From an uncultured Alphaproteobacteria bacterium (GTDB lineage Bacteria > Pseudomonadota > Alphaproteobacteria > 43-37 > CAWALT01): a stretch of 64,000 nt of DNA. Within the stretch, counting starts at the first letter, position 1. Every line of letters begins with the position of its first letter. The notes below the pieces were generated by a model. The model saw only the letters and a program-made list of their open reading frames with translations, was not told where the DNA came from and did not search any database. Of this stretch, positions 1-64,000 are shown piece by piece. The translations under genes were made by a program, and so were the position numbers. Location of the stretch: assembly GCA_963782975.1 (NCBI GenBank), contig CAWALT010000003.1, positions 589,805 through 653,804 on the forward strand, given 5' to 3'.

Positions 1-582
1 GGGAACATAAATGGGTTAAACCTTGAAAAGGTTGGGGTGAAAGTTGATAAAAACCAAATTCTTACCAACGATTATTGCGAAACAAACGTAAAAGGCATTT
101 ACGCGATAGGTGATGTTGCTGGGGCCCCTTGGTTAGCTCACAAAGCTAGCCATGAAGGGGTGTTATGTATTGATTTTATTTTTGGTCAGCTAGGGGCACA
201 CAAACTGAAGCGTTCTCACATACCTGGTTGTACGTATAGCCATCCACAGATAGCTAGTATTGGGTTAACAGAAGAGAAGGCGAAGGCCATGGGATATGAG
301 CTGCGTATTGGGAGATTCCCTTTTTTGGCTAATGGTAAAGCAATGGCATTAGGGGAAACAGAGGGTTTAGTAAAAACCATTTTTGATAAAAAAACGGGGG
401 AATTACTTGGAGCCCATATGATTGGCGCGGAGGTCACAGAGCTTATTCAAGGATACGCTATTGCTAAGACGCTAGAAGCAACGGAAGTTGAGCTTATGCA
501 AACTATTTTTCCTCATCCTACTCTTTCAGAGATGATGCATGAGTCGGTGCTAAGCGCCTATGATCGGGCTTTGCATTTTTAG
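1..582 (+). CDS. lpdA: Dihydrolipoyl dehydrogenase (E3), C-terminal part; the gene starts upstream of the window
   Basis: The reading frame is open from nt 1 (GNINGLNLEKVGVKVD...). The conserved E3 dimerisation-domain motifs GDVAGAPWLAHKASHEG and HPTLSE are present. Confidence 0.85.
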   Translation, partial: GNINGLNLEKVGVKVDKNQILTNDYCETNVKGIYAIGDVAGAPWLAHKASHEGVLCIDFIFGQLGAHKLKRSHIPGCTYSHPQIASIGLTEEKAKAMGYELRIGRFPFLANGKAMALGETEGLVKTIFDKKTGELLGAHMIGAEVTELIQGYAIAKTLEATEVELMQTIFPHPTLSEMMHESVLSAYDRALHF

Positions 583-636
583 CGTGCCTTCGATAAGATG
601 GAAGTAAAGAAAAAGTGAGCTGGTAGAAGGAAGCGG

Positions 637-1560
637 ATGACAAAACACGACGTCGCAAAGAGCGTTCCTCTTTCCAAGCCTGAATGGATTAAGGTGAAGG
701 CACCTGTGTCCGCGGGCTATCAAGAGACGTATAAACTAATTCGCGAGTTAAAATTAAACACTGTCTGTGAAGAAGCCGCTTGCCCTAACATTGGAGAGTG
801 TTGGACAAAAAAACATGCCACCGTTATGATCTTAGGGAGTGTCTGCACGCGGGCCTGTGCTTTTTGTAATGTAGAAACAGGTTTGCCTGATAAGCTTGAT
901 CCTCATGAACCAGAACGGGTAGCAATGGCGGTAGGCCGCTTAGGCTTAGATCATGTGGTGGTTACATCGGTTGACCGCGATGATTTGGAAGATGGGGGGT
1001 CTTATCATTTTGTTCGCACAATTCAGGCTATTCGTGCGTTTGCTCCTACCACAACTATTGAGGTTTTGACCCCTGATTTTTTGCGCAAGGAAGGCGCTTT
1101 GGAAGCGGTCGTTAAAGCAAAACCCGATGTATATAACCATAACTTGGAAACAGTTCCTCGCCTTTATAAGACGGTTCGACCTGGTGCGCGTTATTATCAT
1201 TCTCTCTCTCTTCTACACCGAGTCAAACAGCAGGATCTAAGTATGTTTACGAAATCAGGTCTGATGGTAGGCTTGGGGGAGGGACCAGAGGAGATTTACC
1301 AGGTGATGGATGATCTACGCGCCGCTGAGGTTGATTTTCTTACTATTGGCCAATACATGCAACCAACTCCTCGTCATCATCCTGTCATGGAATACATTAC
1401 ACCTAAAAAATTTGCTGAGTATGCAGCGGTTGCGCGTAGTAAAGGTTTTTTGATGGTTTCATCTTCTCCTCTCACTCGGTCTTCTTATCATGCGGGCGAT
1501 GACTTTAAAAAGCTTAAGGAAGCACGCGAACAGTACCTTAAGGCACAAGCGAAAAATTAA
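637..1560 (+). CDS. lipA: Lipoyl synthase (radical SAM)
   Basis: Cys clusters [12 protein letters not shown] and CTRACAFC, which bind the auxiliary and radical-SAM 4Fe-4S clusters. The 307-aa length fits LipA. Confidence 0.9.
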
Positions 1561-1567
1561 TAGAATG

Positions 1568-2017
1568 CCAAAACATAGAGAAAGTAAGATACTTCCTTTC
1601 GCAGCGGAAATTATCTACGATATTGTCCAGGGGGTGGAAGAATATCCTGATTTCTTACCTTGGTGTTCAGATCTTAAAATTATCGAAAAAAGTAAAGAAG
1701 TCATTATTGCGGACATGTTTATTGGTTACCAATTGCTCAATGAGCGTTTCCGTTCGATCGTAAAGTTGACTCCTAAGACGCGGATTGATGTAGAATATCA
1801 CAGCGGCCCTTTTAAATACTTAGAAAACCATTGGACTTTTACCCCTGTCGGAGAAAAAATTACACGAGTAGATTTTTTCGTCGATTTCGAATTTAAATCG
1901 TTGGGGCTTAATTTTCTCATGAGCTCACTTTTTGATAAAATCGTCCATCGTATGGTTCTAGCTTTTGAAAAACGCGCGTCCAAATTCTCATTGGAGAAAG
2001 TCAAAGGAGAAAGCTAG
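1568..2017 (+). CDS. SRPBCC-fold protein, Coq10/RatA-like (ubiquinone-binding / polyketide cyclase family)
   Basis: The ORF track gives 1490..2017, overlapping the lipA end. The likely true start is the Met at 1568 (MPKHRESKILPFAAEIIYD...). It is ~150 aa with START/Bet v1-like sequence and lies after lipA. Confidence 0.55.
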   Translation, partial: PKHRESKILPFAAEIIYDIVQGVEEYPDFLPWCSDLKIIEKSKEVIIADMFIGYQLLNERFRSIVKLTPKTRIDVEYHSGPFKYLENHWTFTPVGEKITRVDFFVDFEFKSLGLNFLMSSLFDKIVHRMVLAFEKRASKFSLEKVKGES

Positions 2018-2118
2018 AGTTCGCCAAGTTGAGCAAGAGTGAGGCGAGGGTGAGGCAAAAGCTTAACCGGCTTACCTTTATAATATATGGTTACGTCGAA
2101 GCTTGTCCTTGCTAATGA

Positions 2119-2493
2119 TTACGCTGTTTCATGATGAATGGTAAAGAGCGCATCAATACTACGTACCAGACCCTTAAGATGGACAGGCTTAGACACTACG
2201 GACATCGCTCGACCATTGCGAAGCCTGTTATGCAAAGAGAAAACAGCAAAGCCATTAATAATCATAATACGCAAATTTTTATATTTCTTCTGGACGCTAT
2301 CGGCTACCTGGAGGCCAATTTTATCGGGTAAGTCCAAATTAATGAGAAGAAGATCAAAAGGCGAGGTAGCCAAATAATCTTCTGCTTCGGCGGCTGTATG
2401 GCAAGTGGTTACCACATGCCCTGCACGTACCAAGCATTTTTTTATAAAATAGCTCAGGGCTTTATTGCTTTCAGCTAATAAGACTTTTGCCAC
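2119..2493 (-). CDS. Single-domain response regulator (receiver only), atypical
   Basis: 124-aa CheY-like receiver. The phospho-acceptor region DLLLINLDLPD is present, but the N-terminal acidic pair is replaced: LLAESN instead of the usual xxDD. Confidence 0.55.
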   Translation of the reverse strand: MAKVLLAESNKALSYFIKKCLVRAGHVVTTCHTAAEAEDYLATSPFDLLLINLDLPDKIGLQVADSVQKKYKNLRIMIINGFAVFSLHNRLRNGRAMSVVSKPVHLKGLVRSIDALFTIHHETA

Positions 2494-2609
2494 GTTTATC
2501 TCCTTACCTAGAAATGTTTTAGGTGATTTTTAACTTTTTTGCAACTTTTAGATCATTAATGTGGTGATAAGGGGAGAAAATTTCAACCCTTTACCAAACA
2601 TTTTCTTGT

Positions 2610-3371
2610 ATGAATAGAAGAGGAAGAGCGATGAAACGAGCAGAAAGAGGCGAAAAAATAATTATTACCATTATAATTTTTTTCGTTTTAGCCTGCGCCC
2701 CTCTTTCTCCTCTTTGTGCAGATCCAAGCGTCCAATGTTGTCAAGCGGCTCGTAAAATTGAGCGGAAACTTTTTCTCCCAAAAGGAATTTTACAAGCTAT
2801 CGCTAATATTGAATCAGGTAAACCTGCTCAAAATGGTGATCGGATGCCTTGGCCATGGGCTGCTAACGTTGAAGGCACAGGGCATTACTTTAAGACAAAG
2901 CAAGAAGCTATTGATGCCGTGAAACAATGGCAAAGTAAGGGGATTCAAAATATTGATGTTGGGTGTATGCAGGTAAACCTAAAGTACCACCCAAAAGCAT
3001 TTAATTGCTTAGAGGACGCATTTGATCCGGAAAAAAACATAACGTATGGTGCCCAATACCTTAAAACGCTTAAGAAAGAAGCTATAACATGGCGAAAGGC
3101 CATTGGCCATTTCCATTCCAAAGACGAAGGGAAAGCACAAGCTTATAGAAGCAAAGTCTTAACTTTGTGGAACAAACGCTCACATAATGACAAAGTATTC
3201 TTAGCCAATGTTTATCCTGCTTCTTCCTTGAAGAAAAAATCATTATTCAAATCTCAGCTTCGTGGCTTTTCTAAATCTCCTTCGAAGCGCAAATTTTCTT
3301 CATTGTCGTCTTTTCGTGGCCCGAGAAAAAGATTAAAAGGTATGGCGCTAAGGTATCTTAGCCAAAAATAA
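2610..3371 (+). CDS. Lytic transglycosylase (SLT domain) with signal/TM segment and a basic Lys/Ser-rich C-terminal tail
   Basis: ESG catalytic motif (IANIESG). The PWPWAANVEG and GCMQVN motifs are typical of alphaproteobacterial soluble lytic transglycosylases. The N-terminus is hydrophobic. Confidence 0.75.
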   Translation: MNRRGRAMKRAERGEKIIITIIIFFVLACAPLSPLCADPSVQCCQAARKIERKLFLPKGILQAIANIESGKPAQNGDRMPWPWAANVEGTGHYFKTKQEAIDAVKQWQSKGIQNIDVGCMQVNLKYHPKAFNCLEDAFDPEKNITYGAQYLKTLKKEAITWRKAIGHFHSKDEGKAQAYRSKVLTLWNKRSHNDKVFLANVYPASSLKKKSLFKSQLRGFSKSPSKRKFSSLSSFRGPRKRLKGMALRYLSQK

Positions 3372-3652
3372 GAAAAGTGGAGCCTAAAAAACTTCCTTTT
3401 TGTTAAAATCTACTTTCTTATGTTAACTTTGTTTGAAATCAGGTTCATCCCCGATACTCTTACCTCATAACATTTGAGTGATATCCTCTGTATCTTATAG
3501 AATTTTTTCTCTATTTAGGTGCCATCTTTTCATGGTAATAATTTTCAAGGGACTGTCTTGCTATCTTGAGAATTTTTTATTTTTATTAGAAAGCGGCAGG
3601 CAACAGTTGACGATTCCTACTAAAGTACGTTAGTGGTGAAACTGTAATATCA

Positions 3653-4897
3653 ATGATAGGGTATTGGAGGCAGATGAAACATTTCTCATTTCTTCAAACA
3701 ATACGGGCTATTCCCAAGCAAATATGGATCCTGGGAATATCTACTTTTTTAGTTAATATTTCCTCAGTGATTACGTTTAGCTTTTCTCCCCTTTATTTAA
3801 CGGTTGTTTTTGGGGTTACAGCTATGGGGATCGGTTCTTTGGAGGGAATTGTCGAATCGCTCTCCTATTTTATGCGTATCTTTTCAGGAATACTAAGTGA
3901 TTGGCTAAGGAAAAGAAAACTTTTAATCGTTTTAGGATATTTCTTTGTTGCACTAAGCCGGTTGATTTATCCGCTTGCCCAAGCAGCTACTTGGATATTT
4001 GCTGGACGTATTGTAGAACGCCTTAGTTATGGACTTCAAGTAGCCCCTAGAGAAGCATTCGTGGCGGATGTTGCACCGGCCCATTTGCGTGGTGCATGTT
4101 ATGGCTTAAGGCAAGCATTCGGTATGGTTGGGTCAGTTGTTGGGGGCGTCCTTGGTATCTGGGTTATGGAAATGAGTCATACTAATTATCGTCTTCTTTT
4201 TACTCTTGCTATTATACCAAGTTTTCTTGCTCTTTTTCTTCTTATTTTTCTTTTAAAAGAGCCAAAAGAACTTGCTAAGGAAAAAAAAGATGTAACTACA
4301 CACTTGAGCTTGGCAAGCTTTTCTTCGTTCTCCCCATCTTTTTGGATATTTATGGGCGTAATAGCTATTTTTATGTTAGGGCGTTACAGTGAAGTCTTTA
4401 TGATTTTATGGGTCAAAGACCTTGGGCTTTCAGAAAAATATGCTCCAGTAGTACTTGTTCTTATTAATGTAGCAAGTAGTATCTCTTCCTATCCTATCGG
4501 GGCGCTTTCTGATCGGCTTGATCGTCGTTTTCTCCTTGCTGCAGGATTAGTGTTGTTATTGATGGCGGATATATTCCTCGCTTTAGCTAATAGTTATATC
4601 GTGGCTTTATGGGGAATTGTTTTTTGGGGCCTGCATTATGGTGTTTCTTATGGTTTGGTTTTAGCTATGGTAAGTGATCGTTGTCCCAAGGAATTACGAG
4701 GAACAACCTTTGGAATTTTATTTGTGGTAATGGGCATTATGCTTTTATTAGCCAACCATCTTTCGGGGTGGTTAACCATAGCGTTTGGTGCGCCTGCTGC
4801 TTTCTGGTTAAGTGCTGTTTTAATGATTCTCGCATTGGGGTCTATGTGGTTTCTTAAGCCCTATCGTGTACCAGGTCGTCCTCTTGCCAATCCTTAA
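3653..4897 (+). CDS. MFS-family transporter
   Basis: 414 aa with about 12 predicted hydrophobic helices. The loop after TM2 has an MFS-like motif (GILSDWLRKRK, and GRIVERLSYG). Confidence 0.7.
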   Translation: MIGYWRQMKHFSFLQTIRAIPKQIWILGISTFLVNISSVITFSFSPLYLTVVFGVTAMGIGSLEGIVESLSYFMRIFSGILSDWLRKRKLLIVLGYFFVALSRLIYPLAQAATWIFAGRIVERLSYGLQVAPREAFVADVAPAHLRGACYGLRQAFGMVGSVVGGVLGIWVMEMSHTNYRLLFTLAIIPSFLALFLLIFLLKEPKELAKEKKDVTTHLSLASFSSFSPSFWIFMGVIAIFMLGRYSEVFMILWVKDLGLSEKYAPVVLVLINVASSISSYPIGALSDRLDRRFLLAAGLVLLLMADIFLALANSYIVALWGIVFWGLHYGVSYGLVLAMVSDRCPKELRGTTFGILFVVMGIMLLLANHLSGWLTIAFGAPAAFWLSAVLMILALGSMWFLKPYRVPGRPLANP

Positions 4898-5314
4898 AAT
4901 TGCCAAAGGCACACAATTATACGATAGTAGTATAGCCGTGTTTGGGCCCTGGGGATCTAATAATAGTTCTTGCCCTATATCCCCCGGGCTCTTGCGAGCC
5001 AGGCATCATGAGATGTCGTCAGTTTGCTCTCTAGAAAGTTGTATAGGCTAAAAGTCTTCTATTGGGCCATCAAAGAAGTTTTTGCTGTCGATCTCTATGG
5101 CCTGTTCCTTACTGTAAGGTAGGTGCCTTCGGCAATATACGTGGATAAAGCAAGTTAAAGAGCTGACATCTAAATATATTTACCAAGCGTTATGCCTTTA
5201 TTTGAGGTGTTTAGTAAGTTAAAGAGATGACTCGGTGATTGAAAGGTACGCATAAGTGTCGTATAATTTAAAACTTGTATTCCGTGAATAAATGCAGCAT
5301 TGGTGTTGAAGTGA

Positions 5315-6361
5315 ATGTCGATTGAAATAATTTGCCGTGAAGTTGTGGGTTTAATAGAGGTAGCAGACAGCGTAGAATCTCTCGAAAAGATTCGTATCCA
5401 GGAACTAGGTAAGTCGGGGCGATTTACAGCAATGATGAAAGAGCTTGCTGGCTTAAATACGGAAGAAAAGAAAGCTCGCGGCCAATCCCTCAATAAAGCT
5501 AAGCAAGAGATACTAAAGGCAATTGAAGCAAAGAAAAATAATCTTGAAGAAAACTGGCTCAACCAACGCCTACACAGGGAAGAGTTGGACCTTTCTCTCC
5601 CCATCCTTTTGCCTGAGCAAACAGGGCTTCATCCCATTACCCAAGCGATAAGCGAGATTAGTAGCATTTTTAGCCAAATGGGATTTTCAATCGAACGGGG
5701 CCCAGAAATTGAGGATGATCATCATAATTTTACGGCACTTAATGTCGATCCTCTTCACCCTGCGCGTCAATTAATGGATACTTTCTACTTACCGGGTACA
5801 AGGGATGGACATGCTCTCCTTTTGCGGACGCAAACTTCTCCCGTGCAGATTCGCGCTATGCGGAGCGGCAAGCCGCCTTTTCGTTTGTTGGCTCCTGGTC
5901 GTGTTTTTCGCTCGGATTATGATGCAACTCATACCCCTGTTTTCCACCAGGTTGAAGGGCTAGTCATTGATGAGGGTATCCATATGGGGCATTTGAAAGC
6001 GTGTATCCTTGAATTTTGCCACCGTTTTTTTGAAGTAGAGGATATGCCTCTTCGTTTCCGTCCTTCTTACTTCCCTTTTACCGAGCCTTCGGCAGAGGTG
6101 GATATAGGCTGTTCCTTTGAGGGAGGAAAACTCCATATAAGCCATAATAAAAATTGGCTCGAGATTTTAGGGTGTGGGATGGTTCATCCGAATGTTCTAA
6201 GGGCTTGTGGCTTGGATCCTGAGCATCACCAAGGGTTTGCCTTTGGGATTGGAGTGGAACGCGTAGCTATCCTTAAATATGGAATCCCCGATTTGAGGTT
6301 AATGTATGAGTCCGATGTTCGTTGGCTTCAACATTTTAATTTCGATATATTAGGACGGTAA
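5315..6361 (+). CDS. pheS: Phenylalanine--tRNA ligase alpha subunit
   Basis: 348 aa with class II aaRS motifs (FRPSYFPFTEPSAEVD, GCGMVHPNVL, FGIGVERVAIL). Confidence 0.95.
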   Translation: MSIEIICREVVGLIEVADSVESLEKIRIQELGKSGRFTAMMKELAGLNTEEKKARGQSLNKAKQEILKAIEAKKNNLEENWLNQRLHREELDLSLPILLPEQTGLHPITQAISEISSIFSQMGFSIERGPEIEDDHHNFTALNVDPLHPARQLMDTFYLPGTRDGHALLLRTQTSPVQIRAMRSGKPPFRLLAPGRVFRSDYDATHTPVFHQVEGLVIDEGIHMGHLKACILEFCHRFFEVEDMPLRFRPSYFPFTEPSAEVDIGCSFEGGKLHISHNKNWLEILGCGMVHPNVLRACGLDPEHHQGFAFGIGVERVAILKYGIPDLRLMYESDVRWLQHFNFDILGR

Positions 6362-6385
6362 GCCTGCGGTATTGCGGAGAATAAG

Positions 6386-8842
6386 ATGAAATTCACATTA
6401 TCTTGGTTAAAAGAGTATTTAGATACCACAGCATCTGTGGAGCAACTTACTGATGCTCTCATTCAGTTGGGCTTAGAAGTGGAAAATATAGAAAATCCCT
6501 CTCAGAGCTTAGCAGAGTTTAAAGTGGCTTACGTTAAGGATGTGAGAGTGCACCCTAATGCCGACCGTTTACGTATTTGTCAAGTGGAGACGAAAGAGGG
6601 GGAGGTAAAGGTTGTTTGTGGTGCTGCCAATGTAGCAGCTGGGCAGAAAATTATTTTTGCTCCTGTTGGGGCAACTATTCCTTCAACAGGGGTTGTATTA
6701 AAGAAAGCTGCTATTCGTGGTGAAGAAAGCTGCGGAATGATTTGTTCCTTTCAGGAATTGAAGATGAATGAGGAAGGGAGCAGCCAGGGTATTGCCGTTT
6801 TATCAGAGGATGCGCCGATAGGCATGCCAATCGCTGAATATTTAGAGATGGATGATCCTATTTTTGAAATTTTTGTTACCCCCAATCGTGCCGATTGCTT
6901 TGGTATTTACTATATTGCTCGTGATTTGGCAGCTAAAGGAATGGGCGAGTTAAAACCTTTACCAGATCTCTCTCTAGGAGAAGTAACTGGTCGAAGCCCC
7001 ATTCATCTATCGTTGGATCTTTCTGAGTCTGACAAGATGGCTTGCTCCCATTTTGCCGGGCGATATATCCAAGGGGTCAGAAATGGTCCGAGCCCTGCTT
7101 GGTTAAAGAAGCGCCTCAAAGCTGTAGGGGTCCGCTCTATCTCAGCAATCGTGGATATTACCAATTATGTTATGTTTTCGCTTAACCGGCCTCTTCATGC
7201 CTTTGATGCGGATCGAATTTCTGGGCAGGATGTACGTGTCCATACGGCAGAGAAAGGTCAAAAGTTCTTTGCCTTAGATCAAAAAGAATATGAGCTTGAC
7301 GCTATGATGACTCTTGTGTCCGATAGAGAAAAGCCTTTGGCGCTTGCGGGCATTATTGGTGGTCAATCGAGTGAGTGCTGCCCAAGTACGGTAAACGTTT
7401 TCCTGGAATCAGCTTTTTTCGACCCTGAGCGAACGACTTTAACAGGTCGAAAGCTTGGCATACTAACGGAATCACGTACCCGTTTTGAACGTGGGGTTGA
7501 TCCTAACATGGTGCGGTATGGTCTTGATTTTGCCACAAAACTTATCCTCGATATATGTGGTGGTAAGGCCAGCGAAGTGATCGAAGTAAGGAAACAAGAG
7601 GAAAAAAAGGAAAAAATTCTAGTATTGAGACGCCAGCGCCTTATTCAAGTTATAGGCAAAGATATCCCACAAGCCAAAAATTATCTTAATAAACTTGGTT
7701 TTAAGATAGATGAAAAAGCTTCCTCCTGGCAATCAGGTGTTCAATCGCTCACAAAAGATATTCTTACTCTGATCGTGCCCTCATGGCGTGTCGACATACA
7801 TCAGGAAGTGGATATTATTGAAGAAGTCATCCGTCTTGAGGGCTATGACGGTCTACCTCTCGAGCCTTTACCTCTCCAAGAAGATGTCTTAAGAAGACAA
7901 GCGTTAAGCAAAGAAAAATCGTTTGCAACCTCTGAGCTTCAAATAAAGAAGATTCTATGTACCCAAGGGTTAACAGAGGCTTATACCTGGTCCTTCATCA
8001 GCCCAGAGATGGCGGAATTATTCTCTAGCAAGCGGGACGACTTAACATTGGTTAATCCTATAAGCCAGGATTTATCGGTAATGCGTCCTTCCATTATTCC
8101 AGGGCTGCTGTTGGCAGCCAAGAAAAATCATGCGCGAGGCCAATCAAATGTGAACCTATTTGAATTGGGCACCGTTTTCTTTGGCACGAGCCTGGAGGAG
8201 CAACCCAGAGTCGTCACAGCTTTGCGAGCGGGGGTAAAGCATGACCCTCATTGGTCATCCAAACCTTCGGCAGTGACAGTCTTTGATATAAAGACGGACT
8301 TAGGCGCTGTTCTTAAGCGATATGGGCTGGATATTAATCGGATGACGCTTAGTAAAGAAGGAGTACCGAAATGGTATCATCCTGGGCGTTCTGTAACTGT
8401 GAAGCTTGGGAAAAATATATTAGGGTATTTTGGAGAGATTCACCCAAAAGTATTAAAAGGGTATGATTTTGAGAAAACCGTTGTGGCGTTTGAGCTTTTT
8501 ATTGAGAGGTTGCCCCAAAAAAAACAGAGCTTATCGAAAGGGCCTTTTGTTGCGACGAATTTAATGATGGTAACGCGTGATTTTTCTTTTATTGTGGACC
8601 GCGCTGTTCCAGCTCAGACGGTGCTTCAAACAGCTGAAAATGTTGATAAAGCATTGATTGTTAAAGCCGTTATTTTTGATATATTTGAGGACGGGGCTCT
8701 TGGTTCTCAGAGGAAATCTTTAACGCTTCGTCTTTGGTTGCAACCGAAGGTAAAGAGCTTTACACATGAGGAAATTGATCTTATAGCCAACAAAATTATA
8801 TCATCTGTGATAACCAAGACGGGGGGAGAATTAAGAGCGTGA
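6386..8842 (+). CDS. pheT: Phenylalanine--tRNA ligase beta subunit
   Basis: 818 aa. It has an N-terminal tRNA-binding (EMAP-like) domain, B3/4 and B5 domains, and a C-terminal FDX-ACB domain. It immediately follows pheS. Confidence 0.95.
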
Positions 8843-10650
8843 CCAAAATTGACCAATCTCTTATCCGCAATTTTGCCATTATTGCTCATATTGATCATGG
8901 AAAATCAACCTTAGCAGACCGGTTGATCCAATTATGCGGCGGGGTAGAAGAGAGAGAAATGCAAGACCAGCTTCTTGACTCAATGGATATTGAGCGTGAG
9001 CGTGGCATCACTATAAAGGCCCAAACCGTTCGTCTTATGTATAAAGGGCAAGATGGCAAAACTTATCAGCTCAACTTGATGGATACGCCAGGGCATGTAG
9101 ATTTTGCGTATGAAGTTAGCCGATCGCTTGCCGCTTGTGAAGGTTCTTTGTTGGTAGTGGATGCTAGTCAAGGAGTAGAAGCACAGACATTAGCTAATGC
9201 TTATCAGGCCATTGAGAATGACCATGAAATGATCCCAGTCTTAAACAAAGTCGATTTACCCGCAGCGGATGTGGAAAAGGTTAAAACTCAGATTGAAGAG
9301 GTTATTGGCTTAGATGCTAAGGATGCTGTATTGATTTCTGCAAAAACGGGTGTGGGAGTTAACGAGGTATTAGAGGCCATTATTCATCGGCTTCCGCCCC
9401 CTAGAGGAAATGAAACAAAGCCCCTACGCGCGCTTTTGGTTGATAGTTGGTATGACACGTATCTGGGAGTTGTGATCTTAGTTCGGGTTATAGATGGCGT
9501 GCTATCGCGTGGGATGAAAGTTAAGCTCATTGCGTCAAAAGCAGTATATCAGATCGATAAGGTTGGCTTTTTTAGCCCTAAGAAGCAATTTACGGATAAG
9601 CTTTATCCGGGGGAAGTTGGTTTTTTTACGGCGAATATAAAGCATGTGGCTGATACCCAAATTGGGGATACCATCACCGAGGAGAAAAATCCTACGACTG
9701 AGCCTTTAGGTGGCTTTAAGCCGAGCATACCCGTTGTTTTTTGTAGTTTATTTCCCTCCGAGAGTAGCGACTTTGAAGTCTTACGAGAAAGCTTAGCGAA
9801 ACTGCGGCTTAATGATGCTAGTTTTGTCTTTGAGCCCGATACATCCCCAGCGTTGGGGTTTGGTTTTCGCTGTGGGTTTTTAGGGCTCTTGCACTTAGAG
9901 ATTATTGAGGAGCGCCTAGAGCGCGAATTTAACTTAGATTTGGTGACAACGGCTCCTAGTGTGGTTTATCGGGTTCATAGAACAAATCGGACAATGAGTG
10001 AGGTGCACAACCCCTCGGATATGCCGGACCCGGTCCAAATTGACTATATTGAGGAGCCATGGATAAAAGCTACTATTTTGGTCCCTGATGAGTATTTAGG
10101 ATCTATCCTTATGTTATGTACAGAGCGACGCGGAGAGCAACTAAACCTTACTTATATTGGAAGCCGCGCTATGTTGGTTTATCGTCTCCCTCTTAATGAG
10201 GTAGTTTTTGATTTTTATGATCGATTAAAATCGGTGAGTCGGGGCTATGCAAGTTTTGATTACGAAATGGATGGCTACAATCGAGGTGATCTTGTTAAAT
10301 TGTCTATTTTAGTCAATAATGAAACGGTTGATGCGTTATCCATGATTGTGCACCGCTCCCAAGCCCAGGGGCGTGGTCGAACTCTATGCGAGCGTTTAAA
10401 AGATCTCATCCCTCGGCAACTTTATAAAGTAGCCATTCAGGCAGCTATTGGTGGCAAGGTTATTGCGCGTGAGACAATCTCAGCGCTCAGGAAAGATGTA
10501 TTATCTAAATGTTATGGGGGTGATATATCCCGCAAACGGAAGCTACTTGAAAAGCAAAAGGCAGGAAAAAAGAAGATGCGGCAAGTTGGTAATGTGGAAA
10601 TCCCTCAAAAAGCATTTTTGGAAGTATTAAAGATGGATGATAAAAAGTGA
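8839..10650 (+). CDS. lepA: Elongation factor 4 (LepA)
   Basis: GTPase G1 motif [13 protein letters not shown], followed by DTPGHVDF and NKVD. The unique LepA C-terminal domain is present. A 4-nt overlap with pheT suggests translational coupling. Confidence 0.95.
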
Positions 10651-10704
10651 GGGTTGAATTTTTTATGAAGATAGGGTTATAAGAAGAAGACGCTTTTTTA
10701 TTAA

Positions 10705-10796
10705 GGAGGGATGGCCGAGTGGCTGAAGGCGCACGCCTGGAAAGTGTGTATACGTCTCAAAGCGTATCGAGGGTTCGAATCCCTCTCCCTCCGCCA
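10705..10796 (+). tRNA. tRNA-Ser (anticodon GGA), long variable arm, CCA encoded
   Basis: Acceptor stem ggaggga/tccctcc. The anticodon loop cctGGAaag gives GGA. T-arm gaggg-ttcgaat-ccctc, discriminator G, then CCA. The long variable arm is typical of Ser. Confidence 0.85.
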
Positions 10797-10950
10797 TTAT
10801 TCTATGAGCTTCTTAAAAGAGGCTCATAGAATAATGATAGATGGCTCGAGGACGAGAACCCGACAGAGGGTTCGGCGAGCCCTGGTGAGCGACGCCGTAG
10901 GCGGCCCCAAAGGGGTGAGCGTTAGCGAACAATCCCTCTCCCTCCGCCAC
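10797..10950 (+). repeat. Integration-scar-like segment carrying a duplicated tRNA 3' end (att-like direct repeat)
   Basis: The tRNA 3' end atccctctccctccgcca (10779-10796) is repeated exactly at 10932-10949. The second copy is preceded by gagggttcg, a partial T-arm interrupted by a GC-rich ~55-nt insert. A perfect inverted repeat attattctatgagc...gctcatagaataat lies at 10797-10840. Confidence 0.45.
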
Positions 10951-11575
10951 CCTACGTTCTTCGAACTTCGGGCGGCACGCCAGAAGTGAGGTAGAACTAG
11001 GAGCGTCTCACGAAGCTTTAGCGTCGGTAGGGCGTAAAATTATGCGTTATGTTTATTTCCTAGAATTATCAAATAGCAATTATTTACGTTGGCTTTAGTA
11101 GCAATCTGAAACAACGAATTAAGGCTCATAATGACGGTAAAGTACCCGCAAAGCTAAAAAGGTTATGTTGCTGTTGAAACCAAAGAAAAAGCTATGGGCT
11201 TTAGAGAAATATTTTAAAACTGGATCAGGCAAGGCGGTGGCATTAAAGCGATTTCTTTAAGCCTTAGCCATATCATCCATACGTACGTAGCCTACCAACC
11301 GAAGCTTTAGCTTAGGGGGGAGAATCACAAAATCACCAAGTTCGCCCCACGATTTCCTATCTTGCTCTCCGTTTCTCCGTTACATGCGGACATTCGACCC
11401 GAAGGTACGCATGTCCAGAGCTCTTGATTTTACTGGGTTTTTCGAAAATGGGTCTTGAGGTTCGCTATTGGGGCTTCGAGCGGCGCATGTACCAGCAGAG
11501 TGAGAATTTTACGGTGAAACCCCAGGTTTCTATTGCTTAACGCTTGACTATTTAGTATATAAGCATACAATATGT

Positions 11576-12022
11576 ATGGATACTAAAGAGGCGTATATGT
11601 GGACAAGAACCTATAGCAAGACCTTTGAGGGCATTAGCTCGGAGGATATCTGGCGCATTTGGACAGACGTAAATAGTTGGCCAACTTGGCATGGTGATTT
11701 GGATTACTGCAAGCTTGAGGGTGACTTCGTGGTTGGTAACCATTTCATATTAAAGCCCAAAGGCGTGAAGCCCGTGAAAATCTTACTGACAGAAATTAAT
11801 GAAGGGCACCATTTTACCGACTGCACTTCGTTCTTCGGTGCCAAGATGTATGATACTCACTCTATGGAGAATACAGCAGAGGGACTAATCCTAACGAATA
11901 AACTGGTTGTGACCGGCCCGCTAAAATGGCTCTGGATCAAACTTGTGGCACAAAACGTAGCTGACACCGTGCCAGAGGAAATGGAAAATCTAGTAAAGCT
12001 TGCAAGAGGCAGAAATGTCTAA
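11576..12022 (+). CDS. SRPBCC-family protein (polyketide cyclase / AHSA1-like small-molecule-binding fold)
   Basis: 148 aa with Polyketide_cyc2-like sequence (WPTWHGD). It is the first gene of a three-gene overlapping operon. Confidence 0.5.
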   Translation: MDTKEAYMWTRTYSKTFEGISSEDIWRIWTDVNSWPTWHGDLDYCKLEGDFVVGNHFILKPKGVKPVKILLTEINEGHHFTDCTSFFGAKMYDTHSMENTAEGLILTNKLVVTGPLKWLWIKLVAQNVADTVPEEMENLVKLARGRNV

Positions 12023-12476
12023 CTTACCCTTTGGCTTTGACACACCAGAAGACAGCCCAGGGTTTCTACTCTGGCAAACGACCATGATCTGGCAGCGGCA
12101 AATTAAAAAGTCTTTGGAGCCTTATGATATATCTCATGCCCAGTTTGTCATTATGGCGACTTTAATGTGGTTTGAAGCTCATCACTATGACACGACCCAA
12201 ATCCTCATCGTGAACTGGTCCAAGCTTGATAAGATGACTGTTTCAAAGTCGCTCAGGAAACTTGTGGCACTTGGATGCGTGAATCGCATTGAACATGAAA
12301 CAGATACACGTGCTAAGAGCGTCTCGCTTACAGAGAAAGGTAAAGAGATGGTGCGCATGCTCGTTCCCATTGTCGAAGGAATTGATAGTACCTTTTTTAG
12401 TAAAGCATCTCATAAGGAACAAAAAAGTCTTGTGCATATTTTAGCGAAATTAACCGCAGGTACCCCAGATGAATAA
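12015..12476 (+). CDS. MarR-family transcriptional regulator
   Basis: Winged-helix region (LVALGCVNRIEHETDTRAKSVSLTEKGKEM). The ATG at 12015 overlaps the upstream stop (atgtctaa). The ORF track starts at 12000. Confidence 0.7.
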   Translation: MSNLPFGFDTPEDSPGFLLWQTTMIWQRQIKKSLEPYDISHAQFVIMATLMWFEAHHYDTTQILIVNWSKLDKMTVSKSLRKLVALGCVNRIEHETDTRAKSVSLTEKGKEMVRMLVPIVEGIDSTFFSKASHKEQKSLVHILAKLTAGTPDE

Positions 12477-12921
12477 GACAGCAAAATTCTGGATTGGCGT
12501 TGCTTGCAAAGAGCATGTAGAAAACGGTATTAAGCTTGGTATTTGCCAATTCTGTCACGGCAAATCTGCGCCTGCTAAACGATTATCCCGTGGTGATTTC
12601 GTGATTTATTACTCGTCTAAAGTAACTATGGAAGGATCTGAGCTCTATCAAAAATTTACTGCAATTGGCAAGGTAATTGATGATATGCCTTACCAAGTAG
12701 ATATGGGAGATGGACTCAAACCATTTAGGCGCAATATCAGTTATTTTGACGCAAAGCACATTGATATCAAATCGCTTGTATCGTTGCTAGACTTTATTAA
12801 AAATAAAGCTTCCTGGGGCTATGTTTTTCGCTATGGTTTTTTAGAAATTGATCAAAGATCGTTCGAAATAATCGCAACACATATGCTTGGAAGAAATCCC
12901 ATCAGAGAGGTAGATGCTTGA
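12469..12921 (+). CDS. EVE (PUA-like) domain protein
   Basis: 150 aa. The N-terminal KFWIGVACKEHV and the GDFVIYYSS...AIGKV pattern match the EVE fold. The start overlaps the marR stop by 8 nt. Confidence 0.55.
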   Translation: MNKTAKFWIGVACKEHVENGIKLGICQFCHGKSAPAKRLSRGDFVIYYSSKVTMEGSELYQKFTAIGKVIDDMPYQVDMGDGLKPFRRNISYFDAKHIDIKSLVSLLDFIKNKASWGYVFRYGFLEIDQRSFEIIATHMLGRNPIREVDA

Positions 12922-13121
12922 TGACGCTAAAGTTTTAGAGCATAGATGATTTTTGCACATGCATTTTTTAGAGAACAGAAACCGGAGTAGGGGTTGGGAA
13001 TTCGAAACGGAGAAAGTAAGGCAAATCAAGGGTTGGCAAGCAGATCCCACTAACTTTCCAAAAAGGAATATTATATATATAATTTATGCGTAGTTAAAAC
13101 TGAATTTGATGAGTATTAAGG

Positions 13122-13556
13122 ATGACTGTCTTGAGCTTTAAAATTATCAATCATGGTTCGCGTGAATACGAGGCAGCCGTAAAATTACGTGAAGGTATTC
13201 TACGTAAACCTTTAGGGCTTATCTTTTTGCCAGAAGAACTTGTAGCAGAAAAAGACCATATCCAAATTGCAGGGTTTCAAGGTGATGAAATTATTAGCAC
13301 AGCAGTGCTCGTACCGGAAGGCAACGATTATAAGATGCAGAGGGTTGTCGTGAAACAAGGGCTGCAAGATTCAGGCATTGGCTCGAAGATGTTAGAGTTT
13401 TGTGAAGCTTACGCAAAACATCAAGGCATTCGTTTCATTTACTGTCATGCAAGATATTCAGCCGTCAATTTTTATCTAAAGAATGGTTGGGTTGCTGAAG
13501 GGGATTATTTTGAGGAAGATACCATCCCGCACCTTAAAATGGGGAAGGTGCTATGA
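13122..13556 (+). CDS. GNAT-family N-acetyltransferase
   Basis: 144 aa with an acetyl-CoA-binding motif (VVVKQGLQDSGIGSKMLEFCEAYAKHQG). It overlaps the next gene by 4 nt. Confidence 0.7.
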   Translation: MTVLSFKIINHGSREYEAAVKLREGILRKPLGLIFLPEELVAEKDHIQIAGFQGDEIISTAVLVPEGNDYKMQRVVVKQGLQDSGIGSKMLEFCEAYAKHQGIRFIYCHARYSAVNFYLKNGWVAEGDYFEEDTIPHLKMGKVL

Positions 13557-14446
13557 CTTTTAATCATGTTATAGGAATGATAACACCCTCTAGCCCAGCG
13601 CCTGATGCCTTGGTCGAACAATCTGTCACATTTTTCGAAGCATTAGGGTTTAAAGTAAAAACAGGAAAGCATCTTGATAAAAATGAATTATTTGCAGCTG
13701 GTACTGATGAAGAAAGAGCCACAGATATCATGGATTTTTTCAAAGACCCAGAAATTTCAGTCATCATAACAACCAATGGAGGCGCTTGTTCAATTAGGAC
13801 CTTGCCTCTTTTAGATTATGGTCTGATTCAACAAAATCCAAAGATTATTGTAGGCTATTCAGACACAACAGCTTTACAGTTAGGTATTTATGCAAAAACT
13901 GGTGTATTATCTGTAACAGGCTTTAATTGCAGCGATATTAAAAATGGAGTTGTGGCCGATAACACATGGGCCTCTCTTTTAAATTGCTTAAATCAAAAAA
14001 GCTATTCTGTAAGCGGTGGTTATGCGGTCCACCATGGTAGTGTAACAGCCCCCTTAATTGGTGGAAACTTAACTTGCCTGCTCAATCTAATGGGAACGCC
14101 ATATCAACCAGATTTTTCAGGTAAAATTCTTTTAATAGAAGATGTTGGGATTGAGCCATACCTCGTTGAAGGTATGTTTTCTCAATTATACGTCGCAGGA
14201 ATACTAGATAACGTGGCCGGTATTATTATTGGCCATTTTACGGAATGTACGGCCAAGCATTTTGACTCCAAAGGCGTAACGACAGAAGATGTGATCGATT
14301 TCTGGTGTAAACGAATTAAGGTCCCATGCATTAAGAATTTTCCCTATGGTCATATTGAGAATGGGTACGTATTACCTCTTGGGCAGATTGTCACCTTAGA
14401 TGCTTCAAATTGTAGTCTGGATATTAATTTTACGGAGCAAATATGA
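13553..14446 (+). CDS. Peptidase S66 LD-carboxypeptidase (MccF / LdcA family)
   Basis: 297 aa with an S66-like motif (IVGYSDTTAL, containing the nucleophilic Ser). It resembles LdcA and the microcin C7 immunity protein MccF. Confidence 0.7.
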   Translation: MTFNHVIGMITPSSPAPDALVEQSVTFFEALGFKVKTGKHLDKNELFAAGTDEERATDIMDFFKDPEISVIITTNGGACSIRTLPLLDYGLIQQNPKIIVGYSDTTALQLGIYAKTGVLSVTGFNCSDIKNGVVADNTWASLLNCLNQKSYSVSGGYAVHHGSVTAPLIGGNLTCLLNLMGTPYQPDFSGKILLIEDVGIEPYLVEGMFSQLYVAGILDNVAGIIIGHFTECTAKHFDSKGVTTEDVIDFWCKRIKVPCIKNFPYGHIENGYVLPLGQIVTLDASNCSLDINFTEQI

Positions 14447-15462
14447 GCAAGTTATACTTCATAGGTGGCGCCAGTGGTAGCGGTAAAACGGCCGTTATGC
14501 CTTATTTAAAAGAGCTCTTGAGAGATACTATCGCCGTTTATGATTTTGATGACATCGGTGTACCCGATGGCGCTGACAAAAAATGGCGTCAGGAGTCTAC
14601 CGAGAAGTGGCTACAGAAATTATTCAAGGGTGACAAAGACGCCTGCTTGCTTGGTCAAGTTGTTTTAGGTGAAATACTTAGCTGTCCTTCCGCTAAACAG
14701 ATAGGAAAAATCAAATTTTGTCTTTTAGATGTTAGTGATTTTGAACGTATTGGGCGCCTCAAAAAGCGTAATACCTATGGCGTTGATCAAAACATGCTGA
14801 ACTGGTCAGCATGGCTTCGTATGCATCATCAGGATCCTCAATGGGCGCCACACGTTATCCAGGAAGACGCTGCCAGTATCATGGATTTTAGCCGACTATC
14901 TACTCTCAGAAGCTATGAAGAAGTTGCGAATATAAAAATCCTTGATACAACCAACCTTGCATTGCATGAAGTTGCGGGGGAGTTGGCAGATTGGGTAAAT
15001 CACACAGAAAATACTGACTACAATCTACCTATACCAAACACCAGTTATAGGCTGGAACTGAATGCCCCAAATGTATACAACACTATAGATCAAAAGTTAT
15101 TTGAGTTTAACAAGTCATGCGTTCCTGCGACACAGAAACCAGAAGTGATTCATCTAAATCTCACGATCAAGAACGGTGACGAAGTGATTGCAGGCATTTG
15201 CGCGGATGTGTACATATGGAAGATCCTTTACATCAGCGTATTTTTTGTTGAGGAAAATTACCGTCATCAAGGGTTAGGCACAATCCTATTGAATAAGGTC
15301 GAAGAAAAAGCAAAACAATTAGGCGCTACTTTATCTCACCTCGATACCTTTGATTTCCAAGCGAAAGATTTTTACCTCAAGCATGGTTATGAAGTGTTTG
15401 GCGTTTTAGACGACTGCCCCAAAGGCCATAAGCGATATTATATGAAGAAGGTTTTGAGGTAA
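14443..15462 (+). CDS. Fusion protein: N-terminal P-loop kinase (chloramphenicol-phosphotransferase-like / AAA_33-like) plus C-terminal GNAT acetyltransferase
   Basis: Walker A motif FIGGASGSGKTAV near the N-terminus. The C-terminal ~130 aa carry a GNAT motif (EENYRHQGLGTILLNKVEEKAKQLGA). There is a 4-nt overlap with the upstream gene. Confidence 0.55.
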   Translation: MSKLYFIGGASGSGKTAVMPYLKELLRDTIAVYDFDDIGVPDGADKKWRQESTEKWLQKLFKGDKDACLLGQVVLGEILSCPSAKQIGKIKFCLLDVSDFERIGRLKKRNTYGVDQNMLNWSAWLRMHHQDPQWAPHVIQEDAASIMDFSRLSTLRSYEEVANIKILDTTNLALHEVAGELADWVNHTENTDYNLPIPNTSYRLELNAPNVYNTIDQKLFEFNKSCVPATQKPEVIHLNLTIKNGDEVIAGICADVYIWKILYISVFFVEENYRHQGLGTILLNKVEEKAKQLGATLSHLDTFDFQAKDFYLKHGYEVFGVLDDCPKGHKRYYMKKVLR

Positions 15463-15466
15463 TGAT

Positions 15467-16486
15467 ATGCTAACAAAACCAAATCTTACAGACGAACAAA
15501 TCATTGCCTGTTTACACGAGGAGTACGGATTGAATGTGGAGACGATAACATTTCTTCCCATTGGGGCTGATTTTAACACGGCTGTCTATCGTGTTGTGAC
15601 AAATAAAGGATGGGAATATTTTCTCAAATTAAGGAGTAGTGAATTTTTGGAGGCCTCAGTGTCAGTTCCAAACTACTTGGCTGAGCTGGGTATCAAACAA
15701 GTAATCCCGCCTCTTGCAACCAAGACAGGACAACTTTGGGCAGACCTGGCATCCTTCAAGACGATTCTCTACCCTTATGTGGAGGGGCATAATGGCGTAG
15801 AAGCCAAACTATCAGAAGATCAGTGGGGTCAATTTGGAGCGGCCATTAAAAAGCTTCATAGCACCGATATTCCAAACGCCCTAACAAGTGGCACACCACG
15901 GGAAATGTTCTCTTCCAAATGGCGAGAAACCGTCAAAGCCTTTCTAATACGCATTGAAAATGAAGTTTTTGAGGAGCCTGTTGCTGTAAGAATGGCACTG
16001 TTCCTGAAATCCAAAAGTACTGAGATTCTTAAAATCGTTGAGCGAACTGAAGAACTTGCCATCACACTTCAAAAACAGATACTCGAATATATTTTATGCC
16101 ACGCAGATATTCATGGCTGGAACTTGATTGTTGATAAAGATGGTGCGCTGTATATCGTTGATTGGGATACCATCATTTTGGCCCCGAAAGAGCGAGATCT
16201 TATGTTTATTGGTGCCGGTATTTGGGATAGCGGTCGTTCACCGATTGAAGAGGAGAATCTTTTTTATCAGGGCTATGACCAAACAGAAATAAACCAAGAT
16301 GCAATTTGCTACTATCGCTACGAACGTATTATTCAGGACATCGGTGAATACTGCGAGCACATCTTTTTATCTGATGAAGGTGGTGATGATAGGATGCAAT
16401 CATTTGAATATTTGCAATCCTTTTTTCTGCCGAATGGTGCCATAGAGAGAGCATATCAGTCCGACAAAGCATTGACAGCTATTTAA
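15467..16486 (+). CDS. APH-fold phosphotransferase (aminoglycoside/macrolide phosphotransferase-like kinase)
   Basis: Brenner motif HADIHGWN (HxDxxxxN) and the DFG-equivalent IVDWD. The 339-aa length fits an APH or Mph enzyme. Confidence 0.65.
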   Translation: MLTKPNLTDEQIIACLHEEYGLNVETITFLPIGADFNTAVYRVVTNKGWEYFLKLRSSEFLEASVSVPNYLAELGIKQVIPPLATKTGQLWADLASFKTILYPYVEGHNGVEAKLSEDQWGQFGAAIKKLHSTDIPNALTSGTPREMFSSKWRETVKAFLIRIENEVFEEPVAVRMALFLKSKSTEILKIVERTEELAITLQKQILEYILCHADIHGWNLIVDKDGALYIVDWDTIILAPKERDLMFIGAGIWDSGRSPIEEENLFYQGYDQTEINQDAICYYRYERIIQDIGEYCEHIFLSDEGGDDRMQSFEYLQSFFLPNGAIERAYQSDKALTAI

Positions 16487-16530
16487 TGTGCAGTTGAAGG
16501 GGCTGGAGACTTTGATAAGGAGTTAAGAAA

Positions 16531-17772
16531 GTGGGTGGCAATATGACAAAAGACATTCAAAAACTTGAGCGAAATCTACTTTTAGAAAGCTCAAAACTTC
16601 TGAAGGAATGCTTTAAGAGACCTATTCGAATTAAAGATATGTATTTTTTAAGCGAGCCTGATAGACGCAATATTTTAGCGCGTTTAATTTTAGAGGACCC
16701 TCAGAAAAGTATCAACTCTGTCATACTAAAACAATCGCTTTCTCATAGAAGCCACGATAGCAGAGAGGATGTTTTGGAAAGGTTTGCACGTGAGTATGCA
16801 GGGCTCAAGTTATTAAGTGAATCAGATACCAACTATAGCGTCCCAAGGTTTTTTGGCGGAAACCAATCTTTATATTTTATCTTGTTAGAAGACTTAGGAA
16901 GCGAACATATAAGTTTAGTCGATAGCCTAACAAAATCAGACGCGGATAAAGCTTCTCTTGCTCTTAAACGCTTTACTAAATCACTGGCGCATTTTCATAT
17001 GGCGAGTATCGGCCGACTAAAAATTTATGACCAAATACTAAACCAAATATATCCTGGCAGGAAGACGATTCAAAGCGAGATAAAATGGAAACAAAATGAT
17101 TTATTGCCCAAATTAGAACGAGCATGCAGGATCTTTGAATTACCTTTTACTGACACCATAAAACGAGAAGCCATTTCAGTAATTGAGGAAGTATTTATGC
17201 CTGGGCCTTTCCATGTATTAACCCATGGTGATATTTGCCCAGATAATGTATTTGACCACGAAGATAAGGATGAGTTGCAGCTGATCGATTTTGAATGGGC
17301 AAAGCCGGGGAGCAGTTTATTAGATGCCACTTATTTTAAGATGAATTTTCCAACCTGTTGGTGTGCGAAAGCATTGCCGGAAAAGGTTATTATAGAGCTA
17401 GACCAACTTTATCGAGATATGATGGCACACAAAATTCCTGAAAGCTTGGATGATCATAAATACTATCATGCCTATACACACGCCTGCGGGTTCTGGTTGC
17501 TTAGAGCTATGCCCTTTGTTAAAAGAATAATGGAAAAAAATTATTCCTGGTCATCGGGCCCTGTCCCATCCGAATCTTTGTGGAAGCCAGAGCAAAATTT
17601 GGTTAGGCCACGCTTTATCTCGCGGCTCGAAGCATTCATTCAGGTTTCAGAAACACATAATCTTCTGCCACACTTGCGGCTCGTGGCCAAGCAGATGTTA
17701 GAGAAGGCATACCAGAAATGGTATGATGCTTGCCCACTTGATATGTATCCTGCGTTCAGCGCTAACCTATGA
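16531..17772 (+). CDS. APH/CHK-fold kinase (phosphotransferase enzyme family), second paralog
   Basis: Catalytic motifs LTHGDICPDNVF (HGDxxxxN) and LIDFEWA. 413 aa. Confidence 0.6.
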   Translation: MGGNMTKDIQKLERNLLLESSKLLKECFKRPIRIKDMYFLSEPDRRNILARLILEDPQKSINSVILKQSLSHRSHDSREDVLERFAREYAGLKLLSESDTNYSVPRFFGGNQSLYFILLEDLGSEHISLVDSLTKSDADKASLALKRFTKSLAHFHMASIGRLKIYDQILNQIYPGRKTIQSEIKWKQNDLLPKLERACRIFELPFTDTIKREAISVIEEVFMPGPFHVLTHGDICPDNVFDHEDKDELQLIDFEWAKPGSSLLDATYFKMNFPTCWCAKALPEKVIIELDQLYRDMMAHKIPESLDDHKYYHAYTHACGFWLLRAMPFVKRIMEKNYSWSSGPVPSESLWKPEQNLVRPRFISRLEAFIQVSETHNLLPHLRLVAKQMLEKAYQKWYDACPLDMYPAFSANL

Positions 17773-17864
17773 CACCTTCCTCGGCTTAAGATAGGAGAGG
17801 GTGCCCCCATTAAAGAGAATAAAGCAATAGTGGACAAGACGAGAATATGAATTTTTAAGAGCTA

Positions 17865-18400
17865 TAGGCACTCAATCGCCATTAAAGACCATGCAAGATC
17901 TAAATATATTATGGCGAGAGATTATCCTTATTACTCAGGCTATTATCATCAAAGGTCCTTTGAGGAGTGCGTGATGTATTTAGATGAGGCGGATAATTAT
18001 CAAGATAGTAGAATAGATCGCCTCATTATAGGTAAGTTTTACTCCATCGCAATATGATGGGAGGCACCCAAGGACATAGACATAATTGAATAGCAGCTTA
18101 TCCGCTAGATTCCCTTGATAACGACTTTGATGGATACGCTTCTATTCCGCCTAAAGCTTATAAGCTTAAAGGGAATACTGTGATAGGAAATAATGTTTGG
18201 ATTGGAGCCGATAGCATGTTTTGCCAGGCATCCAAATTGGCGATGGAGCGAAGGTCGGAGTAAGAAGTTTAGCAACTAAAAATATTGGCCCTTATGAAAT
18301 CTGGGTCGGCAGTCTAGCTCGTTTAATTAAGAAACGCGATATCCAAAAACTTTTAAAAATTAAATGGCGGGATTTAGATCTAATAACGTCGTAGGGTTAT
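17865..18400 (+). pseudogene. Xenobiotic (hexapeptide-repeat) acetyltransferase, Vat/CatB family; frameshifted pseudogene
   Basis: Conceptual translation across at least three frames recovers DYPYYSGYYH...RLIIGKFYSIAI, then NTVIGNNVWIGADSMF, then the family-typical C-terminus QKLLKIKWRDLDL (compare LLxIKWWNW). No intact ORF spans the region. Confidence 0.6.
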
Positions 18401-18716
18401 GGAATAGGTTTCAAGAAGGTAAGTTATAGTTAGTAAACTTTCTTATGTTTACCGCTCATTCTGCTTACTAAGCAAGATGTTTTCTGGAGGAGCTTGAATT
18501 GTCAAGGTAGGTAACAAAGGAGTATTAATAGAAAAAACTGCATAATAAAAATAACTTTTATTTGCCAAGAAAAAATAGTTATATTTAATATAAATTTATC
18601 ATATAAAATAAATTTATTGATTGTTTTGTCTGATTGTATTATTAATTTTCTTAAAAAATTAAACTTAGTGAGTCAGTAACATTAGGGTACCTGGTTTTAA
18701 GTATTTCTTATATTTT

Positions 18717-19769
18717 TTGGGTTTTACTTTTTTGATAAGCATGGTTTATCAAAAATATTACCCTACCTATGCATTGAGCCATATCTTAGATGAATATGGG
18801 TTTGTAGATGTGGAGCAAAAGCAAAGCTTGCAAGACTTATTCAAGCAAGCCTCTATTATCCCCCCTGATAAGTCATGGGAGGATATTTTTCCCAAACGAG
18901 CTGCTCAAGATGAATTGCTTTTAGACTTGGTGAAGATAATTGAGGAAACTCAGGAAAAATTTACTATTAGGAGTGGTACACAGGAGCGATGGGAGGTTCA
19001 ACCGCTTGAATGGATGCAGCGCAATGAGGAAAGGCTTCTTCATAATTTAAAGGTACTAGGCTTTGTTGAGGCTGTATCTCCTAAAGTTAAAAAGGTTGAT
19101 GCTATTTGTATCTTAGGCGCACGGAAAAAGATTATGGCTGAGCGCATTAAATATGTGGAGTTTTTGCAAAAAACTGACTCTCTACAAGCTAAAGCCATTA
19201 TTTTACTTGCTGGCGAGCGTTATGTAACGGAAGGTGTCGACGGTACGGAGGAAGAACTTTCGCACATTGCCAAGATATTTAAGCTGGATGATTGGCGAAA
19301 GCTAACGGAAACACACCTTATTCAATACTTATATAATAGGTCTGAGTTATATAAAAGCTCGTTGCCTGTTTATGTTATCGATACGCCGGCGCGGGAGTTG
19401 CCAAGGCCTACAACTCAGACAACGATCCTTGAACTTATTTCCTGGTTGCAAAATCATGACGGCATACAAAGTATATTATTTATCTCTAACCAACCTTATG
19501 TGAAGTATCAGGGGATTATCATTAGTTTGACTTTTAAGGAGAAAAGAAACGATATTGTCTACGAGATCGTAGGGCCCTCTGTTGCGCAACCAAGTAACAT
19601 ACCATCGATTATTGAAGGGCTAGGGTCTTATATATGGGCGGCTTCACCCACTGTGCTAGCGAGATTAAATGTCGATCTTATCAATCCTGGTATAAAGGCA
19701 GCCCTGAAGAAATTGTATCTTAAGCATCCTCTTATTTATCACTCTTTGCCAAAGTCTGTTAGGCATTAG
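18717..19769 (+). CDS. DUF218 (YdcF/SanA-like) domain protein with ~110-aa N-terminal extension
   Basis: Pattern DAICILGARKK...AIILLAGERY...YVIDTPA..RPTTQTTILE...ILFISNQPYV. It parallels the DUF218 signature ivvLGa...iilSGG...SrnTyENa...lVTs.Hm. It is preceded by a 300-bp AT-rich region. Confidence 0.45.
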   Translation: MGFTFLISMVYQKYYPTYALSHILDEYGFVDVEQKQSLQDLFKQASIIPPDKSWEDIFPKRAAQDELLLDLVKIIEETQEKFTIRSGTQERWEVQPLEWMQRNEERLLHNLKVLGFVEAVSPKVKKVDAICILGARKKIMAERIKYVEFLQKTDSLQAKAIILLAGERYVTEGVDGTEEELSHIAKIFKLDDWRKLTETHLIQYLYNRSELYKSSLPVYVIDTPARELPRPTTQTTILELISWLQNHDGIQSILFISNQPYVKYQGIIISLTFKEKRNDIVYEIVGPSVAQPSNIPSIIEGLGSYIWAASPTVLARLNVDLINPGIKAALKKLYLKHPLIYHSLPKSVRH

Positions 19770-19840
19770 CATGCTAATTGTTAACCCTCATTGGCATCCA
19801 TTATTTCCGTAGGAATAAACTAAAAGAAAGATAATGTTAT

Positions 19841-20221
19841 ATGAACCTTGTTGTATATCAACGAAAGGCTACTTATTGCGTTTTTTTAATTTCCGTAGCG
19901 CTCCTCGCGAATTGCTCTGTATACAAAGCTTCTTCACATGAAGGAATAGCTGTTTCGGACATCAAAAAATGTTCGATGAAAGGTTGCTTCCTATCTCATG
20001 GGATGAAAATAATAGATCACCATCAGGAAAAAGACGGAAAATATGTAGAAATATATAGAGCCATAGCAAGGAAATCAGGGCTCAATTATGTGAGGGCTAT
20101 GGGACATGGAGTATTGGATGTTTGTACTCTTGGCATTTGGGAGGTCGCTGGTACCCCCGTAGAGGGGGCCTTCTCAAATAATCGAGGGGTATATTACGGT
20201 GAAGGCTACCTATCCTTATAA
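19841..20221 (+). CDS. Hypothetical lipoprotein
   Basis: N-terminal signal with a lipobox-like LLANC. 126 aa, no recognisable domain. Confidence 0.35.
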   Translation: MNLVVYQRKATYCVFLISVALLANCSVYKASSHEGIAVSDIKKCSMKGCFLSHGMKIIDHHQEKDGKYVEIYRAIARKSGLNYVRAMGHGVLDVCTLGIWEVAGTPVEGAFSNNRGVYYGEGYLSL

Positions 20222-20430
20222 AGGGGCTGATAAGGCAGAATCAGTAGAGGTTTATGACGCTAATGGAAATAAAGTCACATAATTATAGCGCCTAGAGTTC
20301 GTGATATATTAAGGGAACGAGAAAGGTTATAAAGTCTCTTTCTTTACACTCATTTAAGCAATATTAATTATAGTCTCCTTTATTATTAAGGGAAATAAAT
20401 AATTTTTGCGTTGGGAAGAAAGGCACTCTT

Positions 20431-21630
20431 ATGGGTCAATGGTTGATTGCTTTTTTACCTCCCTGCGATTAGGAGCTATGTCCTTTGGTTGCCCATTTAG
20501 CTTATTTTGAGCAGACCTATGTCAGGCAAAAACGCTGGATAAGTCATCGTGACTTTTCTCATCTTGTTGCCTTGTGTCAACTTTTGCCTGGACCAACCAG
20601 TAGCCAATTAAACTTTCTTGTTGGGCTAAGGCAAGCTGGATGGCTTGGAGCTATACTTTCATGGGTCGGATTTACGTTACCTTCGGCACTTCTTATGTAC
20701 AGCTTTGCCATTTTTGCTCCAAGAATCAATGGTTTTTTTATGGAAGCTGCTTTACATGGGTTAAAGTTAGTGGCTGTCTCTATTGTTGCGCATGCTGTAT
20801 GGACTATGGCGCCGCGCCTTTGCCCAGATCATCCCCGAATAACTATCGCTTTAACTGCGATGATCATGGTGTTTCTTATAGAAGGAGCCTTTGGACAAGT
20901 GGCAGCCATTAGCTTAGGGGCTGTTATTGGCTTGTTTTTTTGCCGCAACATGTCTTCCTGCAAAGGTAGCCAGATACCTTCTATAAGTTCTAAAAAGGGC
21001 TGGACTGCTTTGACATTCTTTTTTATCCTTCTGGTGGCTCTTCCTTTACTAGCTGTTTTTCTTCCGGCCGGGTGGGTGTCACTCATGGATATCTCATATC
21101 GCTCTGGAGCTCTTGTTTTTGGTGGTGGTCATGTGGTATTACCCTTATTACGGGACGCTATGGTGCCAACTGGTATGGTGACTGATGACCTCTTTCTTGC
21201 TGGTTATGGGCTTGCTCAGGGTATCCCGGGCCCTCTTTTCTCTTTAGTCGCTTATCTTGGAGTCGTAGCGGCTCCTGGAGGAGGGGCTACTATTCTTTGG
21301 AGTACGACAGCTCTTATTTTTATATTTTTGCCTGGGCTACTCGCGGCTATTGCAGGTGTTTCTTTTTGGCAGTGGTTGGTTAAGCACCCTGCACTACAAG
21401 GTGCGCTCAGTGGCATTAATGCTTCGGTTGTAGGCATTTTAGGAGCTGCTCTATATGATCCGGTATGGCTAGCAGCTGTTTTTAATAAAATAGATTTTAT
21501 CATTATCGTAACGAGCTTTTTCTTCCTTGAACGTTGGAAAATTTCACCGCTGCTTATAGTTATCTTTTGTCTGTTTGCGTCTACTTTTTCTAGGCTGTAT
21601 CTACACCTTAAGGAGGTAGTGGACAGGTAG
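20431..21630 (+). CDS. chrA: Chromate transporter ChrA (two CHR domains), with an in-frame TAG near the N-terminus (possible pseudogene or shortened start)
   Basis: CHR-family motifs VAHLAYF, CQLLPGP and, in the second half, FGGGHVVLPLL and GIPGPLFS. An ATG at 20431 is in frame with a TAG at 20470-20472. The ORF track restarts at a TTG at 20485. Confidence 0.75.
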
Positions 21631-22035
21631 AGAATAGAACGAAAAGAGACCTAGAAAGGAAAAATAATTGATTTTTCCCTAAAAAAGTTTAAGTTAATAA
21701 TGTTTAACTTAATTAATGAAAAATTTTTAAACCTAAACGGAGCAATGTCTATGACTTATTATGCTTATTATTATGAAAGCTCAAAAATATCCCGATTATG
21801 TAACTTCACAACATCTCATAGGTTTAAGCCATGGTTCATTCATTCACACAAACTATCCATTTCCTAAGTTTTAATTTTTCTCTGGTTGTTAAGGTCTTTA
21901 CCTCTTCTTGCACCCTCCCTTTACCTTTCTTAATTTCTTCTTTTTACCGATATTACTCTCCAATTTCTCCTAGCTATCGATATTAGTCCTTATTAATTAC
22001 GTCTTTAATTATCTAAAATACTTGGAGAGAAAATT

Positions 22036-22842
22036 ATGTCATTTTTATCATCTCACCCTATGGTGATTTGTGAACAATGGGAAAAGTTCACTGAAAAAGA
22101 GCATCAAACTTGGTGCTTACTCTTTCAAAGACAAGCAAAATTGTTAAAAAAACGAGCGGCACATGAAGTTATCAAAGGGATGGAGAAGCTTAATATCTGC
22201 CATGAACACATCCCCAGGCTGGCGGATCTAAATACTGTCCTAGAAAAGGAAACGGGCTTTTCAATTATACCCGTTAGCGGATTAATCCCTGAGGACCTCT
22301 TTTTTCAATTTTTATCTGAGCGGAAATTTCCTTCTTCCTGTTTCATTAGGCCTCCTCACCAGCTCGATTATTTAGAAGAGCCAGATATCTTCCATGATGT
22401 TTTCGGACATGTTCCCTTATTAGTAAATCCTATCTTTGCTGATTTTATGCAGGCGTTTGGGGTAAAGGGTTTAGAAGCTATTAAACTTGGAATGGCCAAA
22501 TTTGCAGCGGCTTTTTATTGGTTTACAGTGGAATTTGGCTTGATTCAAACGAAGGAAGGGCTAAAAATTTATGGAGCAGGGATTACTTCTTCTAGCGCGG
22601 AATCTGTGTATTGTTTAGATTCCCAGGAACCGAAGAGGATGAAATTTAATGTGCACCATGTAATGGCAACCAAATACCGCACAGATACCTTTCAAAAGAC
22701 TTATTTCGTTATTGAAAGTTTTGAGGAATTATTTGAATCGTTGCGTCGCTTAAAGTGGCAGAAGGTAAAAGATATCTGCTTACTTTCTCCTGACGTTGAG
22801 CAGGAAATTATTATAAATTCGAAACAGAAAATGCAATTTTAA
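22036..22842 (+). CDS. phhA: Phenylalanine 4-hydroxylase (biopterin-dependent aromatic amino acid hydroxylase)
   Basis: Iron-binding motif [10 protein letters not shown]. The 268-aa length is typical of bacterial PhhA. Confidence 0.9.
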
Positions 22843-22853
22843 GGAGGAATAGC

Positions 22854-23192
22854 ATGACCAATCCAACTTCATTAGCGAATAAAAAATGTATACCCTGCCA
22901 AGGCGACGTGCCACCGCTACCTTCGCAGGAAGTAGAGCGTTTACTTGCGCAATTGCACAGCGGGTGGCAAGTGGATGAGGCAGGCCATCTTTATAAAACA
23001 TATACGTTTCAAGATTTTATGAGCGCTCTGAAATTTGCTAACGAAATAGCGCTCATTGCTGAGCAAGAGGCGCATCATCCAGACTTAACGATTTCTTGGG
23101 GCGCGTGCAAGGTAGAAATATGGACCCATAAAATTAATGGTCTCACGGAAAGTGATTTTATACTTGCCGCTAAAATTGAGGCTATAAAATAA
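22854..23192 (+). CDS. phhB: Pterin-4a-carbinolamine dehydratase
   Basis: 112 aa with the EAHHPD motif. It lies directly downstream of phhA. Confidence 0.9.
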
Positions 23193-23294
23193 AAAAGCTG
23201 CTGAAAAATTTACTTTAAAAATCGAAGAAAAAAGGGCAGGGATAAGGAGGAAATCTTTCCTCCATAATCTCTTCCGATAGGGAAAATCCTCTCG

Positions 23295-25079
23295 CTAGAT
23301 AGGCCGCGTGGCGTGCATGAGCCAGGCTCGCACATCTCCATCAAGAAAAGGACCGATCGCTTGCTGAACAGATATATGATACGCATTCAGCCATTGGCGC
23401 TCTTGGGAGGATAACATAGAGATATCTATAAGCCTTAGATCATAGGGCGCAAGCGTCAAATTCTCAAATGCCATCATTGGTAATGTAAAGCCTAGCTTAT
23501 TGTGATCTTTTGTATATAGAAGGTTCTCAATCCGGATCCCATAGGCGCCTTCTTTATAATATCCTGGTTCGTTTGAAAGGATCATGCCAGGGGAAAACTC
23601 ATGCGCGCTCCGGCGGCTCACGCTAATAGGCCCTTCATGGACGCAAAGAACACTGCCCACACCATGGCTTGTGGCATGGGTATAGTCACGCCCAACTTCC
23701 CATAAGAATTGACGCGCCATGCTATCTAGTTGAGCTCCTGTCGTGCCGTAGGGGAAAATCGCGCGTGCTAAGCTAATATGTCCTTTTAACACACGGGTAA
23801 AGTTTTCGATATGTTCTTGTGTAGGCGTCCCCACAATAACAGTTCTTGTAACATCGGTTGTTCCCTCATGATATTGCGACCCTGAATCGATCAAAAGAAG
23901 ATTATTCATTAAGATAGGACTGTGGTAGGCGCGCGTTGGTTGATGGTGAAGAGAGGCACTATTTGGCCCTGACCCTACAATTGTCATGAAACTCAAACTA
24001 ATAAAATTTGGTTGAGCGCTTCTAAGCTCATACATTTTTTCTGCGACATCCCATTCAGTTAGATTTCCTTTGGAGGCGACTTGTTCTACCCAATGTAAGA
24101 GATGAGTGAGCACAACCCCATCTTTTTGATGAGCTATGTGTGCTCCTTCTATTTCTTGAGCATTTTTAATGCATTTCTCCTTATAGCAAAGGTCGCGATC
24201 AAATACTTGATATGTGTGGACTAAGCTTTGGAGAATCTTATAGTTGCAACGTTCTTGGTCAAGGAGAACGCGGCCATGGACAGAATCTTGAAGATAAGGG
24301 AGGAACGCGGGTAATTCATGAAGCGTAACCTCATTGTTCCTAAGGTAAGATCTTACGTCTTCGGTAATGGATACAGGCGGTAAAAATAAATCTAGAGAAG
24401 CATCTTTATGAAGAATGGCATAACAGTTACATACGGGGGTAAAAGGAACATCATTTCCTCGAATATTTAACAACCACATCGTACTATCAGGGTTCGTTAT
24501 AATGAAGTGATCGATATTTCTCTGCCTTAATCGCTCGCTTATCTCTTTCCTTTTTTCTTTGCTTAATTTGCCGGCATATTTTATGGGGTGGACCCACAAT
24601 AGGCGCTCTTTTTCTTCACAGAGGACATCTTTTATATCATCAATAAGATTGTCATCGACCATAACAAGGTCGCTTGAAATGTCTGTAAGTGCTTCTTGTA
24701 AGGCTTCAATATGCTTTAAGGTGTGAAGCTTAGGGTCAATCCCAATTTTCTTGTGAGAAGGAACGTTTTCCACGAGCCAAGTCGTGGGTCGATGGCTCAA
24801 AGAATCCTTAATCTCAAAAATATCCGTATTAACTTCTCGATAAGCTTGAGGGAGAAAAGCCCTATAAACAAACAACACAGATTTATCCAGGGTAATGATG
24901 GCGAATCCATCATTTTCGGTAAAACCTGTTAACCAATTAATGCGCTCAGCTTGTTTTTCAATATGAAAGGTGTTTTGAAATTCATCGGCGTAGGGAAGAA
25001 TAAAACCATAAAGCCCTTTTTCCTTTATTTTTTCTTTTAGAGCTAGGTAGCGCGTTTTTAGTATTTCTTTATCTGTCAT
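23295..25079 (-). CDS. pepP: Xaa-Pro aminopeptidase (M24B, aminopeptidase P) with creatinase-like N-domains
   Basis: 594 aa. M24 metal-ligand motifs HGVGSVLCVHEGP and NEPGYY. Confidence 0.85.
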   Translation of the reverse strand: MTDKEILKTRYLALKEKIKEKGLYGFILPYADEFQNTFHIEKQAERINWLTGFTENDGFAIITLDKSVLFVYRAFLPQAYREVNTDIFEIKDSLSHRPTTWLVENVPSHKKIGIDPKLHTLKHIEALQEALTDISSDLVMVDDNLIDDIKDVLCEEKERLLWVHPIKYAGKLSKEKRKEISERLRQRNIDHFIITNPDSTMWLLNIRGNDVPFTPVCNCYAILHKDASLDLFLPPVSITEDVRSYLRNNEVTLHELPAFLPYLQDSVHGRVLLDQERCNYKILQSLVHTYQVFDRDLCYKEKCIKNAQEIEGAHIAHQKDGVVLTHLLHWVEQVASKGNLTEWDVAEKMYELRSAQPNFISLSFMTIVGSGPNSASLHHQPTRAYHSPILMNNLLLIDSGSQYHEGTTDVTRTVIVGTPTQEHIENFTRVLKGHISLARAIFPYGTTGAQLDSMARQFLWEVGRDYTHATSHGVGSVLCVHEGPISVSRRSAHEFSPGMILSNEPGYYKEGAYGIRIENLLYTKDHNKLGFTLPMMAFENLTLAPYDLRLIDISMLSSQERQWLNAYHISVQQAIGPFLDGDVRAWLMHATRPI

Positions 25080-25174
25080 GGCAGCCCTTAAGCAGATATC
25101 CTTAGTCAGTTTTCTTATATTAAATATGATGCTTGTAAAAGGTCCTTAAAGATAACATTAAAGAACGCTTTTTT

Positions 25175-27352
25175 CTAGGCTGGTTTTATGAAATCGAGGA
25201 GGATGGTTTTCTTGCCAGAAAATTCAAAGTCAATGGTAACATGATTGGCGCTAATGGCTTTAACGATGCCATAGCCAAACTTCTCATGAAAAATCCGCAT
25301 CCCTGGCAAAAAAGCGTCTTCCGATTGGAGCAAGGATTTTTCAGAGGCCTTTCCCGCGGCCGGGGAAAATAAGCTATTCCTGTGAAGATTGTTCCCCTTC
25401 ATAGAATGATGGTTTTGGGTGACGTATTCTTGGTCTATCTCTTCAATAAACCTTGAAGGAGGATACGATTGCCAAAGGTTATAAACACGGCGATTGAAAG
25501 CATGAGTAATGATAGCTTTCTTTCTTGCGCGTGTAAGACCCACGTAGGCAAGTCGCCTTTCCTCTTCTAACCCTTCCATTCCTTTTTCGTCTAAAGCTCG
25601 TTGATGGGGGAAGAGCCCTTCTTCCCAGCCACATAAAAAGACATAATCAAATTCAAGCCCCTTGGCACTATGAAGCGTCATAATACTGGCCATGGACTCG
25701 TTGCGTTGAGTGATATTGTCCATCACTAAGCTAACATGCTCTAAAAATGTCTGCAAATCAGAGAATTTTGCCATAACGGAGACAAGCTCTTTTAAGTTTT
25801 CCATGCGGCCAGCTGCATCCAACGTCGATTGAGAACGCCAAAAGTCGATATATCCTCCTTCTTCCAGGATTGTTTGCGCAAGCTCATGATGAGGTAGAGT
25901 AGCTTTCATGCTGATCCAGCGGCGCATTGAGTGGGTAAATTGGCTAAGACTCTTGTGTGTTTTTCCTTTTATCAGATTCTGCTCGAGCGCTTGCTCGACA
26001 GCCTCAAAGAGAGAACAGCATGTGTTGCGTGCTATCTCATGGAATAAGTGCAACGTTGAGGTGCCAACCCCTCTTTTTGGGACATTGATAATCCGCTCAA
26101 AAGCAAGATTGTCTGATAATTGATGGAGGAGGCGCAGATAAGCAAGGGCATCACGAATTTCCAGCCGTTCATAGAATCTTGGGCCACCAACAACCTTGTA
26201 AGGAACACGATAGGCAAGAAGCTTTTCCTCAAATTCACGCGTTTGAAAGCTCGCGCGCACTAAGATGGCTATTTTAGAAAGAGGGACTTCTTTCTCGTCA
26301 AGTTCCTTAATGGTCTGAGCTACCCACTCAGCTTCTTCGCTTCCATCCCATAAGCTATGGACCTCGACTTTGTCCCCTTCCGATTGCTGGGTCCAAAGTT
26401 TTTTTCCCATACGCCCCTTATTATAAGTAATAAGCGAAGAAGCGGCTCCTAAAATTGCTGGAGTCGAGCGATAGTTCTGCTCAAGGCGTATAACGCGTGC
26501 CTGAGAGAAATCCGATTCAAAGCGAAGGATATTTTCTACTTCGGCACCTCGCCAACCATAAATGGATTGGTCGTCATCCCCCACACAACAGATGTGCGCG
26601 CCACCTTGGGCTAAGAGTCTTAACCATAGATATTGTGCCACATTCGTATCTTGATATTCGTCTACCAGGATGTGATGGAATTGGCGATGATAATAGTCGA
26701 GTGTCTCAGGCGATGTCTTAAAGAGGGTTAAGCATTGAAGCAACAAGTCACCAAAGTCCACGGCATTATAAGTTTTAAGACGCTCTTGATATTGGTGGTA
26801 GATTTTCAAGATGATCTCGCTATATCCGCTTTCAAGAGGGGTCACATCGGTTGGCATGAGTCCGCGATCTTTCCAGCGGTTAATAATAGCCGTGACCATG
26901 CGAGGCGCCCATCGCTTCTCATCAATGTTATTATCTTTAATAAGTTGTTTGACTAGACGTAATTGGTCATCCTCAGGCCCTAATATATTAAAATTAGGAG
27001 CTAAGCCAATTTTTTCTCCATGATGGCGCAAGATCCGCACGCCAATAGAATGAAAGGTACCGATCCAAAGGCCCTTGCTTGGGAGGCCTAGGATACTTTC
27101 AACCCGTTCATTCATCTCATGAGCAGCTTTATTCGTGAAAGTAACCGCTAATATTCGATTAGGAAAAATATTTTGAGAATGGATGAGATGAGCGATACGC
27201 GTGGTAAGGACGCGTGTTTTCCCGGTACCTGCGCCTGATAAAATTAATAGAGCTTTATCAAGAGCTTCAACGGCTTGGCGCTGCTCTTCATTTAACTGCG
27301 TTAAATAAGAAGAGTCATCTAGCCAAGAGGGGGTTGCCATAGGGCGCGACAT
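25175..27352 (-). CDS. uvrD: UvrD/Rep-family DNA helicase (superfamily 1)
   Basis: Walker A GAGTGKTRVLTTRIAHL, plus DEYQDTN, and helicase motifs V and VI (GLTRARK). 725 aa. Confidence 0.85.
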   Translation of the reverse strand: MSRPMATPSWLDDSSYLTQLNEEQRQAVEALDKALLILSGAGTGKTRVLTTRIAHLIHSQNIFPNRILAVTFTNKAAHEMNERVESILGLPSKGLWIGTFHSIGVRILRHHGEKIGLAPNFNILGPEDDQLRLVKQLIKDNNIDEKRWAPRMVTAIINRWKDRGLMPTDVTPLESGYSEIILKIYHQYQERLKTYNAVDFGDLLLQCLTLFKTSPETLDYYHRQFHHILVDEYQDTNVAQYLWLRLLAQGGAHICCVGDDDQSIYGWRGAEVENILRFESDFSQARVIRLEQNYRSTPAILGAASSLITYNKGRMGKKLWTQQSEGDKVEVHSLWDGSEEAEWVAQTIKELDEKEVPLSKIAILVRASFQTREFEEKLLAYRVPYKVVGGPRFYERLEIRDALAYLRLLHQLSDNLAFERIINVPKRGVGTSTLHLFHEIARNTCCSLFEAVEQALEQNLIKGKTHKSLSQFTHSMRRWISMKATLPHHELAQTILEEGGYIDFWRSQSTLDAAGRMENLKELVSVMAKFSDLQTFLEHVSLVMDNITQRNESMASIMTLHSAKGLEFDYVFLCGWEEGLFPHQRALDEKGMEGLEEERRLAYVGLTRARKKAIITHAFNRRVYNLWQSYPPSRFIEEIDQEYVTQNHHSMKGNNLHRNSLFSPAAGKASEKSLLQSEDAFLPGMRIFHEKFGYGIVKAISANHVTIDFEFSGKKTILLDFIKPA

Positions 27353-27364
27353 GAAAAAGGCGCC

Positions 27365-27544
27365 TCACATATCTTTTGGATTTTTCAATATAAATTTATG
27401 GTTGCAGTAAGGACACATAACTTGATTGTTCTCGTCTAACTTTAAGTAAACAACAGGGTGTCCGAGCGCTCCATTTCCCCCGTCACAGCGCGCATAATTC
27501 TCGGTTATATAGATGGCTTGAGCTGCTTCTGCCTGCTTAGACAT
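27365..27544 (-). CDS. Small zinc-finger protein (zf-CHCC-like, 59 aa); below the ORF-track length cut-off
   Basis: Minus-strand translation: MSKQAEAAQAIYITENYARCDGGNGALGHPVVYLKLDENNQVMCPYCNHKFILKNPKDM. The CDGG...HP...CPYC pattern matches the conserved alphaproteobacterial (NDUFS6-like) zinc-finger family. Confidence 0.55.
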   Translation of the reverse strand: MSKQAEAAQAIYITENYARCDGGNGALGHPVVYLKLDENNQVMCPYCNHKFILKNPKDM

Positions 27545-27660
27545 GATCCTACCAATGAACTATGAATAATTCACTGTAACATCCTTCGCTAGGTTATACC
27601 ATTGTTTTTTCGGTTTCTTTTTTAATTATTCTTCTTTATAAATAAGGATCAAGACGTAAA

Positions 27661-27737
27661 GGTACCCGTAGCTCAGCTGGATAGAGCGTTGCCCTCCGAA
27701 GGCAAAGGTCGTGGGTTCGAATCCCGCCGGGTACACC
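27661..27737 (+). tRNA. tRNA-Arg (anticodon CCG)
   Basis: Acceptor stem gtacccg/cgggtac. D-arm agctcagctggatagagc. The anticodon loop ctCCGaa gives CCG. T-arm ggttcgaatcc, then CCA. Confidence 0.85.
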
Positions 27738-27744
27738 ATATCTT

Positions 27745-28764
27745 ATGCTTCTTGCGTTCCCTAAGGATGAGCTTACCTCATTTAGGATAAAAATTTTCTT
27801 AAATTTTCTATTAACCTTCCTGCGCTACTCTTGGCATAAGATTAGTAATGCTAAGAGAGAACCATTAATGAGCTATCTATCGTCTAACGTTTCTAAGCTT
27901 TTCCGATTGATTGATCATAAATTATTCCATGTAATCATAACGAAGGTTGTTATCCTTAATACCATCGTTTTTGTATTGCAAACATATGAACATTTTAACC
28001 AAACTTTTGGTGTGTATCTTTCTTTTTTGGATAAGGCAATTATTACCTTTTTCCTCGTCGAAATGGGAGTAAAACTTAGTATCTTAAAGGCCAATTTTTT
28101 TAAAGATCGCTGGAATATCTTTGACCTAGTGGTTGTAGTGCTATCTATTGTACCCGTTGGTATTACTGGGCTTGCTGCTTTAAGAATCCTGCGGCTCTTT
28201 AGAATATTTGTTGTACTATCGCTTGTGCCTCGCATTAATATTATTATTACGACGATAATACGATCTTTGTCAGGCGTCACAAGTGCAGTGATTTTAACTT
28301 TCCTTTTTTGCTCATTTTTTGCTCTTTTAGGGGTTGATCTTTTTAAAGAAAAGTTCCCTAATTTTTTTGGTGACTTTGGCAAGTCTCTTTTTACTCTCTT
28401 TCAAGTAGCAACGTTTGAAGGTTGGGCTATGGAAGTTGCTCGCCCGGTGATGGCCCAATATCCAAGTGCTTGGCTATTCTTTATTGTCTTTATTATTGTA
28501 ATTTCCTTTACATTATTGAACGTATTTGTAGGTGTAATCGTTGATGCCATTGAGCAGGCGAGTTTTACTCATCATCATAAATTACACAATAAAGATAACG
28601 CTCCACGCCTTAGTAATGTCATTTTAGAAGAAATTCACGCTTTACAGGGAGATGTTCAGCAGATGTTGGAGAAAACGGCATACCTCAATTCGCTCTTAGA
28701 GGAACAAGGCAATAATCCAAAAAAAGTTTTAAAAAAGTCGCCAAATAAAGTGAATAAAAAATAG
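27745..28764 (+). CDS. Voltage-gated cation channel, single 6-TM domain (NaChBac/BacNaV-like)
   Basis: S4 voltage sensor with Arg at every third position (ALRILRLFRIFVVLSLVPR). Pore and selectivity filter FQVATFEGWAME. The ORF's 5' end abuts the tRNA, so the true start is probably the Met at about 27865 (MSYLSSN). Confidence 0.7.
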   Translation: MLLAFPKDELTSFRIKIFLNFLLTFLRYSWHKISNAKREPLMSYLSSNVSKLFRLIDHKLFHVIITKVVILNTIVFVLQTYEHFNQTFGVYLSFLDKAIITFFLVEMGVKLSILKANFFKDRWNIFDLVVVVLSIVPVGITGLAALRILRLFRIFVVLSLVPRINIIITTIIRSLSGVTSAVILTFLFCSFFALLGVDLFKEKFPNFFGDFGKSLFTLFQVATFEGWAMEVARPVMAQYPSAWLFFIVFIIVISFTLLNVFVGVIVDAIEQASFTHHHKLHNKDNAPRLSNVILEEIHALQGDVQQMLEKTAYLNSLLEEQGNNPKKVLKKSPNKVNKK

Positions 28765-29002
28765 GGAAGATATCTAACAAAGACAATGAGGCAAAATTTA
28801 AGGGAGCTTTTGCTATTAGTTAATTTTTTCTTTTAAATAGACATAACCTTTTTATTTTTGATAAATTCTTAAAAAAGACTCCCAAAGAGCAAAATTAGCT
28901 TTAAGGACATATCATACATAAAGAAGAACAAAACTCCATGGTAGCATGTAGACAAACAACATAATATAATGTCTAGTAAAAGGAAAAATAGAGGAAGAAA
29001 GT

Positions 29003-30136
29003 ATGGAGGAAGGCAAGCCCTCGATTGAGACAAGGCAAGATAAAGCTGGCATTACTTTTATCCTTAAAGGACCATGGCTAGCCTTAAAACTTGATTTCTT
29101 CCATTATGATCTTCTTATCAATCAATTTCAAAGCCATCAACATGTTCTTATTGATTGCTCGGGTATCACAGAATGTGACACAACCGGCGCATGGGCCATT
29201 CAAAATTTACGACAGCGTTTTAAAGAAAGAGGAGCAAGTTCTCGTTTAATTAATCCATCCTCTCTCTTGCAAGAAATTCTTTCTAAGATAGGGGAGGCCT
29301 CTTCTTTTCCTGACCTTAGCAGAGAGCATCCGCATTTTTTAACCCGCCTTCTTCAGTATTTAGGCGAGTTCGGATATGAAAAATTTAATTCAGCTAAGCA
29401 TATGTTGGCTTTTTTAGGGGAAGTATGTCTTCATGTGAAAGAGCTTATCTTTTCTATAAAGTTGTTTCGTTATCAAGCTTTTTTGGTGCATTTTGAAAAT
29501 TCTGTTATTGGGGCCATTCCTATTGTAGGTCTCCTATCGTTTCTTATCGGTGTGGTGTTAACTTATCAAAGCGCTCATCAATTAACCCGCTTTGGAGCAG
29601 AAATCTATACGGTAGATCTGGTAGGTATCTCCGTCTTTCGAGAAATTGGCGTTCTTTTAACCGCCATTATTGTTGCTGGGCGCTCCGGGAGTGCCTTTAC
29701 CGCTCAAATTGGTTCTATGAAACTTAACCAAGAATTGGATGCGTTGAATACCTTCGGATTGAGCTCTATGCGAGTTTTAGTCATCCCGCGTATTATAGCA
29801 TTAATGCTTGGCCTTCCTCTTTTAACCTTTTATGCTAATATTATGGGTTCCCTTGGTGGAATGATTATGTCCAAGGTTTTATTAAGTATTCCCTTCCAAC
29901 AATTTATCAAACAACTTCATAGCGCTCTGGATTTGTGGGCATTTTGGCTTGGGCTTATTAAAGCACCCGTCTTCGCTTTTATTATTGCTTATGTAGGATG
30001 CTATGAAGGGTTCCAAGTAAAAAATAGTGCGGAAAGTGTGGGAAAGATGACAACAAAATCAGTAGTTACTGCTATCTTTTTGGTCATTATATCTGATGCA
30101 TTGTTCTCTATCTTCTTTTCCTATATAGGGATTTGA
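29003..30136 (+). CDS. mlaE: MlaE-family ABC permease with N-terminal STAS-like domain
   Basis: The C-terminal 260 aa are an MlaE/YrbE permease. The N-terminal ~100 aa resemble a STAS / anti-sigma-antagonist domain (ITFILKGPW...LIDCSGITECDTTGAWAI). Confidence 0.75.
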   Translation: MEEGKPSIETRQDKAGITFILKGPWLALKLDFFHYDLLINQFQSHQHVLIDCSGITECDTTGAWAIQNLRQRFKERGASSRLINPSSLLQEILSKIGEASSFPDLSREHPHFLTRLLQYLGEFGYEKFNSAKHMLAFLGEVCLHVKELIFSIKLFRYQAFLVHFENSVIGAIPIVGLLSFLIGVVLTYQSAHQLTRFGAEIYTVDLVGISVFREIGVLLTAIIVAGRSGSAFTAQIGSMKLNQELDALNTFGLSSMRVLVIPRIIALMLGLPLLTFYANIMGSLGGMIMSKVLLSIPFQQFIKQLHSALDLWAFWLGLIKAPVFAFIIAYVGCYEGFQVKNSAESVGKMTTKSVVTAIFLVIISDALFSIFFSYIGI

Positions 30137-30140
30137 TCGT

Positions 30141-30893
30141 ATGGGTCGCATGCCACTTATACAGGTGAAAGGACTGGTAACACGATATGGCCAGAACGTT
30201 ATCCATGATCATCTTGATTTTGATATTTATCCGCGTGAAATCGTTGGAGTCGTTGGAGGATCAGGATCAGGAAAATCAGTATTGATGCGCATACTGCTTG
30301 GTCTTACTCAGCCTGAGGCAGGTAAAATCAAAATTTTTGGATATAATTTGTTCGAATCGCCAGAAGCTTCGCGGACAATCAAAAATAAGTCAGGTGTTTT
30401 GTTCCAAAATGGGGCTCTTTTTTCTTCTCTTACCGTATTAGAGAATATCATGGTACCGATGAAAGAGCAGGCACGATTAGAAGATAAGTTTGCCCGAGAT
30501 GTTGGGTTCTTGCGTTTAAAAATGGTTGGGCTTTCCCCTGATACGGCAGATAAGTATCCTTCTCAGCTTTCAGGTGGTATGGTAAAAAGAGTAGCCCTCG
30601 CCCGTGCTTTAGCTATTGATCCAGAAATCCTTTTTCTTGATGAGCCGACCGCTGGGTTAGATCCTATCGCTGCCGCTTCTTTTGACGAACTTATCTGCAC
30701 ATTAAGAAAAAATCTAAATTTAACTGTCATGCTCATTACACATGACCTTGATACACTAAAAAATACATGTGACCGTATTGCTATGATTGTTGATAAGCGA
30801 ATCATTGAGGGAACACAGGCGGCATTAGCCAAAGTTAAACATCCTTGGATCCAATCCTATTTTAATGCCAGGCGAGTAAAGAAGGTGATTTAA
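30141..30893 (+). CDS. mlaF: MlaF-type ABC transporter ATP-binding protein
   Basis: Walker A GGSGSGKS, signature LSGGMVKRVALARAL, Walker B LFLDEPTAGLD. Confidence 0.9.
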   Translation: MGRMPLIQVKGLVTRYGQNVIHDHLDFDIYPREIVGVVGGSGSGKSVLMRILLGLTQPEAGKIKIFGYNLFESPEASRTIKNKSGVLFQNGALFSSLTVLENIMVPMKEQARLEDKFARDVGFLRLKMVGLSPDTADKYPSQLSGGMVKRVALARALAIDPEILFLDEPTAGLDPIAAASFDELICTLRKNLNLTVMLITHDLDTLKNTCDRIAMIVDKRIIEGTQAALAKVKHPWIQSYFNARRVKKVI

Positions 30894-30895
30894 AC

Positions 30896-31720
30896 ATGGA
30901 AACGAAAGCAAACAAAACTCTCATTGGCGTATTTGTTCTAATAGCCATAGCCGCTCTTCTTGTAAGCCTTATATGGTTATCGCGGTATCAAGGCGAGCGA
31001 ATAAAGAAATATGAGATTCTTTTTTCTGGGTCCATTAGCGGGTTAAAAGAGGGGAGCGAAGTGGAATATCGTGGTGTACCTGTAGGGTCTGTTGAAGCCA
31101 TTTCCATTGATAAAGATAATATCGAGAATATTCGGGTACGTGTGTCTATCAAAGAATCCATTCCTATAAGGGAAGGAGTGATAGCTTCTATTGAAATGAA
31201 AGGAATTACAGGTCTTGCCAATATCCAAATTAAAGGCGGAACGAATGAGGGGAAAGAATTGCGAGCCTATAAGGGAAAAGATTATCCTCTTATTCCTTCA
31301 ATTCCTTCACGGCTTGAAACAATATTTGAGTCTATTCCCCATATATTAGATCGTATGACAAACATAACGGAACGACTTAGTCATATTCTAAATTCAGATA
31401 ATCAAACTAGGTTGGAGAATATACTTGGAAATATGGATAATATCATGGCCCAAATAAGCAACAAAGCTCACCATATTGGTCCAACTCTCGTTCACCTTGA
31501 GGAGGCGATTAAGTTGTTTGGCGAAGCCTCTTTGCAGGTACGTGATCTTCTCACGGACAATCGAGCACCGTTAAAAAATTTTACTCAGGTAGGGCTTGGA
31601 CAATTTATTCAGTTAATCGGAGAAGTGCGCTCTACAATCATGACGTTAAATCGAATTGCTGATAAGTTTGAGCGCAGTCCCTCTCGATTTTTATTAGAGG
31701 ATACAAATTATGCAAATTAA
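30896..31720 (+). CDS. mlaD: MlaD / MCE-domain substrate-binding protein
   Basis: N-terminal TM helix followed by an MCE domain (VEYRGVPVGSVEAISID). Confidence 0.8.
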   Translation: METKANKTLIGVFVLIAIAALLVSLIWLSRYQGERIKKYEILFSGSISGLKEGSEVEYRGVPVGSVEAISIDKDNIENIRVRVSIKESIPIREGVIASIEMKGITGLANIQIKGGTNEGKELRAYKGKDYPLIPSIPSRLETIFESIPHILDRMTNITERLSHILNSDNQTRLENILGNMDNIMAQISNKAHHIGPTLVHLEEAIKLFGEASLQVRDLLTDNRAPLKNFTQVGLGQFIQLIGEVRSTIMTLNRIADKFERSPSRFLLEDTNYAN

Positions 31721-32336
31721 AAAAAATCACATGCTTTCCATAAAAATGATCTTAAGCGGGCTGTTCCTTTGTCTGTCTTTGACAGCTTGTACCTCTTTCC
31801 TGCCTCGTTTAAAGGAGCCTCCAAGCCTACATATGCTCACACCAGTCACGAAGTTTGATCCTTCCTTACCAAAAGTTAAATGGGATCTAGCAGTAGAGCG
31901 CCCATATGGTGGAGGCTTGTATGATACGGCGCGCCTTGCCGTGACCACAGATTACTGTGCGGTAAGTTACTTAAAAGGCATTAAGTGGGTTGATCGTCTG
32001 CCTATTATGCTCCAGGATCTCTTAGTAAAATCTTTCGAAAATACCCATTCTATTGTAGGGGTAAGCAGCTCCGTAACAGGCATAGCAGCAGATTATAGCC
32101 TTTTAATAGATATCCGCCGTTTCTTAATTGATGAGCAAAAAGACCCTAGTGTCGCAGTTGTCCATGTGTTTGCTAAGCTGCTTGATATGAAGACACGGCG
32201 TATTGTGCGTAGTATCAACATCAAGGAAAAAGCTCCTATCGCTAATCTTACCTCGTCTTGTGTAGTCCCAAGCTTTAAGAAAGCTACTCATGCGATGATT
32301 AATAGACTGACACAATGGTTACTTAAAGGACAGTAG
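31710..32336 (+). CDS. ABC-transport auxiliary lipoprotein (PF03886-like) of the Mla/MCE system
   Basis: Lipobox LSLTAC. About 200 aa. It sits directly downstream of the MCE gene and overlaps it. Confidence 0.6.
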   Translation: MQIKKNHMLSIKMILSGLFLCLSLTACTSFLPRLKEPPSLHMLTPVTKFDPSLPKVKWDLAVERPYGGGLYDTARLAVTTDYCAVSYLKGIKWVDRLPIMLQDLLVKSFENTHSIVGVSSSVTGIAADYSLLIDIRRFLIDEQKDPSVAVVHVFAKLLDMKTRRIVRSINIKEKAPIANLTSSCVVPSFKKATHAMINRLTQWLLKGQ

Positions 32337-32390
32337 ATCAGGAAAATTCTTTATTCGCCAATGAGGAAAAAAGCTCCCAAACTCTTTTTC

Positions 32391-32663
32391 TTATGAGGTT
32401 TCATCCTCTATTAGGTCTTCCTCACAAGTTACATACCCCGAGGAAAAAGCGCTTTCTTCGAATTCTTCCTCTTCGAATTCTTCCTCTTCAAAATCTAAAG
32501 ATACAAAGGGAAGTGGTGGCACAAAATTTCTTTCGAAAAGAAAAGTGTCGAGAACCGTGACATCATACTGAGGAAGCCAAGGAAAATCTGAAGTATAAGC
32601 CACCTTTGAACACGTGAGGAGAGAGAGAAAGATAAATATCCGATGAGATATCCAATTATGCAT
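32391..32663 (-). CDS. Small secreted protein with acidic EEEEFEEEEFEE repeat
   Basis: N-terminal signal peptide (FIFLSLLTCSKVAYT) and a C-terminal poly-Glu/Phe tract. 90 aa. Confidence 0.35.
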   Translation of the reverse strand: MHNWISHRIFIFLSLLTCSKVAYTSDFPWLPQYDVTVLDTFLFERNFVPPLPFVSLDFEEEEFEEEEFEESAFSSGYVTCEEDLIEDETS

Positions 32664-32675
32664 CCTCGTAGTAGA

Positions 32676-33722
32676 TCAATTTTTTACTTTAAAGCGTGCT
32701 TCAGCGATTTTATCCGCCGCTTTATTCGTGGCTATCTTTTGAGCGCTTGCGGAATCAAATACTTCTATTAACGTCTCATAGATCCGAGAAATGTGCTGAA
32801 GTGCTGCCTCTTTATCAAACTGTGGTCTTTCATAGGTCACTTTAATAAGCCCTCCAGCATTAATAACATAGTCAGGCGCATACAGGATATCATGTTTCTT
32901 TAGGAGGTCGCCGTGATGGTTATGTTCCAGTTGATTATTAGCGGAACCAGCAACAATCTTAGCTTTAAGAGCAGGAATCATCTTATCATTCAAAATACCA
33001 CCAAGCGCACAGGGAGCAAGAATATCTGCAGGAGCTTGGAGGATCATTTCGGGAGAGGTAACCTGCGCGTTGAACTCTTTTACAGCGCGTTCTACGGCCT
33101 TTGGGTTTAGGTCTGCAACGATCAGTTTTACTTTATCTTTATGAAGCAATTTACATAGCTGATAGCCTACACTTCCAAGCCCCTGAATAGCCACGGTTAA
33201 TCCATCGAGGCTGGTAGCCTTATATCGATGAGACAAGGTTGCATAAATTCCGCGATAGACCCCATAAGCTGTATAAATGGCTGGGTCGGCATCTTGAAAA
33301 TTATTATTACAAGGTAATCCAACAACATGCTCTGTTGATTCACGCACCACCTGCATATCCGCAACAGTAGTTCCTACGTCCTCACCTGTAATATAACGGC
33401 CATTAAGCTTGTCAATCGCTTGACCAAAGGATAATAGTAATTCTCGTGTTTTTTTTCCTTGAGGGGAGCCTAGGATAACCGATTTGCCTCCACCGACAGG
33501 CAAGTTAGCCATTGCGGCTTTATATGTCATGCCTTTTGCAAGCCTTAAAGCATCTCGTATAGCCTCTTCTTCATTTAGGTAACACCAAATACGGCAACCA
33601 CCCAAGGCTGGGCCACGGTGAGTATTATGAATAGCAACAATCAATTTTAAGCCGCTCTTTTCGTTGCAAAAATACGTAACTTGCTCATGATGATCAAAAT
33701 CAGACGAATGAAATACAGCCAT
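32676..33722 (-). CDS. ldh: Glu/Leu/Phe/Val dehydrogenase family; leucine dehydrogenase-like
   Basis: 348 aa. It has the catalytic Lys region (GGGKSVI) and a Rossmann motif GLGSVG. The length and motifs fit Leu/Val dehydrogenase rather than the ~450-aa GDH. Confidence 0.75.
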   Translation of the reverse strand: MAVFHSSDFDHHEQVTYFCNEKSGLKLIVAIHNTHRGPALGGCRIWCYLNEEEAIRDALRLAKGMTYKAAMANLPVGGGKSVILGSPQGKKTRELLLSFGQAIDKLNGRYITGEDVGTTVADMQVVRESTEHVVGLPCNNNFQDADPAIYTAYGVYRGIYATLSHRYKATSLDGLTVAIQGLGSVGYQLCKLLHKDKVKLIVADLNPKAVERAVKEFNAQVTSPEMILQAPADILAPCALGGILNDKMIPALKAKIVAGSANNQLEHNHHGDLLKKHDILYAPDYVINAGGLIKVTYERPQFDKEAALQHISRIYETLIEVFDSASAQKIATNKAADKIAEARFKVKN

Positions 33723-33868
33723 GATGTCCCCTAAGCCCTTATTGAACCTTTTGTCCTAGATTTTTATGTTTTGTTCCTGTGTATTTTTTGGTATGAATTC
33801 CTGTAACTTTCTCTCTCTCCCAAAGAGCTGTAATTAAAGTCTGGGATAAAAATATTAATTTTTTATAA

Positions 33869-34843
33869 ATGAACGTCCCTTCACAAACAAGGAAGAATGT
33901 TATGAAAAGAACGCCTATTATAATTGATTGTGACCCTGGAACGGATGATGCTGTCGCTTTATTAATGATGATGGCCGCGCGAGATCAGCTTAATGTCCTT
34001 GGAATTACGACGGTGTTTGGGAATGTTCCTCTTCCTCATATTACGCGCAATGCTTTGCAGATCTGTGAACTAGCGTGCTGCGAGGATATTCCCGTATATG
34101 AAGGGTGTTCTCACCCTATGGTAAATATCCACAGTTGTACCTTCGAAGAAATCCACGGAAAAACGGGAATAGATGGCGCAGACCTTCCGCCTCCTCGCCT
34201 TAAAAAGCAAGAAAAGCATGCTATTGATTTTATCATCGAAACGCTTCTCTCTTCTCCAGAAAAGATTACTCTGGCTTGCACCGCTCCCATGACGAACTTA
34301 GCAATAGCGCTCGTTAAAGAACCACGTATTAAGGAAAAGATTGAAAAAGTCGTATTTATGGGCGGTTCTGTTAATTTAGGAAATATTACGCCGTGTGCTG
34401 AGTTTAATATTTTTTGCGATCCTCATGCCGCTCACGTCGTCTTTAAATCAGGCGTAAAGATGGTTATGGCCGGCTTGGACGTCACTCATCAACTCATTTT
34501 AAGTCCCCAACGTAAACAACGCCTTAAAGAAATAAATAATAAAGCATCTAAGATGATCATAGGTATGTATGATTTATCGGAAAAATTTGACATGAAGCGT
34601 TATGATTTTGATGGAGGGGTCATTCACGATGGGGCTGTTATTGCTTATTTACTTAAACCTGACTTGTTTTCCGGCCGGGATTGTCCTGGCGATGTCGAGA
34701 TCCATAGCACCGTTGCCATAGGCCGAACCATTATTGACTGGTGGAACATGGATAAAAAGCCCGCTAATATTCATGTTTTGGAAAAGGTGGATACAGAAGC
34801 ATTTTTTGAGCATCTTTTCTCTCTGATTGCTTCGTATCGTTAA
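33869..34843 (+). CDS. Inosine-uridine-preferring nucleoside hydrolase
   Basis: N-terminal motif IIDCDPGTDDAVALLMM (DxDxxxDD Ca-binding). The probable true start is the Met at about 33902. Confidence 0.85.
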   Translation: MNVPSQTRKNVMKRTPIIIDCDPGTDDAVALLMMMAARDQLNVLGITTVFGNVPLPHITRNALQICELACCEDIPVYEGCSHPMVNIHSCTFEEIHGKTGIDGADLPPPRLKKQEKHAIDFIIETLLSSPEKITLACTAPMTNLAIALVKEPRIKEKIEKVVFMGGSVNLGNITPCAEFNIFCDPHAAHVVFKSGVKMVMAGLDVTHQLILSPQRKQRLKEINNKASKMIIGMYDLSEKFDMKRYDFDGGVIHDGAVIAYLLKPDLFSGRDCPGDVEIHSTVAIGRTIIDWWNMDKKPANIHVLEKVDTEAFFEHLFSLIASYR

Positions 34844-34858
34844 GGTTTGTACCCATAA

Positions 34859-34884
34859 GAAGATGTTGTAACATCTTTTATAGT
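34859..34884 (+). terminator. Possible hairpin terminator between convergent genes
   Basis: aagatgtt-gtaa-aacatctt stem-loop followed by a T-rich tract. Confidence 0.3.
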
Positions 34885-35252
34885 TATCAAATAGTCGCTG
34901 TTATTATTGCGAATGTTATATAGTAAGAGCTATTGAAATCAGAAAGCCCAAAGAAGGCTATCGTCAAGGCAGGGGAGGGAAGTAGGTTGCTGCAAAAGAG
35001 GAATATATCAAGGATCCAAAAGTTTTTATCCCTTTTCTTTCTTGTATCCATGTCGTTTTCTGGCCTTGCTCGGGCATCGCTTGAGTAGCTTCTTGGGTCA
35101 TTTTCTCCTTTAGGTCTAGGAAGAAGATCCCTATTCTCCCTTACATCTCCTGCCCTGGTCCCGGTCCCCATCGTTAGCGAACAGAAGAAGGGAGAGTCAA
35201 GGCGAACTTTTAATATAAATTAATGATCCTTACTTAGTGAGCTCATCGATAA

Positions 35253-38200
35253 TCAGTCAGAGACTGTATTACTCTCAAACTTATTCAAAATTTTTGATAA
35301 AGTATGACGAACCCAGAGAGCCGATAATTTCTCCTGAAGGCTATTTTGCTTAAGCCGTTCGCTTAAAGAGTAGAAATCCACCTGTTCCAGGTCTTGGTCT
35401 TGATTGACACATGAAAAGACAACTTTTTCTTTCCCTGTCACAGGATCGACATGGCGTTGTAGACATTGTCCACAAATCTCCTTCATCATACATTGCATAG
35501 GTGAGTTAATGCTTGCTACCGTTGTTAAAGCTTGGGGTAAATAGGGCTTCCATATTGTTTGCCTTGCTTTAGCAACAGCGGCCATCATGCGATCAGAGCC
35601 AATCACAATCATGTGGTCAAGCTTATTACCTAGATCTCCCCAATGGTTTTCCCATAAATGGGTGATAACCTCCACAACGTTTCCTTGATAAGAGAGATCC
35701 TGCAATCGGCGGGCCTGAATGAGAGGTGCGTTATCTGAGCACCATATAGCCACATCCGAAGCTATTTCAATGTCTTGTTGTTTAAAGAGATCATTGGCAC
35801 TCTTGTAACCAGCAACGTAGATAACCTTATTTCCCTGGAGTTTAAGAGCCTTCCCAATAGAGAAAAGCACAGCATTACCCAGCCCGCCACCTATTAACAA
35901 TACGGTCTTTCCGCTCGGGATCTCTGTGGGAGTGCCTGTTGGCCCCATCAAGACCACAGGTTCCCCTGGCTTGAGGTATTGGCAAAGGGTTGATGAGCCC
36001 CCCGTGCCAAGCACAATGATTGAAACAAGCCCTGCGACAGGGTCAGCATAGGCCCCAGTCATGGCTAGTGTCTCCATACTTAATACGGTATCATCCGTCC
36101 GTAAAGCGTAAGTCTCATAATTTTGCAGCCGGAAAAATTGACCAGGGCGAAACGCTTTAGCTGCCCTTGGCGCTTTAATCACCACTTCAAAAATATTCGA
36201 TGTTAAGCGACGAACGTTATGAACAACAGCTTTATATTCTTTATAGTACTGAGCAGTCAACTCATCTCCTGTAATAGAGGTAGGTGCTCGCTGGGCTAAA
36301 GCTTGAGTGACAAGCGGATAGCCTTGCTTAGCACTCGCCATAGCTTTAACGACATTCCCCGCAAAAGAAGGATGTAAATCACCAAAGAAACTTACGACTC
36401 GTCCATCTTTCCTTATATGACCATAATTAGCAAGCTCCTTAGGTTTTGCTATGGAAGCAGGAGTAATATGCTTCCCGTCAAGGTTAAGAGGAGAGAAATA
36501 AGCTCCTTGAAATTTAAAAGAAAGAGGGCTTTCAGCAGCAATCACAGTATTTGGTTGTGTCCCGGTAGCAAATAAGATCGTGCGAGCGGGTATGGTAAAG
36601 CTCTTTTTAGTTAAAGTATGATAGCCTTGTAACGCTTGAGTGTGATGATACTTATCAATATCAATGCATGTAGGCGTGAAATGCTCTAAAAAGTGGATCC
36701 CTTCCTCAAAGGCCTTATCGAGTTCTTCATGGTTTAGCCGATAACTTGGCGCTTCCTGCAGGCTGCGCCGATAAGCAACCGTAACGCCTCCCCAAGATTG
36801 GAGGAGCTTTGCAAAGCATACTGAACGCTTTTCTTTGATAGCATTTTGTCGTTCTACGTTTATCGCTTGCGCATGAGATAAATACTCGTAGGCAATTTCC
36901 TTTTCCTCTTCTGTCCACTCTTTCTCAACGTGAAAAATACCATAATGAGCACACAAGACTTCATAGCGTCTTTTAAACTTTTCAACTTGCCTCACATAAT
37001 AAGCAGCTGCTTCCGTAGCTGTATCAATAGCAGTGAGACCGCCGCCAATTACCACAAGAGGGAGACGGATTTGTAAGTTCGCTACTGAATCGTTGCGAGC
37101 CGCTCCGGTGAGTTGGAGACTCATAAGAAAGTCAGACGCATGACGCACACCACGCGCTAAATTATTAGGAATCGAGACAAGCGATGGCCTTCCGGACCCA
37201 AGGCATAAAGCAATATGGTCAAACCCATCCTCAAAGGCTTGGTCAAGGGTTAAGGAACTGCCAAGACGAACGCCATCAAAAAGAGCAAAGCTTTGTCGAC
37301 GTTCGAGAAGAAGACGCACGACTTTAAGGAGATTCTTATCCCAGCGCACAGTAACTCCATACTCCATAACGCCCCCAAAACCCCATAAAATACGCTGGTC
37401 AAGCGACTCATAAAGAGCGTCAATATCATAAATAGGGTGGAGAGGAGCAAAAGATCCGTCAAGGTTTCGACTGGCCCACTCTTTAGGAAGAGGCTCAATC
37501 TTTAAGCCATCTACAGCCACAACCGTATGACCTTCATTCAACAAATGATGAGCTAAAGTAAATCCAGCTGGGCCCATTCCTGCGACTAATACTTTGTAAC
37601 CTGAGGGAGGCTTTGGTAAGGGGCGCGCAAAATTAAGAGGGTTCCAACGCGTAAGCAAGCTATAAATCTCAAACCCCCAAGGCAGAGACAACACTTCCTT
37701 AAGGATTTGCGTTTCGACCGCCGGTATATTCACAGGATCTTGCTTTTGGTAAATGCACGCTTTCATACAATCATTACAAATGCGATGACCCGTAGCAGCT
37801 ACCATAGGATTATCAACCGTAATCAACGCTAAAGCCGCAATATTGAAGCCTTTTATTTTGACCGAATGCATTTCAGATATCTTTTCCTCGAGAGGGCACC
37901 CGGTTAAAGTATGGTTAAAAGGATCTAAAGCAAACTCATCTGTCTTTTTATCTCGATACCCCCGGGAGCACGAATCCTTCTCTTGGTTATGACAGTAGAT
38001 ACAATAATAGGCCTCGCTTAGAGCCTTAACCCGGGAAAAGCCAGGATCTGTTAGATGAAAGCCGTCCCTCTTATAGGTGTCCTCGAAAGGAGTAAGAACC
38101 TCTCCATAAGGCATTGTTTCTGTCTTTACATTAACTAAATGGCTAAAGTTTCGCTTTTTTGGGAGCTTAAATAACACTCCATCTCTATGACGTCTCTTCC

Positions 38201-38726
38201 CTTCTTTTGAATGAAGCGCCCATGCAGCATATTGAAGCGCTGCTTCGATTTCTTGTTGATAACAAGCGGGCCCTTCTAACCAGATTTTTATATGACCAGC
38301 AAGAATTTTTTCATCAAAGGGATGACCCATTTGGCGCATTAAAAAGTTTTCAATTTCCCTTATAGGGAGGTTTTCTGTTTCCTCGGGCTTGCAATAGGTA
38401 GAGGCTCTTTTTTGGATAAACTGTCGCTTTATGTCAAAGACATGTTCCCATTCCTGATGGCCCTGGCGTATAATGTCTATTTCGTCGTGAAGATTAAAAA
38501 AATCCACTAAGAATTCTTCTAGAAAGATAGAAAGTCTCACGAGAGCTTGAGACGTATCTTTTTTCGAAAAGCTCTCTGGATCTTGCCTTAATTTTTTAAG
38601 CTGCTCGGCTTCTTCTTCATTATGCTCTTGAAGAGATAACAAGAAGAATTGGTCAAGAGAGTGAAGCCAGCCATGGTCATAGAGATCGGCAATTTTCAAA
38701 TTATTGGGTAACGACTTTAAGGTCAT
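35253..38726 (-). CDS. Large fused flavo-iron-sulfur oxidoreductase: N-terminal extension plus GltD/NfnB-like (4Fe-4S, FAD/NAD(P)) plus PyrK/NfnA-like (FNR fold, 2Fe-2S)
   Basis: Cys motifs CIYCHNQ..C, CPLEE and CNDCMKAC. Dinucleotide-binding VLVAGMGPAGFTLAHHL and VVIGGGLTAIDTA. FNR-like RPGQFFRLQ and VLLIGGGLGNA. C-terminal 2Fe-2S motif CMMKEICGQCLQ...FSCVNQD. Confidence 0.7.
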   Translation of the reverse strand: MTLKSLPNNLKIADLYDHGWLHSLDQFFLLSLQEHNEEEAEQLKKLRQDPESFSKKDTSQALVRLSIFLEEFLVDFFNLHDEIDIIRQGHQEWEHVFDIKRQFIQKRASTYCKPEETENLPIREIENFLMRQMGHPFDEKILAGHIKIWLEGPACYQQEIEAALQYAAWALHSKEGKRRHRDGVLFKLPKKRNFSHLVNVKTETMPYGEVLTPFEDTYKRDGFHLTDPGFSRVKALSEAYYCIYCHNQEKDSCSRGYRDKKTDEFALDPFNHTLTGCPLEEKISEMHSVKIKGFNIAALALITVDNPMVAATGHRICNDCMKACIYQKQDPVNIPAVETQILKEVLSLPWGFEIYSLLTRWNPLNFARPLPKPPSGYKVLVAGMGPAGFTLAHHLLNEGHTVVAVDGLKIEPLPKEWASRNLDGSFAPLHPIYDIDALYESLDQRILWGFGGVMEYGVTVRWDKNLLKVVRLLLERRQSFALFDGVRLGSSLTLDQAFEDGFDHIALCLGSGRPSLVSIPNNLARGVRHASDFLMSLQLTGAARNDSVANLQIRLPLVVIGGGLTAIDTATEAAAYYVRQVEKFKRRYEVLCAHYGIFHVEKEWTEEEKEIAYEYLSHAQAINVERQNAIKEKRSVCFAKLLQSWGGVTVAYRRSLQEAPSYRLNHEELDKAFEEGIHFLEHFTPTCIDIDKYHHTQALQGYHTLTKKSFTIPARTILFATGTQPNTVIAAESPLSFKFQGAYFSPLNLDGKHITPASIAKPKELANYGHIRKDGRVVSFFGDLHPSFAGNVVKAMASAKQGYPLVTQALAQRAPTSITGDELTAQYYKEYKAVVHNVRRLTSNIFEVVIKAPRAAKAFRPGQFFRLQNYETYALRTDDTVLSMETLAMTGAYADPVAGLVSIIVLGTGGSSTLCQYLKPGEPVVLMGPTGTPTEIPSGKTVLLIGGGLGNAVLFSIGKALKLQGNKVIYVAGYKSANDLFKQQDIEIASDVAIWCSDNAPLIQARRLQDLSYQGNVVEVITHLWENHWGDLGNKLDHMIVIGSDRMMAAVAKARQTIWKPYLPQALTTVASINSPMQCMMKEICGQCLQRHVDPVTGKEKVVFSCVNQDQDLEQVDFYSLSERLKQNSLQEKLSALWVRHTLSKILNKFESNTVSD

Positions 38727-39139
38727 GATATAAAGATGACATTCACTGCATTATAATGATAGAGAAAGAAATCCACAAACCTCACTATAACTAGGAGGAG
38801 GTGGCAGTACAATCATTTTTATTTCTTGCCTGAAGAGAAATTATAGAGCAATGGCTTATAATTATGATATAGCAGGCTTCTGCGAGGCTACGCAAGTATT
38901 TTAGTGAAGGTGAGCCTGTTTCCCCTAAAACTTGTTTTCTTCTTATCCTGGCTTTCATCTTGCCCTTTGTTATGGTTCGTGCTCTGAATTAGGAGCCCTC
39001 TTTTTCCCTGTTCTTGTCCTCCTTTAACAAGTAAACAAACAACAATATAAAAGCCCGTAAATAAAAGCGAAATTTTTACTTTTTGATTAAAGAGTGCTAT
39101 CCATGATGTATTTCGCATCGTAGTAGAAGGAGAGAGAAT

Positions 39140-39691
39140 ATGAAGGAAGGTATCCTTGAGTTATTATTAATGGCCTGGTCGTCGGTAAGTACCCTATATG
39201 CCCCTAGCTATGTCTTTGATGCCCAACTTAATACCGAGGTGTTGACAACAAAAGTGACGCGTACCTGTGAGCCAAGGCACCTTCATCCGAAGGACCTTGA
39301 CCGCTACTTTGCTACGCCTTGGGAAGAGAGAAAGAACTTCCCTCTCTATTATGCGAGTGAAGCGTTAGGGATTAAGCCAGGGGAGCAGCCCCCCTATGAG
39401 GCGTTTAAAAATCCGGAAGCTCACCAGAAAGAGGTAGAGCGCCTATTAAGGATTATGGTGTCCTTTAGTGATGATAAGGATACCTGTGACAAGGAAGGAA
39501 TTAAGTATATTGCCCGATTGTATCACTATTTTTGTCCCGGGTCAGGACCATTTGAGCAATTAAGCGCGGAGGCCCAGGAAGCTTTAACAAAGTTTTACTT
39601 CAAGTTCCGTGGGCCGGTGTTTGACTTAGCGCGTGACGTGGCCAACTGTCCTTATATTACAGAGAATATTATCCATAAGAAGAAGGATTGA
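39140..39691 (+). CDS. Small secreted Cys-containing protein, copy 1 (unknown function)
   Basis: 183 aa with an N-terminal signal peptide (ILELLLMAWSSVSTLYA). It is about 80% identical to the 40309..40845 product. No recognisable domain. Confidence 0.5.
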   Translation: MKEGILELLLMAWSSVSTLYAPSYVFDAQLNTEVLTTKVTRTCEPRHLHPKDLDRYFATPWEERKNFPLYYASEALGIKPGEQPPYEAFKNPEAHQKEVERLLRIMVSFSDDKDTCDKEGIKYIARLYHYFCPGSGPFEQLSAEAQEALTKFYFKFRGPVFDLARDVANCPYITENIIHKKKD

Positions 39692-39756
39692 GACTTGTCT
39701 AAGCCCCTTTAAAAAGGTTTCCAAGAAAGTAACAAAAAAAAGACAAGGACGGAAGA

Positions 39757-39972
39757 ATGCGGCTTCTTTATTATGTAGGGCTGGGTGTCATGCTGTTATT
39801 ACAGCCAGCTCGAGGCTTTGAGACGGTTACCCCCTCGACCCACCATCTGATCGCTACCTATACGGATGATCGACCTTACAGCCAGGTCGCTTGGCTCACG
39901 ACGCATAATGCCTATGCCAACGTGCGGGATGGATGGCGTTATACGCAACAGACGGGGGTTCTCTCTCGATAG
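39757..39972 (+). pseudogene. Truncated copy of PLC-like phosphodiesterase (N-terminal 68 aa only)
   Basis: MRLLYYVGLGVMLLLQPARGFETVTPSTHHLIATYTDDRPYSQVAWLTTHNAYAN matches the N-terminus of the 477-aa downstream paralog. Homology ends where the GC-rich foreign segment begins. Confidence 0.6.
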
Positions 39973-40227
39973 CTGATTCCGTAGCAAGCACCCTCCCTAG
40001 GCTAAACCCAGGGCCTTCACGCCTGGCCATGGTAAGCTCCGCCACGCTGTACTAACGCTACCGCGGCTGCAGGTAGCTAGGGCGTGCTCTCAGGGTAGCG
40101 TCCTCGTTCTCTCCTTTATACGATAAAGACTCTTATTGTTTATAATATTTACTCCCCCTCCTGTAGATCTTTTTATTAATTTGTTGCAAGACTTAATTAG
40201 CGCACAAGCAGCAAGATGAAGGGCAGT

Positions 40228-51150: not shown

Positions 51151-52281
51151 ATGGCAAAAGATTACTATAGTTTACTTGGGGTCTCCCGTGGCGCTTCTTC
51201 CGATGAAATTAAAAAGAGCTTTCGAAAGCTGGCTCTTAAATATCATCCAGATCGAAACCCTGATGATAAAGAAGCAGAAAAAAAATTTAAAGAAATTAAT
51301 GAGGCCTACGAGGTCTTAAAAGACGAACAAAAGCGCGCGGCTTATGATCGATATGGGCATGACGCCTTTAAGCAAGGAGCTGGCGGCGGCGGCTTTCAAG
51401 GCTCCCATCAAGCGGGAGGTTTTCACGCCGATTTTACTGATATTTTTAGTGAAATGTTTGGCGATTTTATGGCGCGGGGTGCCCAAACACAATCTGCGTC
51501 TTTACGTGGCGCTGATCTTCGTTATGAGTTTACTACCACATTAGAAAAGGCTTTTTCTGGCGAACAAGCTGATATCAAGATATACGCCAACGCTTCTTGC
51601 CAGGTCTGTTCAGGAACAGGGTCGAAAGATGGTAAACTACCGGTTAAATGCTCCATGTGTCATGGCCAAGGCGTCGTTCGTTCTCAGCAAGGCTTCTTTA
51701 CGGTAGAGCGCACCTGTCCCTCCTGCCAGGGAGCGGGTCAGTCAATTGAACATCCGTGTCCCTCATGCCGGGGAGAGGGAAGAGTACGTCGAGAAAAAGT
51801 GCTCTCTGTTAAGATTCCTGCTGGCGTGGAAGATGGTATGCGTATTCGCGTCGCCGGAGAGGGCGAGTCTGGCATTCGTGGAGGACCAGCTGGCGATCTT
51901 TATCTCTTTGTCCATATAACCCCACATCGGTTATTCCAAAGGGAAGGAGCCGATTTGTATTGTGATGTGCCTATTAGCATGGCTGATGCCGCCCTTGGTG
52001 CGACCATTGAAGTACCGACGATTGAGGGATCACTGGCTAAGGTTACTATTCCTGAAGGAGTACAAACCGGCAAAAAACTTCGCCTAAAAGGAAAAGGGAT
52101 GCCGGTTATTAACCGCGGCGTACGGGGTGATATGTATATCCGCATTCGGGTCGAAACGCCGGTTAATCTGACATCACGCCAAAAAGAACTCTTAAAAGAA
52201 TTTACAGAAGAAAAAAATTCAAAAAGTACGAGTCCAGAATCGGAGGGATTTTTTAAAAAAATTCGGGACTTTTTTACGTGA
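51151..52281 (+). CDS. dnaJ: Chaperone DnaJ
   Basis: J domain (HPDRNP), a G/F region, and four CxxCxGxG zinc-finger repeats. Confidence 0.95.
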
Positions 52282-52347
52282 CTAACGCCGAGAAGCCATC
52301 TATTAAGCAAAAGCAAGATAAATAAATTTCGCTCTTCTCTTAGCACA

Positions 52348-52376
52348 AAAAGCCCATGGGCTAAGGGGCTTTTTGT
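52348..52376 (+). terminator. Rho-independent terminator after dnaKJ
   Basis: aaaaagccc-(loop)-gggcttttt stem followed by a T-run. Confidence 0.5.
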
Positions 52377-52737
52377 ATTGATGGGACTTGCTGCTTTTTT
52401 CCTCTTAGCATGCTTGGCTTTTACCATCTACCTTCTAAGGAAGTTTTTTGGTTTTCTTCTTTCTTTTAACGTACCAAAAAATGGGAAAGTATAAGAATCC
52501 CTAGAGCATTTTCTTATCTTCTTTTTCTGCCCTTTCCCTTTTAACACCCTGCAGCGGCTAACATCCAACACCTACGAGAAAGCCGCCCATCTAGAAACCT
52601 AATGGACCTTTGCCATTTTTTAATTTTTACTTATTCGGTCGAGAAAGATTTTTTGCTCATGCAGGAACATAGATAAAGAAAGATTAAGGTTTCCTCGGTG
52701 GTAAAGGGGGGAGGGTGTACTCCTCCCCAAAATAATT

Positions 52738-53991
52738 TTACATGCCGAGTAACATCCGCTCAGGATCTTCGATCATTTCTTTAATACGCACTAAGAACGT
52801 AACAGCTTCCTTACCATCAATAACGCGGTGATCATAAGAAAGCGCGAGATACATCATTGAACGAATTTTTATCTCATCGCCTATCACCATGGGACGCTTT
52901 TGAATCTTGTGCATACCCAATATCCCTGATTGAGGAGGGTTTAAGATGGGGGTGGACATTAAAGACCCGTAAGTGCCCCCATTTGAAATCGTAAAGGTAC
53001 CTCCTGACATATCAGCAAGAGAGAGTTTTCCATCACGTGCTTTAAGAGCAAGATTCAAAATTTCTGCTTCTATTTCCGCAAAAGACATCTGATCAGCATT
53101 GCGAACGATAGGCACCACTAAACCTTGAGGCGTTCCAACAGCAACTCCAATATCACAAAAATGGTGGTAAACGATGTCGCTGCCTTCAATACGCGCATTA
53201 ACGGCCGGGATTTCTTTAAGAGCGACACAACAAGCCTTAACAAAGAAAGACATAAAACCGAGCTTAATGTCATATTTTTTTGCGAAATCATCCTTAAGAC
53301 GCTGACGCAAGTTCATTACCTGTGTCATATCTACTTCATTAAAAGTTGTAAGAATGGCGGCGGTATTCTGAGCATCTTTAAGACGCTCTGCAATACGCTG
53401 ACGCAGGCGTGACATCCGGACACGCTCTTCGCTCCGTTGACCTCTACCACCTGTCGGAAAAGGGGACACCTCAGCAGCCTTAGGCGAAGCAGGGGAACTG
53501 GCCGGCGCTTGCGCATGAGGCATAGGATTCTTCAAAAAGCTAAGAACATCTTCTTTCGTAATACGGCCATTTTTGCCTGTGCCTTTAATAAGATCGGGTG
53601 AGATATTATTCTCAGCAACCAGTTTCCTTACAGCTGGCGAGAGAACGTCACTTGATTCGCCAATTTCTTCTGTTTCTTGGCTCTCAAAAGAAGGTTGCGG
53701 GCTTTTAGGTGCGAGTGTTTCTGTTTTTTCTTTCTTGGGTGCAGAAGCTATGGCTCCTTCTTCTATTAAACCAAGCAGAGCCCCGACTTCCACCGTTGCC
53801 TCTTCTTGAAAATTGATTTCCTTTAATACACCGCTGGCTGGTGCGGCAACTTCTAATGTTACCTTGTCGGTCTCCAGCTCAACAAGTGGCTCATCAACAT
53901 TCACCGCCTCACCCACTTTTTTGATCCACCGAGCTATTGTTGCCTCTGTAACGGATTCTCCCATAGCGGGAACTCGAATTTCTATCGCCAT
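52738..53991 (-). CDS. sucB: Dihydrolipoyllysine-residue succinyltransferase (E2 of 2-oxoglutarate dehydrogenase)
   Basis: N-terminal lipoyl domain (ETDKV), an Ala/Pro-rich linker, and a catalytic domain with DHRVIDG. Confidence 0.85.
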
Positions 53992-54112
53992 AATTTATTC
54001 CTTGTCCTACATTAGTTTAAAATTATCCCCTGGGGGAGCATCAGAACCATCAAATCCTACCCTTGTTATACTTAATCTCAATCAAGTTGTCACCGTTGAA
54101 CTTGCCATTTTA

Positions 54113-55474
54113 TTAAGTTTTTTGACGAGGATTTTCTTGCAGCCCCGGGGAAAGGATCGGCTCTTCTTTTAAAAGGCGAATGCCTCTTTTCTTCTCTTGA
54201 AAGATTTGGTCAGCATATGGAGCTGTCAGTTTCACAAAAAGAATAATGCGCGTTTCCTCATCGTGGCGGTTGACAATAGCTCCATGACGATATAGCCAGG
54301 CAAGAGATTCGCCATCATGTATATCTACTTCAATCCATAGCGCCTGTTCCTGTTGGCCGAATATTTCATCGATTTTTCGGTAAAGCTCCTCACATCCATC
54401 GCCTTTAAGAGCCGAAATAATGACCGAGGAAGGATGAGAAGCTGCATAGCGTCTTACCTGGACTTGCCGTGCGACGTCCTCTATCGCATCCGACTTATTT
54501 AATACCTCAATATAACGATCCATTAAAGAGAGCTCGACCCCTAAATCTTTCAAGATAGCCTGAACGCTTTCATTATGTTCTTGATAGCATGGATGCGTCA
54601 TATCACGTACATTTAAGATCATATCGGCCTCGATCACTTCTTCCAGTGTCGCACGGAAAGCCGCGACCAAATGGGTAGGCAAGTGACTAATAAAGCCCAC
54701 TGTATCAGAGAGTATGACTTGACGCCCTGAAGGGAGAGTAATAAGCCGCATGGTAGGATCAAGCGTGGCAAACAGTAAATCTTTTGCCAAGACCTCAGCT
54801 CCTGTGAGACGATTAAAGAGTGTTGATTTTCCCGAATTAGTATAACCTACTAAGGCCACAATAGGGTAAGGAATACGTTTTCGTGCTTTACGATGAAGCT
54901 CACGCGTCTTAATGGCTTGTTGTAACTGTTTCTTTAGCCGAATAATTTGTTGATCGATAAGCCGACGATCTATTTCAAGCTGGGCCTCTCCCGGACCGCT
55001 CATCGCCCCACTTGCACCTCTCTGTCGTTCAAGGTGTGTCCAGGTACGAACCAAGCGACTGCGCTGATATGTTAAGGCGGCCAGCTTTACTTGTAAGCGG
55101 CCTTCGGCTGTGCGCGCACGTTTATTAAAGATTTCGAGAATAAGACCTGTACGATCAATTACTTTAACTTCAAGAAATTTTTCCAGGTTACGTTGTTGAG
55201 AAGGAGTAATATCGGTGTCAATATAAAGAAGATGACATTCTGTGTGGGCCATAAAATTTTTGGTCTCTTCCAACACTCCTGAACCAAGCAATGTGCCACT
55301 GTGGTATTTGACAAGAGGAATAGCACGCGCCTGTTCTACCTTTAAATCCATGGCTTGGGCAAGCCCAATCGCTTCCTCTAAGCGCCATGTTTCCATATCA
55401 CTTGAAGGACGCTCAACTTTTAAAAAAGGATGAAGGATAAAAACTGTTTCTTCTTTAACTTTCGTATCTTTCAA
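54113..55474 (-). CDS. hflX: GTPase HflX
   Basis: HflX N-domain followed by a G domain (GYTNSGKSTLFN, DTVGF, NKSD). 453 aa. Confidence 0.9.
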   Translation of the reverse strand: MKDTKVKEETVFILHPFLKVERPSSDMETWRLEEAIGLAQAMDLKVEQARAIPLVKYHSGTLLGSGVLEETKNFMAHTECHLLYIDTDITPSQQRNLEKFLEVKVIDRTGLILEIFNKRARTAEGRLQVKLAALTYQRSRLVRTWTHLERQRGASGAMSGPGEAQLEIDRRLIDQQIIRLKKQLQQAIKTRELHRKARKRIPYPIVALVGYTNSGKSTLFNRLTGAEVLAKDLLFATLDPTMRLITLPSGRQVILSDTVGFISHLPTHLVAAFRATLEEVIEADMILNVRDMTHPCYQEHNESVQAILKDLGVELSLMDRYIEVLNKSDAIEDVARQVQVRRYAASHPSSVIISALKGDGCEELYRKIDEIFGQQEQALWIEVDIHDGESLAWLYRHGAIVNRHDEETRIILFVKLTAPYADQIFQEKKRGIRLLKEEPILSPGLQENPRQKT

Positions 55475-55923
55475 ATAAAACTCCTTTGCTACTCCATAGT
55501 TTACCGCTTACTGATAAGAGAGTTTAAGCCACTGCGCTATTATTTCCTTAAACTTTTTATGGTCCTTGGTACAACGTATGCGTTCATGCGCAAAACCTCC
55601 CTTGCTTAAGGAAATAGATCAAGAAGGGCACAGAGGAGGGTAGGGCAACAATAAAATGAGATGACGCTAACAACACTACTACGAGCAATACAGGGGTAAA
55701 GATATTTTCTAGCACAATTAAGAGCGCTCTTCGCCTATCCAAGAGGATAATTTATACTACGAAAGCTTATAAAATACAAGGCTCATAAAATTTCTTGTTC
55801 TAACCTTTCAGGGGCCTTATCTGCTTTTAGCCTATCAAAAAAAGATGCCAATAATTTTACTTTTTTATATAAACTTAATTTTTTAATGTTAACAAAAGGA
55901 AGAGCTGTGTTAAAATTTTTTAG

Positions 55924-56706
55924 ATGCTTAAAATAAGGGAACCTTTGATGGCTAGCGTAAAAGATTTCAATAAATCCCAAGTTGTATTTGGAGTAATCTT
56001 AGGGATATCCATTATTATTTCAGCTTTTCTTATCTCAAATGCACTGGTAAAAATAAAGAATTCTCAGCAACGCTTTAGCGTGAAAGGGTATGCAGAACAA
56101 CCTGTTACCTCGGATTATGCTATATTAGACGGCTCTTTTTCTCGAACATCCCTTGACCTAAAGGAAGCTTTCAAGCAGCTTCACGAAGATAGAGAAAAGA
56201 TAAAAAATTTTCTTCTTAGGAATGGAATTACGGAGAAACAAATCACTTTCCGGCCACCTAGCTTTTATGCCCTCTACAAAACGGTTTCAGGAGCAGGCGG
56301 CTATTATGAAAAGACAAATGAGGTCGAAAGTTATAAGGCAACTCAAGAGTTCCAATGTGAATCAGACGATGTCTCACTCATAAGCAAGCTCTCTCAGTTA
56401 GTATTCGATCTAACAGAAGAGGGAGTTATTGCTCAGATGAACGCTCCCAAATACCTTATCACTCACCTCGACCAATTTAAATTGGACATCATTGGTACGG
56501 CTACGCAAAATGCCCAAAAACGTGCTGAGCAATTTGCGGCTCATACAGGAAAAAAGGTTGGATCGATCGTAAACGCCTCGCAAGGGATCTTTCAAATCAC
56601 ACAACCGATGTCAACTTCTACCGCTGACTACGGCATTTATGACACTTCTACTATTGAGAAGGTTATGAAGATAGTGGTAAGAGTTGAGTTCGCCATTGAA
56701 GATTAG
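55924..56706 (+). CDS. SIMPL-domain (DUF541) periplasmic/membrane protein
   Basis: N-terminal TM helix. The ~230-aa body is SIMPL-like (kinase-interacting SIMPL domain family). Confidence 0.55.
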   Translation: MLKIREPLMASVKDFNKSQVVFGVILGISIIISAFLISNALVKIKNSQQRFSVKGYAEQPVTSDYAILDGSFSRTSLDLKEAFKQLHEDREKIKNFLLRNGITEKQITFRPPSFYALYKTVSGAGGYYEKTNEVESYKATQEFQCESDDVSLISKLSQLVFDLTEEGVIAQMNAPKYLITHLDQFKLDIIGTATQNAQKRAEQFAAHTGKKVGSIVNASQGIFQITQPMSTSTADYGIYDTSTIEKVMKIVVRVEFAIED

Positions 56707-56747
56707 TCGTTATTGCCCTTAAATTTATCAACGAAACTTAGGTTTAT

Positions 56748-58028
56748 ATGCTCTCCCACGTCCCTAGATTTATTAAGGATATTGCAAGCTCTATTATAAA
56801 AGCTGGGGGACGCCCCTTGTTGGTGGGAGGGTGCGTTCGTGATATACTACTTGGCTTGGAGCCAAAGGATTGGGACCTCGAAGTGTATCATCTAGAGCCC
56901 CATGATCTTCTTTCTGTTTTAAGTCACTTTGGGGAAATCCTTAGTGTAGGGCAAGCCTTCGGTATTTGGAAGCTCAAAGGATATAACCTCGATATATCCT
57001 TGCCCCGCAAAGATAATAAGTCTGGGCGTGGGCATAGGGGATTTAGTGTGACCACATATCCCCACATGTCTTTTGAAGAAGCGTTTCGACGACGTGATGT
57101 AACAATTAACAGTATGGGTCTTGATCTTAAGACAGAGACGCTTATAGATCCATATAATGGTAAGCGTGATCTTGAGCAAAAAGTGTTACGAGCGACAGAT
57201 CCTAAGCATTTTTCGGAAGATCCTTTGAGGGGACTGCGAGTTGCGCAGCTGGCAGCGCGTTTTAGGATGACTGTCGATCCCTTCCTCGTCAATATATGTT
57301 CAACGCTTAACCTTGCTGAACTTCCCGGAGAAAGGCTGCTTGGGGAAATTTCAAAGCTTTTACTTAAAGGCGTTAAGCCCTCTCTAGGCTTTGATTTCCT
57401 TAAAAATTCGCAGCTAATCCTTTTTTTCCCTAGCCTTGATTCCGTTATAAAACAGGGAGCTTGGGACGTTTTCTTAGATAGAATTGACCAAGCTGCACAA
57501 AAGCGTAAAGAGGCTGGGCCGGAGCCATTCGTATACATGCTAAGTATAGTAGGGCATTATATGCCAACGCCTGAGGCAACAGGCGTCCAAGGAATACGAT
57601 CCTTTCTAACGCAAATAAAAGTTAGCCAGCAGGTTTATGCGAAAGTCTCAAAACTTGTCTCATTTCTTAAAGAAGGAGTGCCTTTCCCCTCGTTACCTAT
57701 GCGCCCGCATCTTAATCAACAAGCACGTTCCTTATCAAAGAACTCTCTTACTTTGAAACTTTATTTTTTGGCTCTGTCTACGCTTTTCCCTGATAAAAAA
57801 AGCGACATTGATAAATGGCGACATGAAGCAGAAAAGCTTAATATAGTGACAAACCCACCCGTTGATAAGGTCACGGGCGAGCATCTATTAGCCAGGAATA
57901 TCCCCCCTGGGAAAAGTTATGGAGTTATCCTTGAAAAATGCCGAAAACTGCAAGACATGAGTGATCTCACTCATCCTGAAGAGATTTTGGAAGAAGTCTT
58001 AGTGCACCAGGGAAAGGAAGTAGATTAA
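56748..58028 (+). CDS. cca: tRNA nucleotidyltransferase / poly(A) polymerase family (CCA-adding enzyme)
   Basis: N-terminal nucleotidyltransferase head (LLVGGCVRDILLG...DWD) followed by a helical body. 426 aa. Confidence 0.75.
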   Translation: MLSHVPRFIKDIASSIIKAGGRPLLVGGCVRDILLGLEPKDWDLEVYHLEPHDLLSVLSHFGEILSVGQAFGIWKLKGYNLDISLPRKDNKSGRGHRGFSVTTYPHMSFEEAFRRRDVTINSMGLDLKTETLIDPYNGKRDLEQKVLRATDPKHFSEDPLRGLRVAQLAARFRMTVDPFLVNICSTLNLAELPGERLLGEISKLLLKGVKPSLGFDFLKNSQLILFFPSLDSVIKQGAWDVFLDRIDQAAQKRKEAGPEPFVYMLSIVGHYMPTPEATGVQGIRSFLTQIKVSQQVYAKVSKLVSFLKEGVPFPSLPMRPHLNQQARSLSKNSLTLKLYFLALSTLFPDKKSDIDKWRHEAEKLNIVTNPPVDKVTGEHLLARNIPPGKSYGVILEKCRKLQDMSDLTHPEEILEEVLVHQGKEVD

Positions 58029-58324
58029 AGAGATAACTAAGGGCAAACTTTTATTTTCCTCAAAAAAGATAAATAATAGAATACTCTTTATATATTTCTC
58101 CCATCTTCCCTTAAACATTAGAATAACCCTATCGAGGAACGCATAGAGGCTAAGAACGATTTATGTGCCCTTGTATACGGTTCATAAAGAAGCGCAGACT
58201 TAAAAGGAGTTTGCCGAAAAGGAAAATCTTTATAAGAAGAAAAATAAAAATAAAAAAATAGCCTGATATGGATAATTTTCCTTGATCCTATAATCTAAAT
58301 TGTTTAGCTTTGGAAAATAGATCA

Positions 58325-58401
58325 GCGCCCGTAGCTCAATTGGATAGAGCGTCAGACTACGGATCTGAAGGTTAGGGGTTCGACTCCTCTCGGGCGCGCC
58401 A
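58325..58401 (+). tRNA. tRNA-Arg (anticodon ACG)
   Basis: Acceptor stem gcgcccg/cgggcgc. The anticodon loop ctACGga gives ACG. T-arm ggttcgactcc, then CCA. Confidence 0.85.
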
Positions 58402-58441
58402 CGATTCTATGTGTGTCTTAGTTTTATAGGTATGTTCCTGA

Positions 58442-58479
58442 CCCTGGAAGGCGGTTCTCCCCTTCCAGGGTTTTTTTTA
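58442..58479 (+). terminator. Rho-independent terminator
   Basis: Perfect 10-bp stem ccctggaagg / ccttccaggg with a 9-nt loop, followed by T8. Confidence 0.7.
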
Positions 58480-58521
58480 CATTCTAACACTTGCTCGTTT
58501 ATGGGTTTTTTCGCCTAACAC

Positions 58522-58790
58522 CTATAAAGGTTTGGTATCTTCTGTTTCTTCGCCACTCAATTTTAATGGAAGGCGCGAGGTCCTGCTCGGAAACATAAGT
58601 GGCAAGACCCCCGTTCCGATAAGATTAGAGCGGTGAATGTGTTCGAAGCTCTCTGCCATGACTGCCAAGAAGCCTTGTCCCTTTAGCTGTCCAGTCGCGG
58701 GAGGAACCTGTGCCATATTCTTTTCCTTCAATAACGACAAGGGAAATCTGCCGTTCTTTATAAGCCATAGCAGCCCCTAACGAGTCCGAT
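58522..58790 (-). pseudogene. Fragment of aconitase C-terminus (diverged partial copy of acnA)
   Basis: Minus-strand translation ...[12 protein letters not shown]...[40 protein letters not shown] is about 85% identical to AcnA residues ...[12 protein letters not shown]...[40 protein letters not shown]. It has frameshifts. Confidence 0.7.
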
Positions 58791-59015
58791 ATGTTCTTAA
58801 ATGTACGTGATATGACGCATCCATGCTATCAAGAACATAATGAAAGCGTTCAGGCTATCTTGAAAGATTTAGGGGTCGAGCTCTCTTTAATGGATCGTTA
58901 TATTGAGGTATTAAATAAGTCGGATGCGATAGAGGACGTCGCACGGCAAGTCCAGGTAAGACGCTATGCAGCTTCTCATCCTTCCTCGGTCATTATTCGG
59001 CTCTTAAAGGGGATA
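58791..59015 (+). pseudogene. Fragment of hflX (near-identical inverted partial copy)
   Basis: About 210 bp essentially identical to the reverse complement of hflX at about 54475-54690 (encoding [65 protein letters not shown]). Beyond that it carries a 1-nt deletion and then diverges. Confidence 0.8.
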
Positions 59016-59266
59016 GACATCTCTTCTCCCTATTAACCTGGAGGTTATCTTTGCCCGAGGAAACTTCGTAGCAAGAGATACATCCTCCCTTTAGCAGCCA
59101 ATGAAGGACTCCGCTTAGCTCATTATTTTCCGAGCATCAAACGTGATTCTTACCTGTCACATTGGTATCGGCGAGAAGGGGGCCAACGACCAAACCGCCA
59201 CCTTAAGTCAAAAACATTTTGCCAGCTTGTCTATTCTTTTGAATCTGCCAAGTAGCTCCTTCATCT

Positions 59267-60328
59267 TTATGAGTGTTGCTTTCTTTTTCTCTGCCAAGTT
59301 TTTATCCAGCGAACCAACGTCTCAACGAAAGGTTCTTCATCATTTAGGCAAGGGATAAGTGTATACTCTTGACCACCCGCATTAAGAAAAATCTCCTTAC
59401 CCCGTAAGCCCATCTCCTCAAGCGTTTCCAAACAATCGGCGACGAAGGCAGGGCAAATAACCCGCAGGCGTTTTACACCCTTTCGAGGAAGTTCACGAAG
59501 GACGTGGTCCGTATAAGGTGTCAGCCACTTAGCCCGCCCTAAGCGTGATTGGAAAGCTAAGGAATATTTATGAGAGGGAAGGTCCAGAATTCTTGCGAGT
59601 TCAAACGTTGTACGCCTAATATGAAAACGATAACACGTTTTATGAGCAAGATTTGGCTGAGCACAACAGTGCTCCTTTAAAAGACAATGCGCGCGCGTAG
59701 GATCCGCTTTTTTAAGGTGATGTTCGGGCAGCCCATGATAACTAAATAATAAGTGATCAAAATCATCCTCCAAGAAGGGCCGAGCTACTTGAGCAAGAGC
59801 CTTAATATAAGCTTGGTCGTCATAAAAAGGAGAGTGAAAATCCACCTTTACCTTTAGACGTCGGGAAGCAATAATCCTTTTGACTTCTTCAACCGTAGTG
59901 GTGACGGTCGACATCGCATAATGAGGGTAGAGAGGTATAACATACAGAGAATCAATGTGATAAGTATTTACTAATGCCAAGATACTCGCTTCAATCGACG
60001 GTTGACCGTAACGCATTCCTAATTCGATAGGGATGGAAAGCCGCTGGCTAACCTTATGTAAAAGATTCTGGCTGTTGATTAAGAGAGGGGAACCAGCCTC
60101 CTGCCAGATAGCCTGATAGGCCTTCGATGTACTCTTGGGCCGAAAAGGTATAATAACCCCATAGACAAAAAATGCACGAAGTAACCAAGGCAGGTCTATT
60201 ACATAAGGGTCCATTAAAAATTGCTTAAGATAAGCCCGAATATCTTTGACGTCAGGCGATGCAGGGGAGCCTAAATTGGTTAAAAGTACCCCAAATTTTT
60301 TACCCATTCGTTGTGTGGCCCCCCTCAT
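59267..60328 (-). CDS. hemH: Ferrochelatase
   Basis: N-terminal LLTNLGSP motif and conserved His/Glu active-site regions. 353 aa. Confidence 0.85.
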   Translation of the reverse strand: MRGATQRMGKKFGVLLTNLGSPASPDVKDIRAYLKQFLMDPYVIDLPWLLRAFFVYGVIIPFRPKSTSKAYQAIWQEAGSPLLINSQNLLHKVSQRLSIPIELGMRYGQPSIEASILALVNTYHIDSLYVIPLYPHYAMSTVTTTVEEVKRIIASRRLKVKVDFHSPFYDDQAYIKALAQVARPFLEDDFDHLLFSYHGLPEHHLKKADPTRAHCLLKEHCCAQPNLAHKTCYRFHIRRTTFELARILDLPSHKYSLAFQSRLGRAKWLTPYTDHVLRELPRKGVKRLRVICPAFVADCLETLEEMGLRGKEIFLNAGGQEYTLIPCLNDEEPFVETLVRWIKTWQRKRKQHS

Positions 60329-60337
60329 TTCTAGCGC

Positions 60338-60838
60338 CTAGTCAATAATCGTTAATTCCCTTAAAGGGATCTTATCAAGAAATAATAAGATTAAAGTAAT
60401 TATTAAAGAAAACACAACCACAAATGTAAGATATGAACGCAAGGTAGTAAACCAATCAGGAGTTCCTAAATTCTGCGTTATGTACATATCAATAACCCAT
60501 TGGAGGAAGAAAGCCATAGCCATTAAGGCCACCCAGTACGTGGGAGTATAGATAAAAAAGAGTCCCCAACAGGTTAAAGCAATAATATTGCCAAAAATAA
60601 AGAGATTTGCACTCAAGCGGTTTGCCATTAGGGAAGGCTTATGCATCATAGAAATTCCCCATTGGACACCACTCGTAAAGCTTAAAGTAACAATTCCAAA
60701 TATCTTCAAAATGAGCATCCACCTAAGTGTTTGAGGCATAAGAATCGATCCGATAGGGCAGACAACAAATGGAATAAGCCCTAATGTGCCGAGAATAAAA
60801 GGTAACATAGGGATAGGTATATCTTGTTTTTTCGTCAC
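60338..60838 (-). CDS. Small integral membrane protein (about 5 TM helices), unknown function
   Basis: 166-aa hydrophobic protein directly upstream of hemH on the same strand. Confidence 0.4.
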   Translation of the reverse strand: MTKKQDIPIPMLPFILGTLGLIPFVVCPIGSILMPQTLRWMLILKIFGIVTLSFTSGVQWGISMMHKPSLMANRLSANLFIFGNIIALTCWGLFFIYTPTYWVALMAMAFFLQWVIDMYITQNLGTPDWFTTLRSYLTFVVVFSLIITLILLFLDKIPLRELTIID

Positions 60839-61260
60839 TTTAACACCTCTTTTGTTTCCTATATCTTATAAGGTGCATTATACACAAACAGCATTTTAAA
60901 ATAAAGAGCAGAAAATTTTATATAAAAATTTTATTAGATATTTAAAAAATGGTAATCGAATATTTATATAAGCAGGCATTCTTAGTGCATAGTTTTTTTG
61001 TTAGAGAATAAGGGTATAGGGTATAATTTATTAGAAGATGGAGCGCTTGATTAGAGGTAGGCGCTAGAGAAATTATTGATGATGAGCTACCTAATAGAGT
61101 GAGGGAGTGGAGTAATGAAAATGAGACTCAAATGACCTCTGTTAAGCTTATAGTATACGAGCATCAGACAAGAAAGTCTTAATTAGAGCAGGGGTGCCAG
61201 GTACTTATACATCTTGCTTAATTTGCCCGCATTTTTTTAGTATATTTGCCATAAATTCTT

Positions 61261-61626
61261 TTATTTCCTCGATATTCCATCATAGTATCTCTTTAGCATT
61301 TTATCGATTTCTCCATAAAAACATTTGCTAAAGCCCTCCGGCCCTTCAGAATGAAGCCCAATATATTCTTTCTCTACAGCCAATCTTGCCATCTCAGACC
61401 TATAATCCTTATTGACAGGCTCTTTCGCAAGATCCATTTCATAAACTATAAAAATGCCCGAATAAAAATTGGGAGAATAAGATTGGCTAACGGAGTGACC
61501 ATAAAGCTTTATCATTATATCATCGGGATTAAACATTTGCTTGTAACGCACTTTTCCATTGCGAAATGACTCAATCTCAATAACACCTCCATAACCACGA
61601 TCGCCCGGTGGCAATCTCTCCTTCAT
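61261..61626 (-). CDS. Hypothetical protein
   Basis: 121-aa ORF. An ATGA overlap with the upstream 72-aa ORF (61623..61841) suggests translational coupling, or a frameshift within one gene. No recognisable domain. Confidence 0.3.
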   Translation of the reverse strand: MKERLPPGDRGYGGVIEIESFRNGKVRYKQMFNPDDIMIKLYGHSVSQSYSPNFYSGIFIVYEMDLAKEPVNKDYRSEMARLAVEKEYIGLHSEGPEGFSKCFYGEIDKMLKRYYDGISRK

Positions 61627-61841
61627 TGAAGATCATATCCACCTTGGCGTTTTAAGACACCAAGATAGTGGATACAATATCTTCTTTCATACACGTTGAA
61701 AGATAGATAGGCATAATGTGAACCACCTCCAAAAAATAGTGCTAACACATCGGGGGTGAAGAGGTTTGTCCTTATATTTGTCATTATAGATGAGCTCCCT
61801 CGGAAAGGGTGACTTATTACCTTTCCTATGCACAGCTTCAT
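61623..61841 (-). CDS. Hypothetical protein (coupled to 61261..61626)
   Basis: 72-aa ORF. See the previous feature. Confidence 0.25.
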   Translation of the reverse strand: MKLCIGKVISHPFRGSSSIMTNIRTNLFTPDVLALFFGGGSHYAYLSFNVYERRYCIHYLGVLKRQGGYDLQ

Positions 61842-62080
61842 GACCTTCCTTTTTTGCGGTGCTTTCTAAGGATTTTTTTACTTGTGAGGCTTGAGCTAAG
61901 TAAGAAAAAAAAGCGCTAAATAACATTAACAATAACGACCTAACCCTATAAGGTTGGTAAAATTCATTCTATGAGTCATTCGAGAAATCCTGTCTTTGCT
62001 TAGCACCCTCGAGATTTATTCTTTTTTTAATACGACAACGCTCAAAATCTTCCTTCCAGAAACTCTTGCTCTTTTTAGGC

Positions 62081-64000: not shown

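Follow-up and report, generated by a model that had tools for sequence, protein, structure and literature searches.

A tRNA-Ser-linked island of putative small-molecule-modifying enzymes in a Holosporales-like alphaproteobacterium

An array of small-molecule-modifying enzymes in an uncultured alphaproteobacterium is best explained, with a probability of roughly 0.6, as the cargo of a tRNA-Ser island gained by horizontal transfer, an immobilised member of a mobile family of detoxification or resistance islands. Within the window, the 64,000-nucleotide stretch of DNA that was analyzed, the island is best taken to span approximately 10.8–18.4 kb, immediately downstream of tRNA-Ser(GGA). Members of the family would share a plan in which a non-coding head (E1/E2), often with an SRPBCC–MarR–EVE regulatory module, is followed by a variable string of small-molecule-modifying enzymes. 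However, the GC content of the island (0.38–0.42) is the same as that of the rest of the window, which counts against this explanation. The best named relatives of the host LepA are from Holosporales (77–78% identity, none above 78%), which supports the alphaproteobacterial assignment of the sequence-only reading and points to a Holosporales-like bacterium resembling protist symbionts.

Extent and head of the island

The sequence-only reading had flagged six elements as a cluster at 13122–18400. All six are present there on the + strand, as are all features described below, and the interval stands as an enzyme array but not as the full unit. SRPBCC, MarR and EVE genes and two conserved non-coding elements, E1 and E2, belong to the same unit upstream of the flagged enzymes, so that it reaches to at least 11319 and probably starts at tRNA-Ser, at 10705. 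This tRNA-Ser(GGA) gene (10705–10796), identified by ARAGORN and Rfam, forms the left edge of the island and lies directly upstream of related arrays, at the same position, in at least 13 other genomes; on this recurrence, the link between the array family and tRNA-Ser can be regarded as established. The last 19 nt of tRNA-Ser (10778–10796) recur exactly, in direct orientation, at 10931–10949. The pair flanks a 134-nt insert (chance expectation, 0.02 matches) and resembles an att-like scar. Past the second copy, the sequence shares 86% identity with the one that follows tRNA-Ser in locus L029. Three-frame translation revealed a GIY-YIG nuclease pseudogene at 11042–11260 with at least two frameshifts, whose stitched product matches PF01541 with 36.9 bits. 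Neither a recombinase nor a right-end repeat was found in the window; consequently, the right boundary, at about 18.4–18.7 kb, is placed only by the loss of homology.

E1 (11319–11510), delineated by nucleotide comparison and nhmmer at the head of the island family, contains CATGCGTAC/GTACGCATG in three copies and is 80–84% identical in nucleotide sequence to its counterparts in L069, L043, L030 and L009. It was detected by nhmmer in 17 sources (16 loci and the window), on the + strand every time, and begins 105–108 nt past tRNA-Ser in 13 loci from Alphaproteobacteria, Gammaproteobacteria and Chlamydiota. Comparison of E1 with Rfam gave no match, and its RNA structure analysis gave a single conserved hairpin with no covariation. 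A promoter scan placed a promoter-like site just past E1 (11544–11571) and another within E2 (13055–13083). E2 (12932–13091), the conserved non-coding leader directly 5′ of the enzyme array, shows a mean identity of 77% in its alignment and was found by nhmmer in 10 sources (nine loci and the window), contiguous with E1 in eight loci; RNA covariation was looked for in E2 and none was found.

Three genes lie between these elements, each with a homolog in L013. An SRPBCC (Polyketide_cyc2) ligand-binding protein is encoded at 11576–12022 (Pfam; 85% amino acid identity), probably with its true start at 11597, followed by a MarR-family regulator at 12000–12476 (Pfam and NCBIfam; 94%) and a UPF0310-type EVE-domain protein at 12469–12921 (PF01878; 86%), which passes the NCBIfam PRK02268.1-2 cutoff of 139 with 166 bits. 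The dN/dS values of the SRPBCC and MarR genes are 0.10 and 0.03, respectively.

Enzymes of the array

The enzyme genes are real, and the domain types originally proposed for them hold with four corrections. Four genes had been described as overlapping by 4–5 nt, which is correct for three of them: the stop of g1 overlaps the start of g2, and the stop of g2 that of g3, each by 4 nt (ATGA). The fourth gene, g4, follows g3 after a 4-nt spacer, and the gap between g4 and g5 is 44 nt.

The first gene, g1 (13122–13556), encodes an ElaA/GAT-like GNAT acetyltransferase with the motif A Q82-x-x-G85-x-G87 and has homologs in L016, L017 and L052 (67–72% identical). The product of g2 (13553–14446) is a serine peptidase of family S66 with LdcA-type architecture and the triad Ser103/Glu196/His267; both S66 domains were found (E 6e-34 and 3e-32). 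Homologs of 80–81% identity occur in Holospora obtusa (L007) and in a gammaproteobacterial MAG (L013). The AlphaFold2 model of g2 (pLDDT 94) matches both MccF and LdcA, which belong to MEROPS S66, with TM-scores normalised to the query of 0.85–0.89. The best Foldseek match was an MccF chain in which the loop is disordered. MccF carries a 30–35-residue nucleotide-clamping loop with an adenine-stacking Trp, which g2 lacks, and g2 differs from LdcA in scoring 162 bits against an NCBIfam equivalog cutoff of 378 and in not lying at a core locus. The description of g2 as an S66 LD-carboxypeptidase is therefore retained as S66 with LdcA-type architecture, whereas "MccF-like" was too specific; g2 is a member of a mobile subfamily in which fusion to a GNAT sometimes occurs.

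The g3 protein (14443–15462) joins a P-loop small-molecule kinase domain (weak AAA_18 match), with Walker A at residues 9–16, D34/D36/D37 and conserved lid arginines, to a C-terminal GNAT that carries R274-x-x-G277-x-G279 and resembles 1y9w. Homologs in other classes are 91% and 89% identical; within its family, the GNAT half comes in at least three interchangeable types, combined with a kinase half that remains more than 80% identical. Chloramphenicol 3-O-phosphotransferase (1GRQ) and the tunicamycin-resistance protein TmrD (2VLI) are P-loop antibiotic kinases among the closest known systems. Structure comparison of the P-loop domain gave no specific neighbor, and the domain is a generic small-molecule-kinase fold; the fusion was recognized correctly, but its designation as CPT-like went beyond the evidence. 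AAC(6')-Ie/APH(2'')-Ia is a bifunctional aminoglycoside-modifying enzyme with a GNAT-type acetyltransferase and a kinase in one polypeptide. Similarly, g3 joins a GNAT and a kinase among resistance-type genes; however, its kinase is of the P-loop (Walker A) type rather than the APH/protein-kinase-like fold, the domain order is reversed, with the kinase N-terminal, and the sequences are unrelated.

The two remaining kinases, g4 and g5, retain HxDxxxxN and the metal-binding Asp, and hence do not show the inactivating substitutions considered in the sequence-only reading. The APH(9)-like aminocyclitol-type kinase g4 (15467–16486; K54, H212/D214/N219, D232) matches PDB 3i0o over its full length (E 2.8e-70), but with the NCBIfam APH(9)-Ia profile its score of 267 bits stays far under the cutoff of 680. 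Residues 5–330 of the spectinomycin phosphotransferase APH(9)-Ia from Legionella pneumophila (PDB 3I0O) align to g4 6–333: the ATP-binding K52 corresponds to K54, H210/D212/N217 of HxDxxxxN to H212/D214/N219, and the DWD metal site is kept. Identity is only 34% over 322 residues, and g4 falls in a separate, horizontally mobile clade, almost always paired with a g3-type fusion; a homolog in Legionella worsleiensis is 82% identical. APH(9)-Ic retains spectinomycin phosphorylation at 33.75% identity to APH(9)-Ia (PMC9868417), a divergence comparable to that between g4 and APH(9)-Ia. The most likely substrate of g4 would be a spectinomycin-like aminocyclitol.

The EcKL/APH-fold kinase g5 (16531–17772; H232/D234/N239, D253) has homologs in L002 (61%), L007, L040 and on a Legionella adelaidensis plasmid (49%). 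Corramycin phosphotransferase (PDB 8AGY), a peptide-antibiotic self-resistance kinase, is the sole solved structure matching g5 by sequence (E 2e-9), and its HGDxxPxN and DFE catalytic motifs align with those of g5. Nevertheless, the match is weak (40 bits), g5 is 47 residues longer, and corramycin phosphotransferase comes from an antibiotic producer, whereas no biosynthetic cluster lies alongside g5. The array ends with a pseudogene at 17790–18394 that is spread over three frames with internal stops and encoded a CatB/Vat-type xenobiotic hexapeptide acetyltransferase. It had been read as a dead Vat enzyme; a broken hexapeptide acetyltransferase it is, but CatB (140 bits) is nearer than Vat (104 bits). 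An intact homolog, 39% identical, is present in the Legionellales array L040.

Related arrays in protist-associated bacteria

Nearly all of the 72 related loci recovered belong to lineages associated with protists, and related arrays are common to otherwise unrelated intracellular bacteria of Legionellales, Holosporales, Rickettsiales and Chlamydiota. Proteins of the cluster are 80–94% identical to homologs in Legionella, Coxiellaceae, Holospora, Rickettsiales and related MAGs. Since these identities exceed the LepA level of at most 78% in homologs from other classes, the island can be taken, on comparative grounds, as horizontally acquired; the dS of the closest copies is just 0.44–0.89. Neighborhood comparison revealed patchy presence and gene order shuffled between genomes rather than core-like synteny, and together with these identities upholds the view that the small-molecule-modifying enzymes form an accessory island of horizontal origin. 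For example, an APH9 gene is located directly 5′ of the g3 homolog in 23 loci, an order reversed in the window. The recurrent core of the family is best read as an APH(9)-like kinase with the uncharacterised P-loop-kinase–GNAT fusion.

Signs of mobility are found in these relatives: at the distal array end, L002, L007, L008, L009, L017 and L043 carry a large serine recombinase together with DUF2924 and a LexA-like gene. L076 has an L002-like cargo order, and its final gene (425 aa, unannotated) is broken off by the contig end. Both a Megaera plasmid and Legionella plasmids also carry component genes. Among the gene neighbors in related arrays are additional APHs and GNATs, as well as a CatB-type acetyltransferase, beta-lactamase-family and ABC-F proteins, and ABC exporters.

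Alternative readings and proposed function

The sequence-only reading had offered self-resistance to an aminoacyl-nucleotide-like compound. If the cluster conferred immunity of this kind, against an aminoacyl- or peptidyl-nucleotide antibiotic resembling microcin C, g2 would cut the aminoacyl-nucleotide bond in the manner of MccF, and acetylation of the processed toxin, as by MccE or RimL, would fall to the adjacent GNATs. The sequence similarity of g2 to MccF (128 bits) equals that to any LdcA, and GNATs are translationally coupled to g2 on either side. Relatives contain S66–GNAT fusions (L013, P0253), an S66 gene followed by an Acetyltransf_3 (RimL-class) GNAT (L007, L050) and, judged by eye from sequence, YbaK-/AlaX-like editing-domain proteins in some arrays. 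However, g2 residues 122–152 lie unaligned opposite MccF 134–193, in line with the missing MccF-specific loop, and TM-scores normalised to target length favor LdcA (0.86–0.90) over full MccF chains (0.76–0.80; Foldseek). Neither g1 nor the g3 GNAT is of the RimL/MccE type (Acetyltransf_3), contrary to the "MccE-type GNAT" first proposed, and the RimL-class GNAT of L007 matches 3fbu, PA3944 and SpeG, with no MccE match at E ≤ 0.001. The ORFs annotated at 1–38.7 kb include no MccB-/ThiF-like gene, in agreement with the original reading. Microcin C-like immunity is therefore highly improbable. Housekeeping salvage or cell-wall recycling, in which g2 would trim murein tetrapeptides as an LD-carboxypeptidase and the other enzymes, kinases and acetyltransferases, would act on amino sugars or further metabolites in the way of AmgK-type anomeric sugar kinases, draws on the LdcA-like size and fold and intact triad of g2. 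The nearest named g2 relatives (~50%), S66 proteins encoded on Legionella chromosomes, bear the annotation muramoyltetrapeptide carboxypeptidase, and alanine and aspartate racemase ORFs (c35, c64) were read by eye in the Holospora array L007. This reading is distinctly unlikely: the LdcA equivalog score of g2 falls below the cutoff, g2-type genes sit in mobile arrays elsewhere, and the genes have a patchy distribution, a shuffled order and a history of horizontal transfer, adjoining a tRNA and, in relatives, a recombinase or borne on plasmids. Moreover, g4 is specifically APH(9)-like, and a xenobiotic context is the better fit for the MarR regulator and the dead CatB-type gene.

Symbiosis factors would explain the near-confinement of the family to intracellular bacteria of protists, with the enzymes acting as secreted effectors on host molecules or as modifiers of a host- or protist-derived compound. 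The taxonomic distribution leans heavily towards Legionellales, Holosporales, Rickettsiales and Chlamydiota, and Legionella effectors include kinases and GNATs. Exchanged genes may also counter amoebal microbicidal defences (PMC3220658). Conversely, the operon is compact, translationally coupled and under a MarR-type regulator, its closest characterised relatives are antibiotic kinases, and the same genes occur in lineages with differing secretion systems, Chlamydiota included. Eukaryote-like domains and secretion signals were not seen on inspection, made without dedicated signal prediction, and a role in symbiosis is considered unlikely. A non-functional relic, that is, a dead mobile element with genes that have simply yet to decay, would account for the missing recombinase, the two pseudogenes (GIY-YIG and CatB-type) and the remodelled left junction of the window copy, as well as for frameshifted copies in related loci (L007 g5; L050 g2 and g3; L070; L076 APH9). 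It is nonetheless very unlikely, as the eight remaining ORFs are all full length with all catalytic motifs intact, the signals for translational coupling are kept and pairwise dN/dS is 0.03–0.21. The island genes are under purifying selection.

As enzymes of a detoxification or resistance island, the products probably serve to inactivate antibiotics or other small toxic compounds, as the closest characterised relatives of g4 and g5 suggest. The multi-drug inactivation offered in the sequence-only reading is plausible. The g3 N-domain, g4 and g5 would act by O-phosphorylation, g1 and the g3 C-domain by N- or O-acetylation, and g2 by peptide-bond hydrolysis, while a ligand may relieve MarR repression of the operon. 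It counts against this explanation that the need for antibiotic-inactivating enzymes in obligate intracellular bacteria is not obvious; their targets could instead be metabolites of the host or of the bacterium itself. The low APH(9)-Ia score and identity of g4 and the lack of a specific structural neighbor for the P-loop domain also weigh against it.

The closest known systems include tRNA-linked genomic islands in general. The exchange of resistance-like genes among amoeba symbionts has already been published, with lateral transfer documented by Gimenez 2011 (PMC3220658) and Wang and Wu 2017 (PMC5751055). These amoeba "melting pot" studies cover the same organisms (Legionella, Rickettsiales, Holosporaceae and Parachlamydia) and gene classes (acetyltransferases, the aminoglycoside phosphotransferase family and mccF/COG1619). 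However, they list single gene families, whereas an organised array is found here; as far as searched, this array, the E1/E2 head, the ~107-nt tRNA-Ser isoacceptor spacing and the serine-recombinase module are undescribed in both. Loss of the mobility genes from the window copy, and of one cargo gene, that for the CatB-type acetyltransferase, would leave the island in this bacterium fixed and partly decaying, yet still selected.

Enzymes of the cluster

There is firm support for reading the cluster as one copy of a mobile island family, now immobilised and partly decayed but still under selection. Five intact ORFs lie on the forward strand at 13122-17772. They encode a GNAT with Pfam Acetyltransf_10, _7 and _1 matches (g1, 13122-13556, 144 aa), an S66 peptidase with both Pfam domains (g2, 13553-14446, 297 aa), a fusion of a weakly matching AAA_18/Zeta-toxin-like P-loop region to a C-terminal GNAT (g3, 14443-15462, 339 aa), an APH-family kinase whose best NCBIfam match is APH(9)-Ia (g4, 15467-16486, 339 aa), and a kinase matching the EcKL and APH models of Pfam (g5, 16531-17772, 413 aa). 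A hexapeptide acetyltransferase pseudogene follows on the same strand at about 17790-18394, without an intact reading frame, its pieces spread over three frames with internal stops. Since five ORFs with the called domains and the hexapeptide pieces were all recovered, the sequence-only reading, which proposed a cluster of small-molecule-modifying enzymes, is confirmed in substance, while its overlap count and some family labels needed correction. It had four genes overlapping by 4-5 nt; ATGA overlaps do join g1 to g2 and g2 to g3, but g3 and g4 are separated by a 4-nt spacer and g4 and g5 by 44 nt. When each of the eight island genes, the three head genes for SRPBCC, MarR and EVE proteins among them, is paired with its closest homologues, dN/dS comes to 0.03-0.21. 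An integron-like cassette array was rejected because the gene overlaps and 4-44-nt spacing leave no room for attC. PADLOC models gave no meaningful match for the cluster and PHROGs nothing relevant, and an anti-phage defence or prophage origin was likewise rejected.

The APH(9)-like kinase g4 aligns with APH(9)-Ia (3I0O) over its full length (g4 residues 6-333, E 2.8e-70, 34% identity), and its K54, H212, D214, N219 and D232 correspond to K52, H210, D212, N217 and D230 of that enzyme. This distance about equals that between APH(9)-Ia and APH(9)-Ic, a proven spectinomycin kinase 33.75% identical to APH(9)-Ia (PMC9868417). The scores of g4 lie under the curated NCBIfam cutoffs for both APH(9)-Ia (267 bits vs 680) and APH(9)-Ib (25 bits vs 675). 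Judged from its sequence, a spectinomycin-like aminocyclitol would be the best single guess for its substrate. The second kinase, g5, retains the catalytic residues H232, D234, N239 and D253, so that neither kinase carries the substitutions in HxDxxxxN or the metal-binding Asp that would have spoken for inactive enzymes. It has no NCBIfam family match, and its sole solved relative is corramycin phosphotransferase (E 2e-9).

In g3, the Walker A motif (G9ASGSGKT16), an acidic D34-F-D36-D37 motif and the GNAT motif R274-x-x-G277-x-G279 are all kept. The Walker A motif and a nucleotide-kinase fold with lid place the N-terminal domain in the class of P-loop small-molecule kinases (CPT, gluconate, APS and shikimate kinase); it has no sequence match in the PDB, and its model (pLDDT 77) resembles many such kinases. 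NCBIfam returned only sub-threshold GNAT matches for this protein. Across an alignment of the g3 family, the kinase domain is >80% identical, whereas at least three sequence types replace one another in the GNAT half. Related loci L009, L011 and L017 (at about 9998-11428) encode forms of about 475 aa with a second GNAT, and one homologue (P0063, 511 aa) additionally bears an ANT(2'')-type nucleotidyltransferase domain (PF10706).

GNATs were recognised by Pfam GNAT models above cutoff together with the acetyl-CoA motif A (Q/R-x-x-G-x-G/A), and both properties were found in g1 (46.7 bits; Q82-x-x-G85-x-G87, QDSGIG) and in the C-terminal domain of g3 (49 bits; RHQGLG). Neither protein matches PF13302 (Acetyltransf_3, the RimL/MccE type); the PDB neighbours of g1 are ElaA, glyphosate acetyltransferase (GAT) and SACOL1063, and that of the g3 GNAT is 1Y9W, so the proposal of an MccE-type GNAT is not borne out. 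The decayed acetyltransferase had been called Vat-type; its hexapeptide family (left-handed beta-helix repeats, 38 bits to Hexapep) and broken frames stand, but the stitched product scores higher against CatB (140 bits) than against Vat (104 bits).

The S66 peptidase g2 has the S66 fold and its catalytic triad (S103, E196, H267); across 30 homologues, E196 and H267 never vary and S103 hardly does. Its sequence scores 128 bits against MccF and the same against an annotated LdcA. Its predicted structure (pLDDT 94) superposes on both, with a Foldseek E of 1e-27 against MccF. The alignment breaks at the MccF catalytic loop, where g2 residues 122-152 stand opposite MccF 134-193 and g2 is about 29 residues shorter; in this alignment, the extended loop with the adenine-stacking Trp (W180 in the B. 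anthracis and W186 in the E. coli MccF) was not found in g2. Normalised to the target, TM-scores are 0.86-0.90 for LdcA structures, with complete coverage, and 0.76-0.80 for MccF, part of which is unmatched; the top structural match is an MccF chain in which this loop is disordered. Given the missing MccF loop and the full coverage of LdcA by the model, g2 is an S66 peptidase of LdcA-type architecture, which shares with MccF the fold and the Ser-His-Glu triad but not the nucleotide loop. It differs from LdcA itself in scoring below the equivalog cutoff (162 bits vs 378, NCBIfam NF008424) and in its location. Homologues 69-81% identical to g2 adjoin g3 homologues in Holospora, Cyrtobacter, Legionella and gammaproteobacterial MAG arrays, and across the related arrays compared, g2 lacks the conserved, vertically inherited core-genome locus expected of LdcA. 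Peptidases of the g2 type (81-84% identical to it across the peptidase portion) also occur fused to a C-terminal GNAT, at 4093-5469 of locus L013 and in the 451-aa protein P0253.

The island family and its vehicles

The closest named LepA relatives of the host are Ca. Bealeia, Caedimonas and Paracaedimonas (77-78% identity); the host is therefore a Holosporales-like alphaproteobacterium, in agreement with the alphaproteobacterial assignment made earlier, and a Legionellales or Coxiella affiliation drawn from GC and the APH(9) match is refuted by LepA. The cluster proteins exceed LepA in similarity to homologues from other classes: g3 is 91% identical to a metagenome protein and 89% to its homologue in L002, g4 is 82% identical to a Legionella worsleiensis homologue, and g2 is 81% and 80% identical to homologues from a gammaproteobacterial MAG and Holospora obtusa, respectively, with dS to these copies of 0.44-0.89. 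A scan of one genome per species yielded 72 loci encoding g3 relatives. Nearly all of those at or above 50% identity belong to Legionella, Coxiellaceae, Francisellaceae, Holospora, Finniella, Paracaedibacteraceae, Jidaibacter, Cyrtobacter, Anadelfobacter, Sarmatiella, Megaera, other Rickettsiaceae, Caedibacter and one Chlamydiota MAG. Such cross-class similarity above that of LepA, combined with a protist-associated distribution, means that the genes have moved horizontally among protist-dwelling bacteria. The GC of the island falls inside the range of the window, so composition is uninformative on foreign origin; the likely donors are similar in GC. Near-identical arrays were also seen in contigs binned as Pedobacter, Rhizobiaceae and Janthinobacterium MAGs (L002, L009 and L071); these contigs are probably mis-binned, since their tRNA-Ser, array and serine-recombinase module are typical of endosymbionts.

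All window proteins were compared with the 72 loci by tblastn, followed by ORF clustering. The usual order is an APH(9)-like kinase directly followed by a g3 homologue (23 loci with a full-length kinase and remnants in four more), after which come one or more GNATs and sometimes an S66 gene. Among these loci, the window is the sole copy with g3 ahead of the APH(9)-like kinase; its coupling of S66 to g3 recurs in Holospora obtusa (L007) and Cyrtobacter (L050). SRPBCC, MarR and EVE genes precede the array in L013, L036, L069, L042, L045 and L055, and the window copies are 85%, 94% and 86% identical to those of L013. Other cargo comprises further APHs, several GNAT classes, a methyltransferase, shikimate-kinase-like proteins, ABC exporters, ABC-F proteins, beta-lactamase-family proteins and an intact CatB-type acetyltransferase. 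The arrays are thus patchy and shuffled in gene order, and the core-like synteny in all relatives that would have spoken against a drug-inactivation island was not found. Beside an XRE/cupin-type regulator, L008 (14347-15504) and L009 (15274-16944) carry putative aminoacyl-tRNA editing domains, judged by eye to be YbaK/ProX-like and AlaX-like.

The distal end of the array in L002, L007, L008, L009, L017 and L043 consists of a small ORF without a Pfam match, a large serine recombinase (Resolvase, Recombinase and Zn-ribbon domains) and a gene for a DUF2924 protein, often followed by a LexA-like gene. In L076, whose cargo is ordered as in L002, the contig breaks off within an unannotated 425-aa gene. 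This module has no tblastn match in the 64-kb window. Relatives of the cluster genes also reside on plasmids: a g3 kinase domain on a Ca. Megaera plasmid (82.5% identity), a g3-type GNAT on Legionella conjugative plasmids, including pLPP of strain Paris (76-78%), and, on an L. adelaidensis plasmid, a g5 homologue (49%) together with an APH(9)-like kinase (78%) within an island that has a tyrosine integrase.

The island head and the tRNA-Ser junction

Two non-coding elements, E1 (11319-11510) and E2 (12932-13091), mark the head of the island and are 72-84% identical in nucleotide sequence across loci. They are contiguous in eight loci, whereas the SRPBCC-MarR-EVE module (11576-12921) separates them in the window and several others. 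A structured RNA or riboswitch was rejected: neither element has an Rfam match at E <= 1 or shows covariation, RNAalifold giving E1 a single conserved hairpin without real covariation and E2 a positive covariation term. We therefore favour candidate DNA-level sites over an RNA element. The motif CATGCGTAC/GTACGCATG occurs in three copies in E1, two of which form an inverted pair round a variable spacer of about 21 nt, and an alignment of 15 sequences (the window and 14 loci), drawn from three bacterial lineages, shows it conserved. The motif is a candidate site for protein binding or recombination. Further E1 copies include L009 7857-8056 and L043 1626-1823. Promoter-like hexamers lie at 11544-11571 and 13055-13083, the count of such matches in the region being not above chance.

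A tRNA-Ser gene lies just upstream of the array in at least 19 loci. E1 starts 105-108 nt past the CCA end of this gene in 13 loci, which come from Alphaproteobacteria, Gammaproteobacteria and Chlamydiota; the anticodon at E1-linked loci is GGA, GCT, TGA or CGA. As for an element-supplied tRNA 3' half, the acceptor and T-arm are alike on both sides across loci. In the window, tRNA-Ser(GGA) (10705-10796, forward strand) lies about 517 nt from E1 because a repeat-bounded insert, a 75-nt stretch similar to the region downstream of tRNA-Ser in L029 and a frameshifted GIY-YIG gene intervene at the left junction. The 134-nt insert lies between two identical, directly repeated 19-nt copies of the tRNA-Ser 3' end (10778-10796 and 10931-10949, 153 bp apart) and opens with a near-perfect 20-nt hairpin (10795-10814/10817-10836); in this arrangement it resembles a scar left when a second, small element integrated at that tRNA. 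The GIY-YIG nuclease gene (11042-11260) has at least two frameshifts, its stitched product scoring 36.9 bits against PF01541, and has no counterpart in the other loci.

Integration by serine recombinases is not expected to leave long flanking repeats. At the right end of the island there is no copy of the tRNA 3'-end repeat, and no direct repeats delimit the island as a whole. The window copy shares tRNA adjacency and a patchy distribution with tRNA-linked integrative islands but differs from them in lacking a recombinase and whole-island repeats. A LepA-bearing contig from an independent metagenome assembly (Logan ERR11571143_1394843, L001) is 100% identical to window positions 1-10741 and stops inside tRNA-Ser, at the island edge, which suggests either strain variation or a repeat-induced assembly break; an exact-sequence look-up of g2 and g3 returned no other contig. 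Just right of the island, ORFs at 18717-19769 (350 aa) and 19841-20221 (126 aa) have no Pfam, NCBIfam, PADLOC or PHROG match and no homologue in the 72 related loci, and could be genes specific to this lineage that mark the right-hand limit; the intergenic stretch ahead of the former is low in GC (0.346 over 18001-19000). Farther downstream, at 20485-23192 and 27745-28764, are genes for a ChrA-family chromate efflux transporter, a phenylalanine-4-hydroxylase with pterin-4a-carbinolamine dehydratase, and an Ion_trans-family cation channel.

Function and significance

The cluster most likely serves to inactivate antibiotics or other small toxic molecules. We infer this from the nearest characterised proteins, which are antibiotic kinases and xenobiotic acetyltransferases, from the MarR regulator at the head of the operon, from the resistance-type genes that accompany the cluster in related arrays, and from the carriage of the genes on mobile elements. 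The sequence-only reading had also considered self-resistance to a microcin C-like aminoacyl-nucleotide, with g2 as an MccF-like peptidase. RimL-class GNATs do stand beside S66 genes in L007 and L050, and the S66-GNAT fusions of L013 and P0253 join the two activities in one protein; however, g2 is of LdcA-type architecture and lacks both the MccF loop and mcc-type gene linkage, the GNATs of g1 and g3 are not of the RimL/MccE type, and even the L007 GNAT matches 3FBU, PA3944 and SpeG rather than MccE, so that the RimL-class neighbours were rejected as MccE-like. Among the ORFs annotated at 1-38.7 kb, no MccB adenylyltransferase or MccE domains were found, as had been noted for an MccB-like synthetase. 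Microcin C-type immunity is thus not supported and retains a small probability. A housekeeping role in the cell wall is unlikely because of the mobility of the genes. A host-directed or host-metabolite role is possible and would account for the restriction to protist-associated bacteria.

Within small-molecule inactivation, a more specific proposal, to which we give rather low odds, is that the APH(9)-like kinase and the g3 fusion act as a two-gene, three-activity system against one compound and travel as cargo of a new tRNA-Ser integrative element. The target would be an aminocyclitol- or aminoglycoside-like compound, or a toxin met inside protists. The element would use its large serine recombinase to insert at a fixed distance downstream of tRNA-Ser, whatever the isoacceptor, with the E1/E2 head and its CATGCGTAC repeats serving as attachment and regulatory region; such targeting could carry it across Alphaproteobacteria, Gammaproteobacteria and Chlamydiota with common protist hosts.

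Amoeba-associated bacteria are known to exchange acetyltransferase, aminoglycoside-phosphotransferase-family and mccF-type genes (PMC3220658; PMC5751055). In a limited literature search, we found no description of the organised array, its APH(9)-like and P-loop-kinase-GNAT core, the E1/E2 head at a fixed distance from tRNA-Ser or the serine-recombinase module of these arrays. Accounts of the "melting pot" of gene exchange inside protists have so far dealt with one gene at a time, and the fixed tRNA-Ser position, conserved head and serine-recombinase module point to a concrete vehicle for it. If antibiotics are inactivated, the arrays would constitute a mobile pool of uncharacterised resistance enzymes common to protist endosymbionts, including Legionella relatives, and g3, which curated resistance models fail to recognise, would represent a novel type of bifunctional kinase-acetyltransferase. 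If the substrates are instead host-derived, the island would mark a common chemical challenge of intra-protist life.

Follow-up and report, generated by a model that had tools for sequence, protein, structure and literature searches.

Several described systems bear comparison with the short patch of gene fragments that lies between a tRNA-Arg(ACG) gene and hemH in the alphaproteobacterial DNA analysed here. One is the templated insertion, a signature known mainly from yeast and human cells, for which the template canonically lies ~100 bp to a few kb away and microhomology is found at both junctions (PMC8421209). Another is SPDIR, which, as summarised in a preprint, joins ectopic intragenomic DNA without homologous recombination, at microhomology that may be imperfect, and produces microindels of 3 to ~100 bp that usually replace target sequence (bioRxiv 10.1101/2023.11.22.568220). 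Truncated genes and gene fragments left behind by recombination are also found in the Anaplasmataceae and other Rickettsiales, where the fragments belong mostly to expanded surface-protein families (p44/msp2) and arise by homologous or cassette recombination (PMC1366493). Silent donor cassettes of the pilS, vls and msp2/p44 kind are promoterless fragments of high identity located away from the expressed copy (PMC2789410), and the chimeric ORFs of plant mitochondrial CMS are patchworks of housekeeping genes that arise by illegitimate or microhomology-mediated recombination in a genome derived from alphaproteobacteria (PMC11312923).

The locus resembles each of these in part. With templated insertions (PMC8421209) it shares an insert that is an inverted copy of fairly near sequence on the same chromosome, a return to the original template that leaves the target continuous and without loss, and point changes that cluster beside the junctions, and its junctions, with no or very short microhomology, may fit as well; it differs in that the host is bacterial, that one junction is blunt, that the copied sequences lie at distances of 4.1 and 10 kb as against an operational distance of ~100 bp, and that the inserts measure 232-273 bp. 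The last point also sets the patch apart from SPDIR microindels, since the newer piece is a pure insertion of 232 bp, not a replacement, and the older one is ~273 bp long. Unlike the rickettsial fragments (PMC1366493), the pieces here come from single-copy housekeeping genes that would have been copied by illegitimate joining, in a host not shown to belong to the Rickettsiales. Silent cassettes (PMC2789410) come in families, with variable segments between conserved ones, and encode surface antigens, whereas the patch holds no more than one piece, frameshifted in each case, of two housekeeping genes with cytoplasmic products; a reading as a silent cassette, or as a product of DGR- or retron-like elements, was set aside, there being no reverse transcriptase or recombinase, no adenine-specific or otherwise patterned differences and no intact frame. 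The CMS chimeras (PMC11312923), for their part, are organellar, often transcribed and translated with a phenotype, and belong to recombinogenic multipartite genomes, whereas nothing suggests expression of the patch.

Anatomy of the locus

The window, that is, the whole 64-kb stretch of DNA that was analysed, is gene-dense, with intact housekeeping genes and little decay. The identities of acnA, hflX, hemH and tRNA-Arg(ACG) were verified, and the genes near the tRNA comprise hemH, a DUF3429 gene, a NUDIX pseudogene, and genes for a Cass2/GyrI-like protein and an SDR. The GC-skew profile, considered as a clue to the origin or terminus of replication, merely tracks gene orientation. The features of the patch and its surroundings are listed in Table 1; the terminator of the tRNA gene consists of a perfect 11-bp stem (58441-58451 / 58461-58471) followed by 8 T.

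Table 1. Features of the tRNA-Arg(ACG)-hemH interval and of the two donor genes, in window coordinates
Feature	Position	Strand	Remarks
tRNA-Arg(ACG)	58325..58401	+	CCA end encoded; ARAGORN; Rfam tRNA model 66.7 bits
Intrinsic terminator of tRNA gene	58441..58480	+	Find-repeats scan; fold -29.3 kcal/mol, z = -5.5
Spacer, terminator to acnA piece	58481..58532		No match within window
acnA-derived pseudogene piece, larger part	58536..58780	-	Inverted copy of acnA 48549-48296; blastn
hflX-derived insert, 232 nt	58781..59012	+	Inverted copy of hflX 54632-54400
acnA-derived piece, continuation	59013..59031	-	19/19 identical to reverse complement of acnA 48295-48277
230 bp up to hemH stop codon	59037..59266		GC ~0.47; no match found
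acnA donor segment	48277..48549	+	Inside intact acnA 45990-48716
hflX donor segment	54400..54632	-	Inside intact hflX 54113-55474
hemH (ferrochelatase)	59267..60328	-	Intact; Pfam match to residues 2-314 of 317; convergent with tRNA gene

A first-pass annotation had described the region downstream of the tRNA gene as a scrapyard, or patchwork, of housekeeping-gene fragments. Fragments of hflX and acnA are indeed present, both far above chance (blastn within the window, E = 1e-112 and 2e-98), but they are the only two that can be identified, and for the remaining 285 bp of the spacer no counterpart was found. The hflX copy was rightly called inverted and near-identical, and its limits, given as 58795-59005 and 54475-54690, have had to be redrawn to those of Table 1. 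The acnA piece, taken at first for the C-terminus of the gene, corresponds in total to codons 763-853 of 908 (91 codons), inside the Aconitase_C domain and short of the extreme end. Its larger part covers codons ~770-853, the main block pairing 58536-58775/58780 with 48549-48302/48296 as a reverse complement, and ORF 58522-58740 on the - strand gives an Aconitase_C match. The copy may reach 59036 (ATTAA) across a 5-nt deletion, and homology past 59031 or past 58536 is noise only.

Nor are the two pieces the independent neighbours they had been thought to be, one immediately upstream of the other: the hflX piece sits inside the older acnA piece rather than beside it. The split in the acnA copy falls precisely where positions 48296 and 48295 of the parent adjoin, and because the copy resumes without a mismatch at 59013-59031, the hflX piece is a clean insertion within it, made without the loss of a single target base. 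When the 64-kb window was compared with itself, the hflX and acnA copies were its sole dispersed repeats.

The rest of the interval gave no match. For 59037-59266, nothing was found within the window (blastn, tblastx), in Pfam, among plasmids, phages and the fetched loci, or in a six-frame search of 5.8 billion proteins; HMMER, run on its open +1 frame with 1.84 billion representatives as targets, returned two 38-bit matches, both of them spurious translations of tandem repeats. This stretch may be native spacer, or else a fragment that came from beyond the window or whose source has been lost. The shorter stretch at 58481-58532 is likewise without a match in the window, and a resemblance of 58513-58534 to hemC of distant bacteria (21 nt at 90%, E 0.01-0.05) yields no HemC-like peptide and was dismissed as chance. 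In none of the 60 loci scanned (of 80 returned, at 43-54% identity) does a tRNA gene lie within 4 kb of hemH, so these loci provide no baseline for the spacer.

Decay and relative age of the two pieces

The acnA copy differs from its parent by 10 substitutions and by an 8-bp frameshifting deletion between GGC repeats, with blocks of 94% and 96% identity on its two sides. Overall identity is ~96% for the aligned bases, and 92.5% if the gap is counted, in place of the ~85% first estimated, while the description of this copy as frameshifted and the older of the two is upheld. One substitution and a 1-nt deletion fall within the last 5 nt before the hflX insert. By codon position the substitutions are distributed 3:4:3, eight of the ten are non-synonymous, and six of the changes (G787E, A800T, I813M, R819H, M828T and G838R) alter residues common to the parent and to IRP1 or mitochondrial aconitase. 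By this pattern, the acnA piece appears to be free of constraint and in neutral decay.

The hflX insert spans codons ~282-359 (78 codons), including the NKSD G4 motif, and has an ungapped core of 217 nt at 99% identity to its parent, with 203 nt (58795-58997) entirely identical. Substitutions occur only at 58785, 58794 and 59011, and a 1-nt deletion after 58997 breaks the frame ahead of the invariant S354-A355. Both of the substitutions scored for coding effect (2/2) are non-synonymous and strike conserved residues: A283S replaces a residue that is invariant in 124/124 homologues, and I286F falls at a position occupied by I, V or L in 124/124. All of the differences lie within 14 nt of the ends of the piece, a clustering with a probability of ~0.002 by chance according to a post-hoc calculation, (28/230)^3. 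A perfect interior with altered ends could be explained equally well by conversion from the parent gene, and a piece so converted is perhaps older than it appears. A tandem repeat at 39-41 kb shows mosaic identity, which suggests that conversion takes place in this genome.

The nesting, together with substitution counts of 2/230 in the hflX piece and 10/233 in the acnA piece (Fisher p = 0.036), makes the hflX piece the younger, in keeping with the earlier view of both as intragenomic duplications of different age. In both pieces, every difference that can be polarised has the derived state in the fragment and affects conserved residues. To judge from their sequences the fragments are not functional genes, as had been proposed, because in each the frame is shifted by a deletion and conserved residues are substituted; a functional acnA or hflX paralogue was accordingly rejected as a candidate, the frames being broken, only 91 and 78 codons long, and altered at conserved positions.

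The host is a deep-branching alphaproteobacterium without a near relative in the databases. Its closest database proteins, at most 59% identical for HflX and at most 57% for PolA, come from Rhodospirillales-like and unclassified alphaproteobacteria, and no Rickettsiales or Holosporales names occur among the best 120 matches. The cluster names of the top matches were uninformative save for 'Alphaproteobacteria bacterium 41-28', an exact look-up of the CCA-adding enzyme gave no match, a scan of genome contigs brought up Acidobacteria only (~35% identity), the contigs of the best HflX matches share no synteny with the locus, and an exact 35-mer from the repeat was not found in metagenome contigs. 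As for the degrading genome of Rickettsiales/Holosporales type envisaged by the first-pass annotation, the gene-dense window and these matches speak neither clearly for it nor clearly against it.

Origin of the insertions and competing readings

The patch is best read as real and non-functional, the product of nested illegitimate insertions of two gene fragments, a reading to which we give a probability of roughly 0.7 and which builds on the directly observed anatomy, nesting, order of events, decay and repeat-free junctions. At the left junction of the hflX piece, homology amounts to 0-1 nt (blunt), and at the right junction to 2 perfect nt or to 4/5 (AT.GA). Extended microhomology at these junctions is at the level of chance, the best local score being 6 where the null averages 5.6, a level that 45% of random windows reach. 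Shared sequence of at most 2-5 nt points to illegitimate joining and not to the repeat-mediated recombination invoked by the first-pass annotation.

The specific mechanism, read from the scar alone, may be template switching, a tentative proposal that we would place somewhat short of even odds. The target would have been a spacer, inferred to be selectively neutral, that separates two convergent units, one ending in the terminator of tRNA-Arg and the other at the stop codon of hemH. During replication or break repair, a nascent DNA end would leave its template in the spacer, prime with little or no microhomology on opposite-strand single-stranded DNA a few kb off, copy ~0.25 kb and then rejoin the original template, giving a templated insertion of the FoSTeS/MMBIR type. 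In a first step, ~273 bp of acnA would have been copied in from a donor 10 kb off and would then have undergone neutral decay; in a second, 232 bp of hflX, from a donor 4.1 kb off, would have been inserted between adjacent nucleotides of the acnA copy. Donor distances of 4 and 10 kb and the blunt left junction count against template switching.

A different route to the same scar would be the end-joining of free DNA fragments, from the cell's own degraded chromosome or from lysed siblings, into a double-strand break. Such capture fits the little or no homology at the junctions and the pure insertion of the hflX piece without target loss, and SPDIR offers a precedent, as it integrates intragenomic single strands at microhomologies, imperfect ones included; its products of 3 to ~100 bp fall short, however, of the 232 and ~273 bp seen here (bioRxiv 10.1101/2023.11.22.568220), and extended microhomology is no higher than chance. 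Random capture, moreover, predicts neither donors within 10 kb nor the inversion of both copies. The arms of the repeats are separated by 4148 nt (hflX) and 9986 nt (acnA), with both copies inverted and both donors on the same side, and it is this combination of distance and orientation that favours local template switching and makes capture unlikely, with the proviso that donor proximity carries an ascertainment bias, since donors are recognisable only inside the 64-kb window and part of the spacer is unmatched.

Far less probable is a functional antisense locus, in which transcripts of the patch would lower the expression of hflX or acnA by forming duplexes. A read-through RNA from hemH would hold ~230 nt perfectly antisense to the hflX mRNA, and a + strand transcript ~240 nt antisense to the acnA mRNA. 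On the - strand nothing resembling a terminator was found beyond the stop codon of hemH, so that read-through into the patch is possible, the tRNA terminator being without a U tract in that direction, and the 203 nt of perfect identity between the hflX piece and its parent would suit such a role. Against it, entry on the + strand is blocked by the tRNA terminator, promoter-like sites in the patch number 3 where 3.1 are expected from shuffles, the only Rfam match is the tRNA itself, the structure is ordinary (fold z = -0.7), and the acnA piece decays without constraint, deletions included. The earlier suggestion of small-RNA production thus finds neither promoters above background nor an Rfam match or unusual structure behind it. 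There is an equally slim chance that the patch has been co-opted in a wider sense instead of being inert, as antisense carried in the hemH 3' UTR or as an inversion switch. If so, hemH read-through antisense would couple haem and iron metabolism to HflX, a ribosome-rescue GTPase, or RecA would flip, by way of the 217-230-bp inverted repeat, the 4.1-kb segment that contains the tRNA-Arg gene, the gene for the CCA-adding enzyme and the 5' two-thirds of hflX, so that HflX would be truncated reversibly; by either route, a bacterial pseudogene fragment would act as a regulator in trans or as a switch.

An assembly chimera, in which acnA and hflX reads, or those of a co-assembled strain variant, were wrongly joined into the spacer, is highly improbable: between strains, a functional gene should vary mostly at synonymous sites, whereas 8/10 changes in the acnA piece and 2/2 in the hflX piece are non-synonymous, each piece has a frameshifting deletion, the 5 nt or fewer shared at the junctions are insufficient for a mis-join in a k-mer graph, and a nested A-B-A order with exact resumption of A is atypical. 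Every bit as improbable is an origin of the patch from a mobile element or genomic island, now reduced to a remnant, which would have entered at the 3' end of the tRNA-Arg gene and brought in or gathered up the fragments. The position directly downstream of a tRNA gene is a classical integration site, but the patch begins beyond the tRNA's own terminator, the 23-nt 3' end of the tRNA occurs once in 64 kb with up to 3 mismatches allowed, no integrase, transposase or reverse transcriptase was found in 58.4-64 kb and no mobility-gene family in the frames of the patch, and 59037-59266 has no protein, phage or plasmid match.

Consequences for the genome and its annotation

The patch is probably genomic junk of an ordinary kind, scarring left by DNA repair or replication that went astray. 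Its sole likely effect comes from two inverted repeats, the hflX one of 217-230 bp and the acnA one of ~240 bp, which may serve for occasional RecA inversions of 4 kb and 10 kb, and to that extent the earlier suggestion that the near-perfect hflX repeat is a recombination substrate is sound in principle. Because inversions across them could break up hflX or acnA, the repeats bear on assembly validation and on genome stability in an alphaproteobacterial lineage that has been poorly sampled. Caution is also called for in annotation, as the ORFs at 58522-58740 (-) and 58791-59036 (+) would be called as hypothetical proteins of the 'aconitase family' and as a 'GTPase', yet they are dead fragments.

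Long-range template switching has been well documented in eukaryotes and rarely in bacteria. The nested layout described here preserves, with unusual clarity, the traces of two insertions into a bacterial chromosome that were independent of homology and drew on nearby sequence in inverted form, and if the bias towards nearby, inverted donors holds genome-wide, it would speak for a part of such switching in shaping the intergenic DNA of bacteria.

Nested acnA and hflX fragments between tRNA-Arg(ACG) and hemH

Self-comparison of the whole 64 kb revealed only three dispersed or tandem repeats. Two of these tie the patch, the 865 bp of spacer DNA from tRNA-Arg(ACG) to hemH, to intact genes of the window: 58781-59017 matches hflX at 54632-54395 (97.9% over 238 columns, E = 1e-112) and 58543-58775 matches acnA at 48542-48302 (92.5% over 241 columns, E = 2e-98). 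The third is a tandem duplication at 39-41 kb. The ectopic fragments reported by the first-pass annotation are therefore real and far above chance, with donors in intact genes. They had been described as side-by-side neighbours; instead they are nested, as acnA homology resumes at the base following the hflX piece, and past the end of that short continuation the alignment holds only noise. Because the homology restarts at this point, the hflX piece went in cleanly between neighbouring bases of an older acnA fragment, in the order A-B-A. The acnA piece, previously called the C-terminus, covers codons 763-853 of 908 and lies within the Aconitase_C domain, short of the extreme C-terminus. The term "scrapyard" was likewise an overstatement, since 58481-58532 and 59037-59266 match nothing in window self-searches, Pfam, proteins, plasmids, phages or fetched loci, leaving two assignable fragments, one within the other. 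A 21-nt match of the spacer to hemC of distant bacteria was judged to be chance.

Features of the patch, its parent genes and other parts of the window
Feature	Position	Strand	Details
tRNA-Arg(ACG)	58325-58401	+	
Intrinsic terminator 3' of tRNA-Arg(ACG)	58441-58471		strong; 11-bp stem, then eight T; -29.3 kcal/mol, z = -5.5
acnA piece, larger part	58536-58780	sense on -	copy of acnA 48549-48296
hflX piece	58781-59012	sense on +	copy of hflX 54632-54400, codons ~282-359, including NKSD G4 motif
acnA piece, continuation	59013-59031		19/19, reverse complement of 48295-48277
ORF	58522-58740	-	72 aa, by-product of fragments
ORF	58791-59036	+	81 aa, by-product of fragments
hemH (ferrochelatase)	59267-60328	-	complete, Pfam 2-314 of 317; convergent with tRNA-Arg
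acnA, intact donor	45990-48716	+	1426 bits
hflX, intact donor	54113-55474	-	TIGR03156, 418 bits
Tandem duplication	39035-39958 / 40204-41111		85% identical over 929 nt
NudC-like NUDIX gene (Zn-ribbon + Nudix)	~62090-62647	-	stop codon 62327-62329

The 203 nt at 58795-58997 of the hflX piece equal the parent exactly, with substitutions at 58785 (A283S) and 58794 (I286F) on the left and, on the right, a 1-nt deletion in a TTT run after 58997 and one mismatch at 59011. The acnA piece differs from its parent by 10 substitutions and by an 8-bp deletion between GGC repeats, and the last five bases of its larger part hold one substitution and a 1-nt deletion. Three consecutive mismatches mark its left edge: 58540-58542 is TTC, against GAA in the parent in the same orientation. 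The two triplets are reverse complements of each other, and a 3-nt micro-inversion may therefore have occurred at the junction; chance (1 in 64) could also explain the match.

Order and route of the insertions

The nesting is sufficient by itself to place the arrival of the acnA piece before that of the hflX piece, and the lower divergence of the latter agrees (10 substitutions in 233 nt versus 2 in 230 nt; Fisher p = 0.036). One reservation applies: no difference in the hflX piece is more than 14 nt away from one of its ends (~0.002 in a post-hoc calculation). Error-prone synthesis near the junctions could account for this, as could gene conversion of the piece's interior by its parent. At 39-41 kb the tandem repeat is a mosaic in which long perfect runs stand beside diverged blocks, as gene conversion would give, and this suggests that the process operates in this genome. 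Each tandem unit comprises an upstream region, a ~180-aa ORF (39140-39691 and 40309-40845) without a Pfam family and the first ~200 nt of a 477-aa ORF (40910-42343), of which copy 1 ends in a truncated 5' fragment.

The junctions of the hflX piece contain no repeats and mark illegitimate joining. Donor and target have 0-1 nt of homology at the left junction and share AT, or 4 of 5 positions in AT.GA, at the right, and the score of a candidate "extended microhomology" (GCCTCATAAA versus GGCTCTTAAA) was equalled by 45% of random windows. Template switching by a polymerase (MMBIR/FoSTeS) is the most likely route for both insertions on our analysis, because the patch fits the published signature of templated insertions (PMC8421209): it is a clean inverted copy of nearby sequence, microhomology is short or absent and changes are concentrated at the junctions. 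Both donors lie on the same side of the target, at arm separations of 4148 nt (hflX) and 9986 nt (acnA), and both copies are inverted. The main rival is that free DNA was captured, through end joining or through SPDIR-like annealing of ectopic single strands at the fork; in its SPDIR-like form, for which products of 3 to ~100 bp have been described (bioRxiv 10.1101/2023.11.22.568220), it does not predict nearby, inverted donors. Ascertainment takes some force from the argument by proximity, however, as donors are recognisable only inside the window. Repeat-mediated homologous recombination, the earlier proposal, lost its footing with the lack of repeats at the junctions of the hflX piece.

Coding decay, expression and mobility

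As the first-pass annotation held, neither piece functions as a gene, both having frameshifting deletions and replaced conserved residues. In the hflX piece, A283 (invariant in 124/124 homologues) is S, position 286 (I, V or L in all 124) is F, and the 1-nt deletion wrecks the frame just ahead of the invariant S354-A355. The acnA substitutions are spread 3:4:3 over codon positions, eight of the ten are non-synonymous, and the 8-bp deletion shifts the frame. Aligned with IRP1, IRP2 and mitochondrial aconitase, the parent AcnA keeps the conserved G787, A800, I813, R819, M828 and G838, for which the piece has E, T, M, H, T and R, and no difference polarises to the parent. This argues against an assembly chimera with a strain variant, as another strain's functional allele would differ mostly synonymously.

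Consensus promoter-like sites in the patch number 3, versus 3.1 expected from shuffles, with none upstream on the + strand, and the tRNA-Arg terminator is predicted to block transcription entering from the left. The tRNA is the sole Rfam match, and folding the complete patch as - strand RNA gave no more structure than shuffled sequence did (z = -0.7). No terminator-like site was found after hemH, so transcripts may read through and carry antisense hflX sequence. On this rests a low-probability case for a co-opted patch, and we consider a role in antisense regulation or as a switch by inversion very improbable. An island remnant at tRNA-Arg is unlikely: in an att-repeat search of the window the 3' end of the tRNA occurred once only, and mobility genes, integrases included, are absent from the neighbourhood of the patch.

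Genome setting and meaning of the patch

A degrading genome of the Rickettsiales/Holosporales type had been suggested. The window is gene-dense, with intact pheST, lepA, uvrD, polA, acnA, dnaKJ, sucB, hflX, cca and hemH, and its only signs of decay are the partial tandem duplication and a single in-frame TGA in the NUDIX gene. This TGA falls exactly on the aliphatic position of a Nudix box that is perfect in all other respects (GFIEPQESPMDAISRE*KEELGL). Beyond it the frame stays open for ~80 codons, and the gene is either a pseudogene of very recent origin or the product of a sequencing error; no other long gene of the window has an in-frame TGA, and the genetic code has therefore not been reassigned. 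Nearby, 60839-62326 (~1.5 kb) has only short ORFs of no family (61261-61626, 61623-61841, 61687-61932 and 61969-62151) and overlaps a very AT-rich stretch (60800-61000, GC 0.25); the region may have decayed or may be specific to the lineage. Elsewhere, a 42-nt near-perfect palindrome (90%) at 10795-10836, directly 3' of tRNA-Ser(GGA), is probably its terminator.

The best database identities, 59% for HflX and 57% for PolA, reveal no close relative in the collections searched; the named matches are Rhodospirillales-like taxa and "Alphaproteobacteria bacterium 41-28", with no Rickettsiales or Holosporales among them. The intact HflX departs from near-invariant residues of 124 homologues at N288 (H in 122), H300 (Q in 123) and S303 (D in 119), which suggests a fast-evolving, unsampled alphaproteobacterial lineage. 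Upstream of hflX (55475-55923) no hfq is recognisable, the only ORF (55783-55980) having no Pfam match; hfq and hflX are adjacent in the contigs of both HflX homologues examined (n = 2).

We thus reinterpret the patch, from its sequence, as the scar of two successive homology-independent insertions, one nested in the other, in a convergent spacer that is probably neutral. Recombination is well known to leave partial copies of genes, for example in Anaplasmataceae (PMC1366493), and the patch is a fresh instance of this kind whose tidy nested architecture hints at local template switching.
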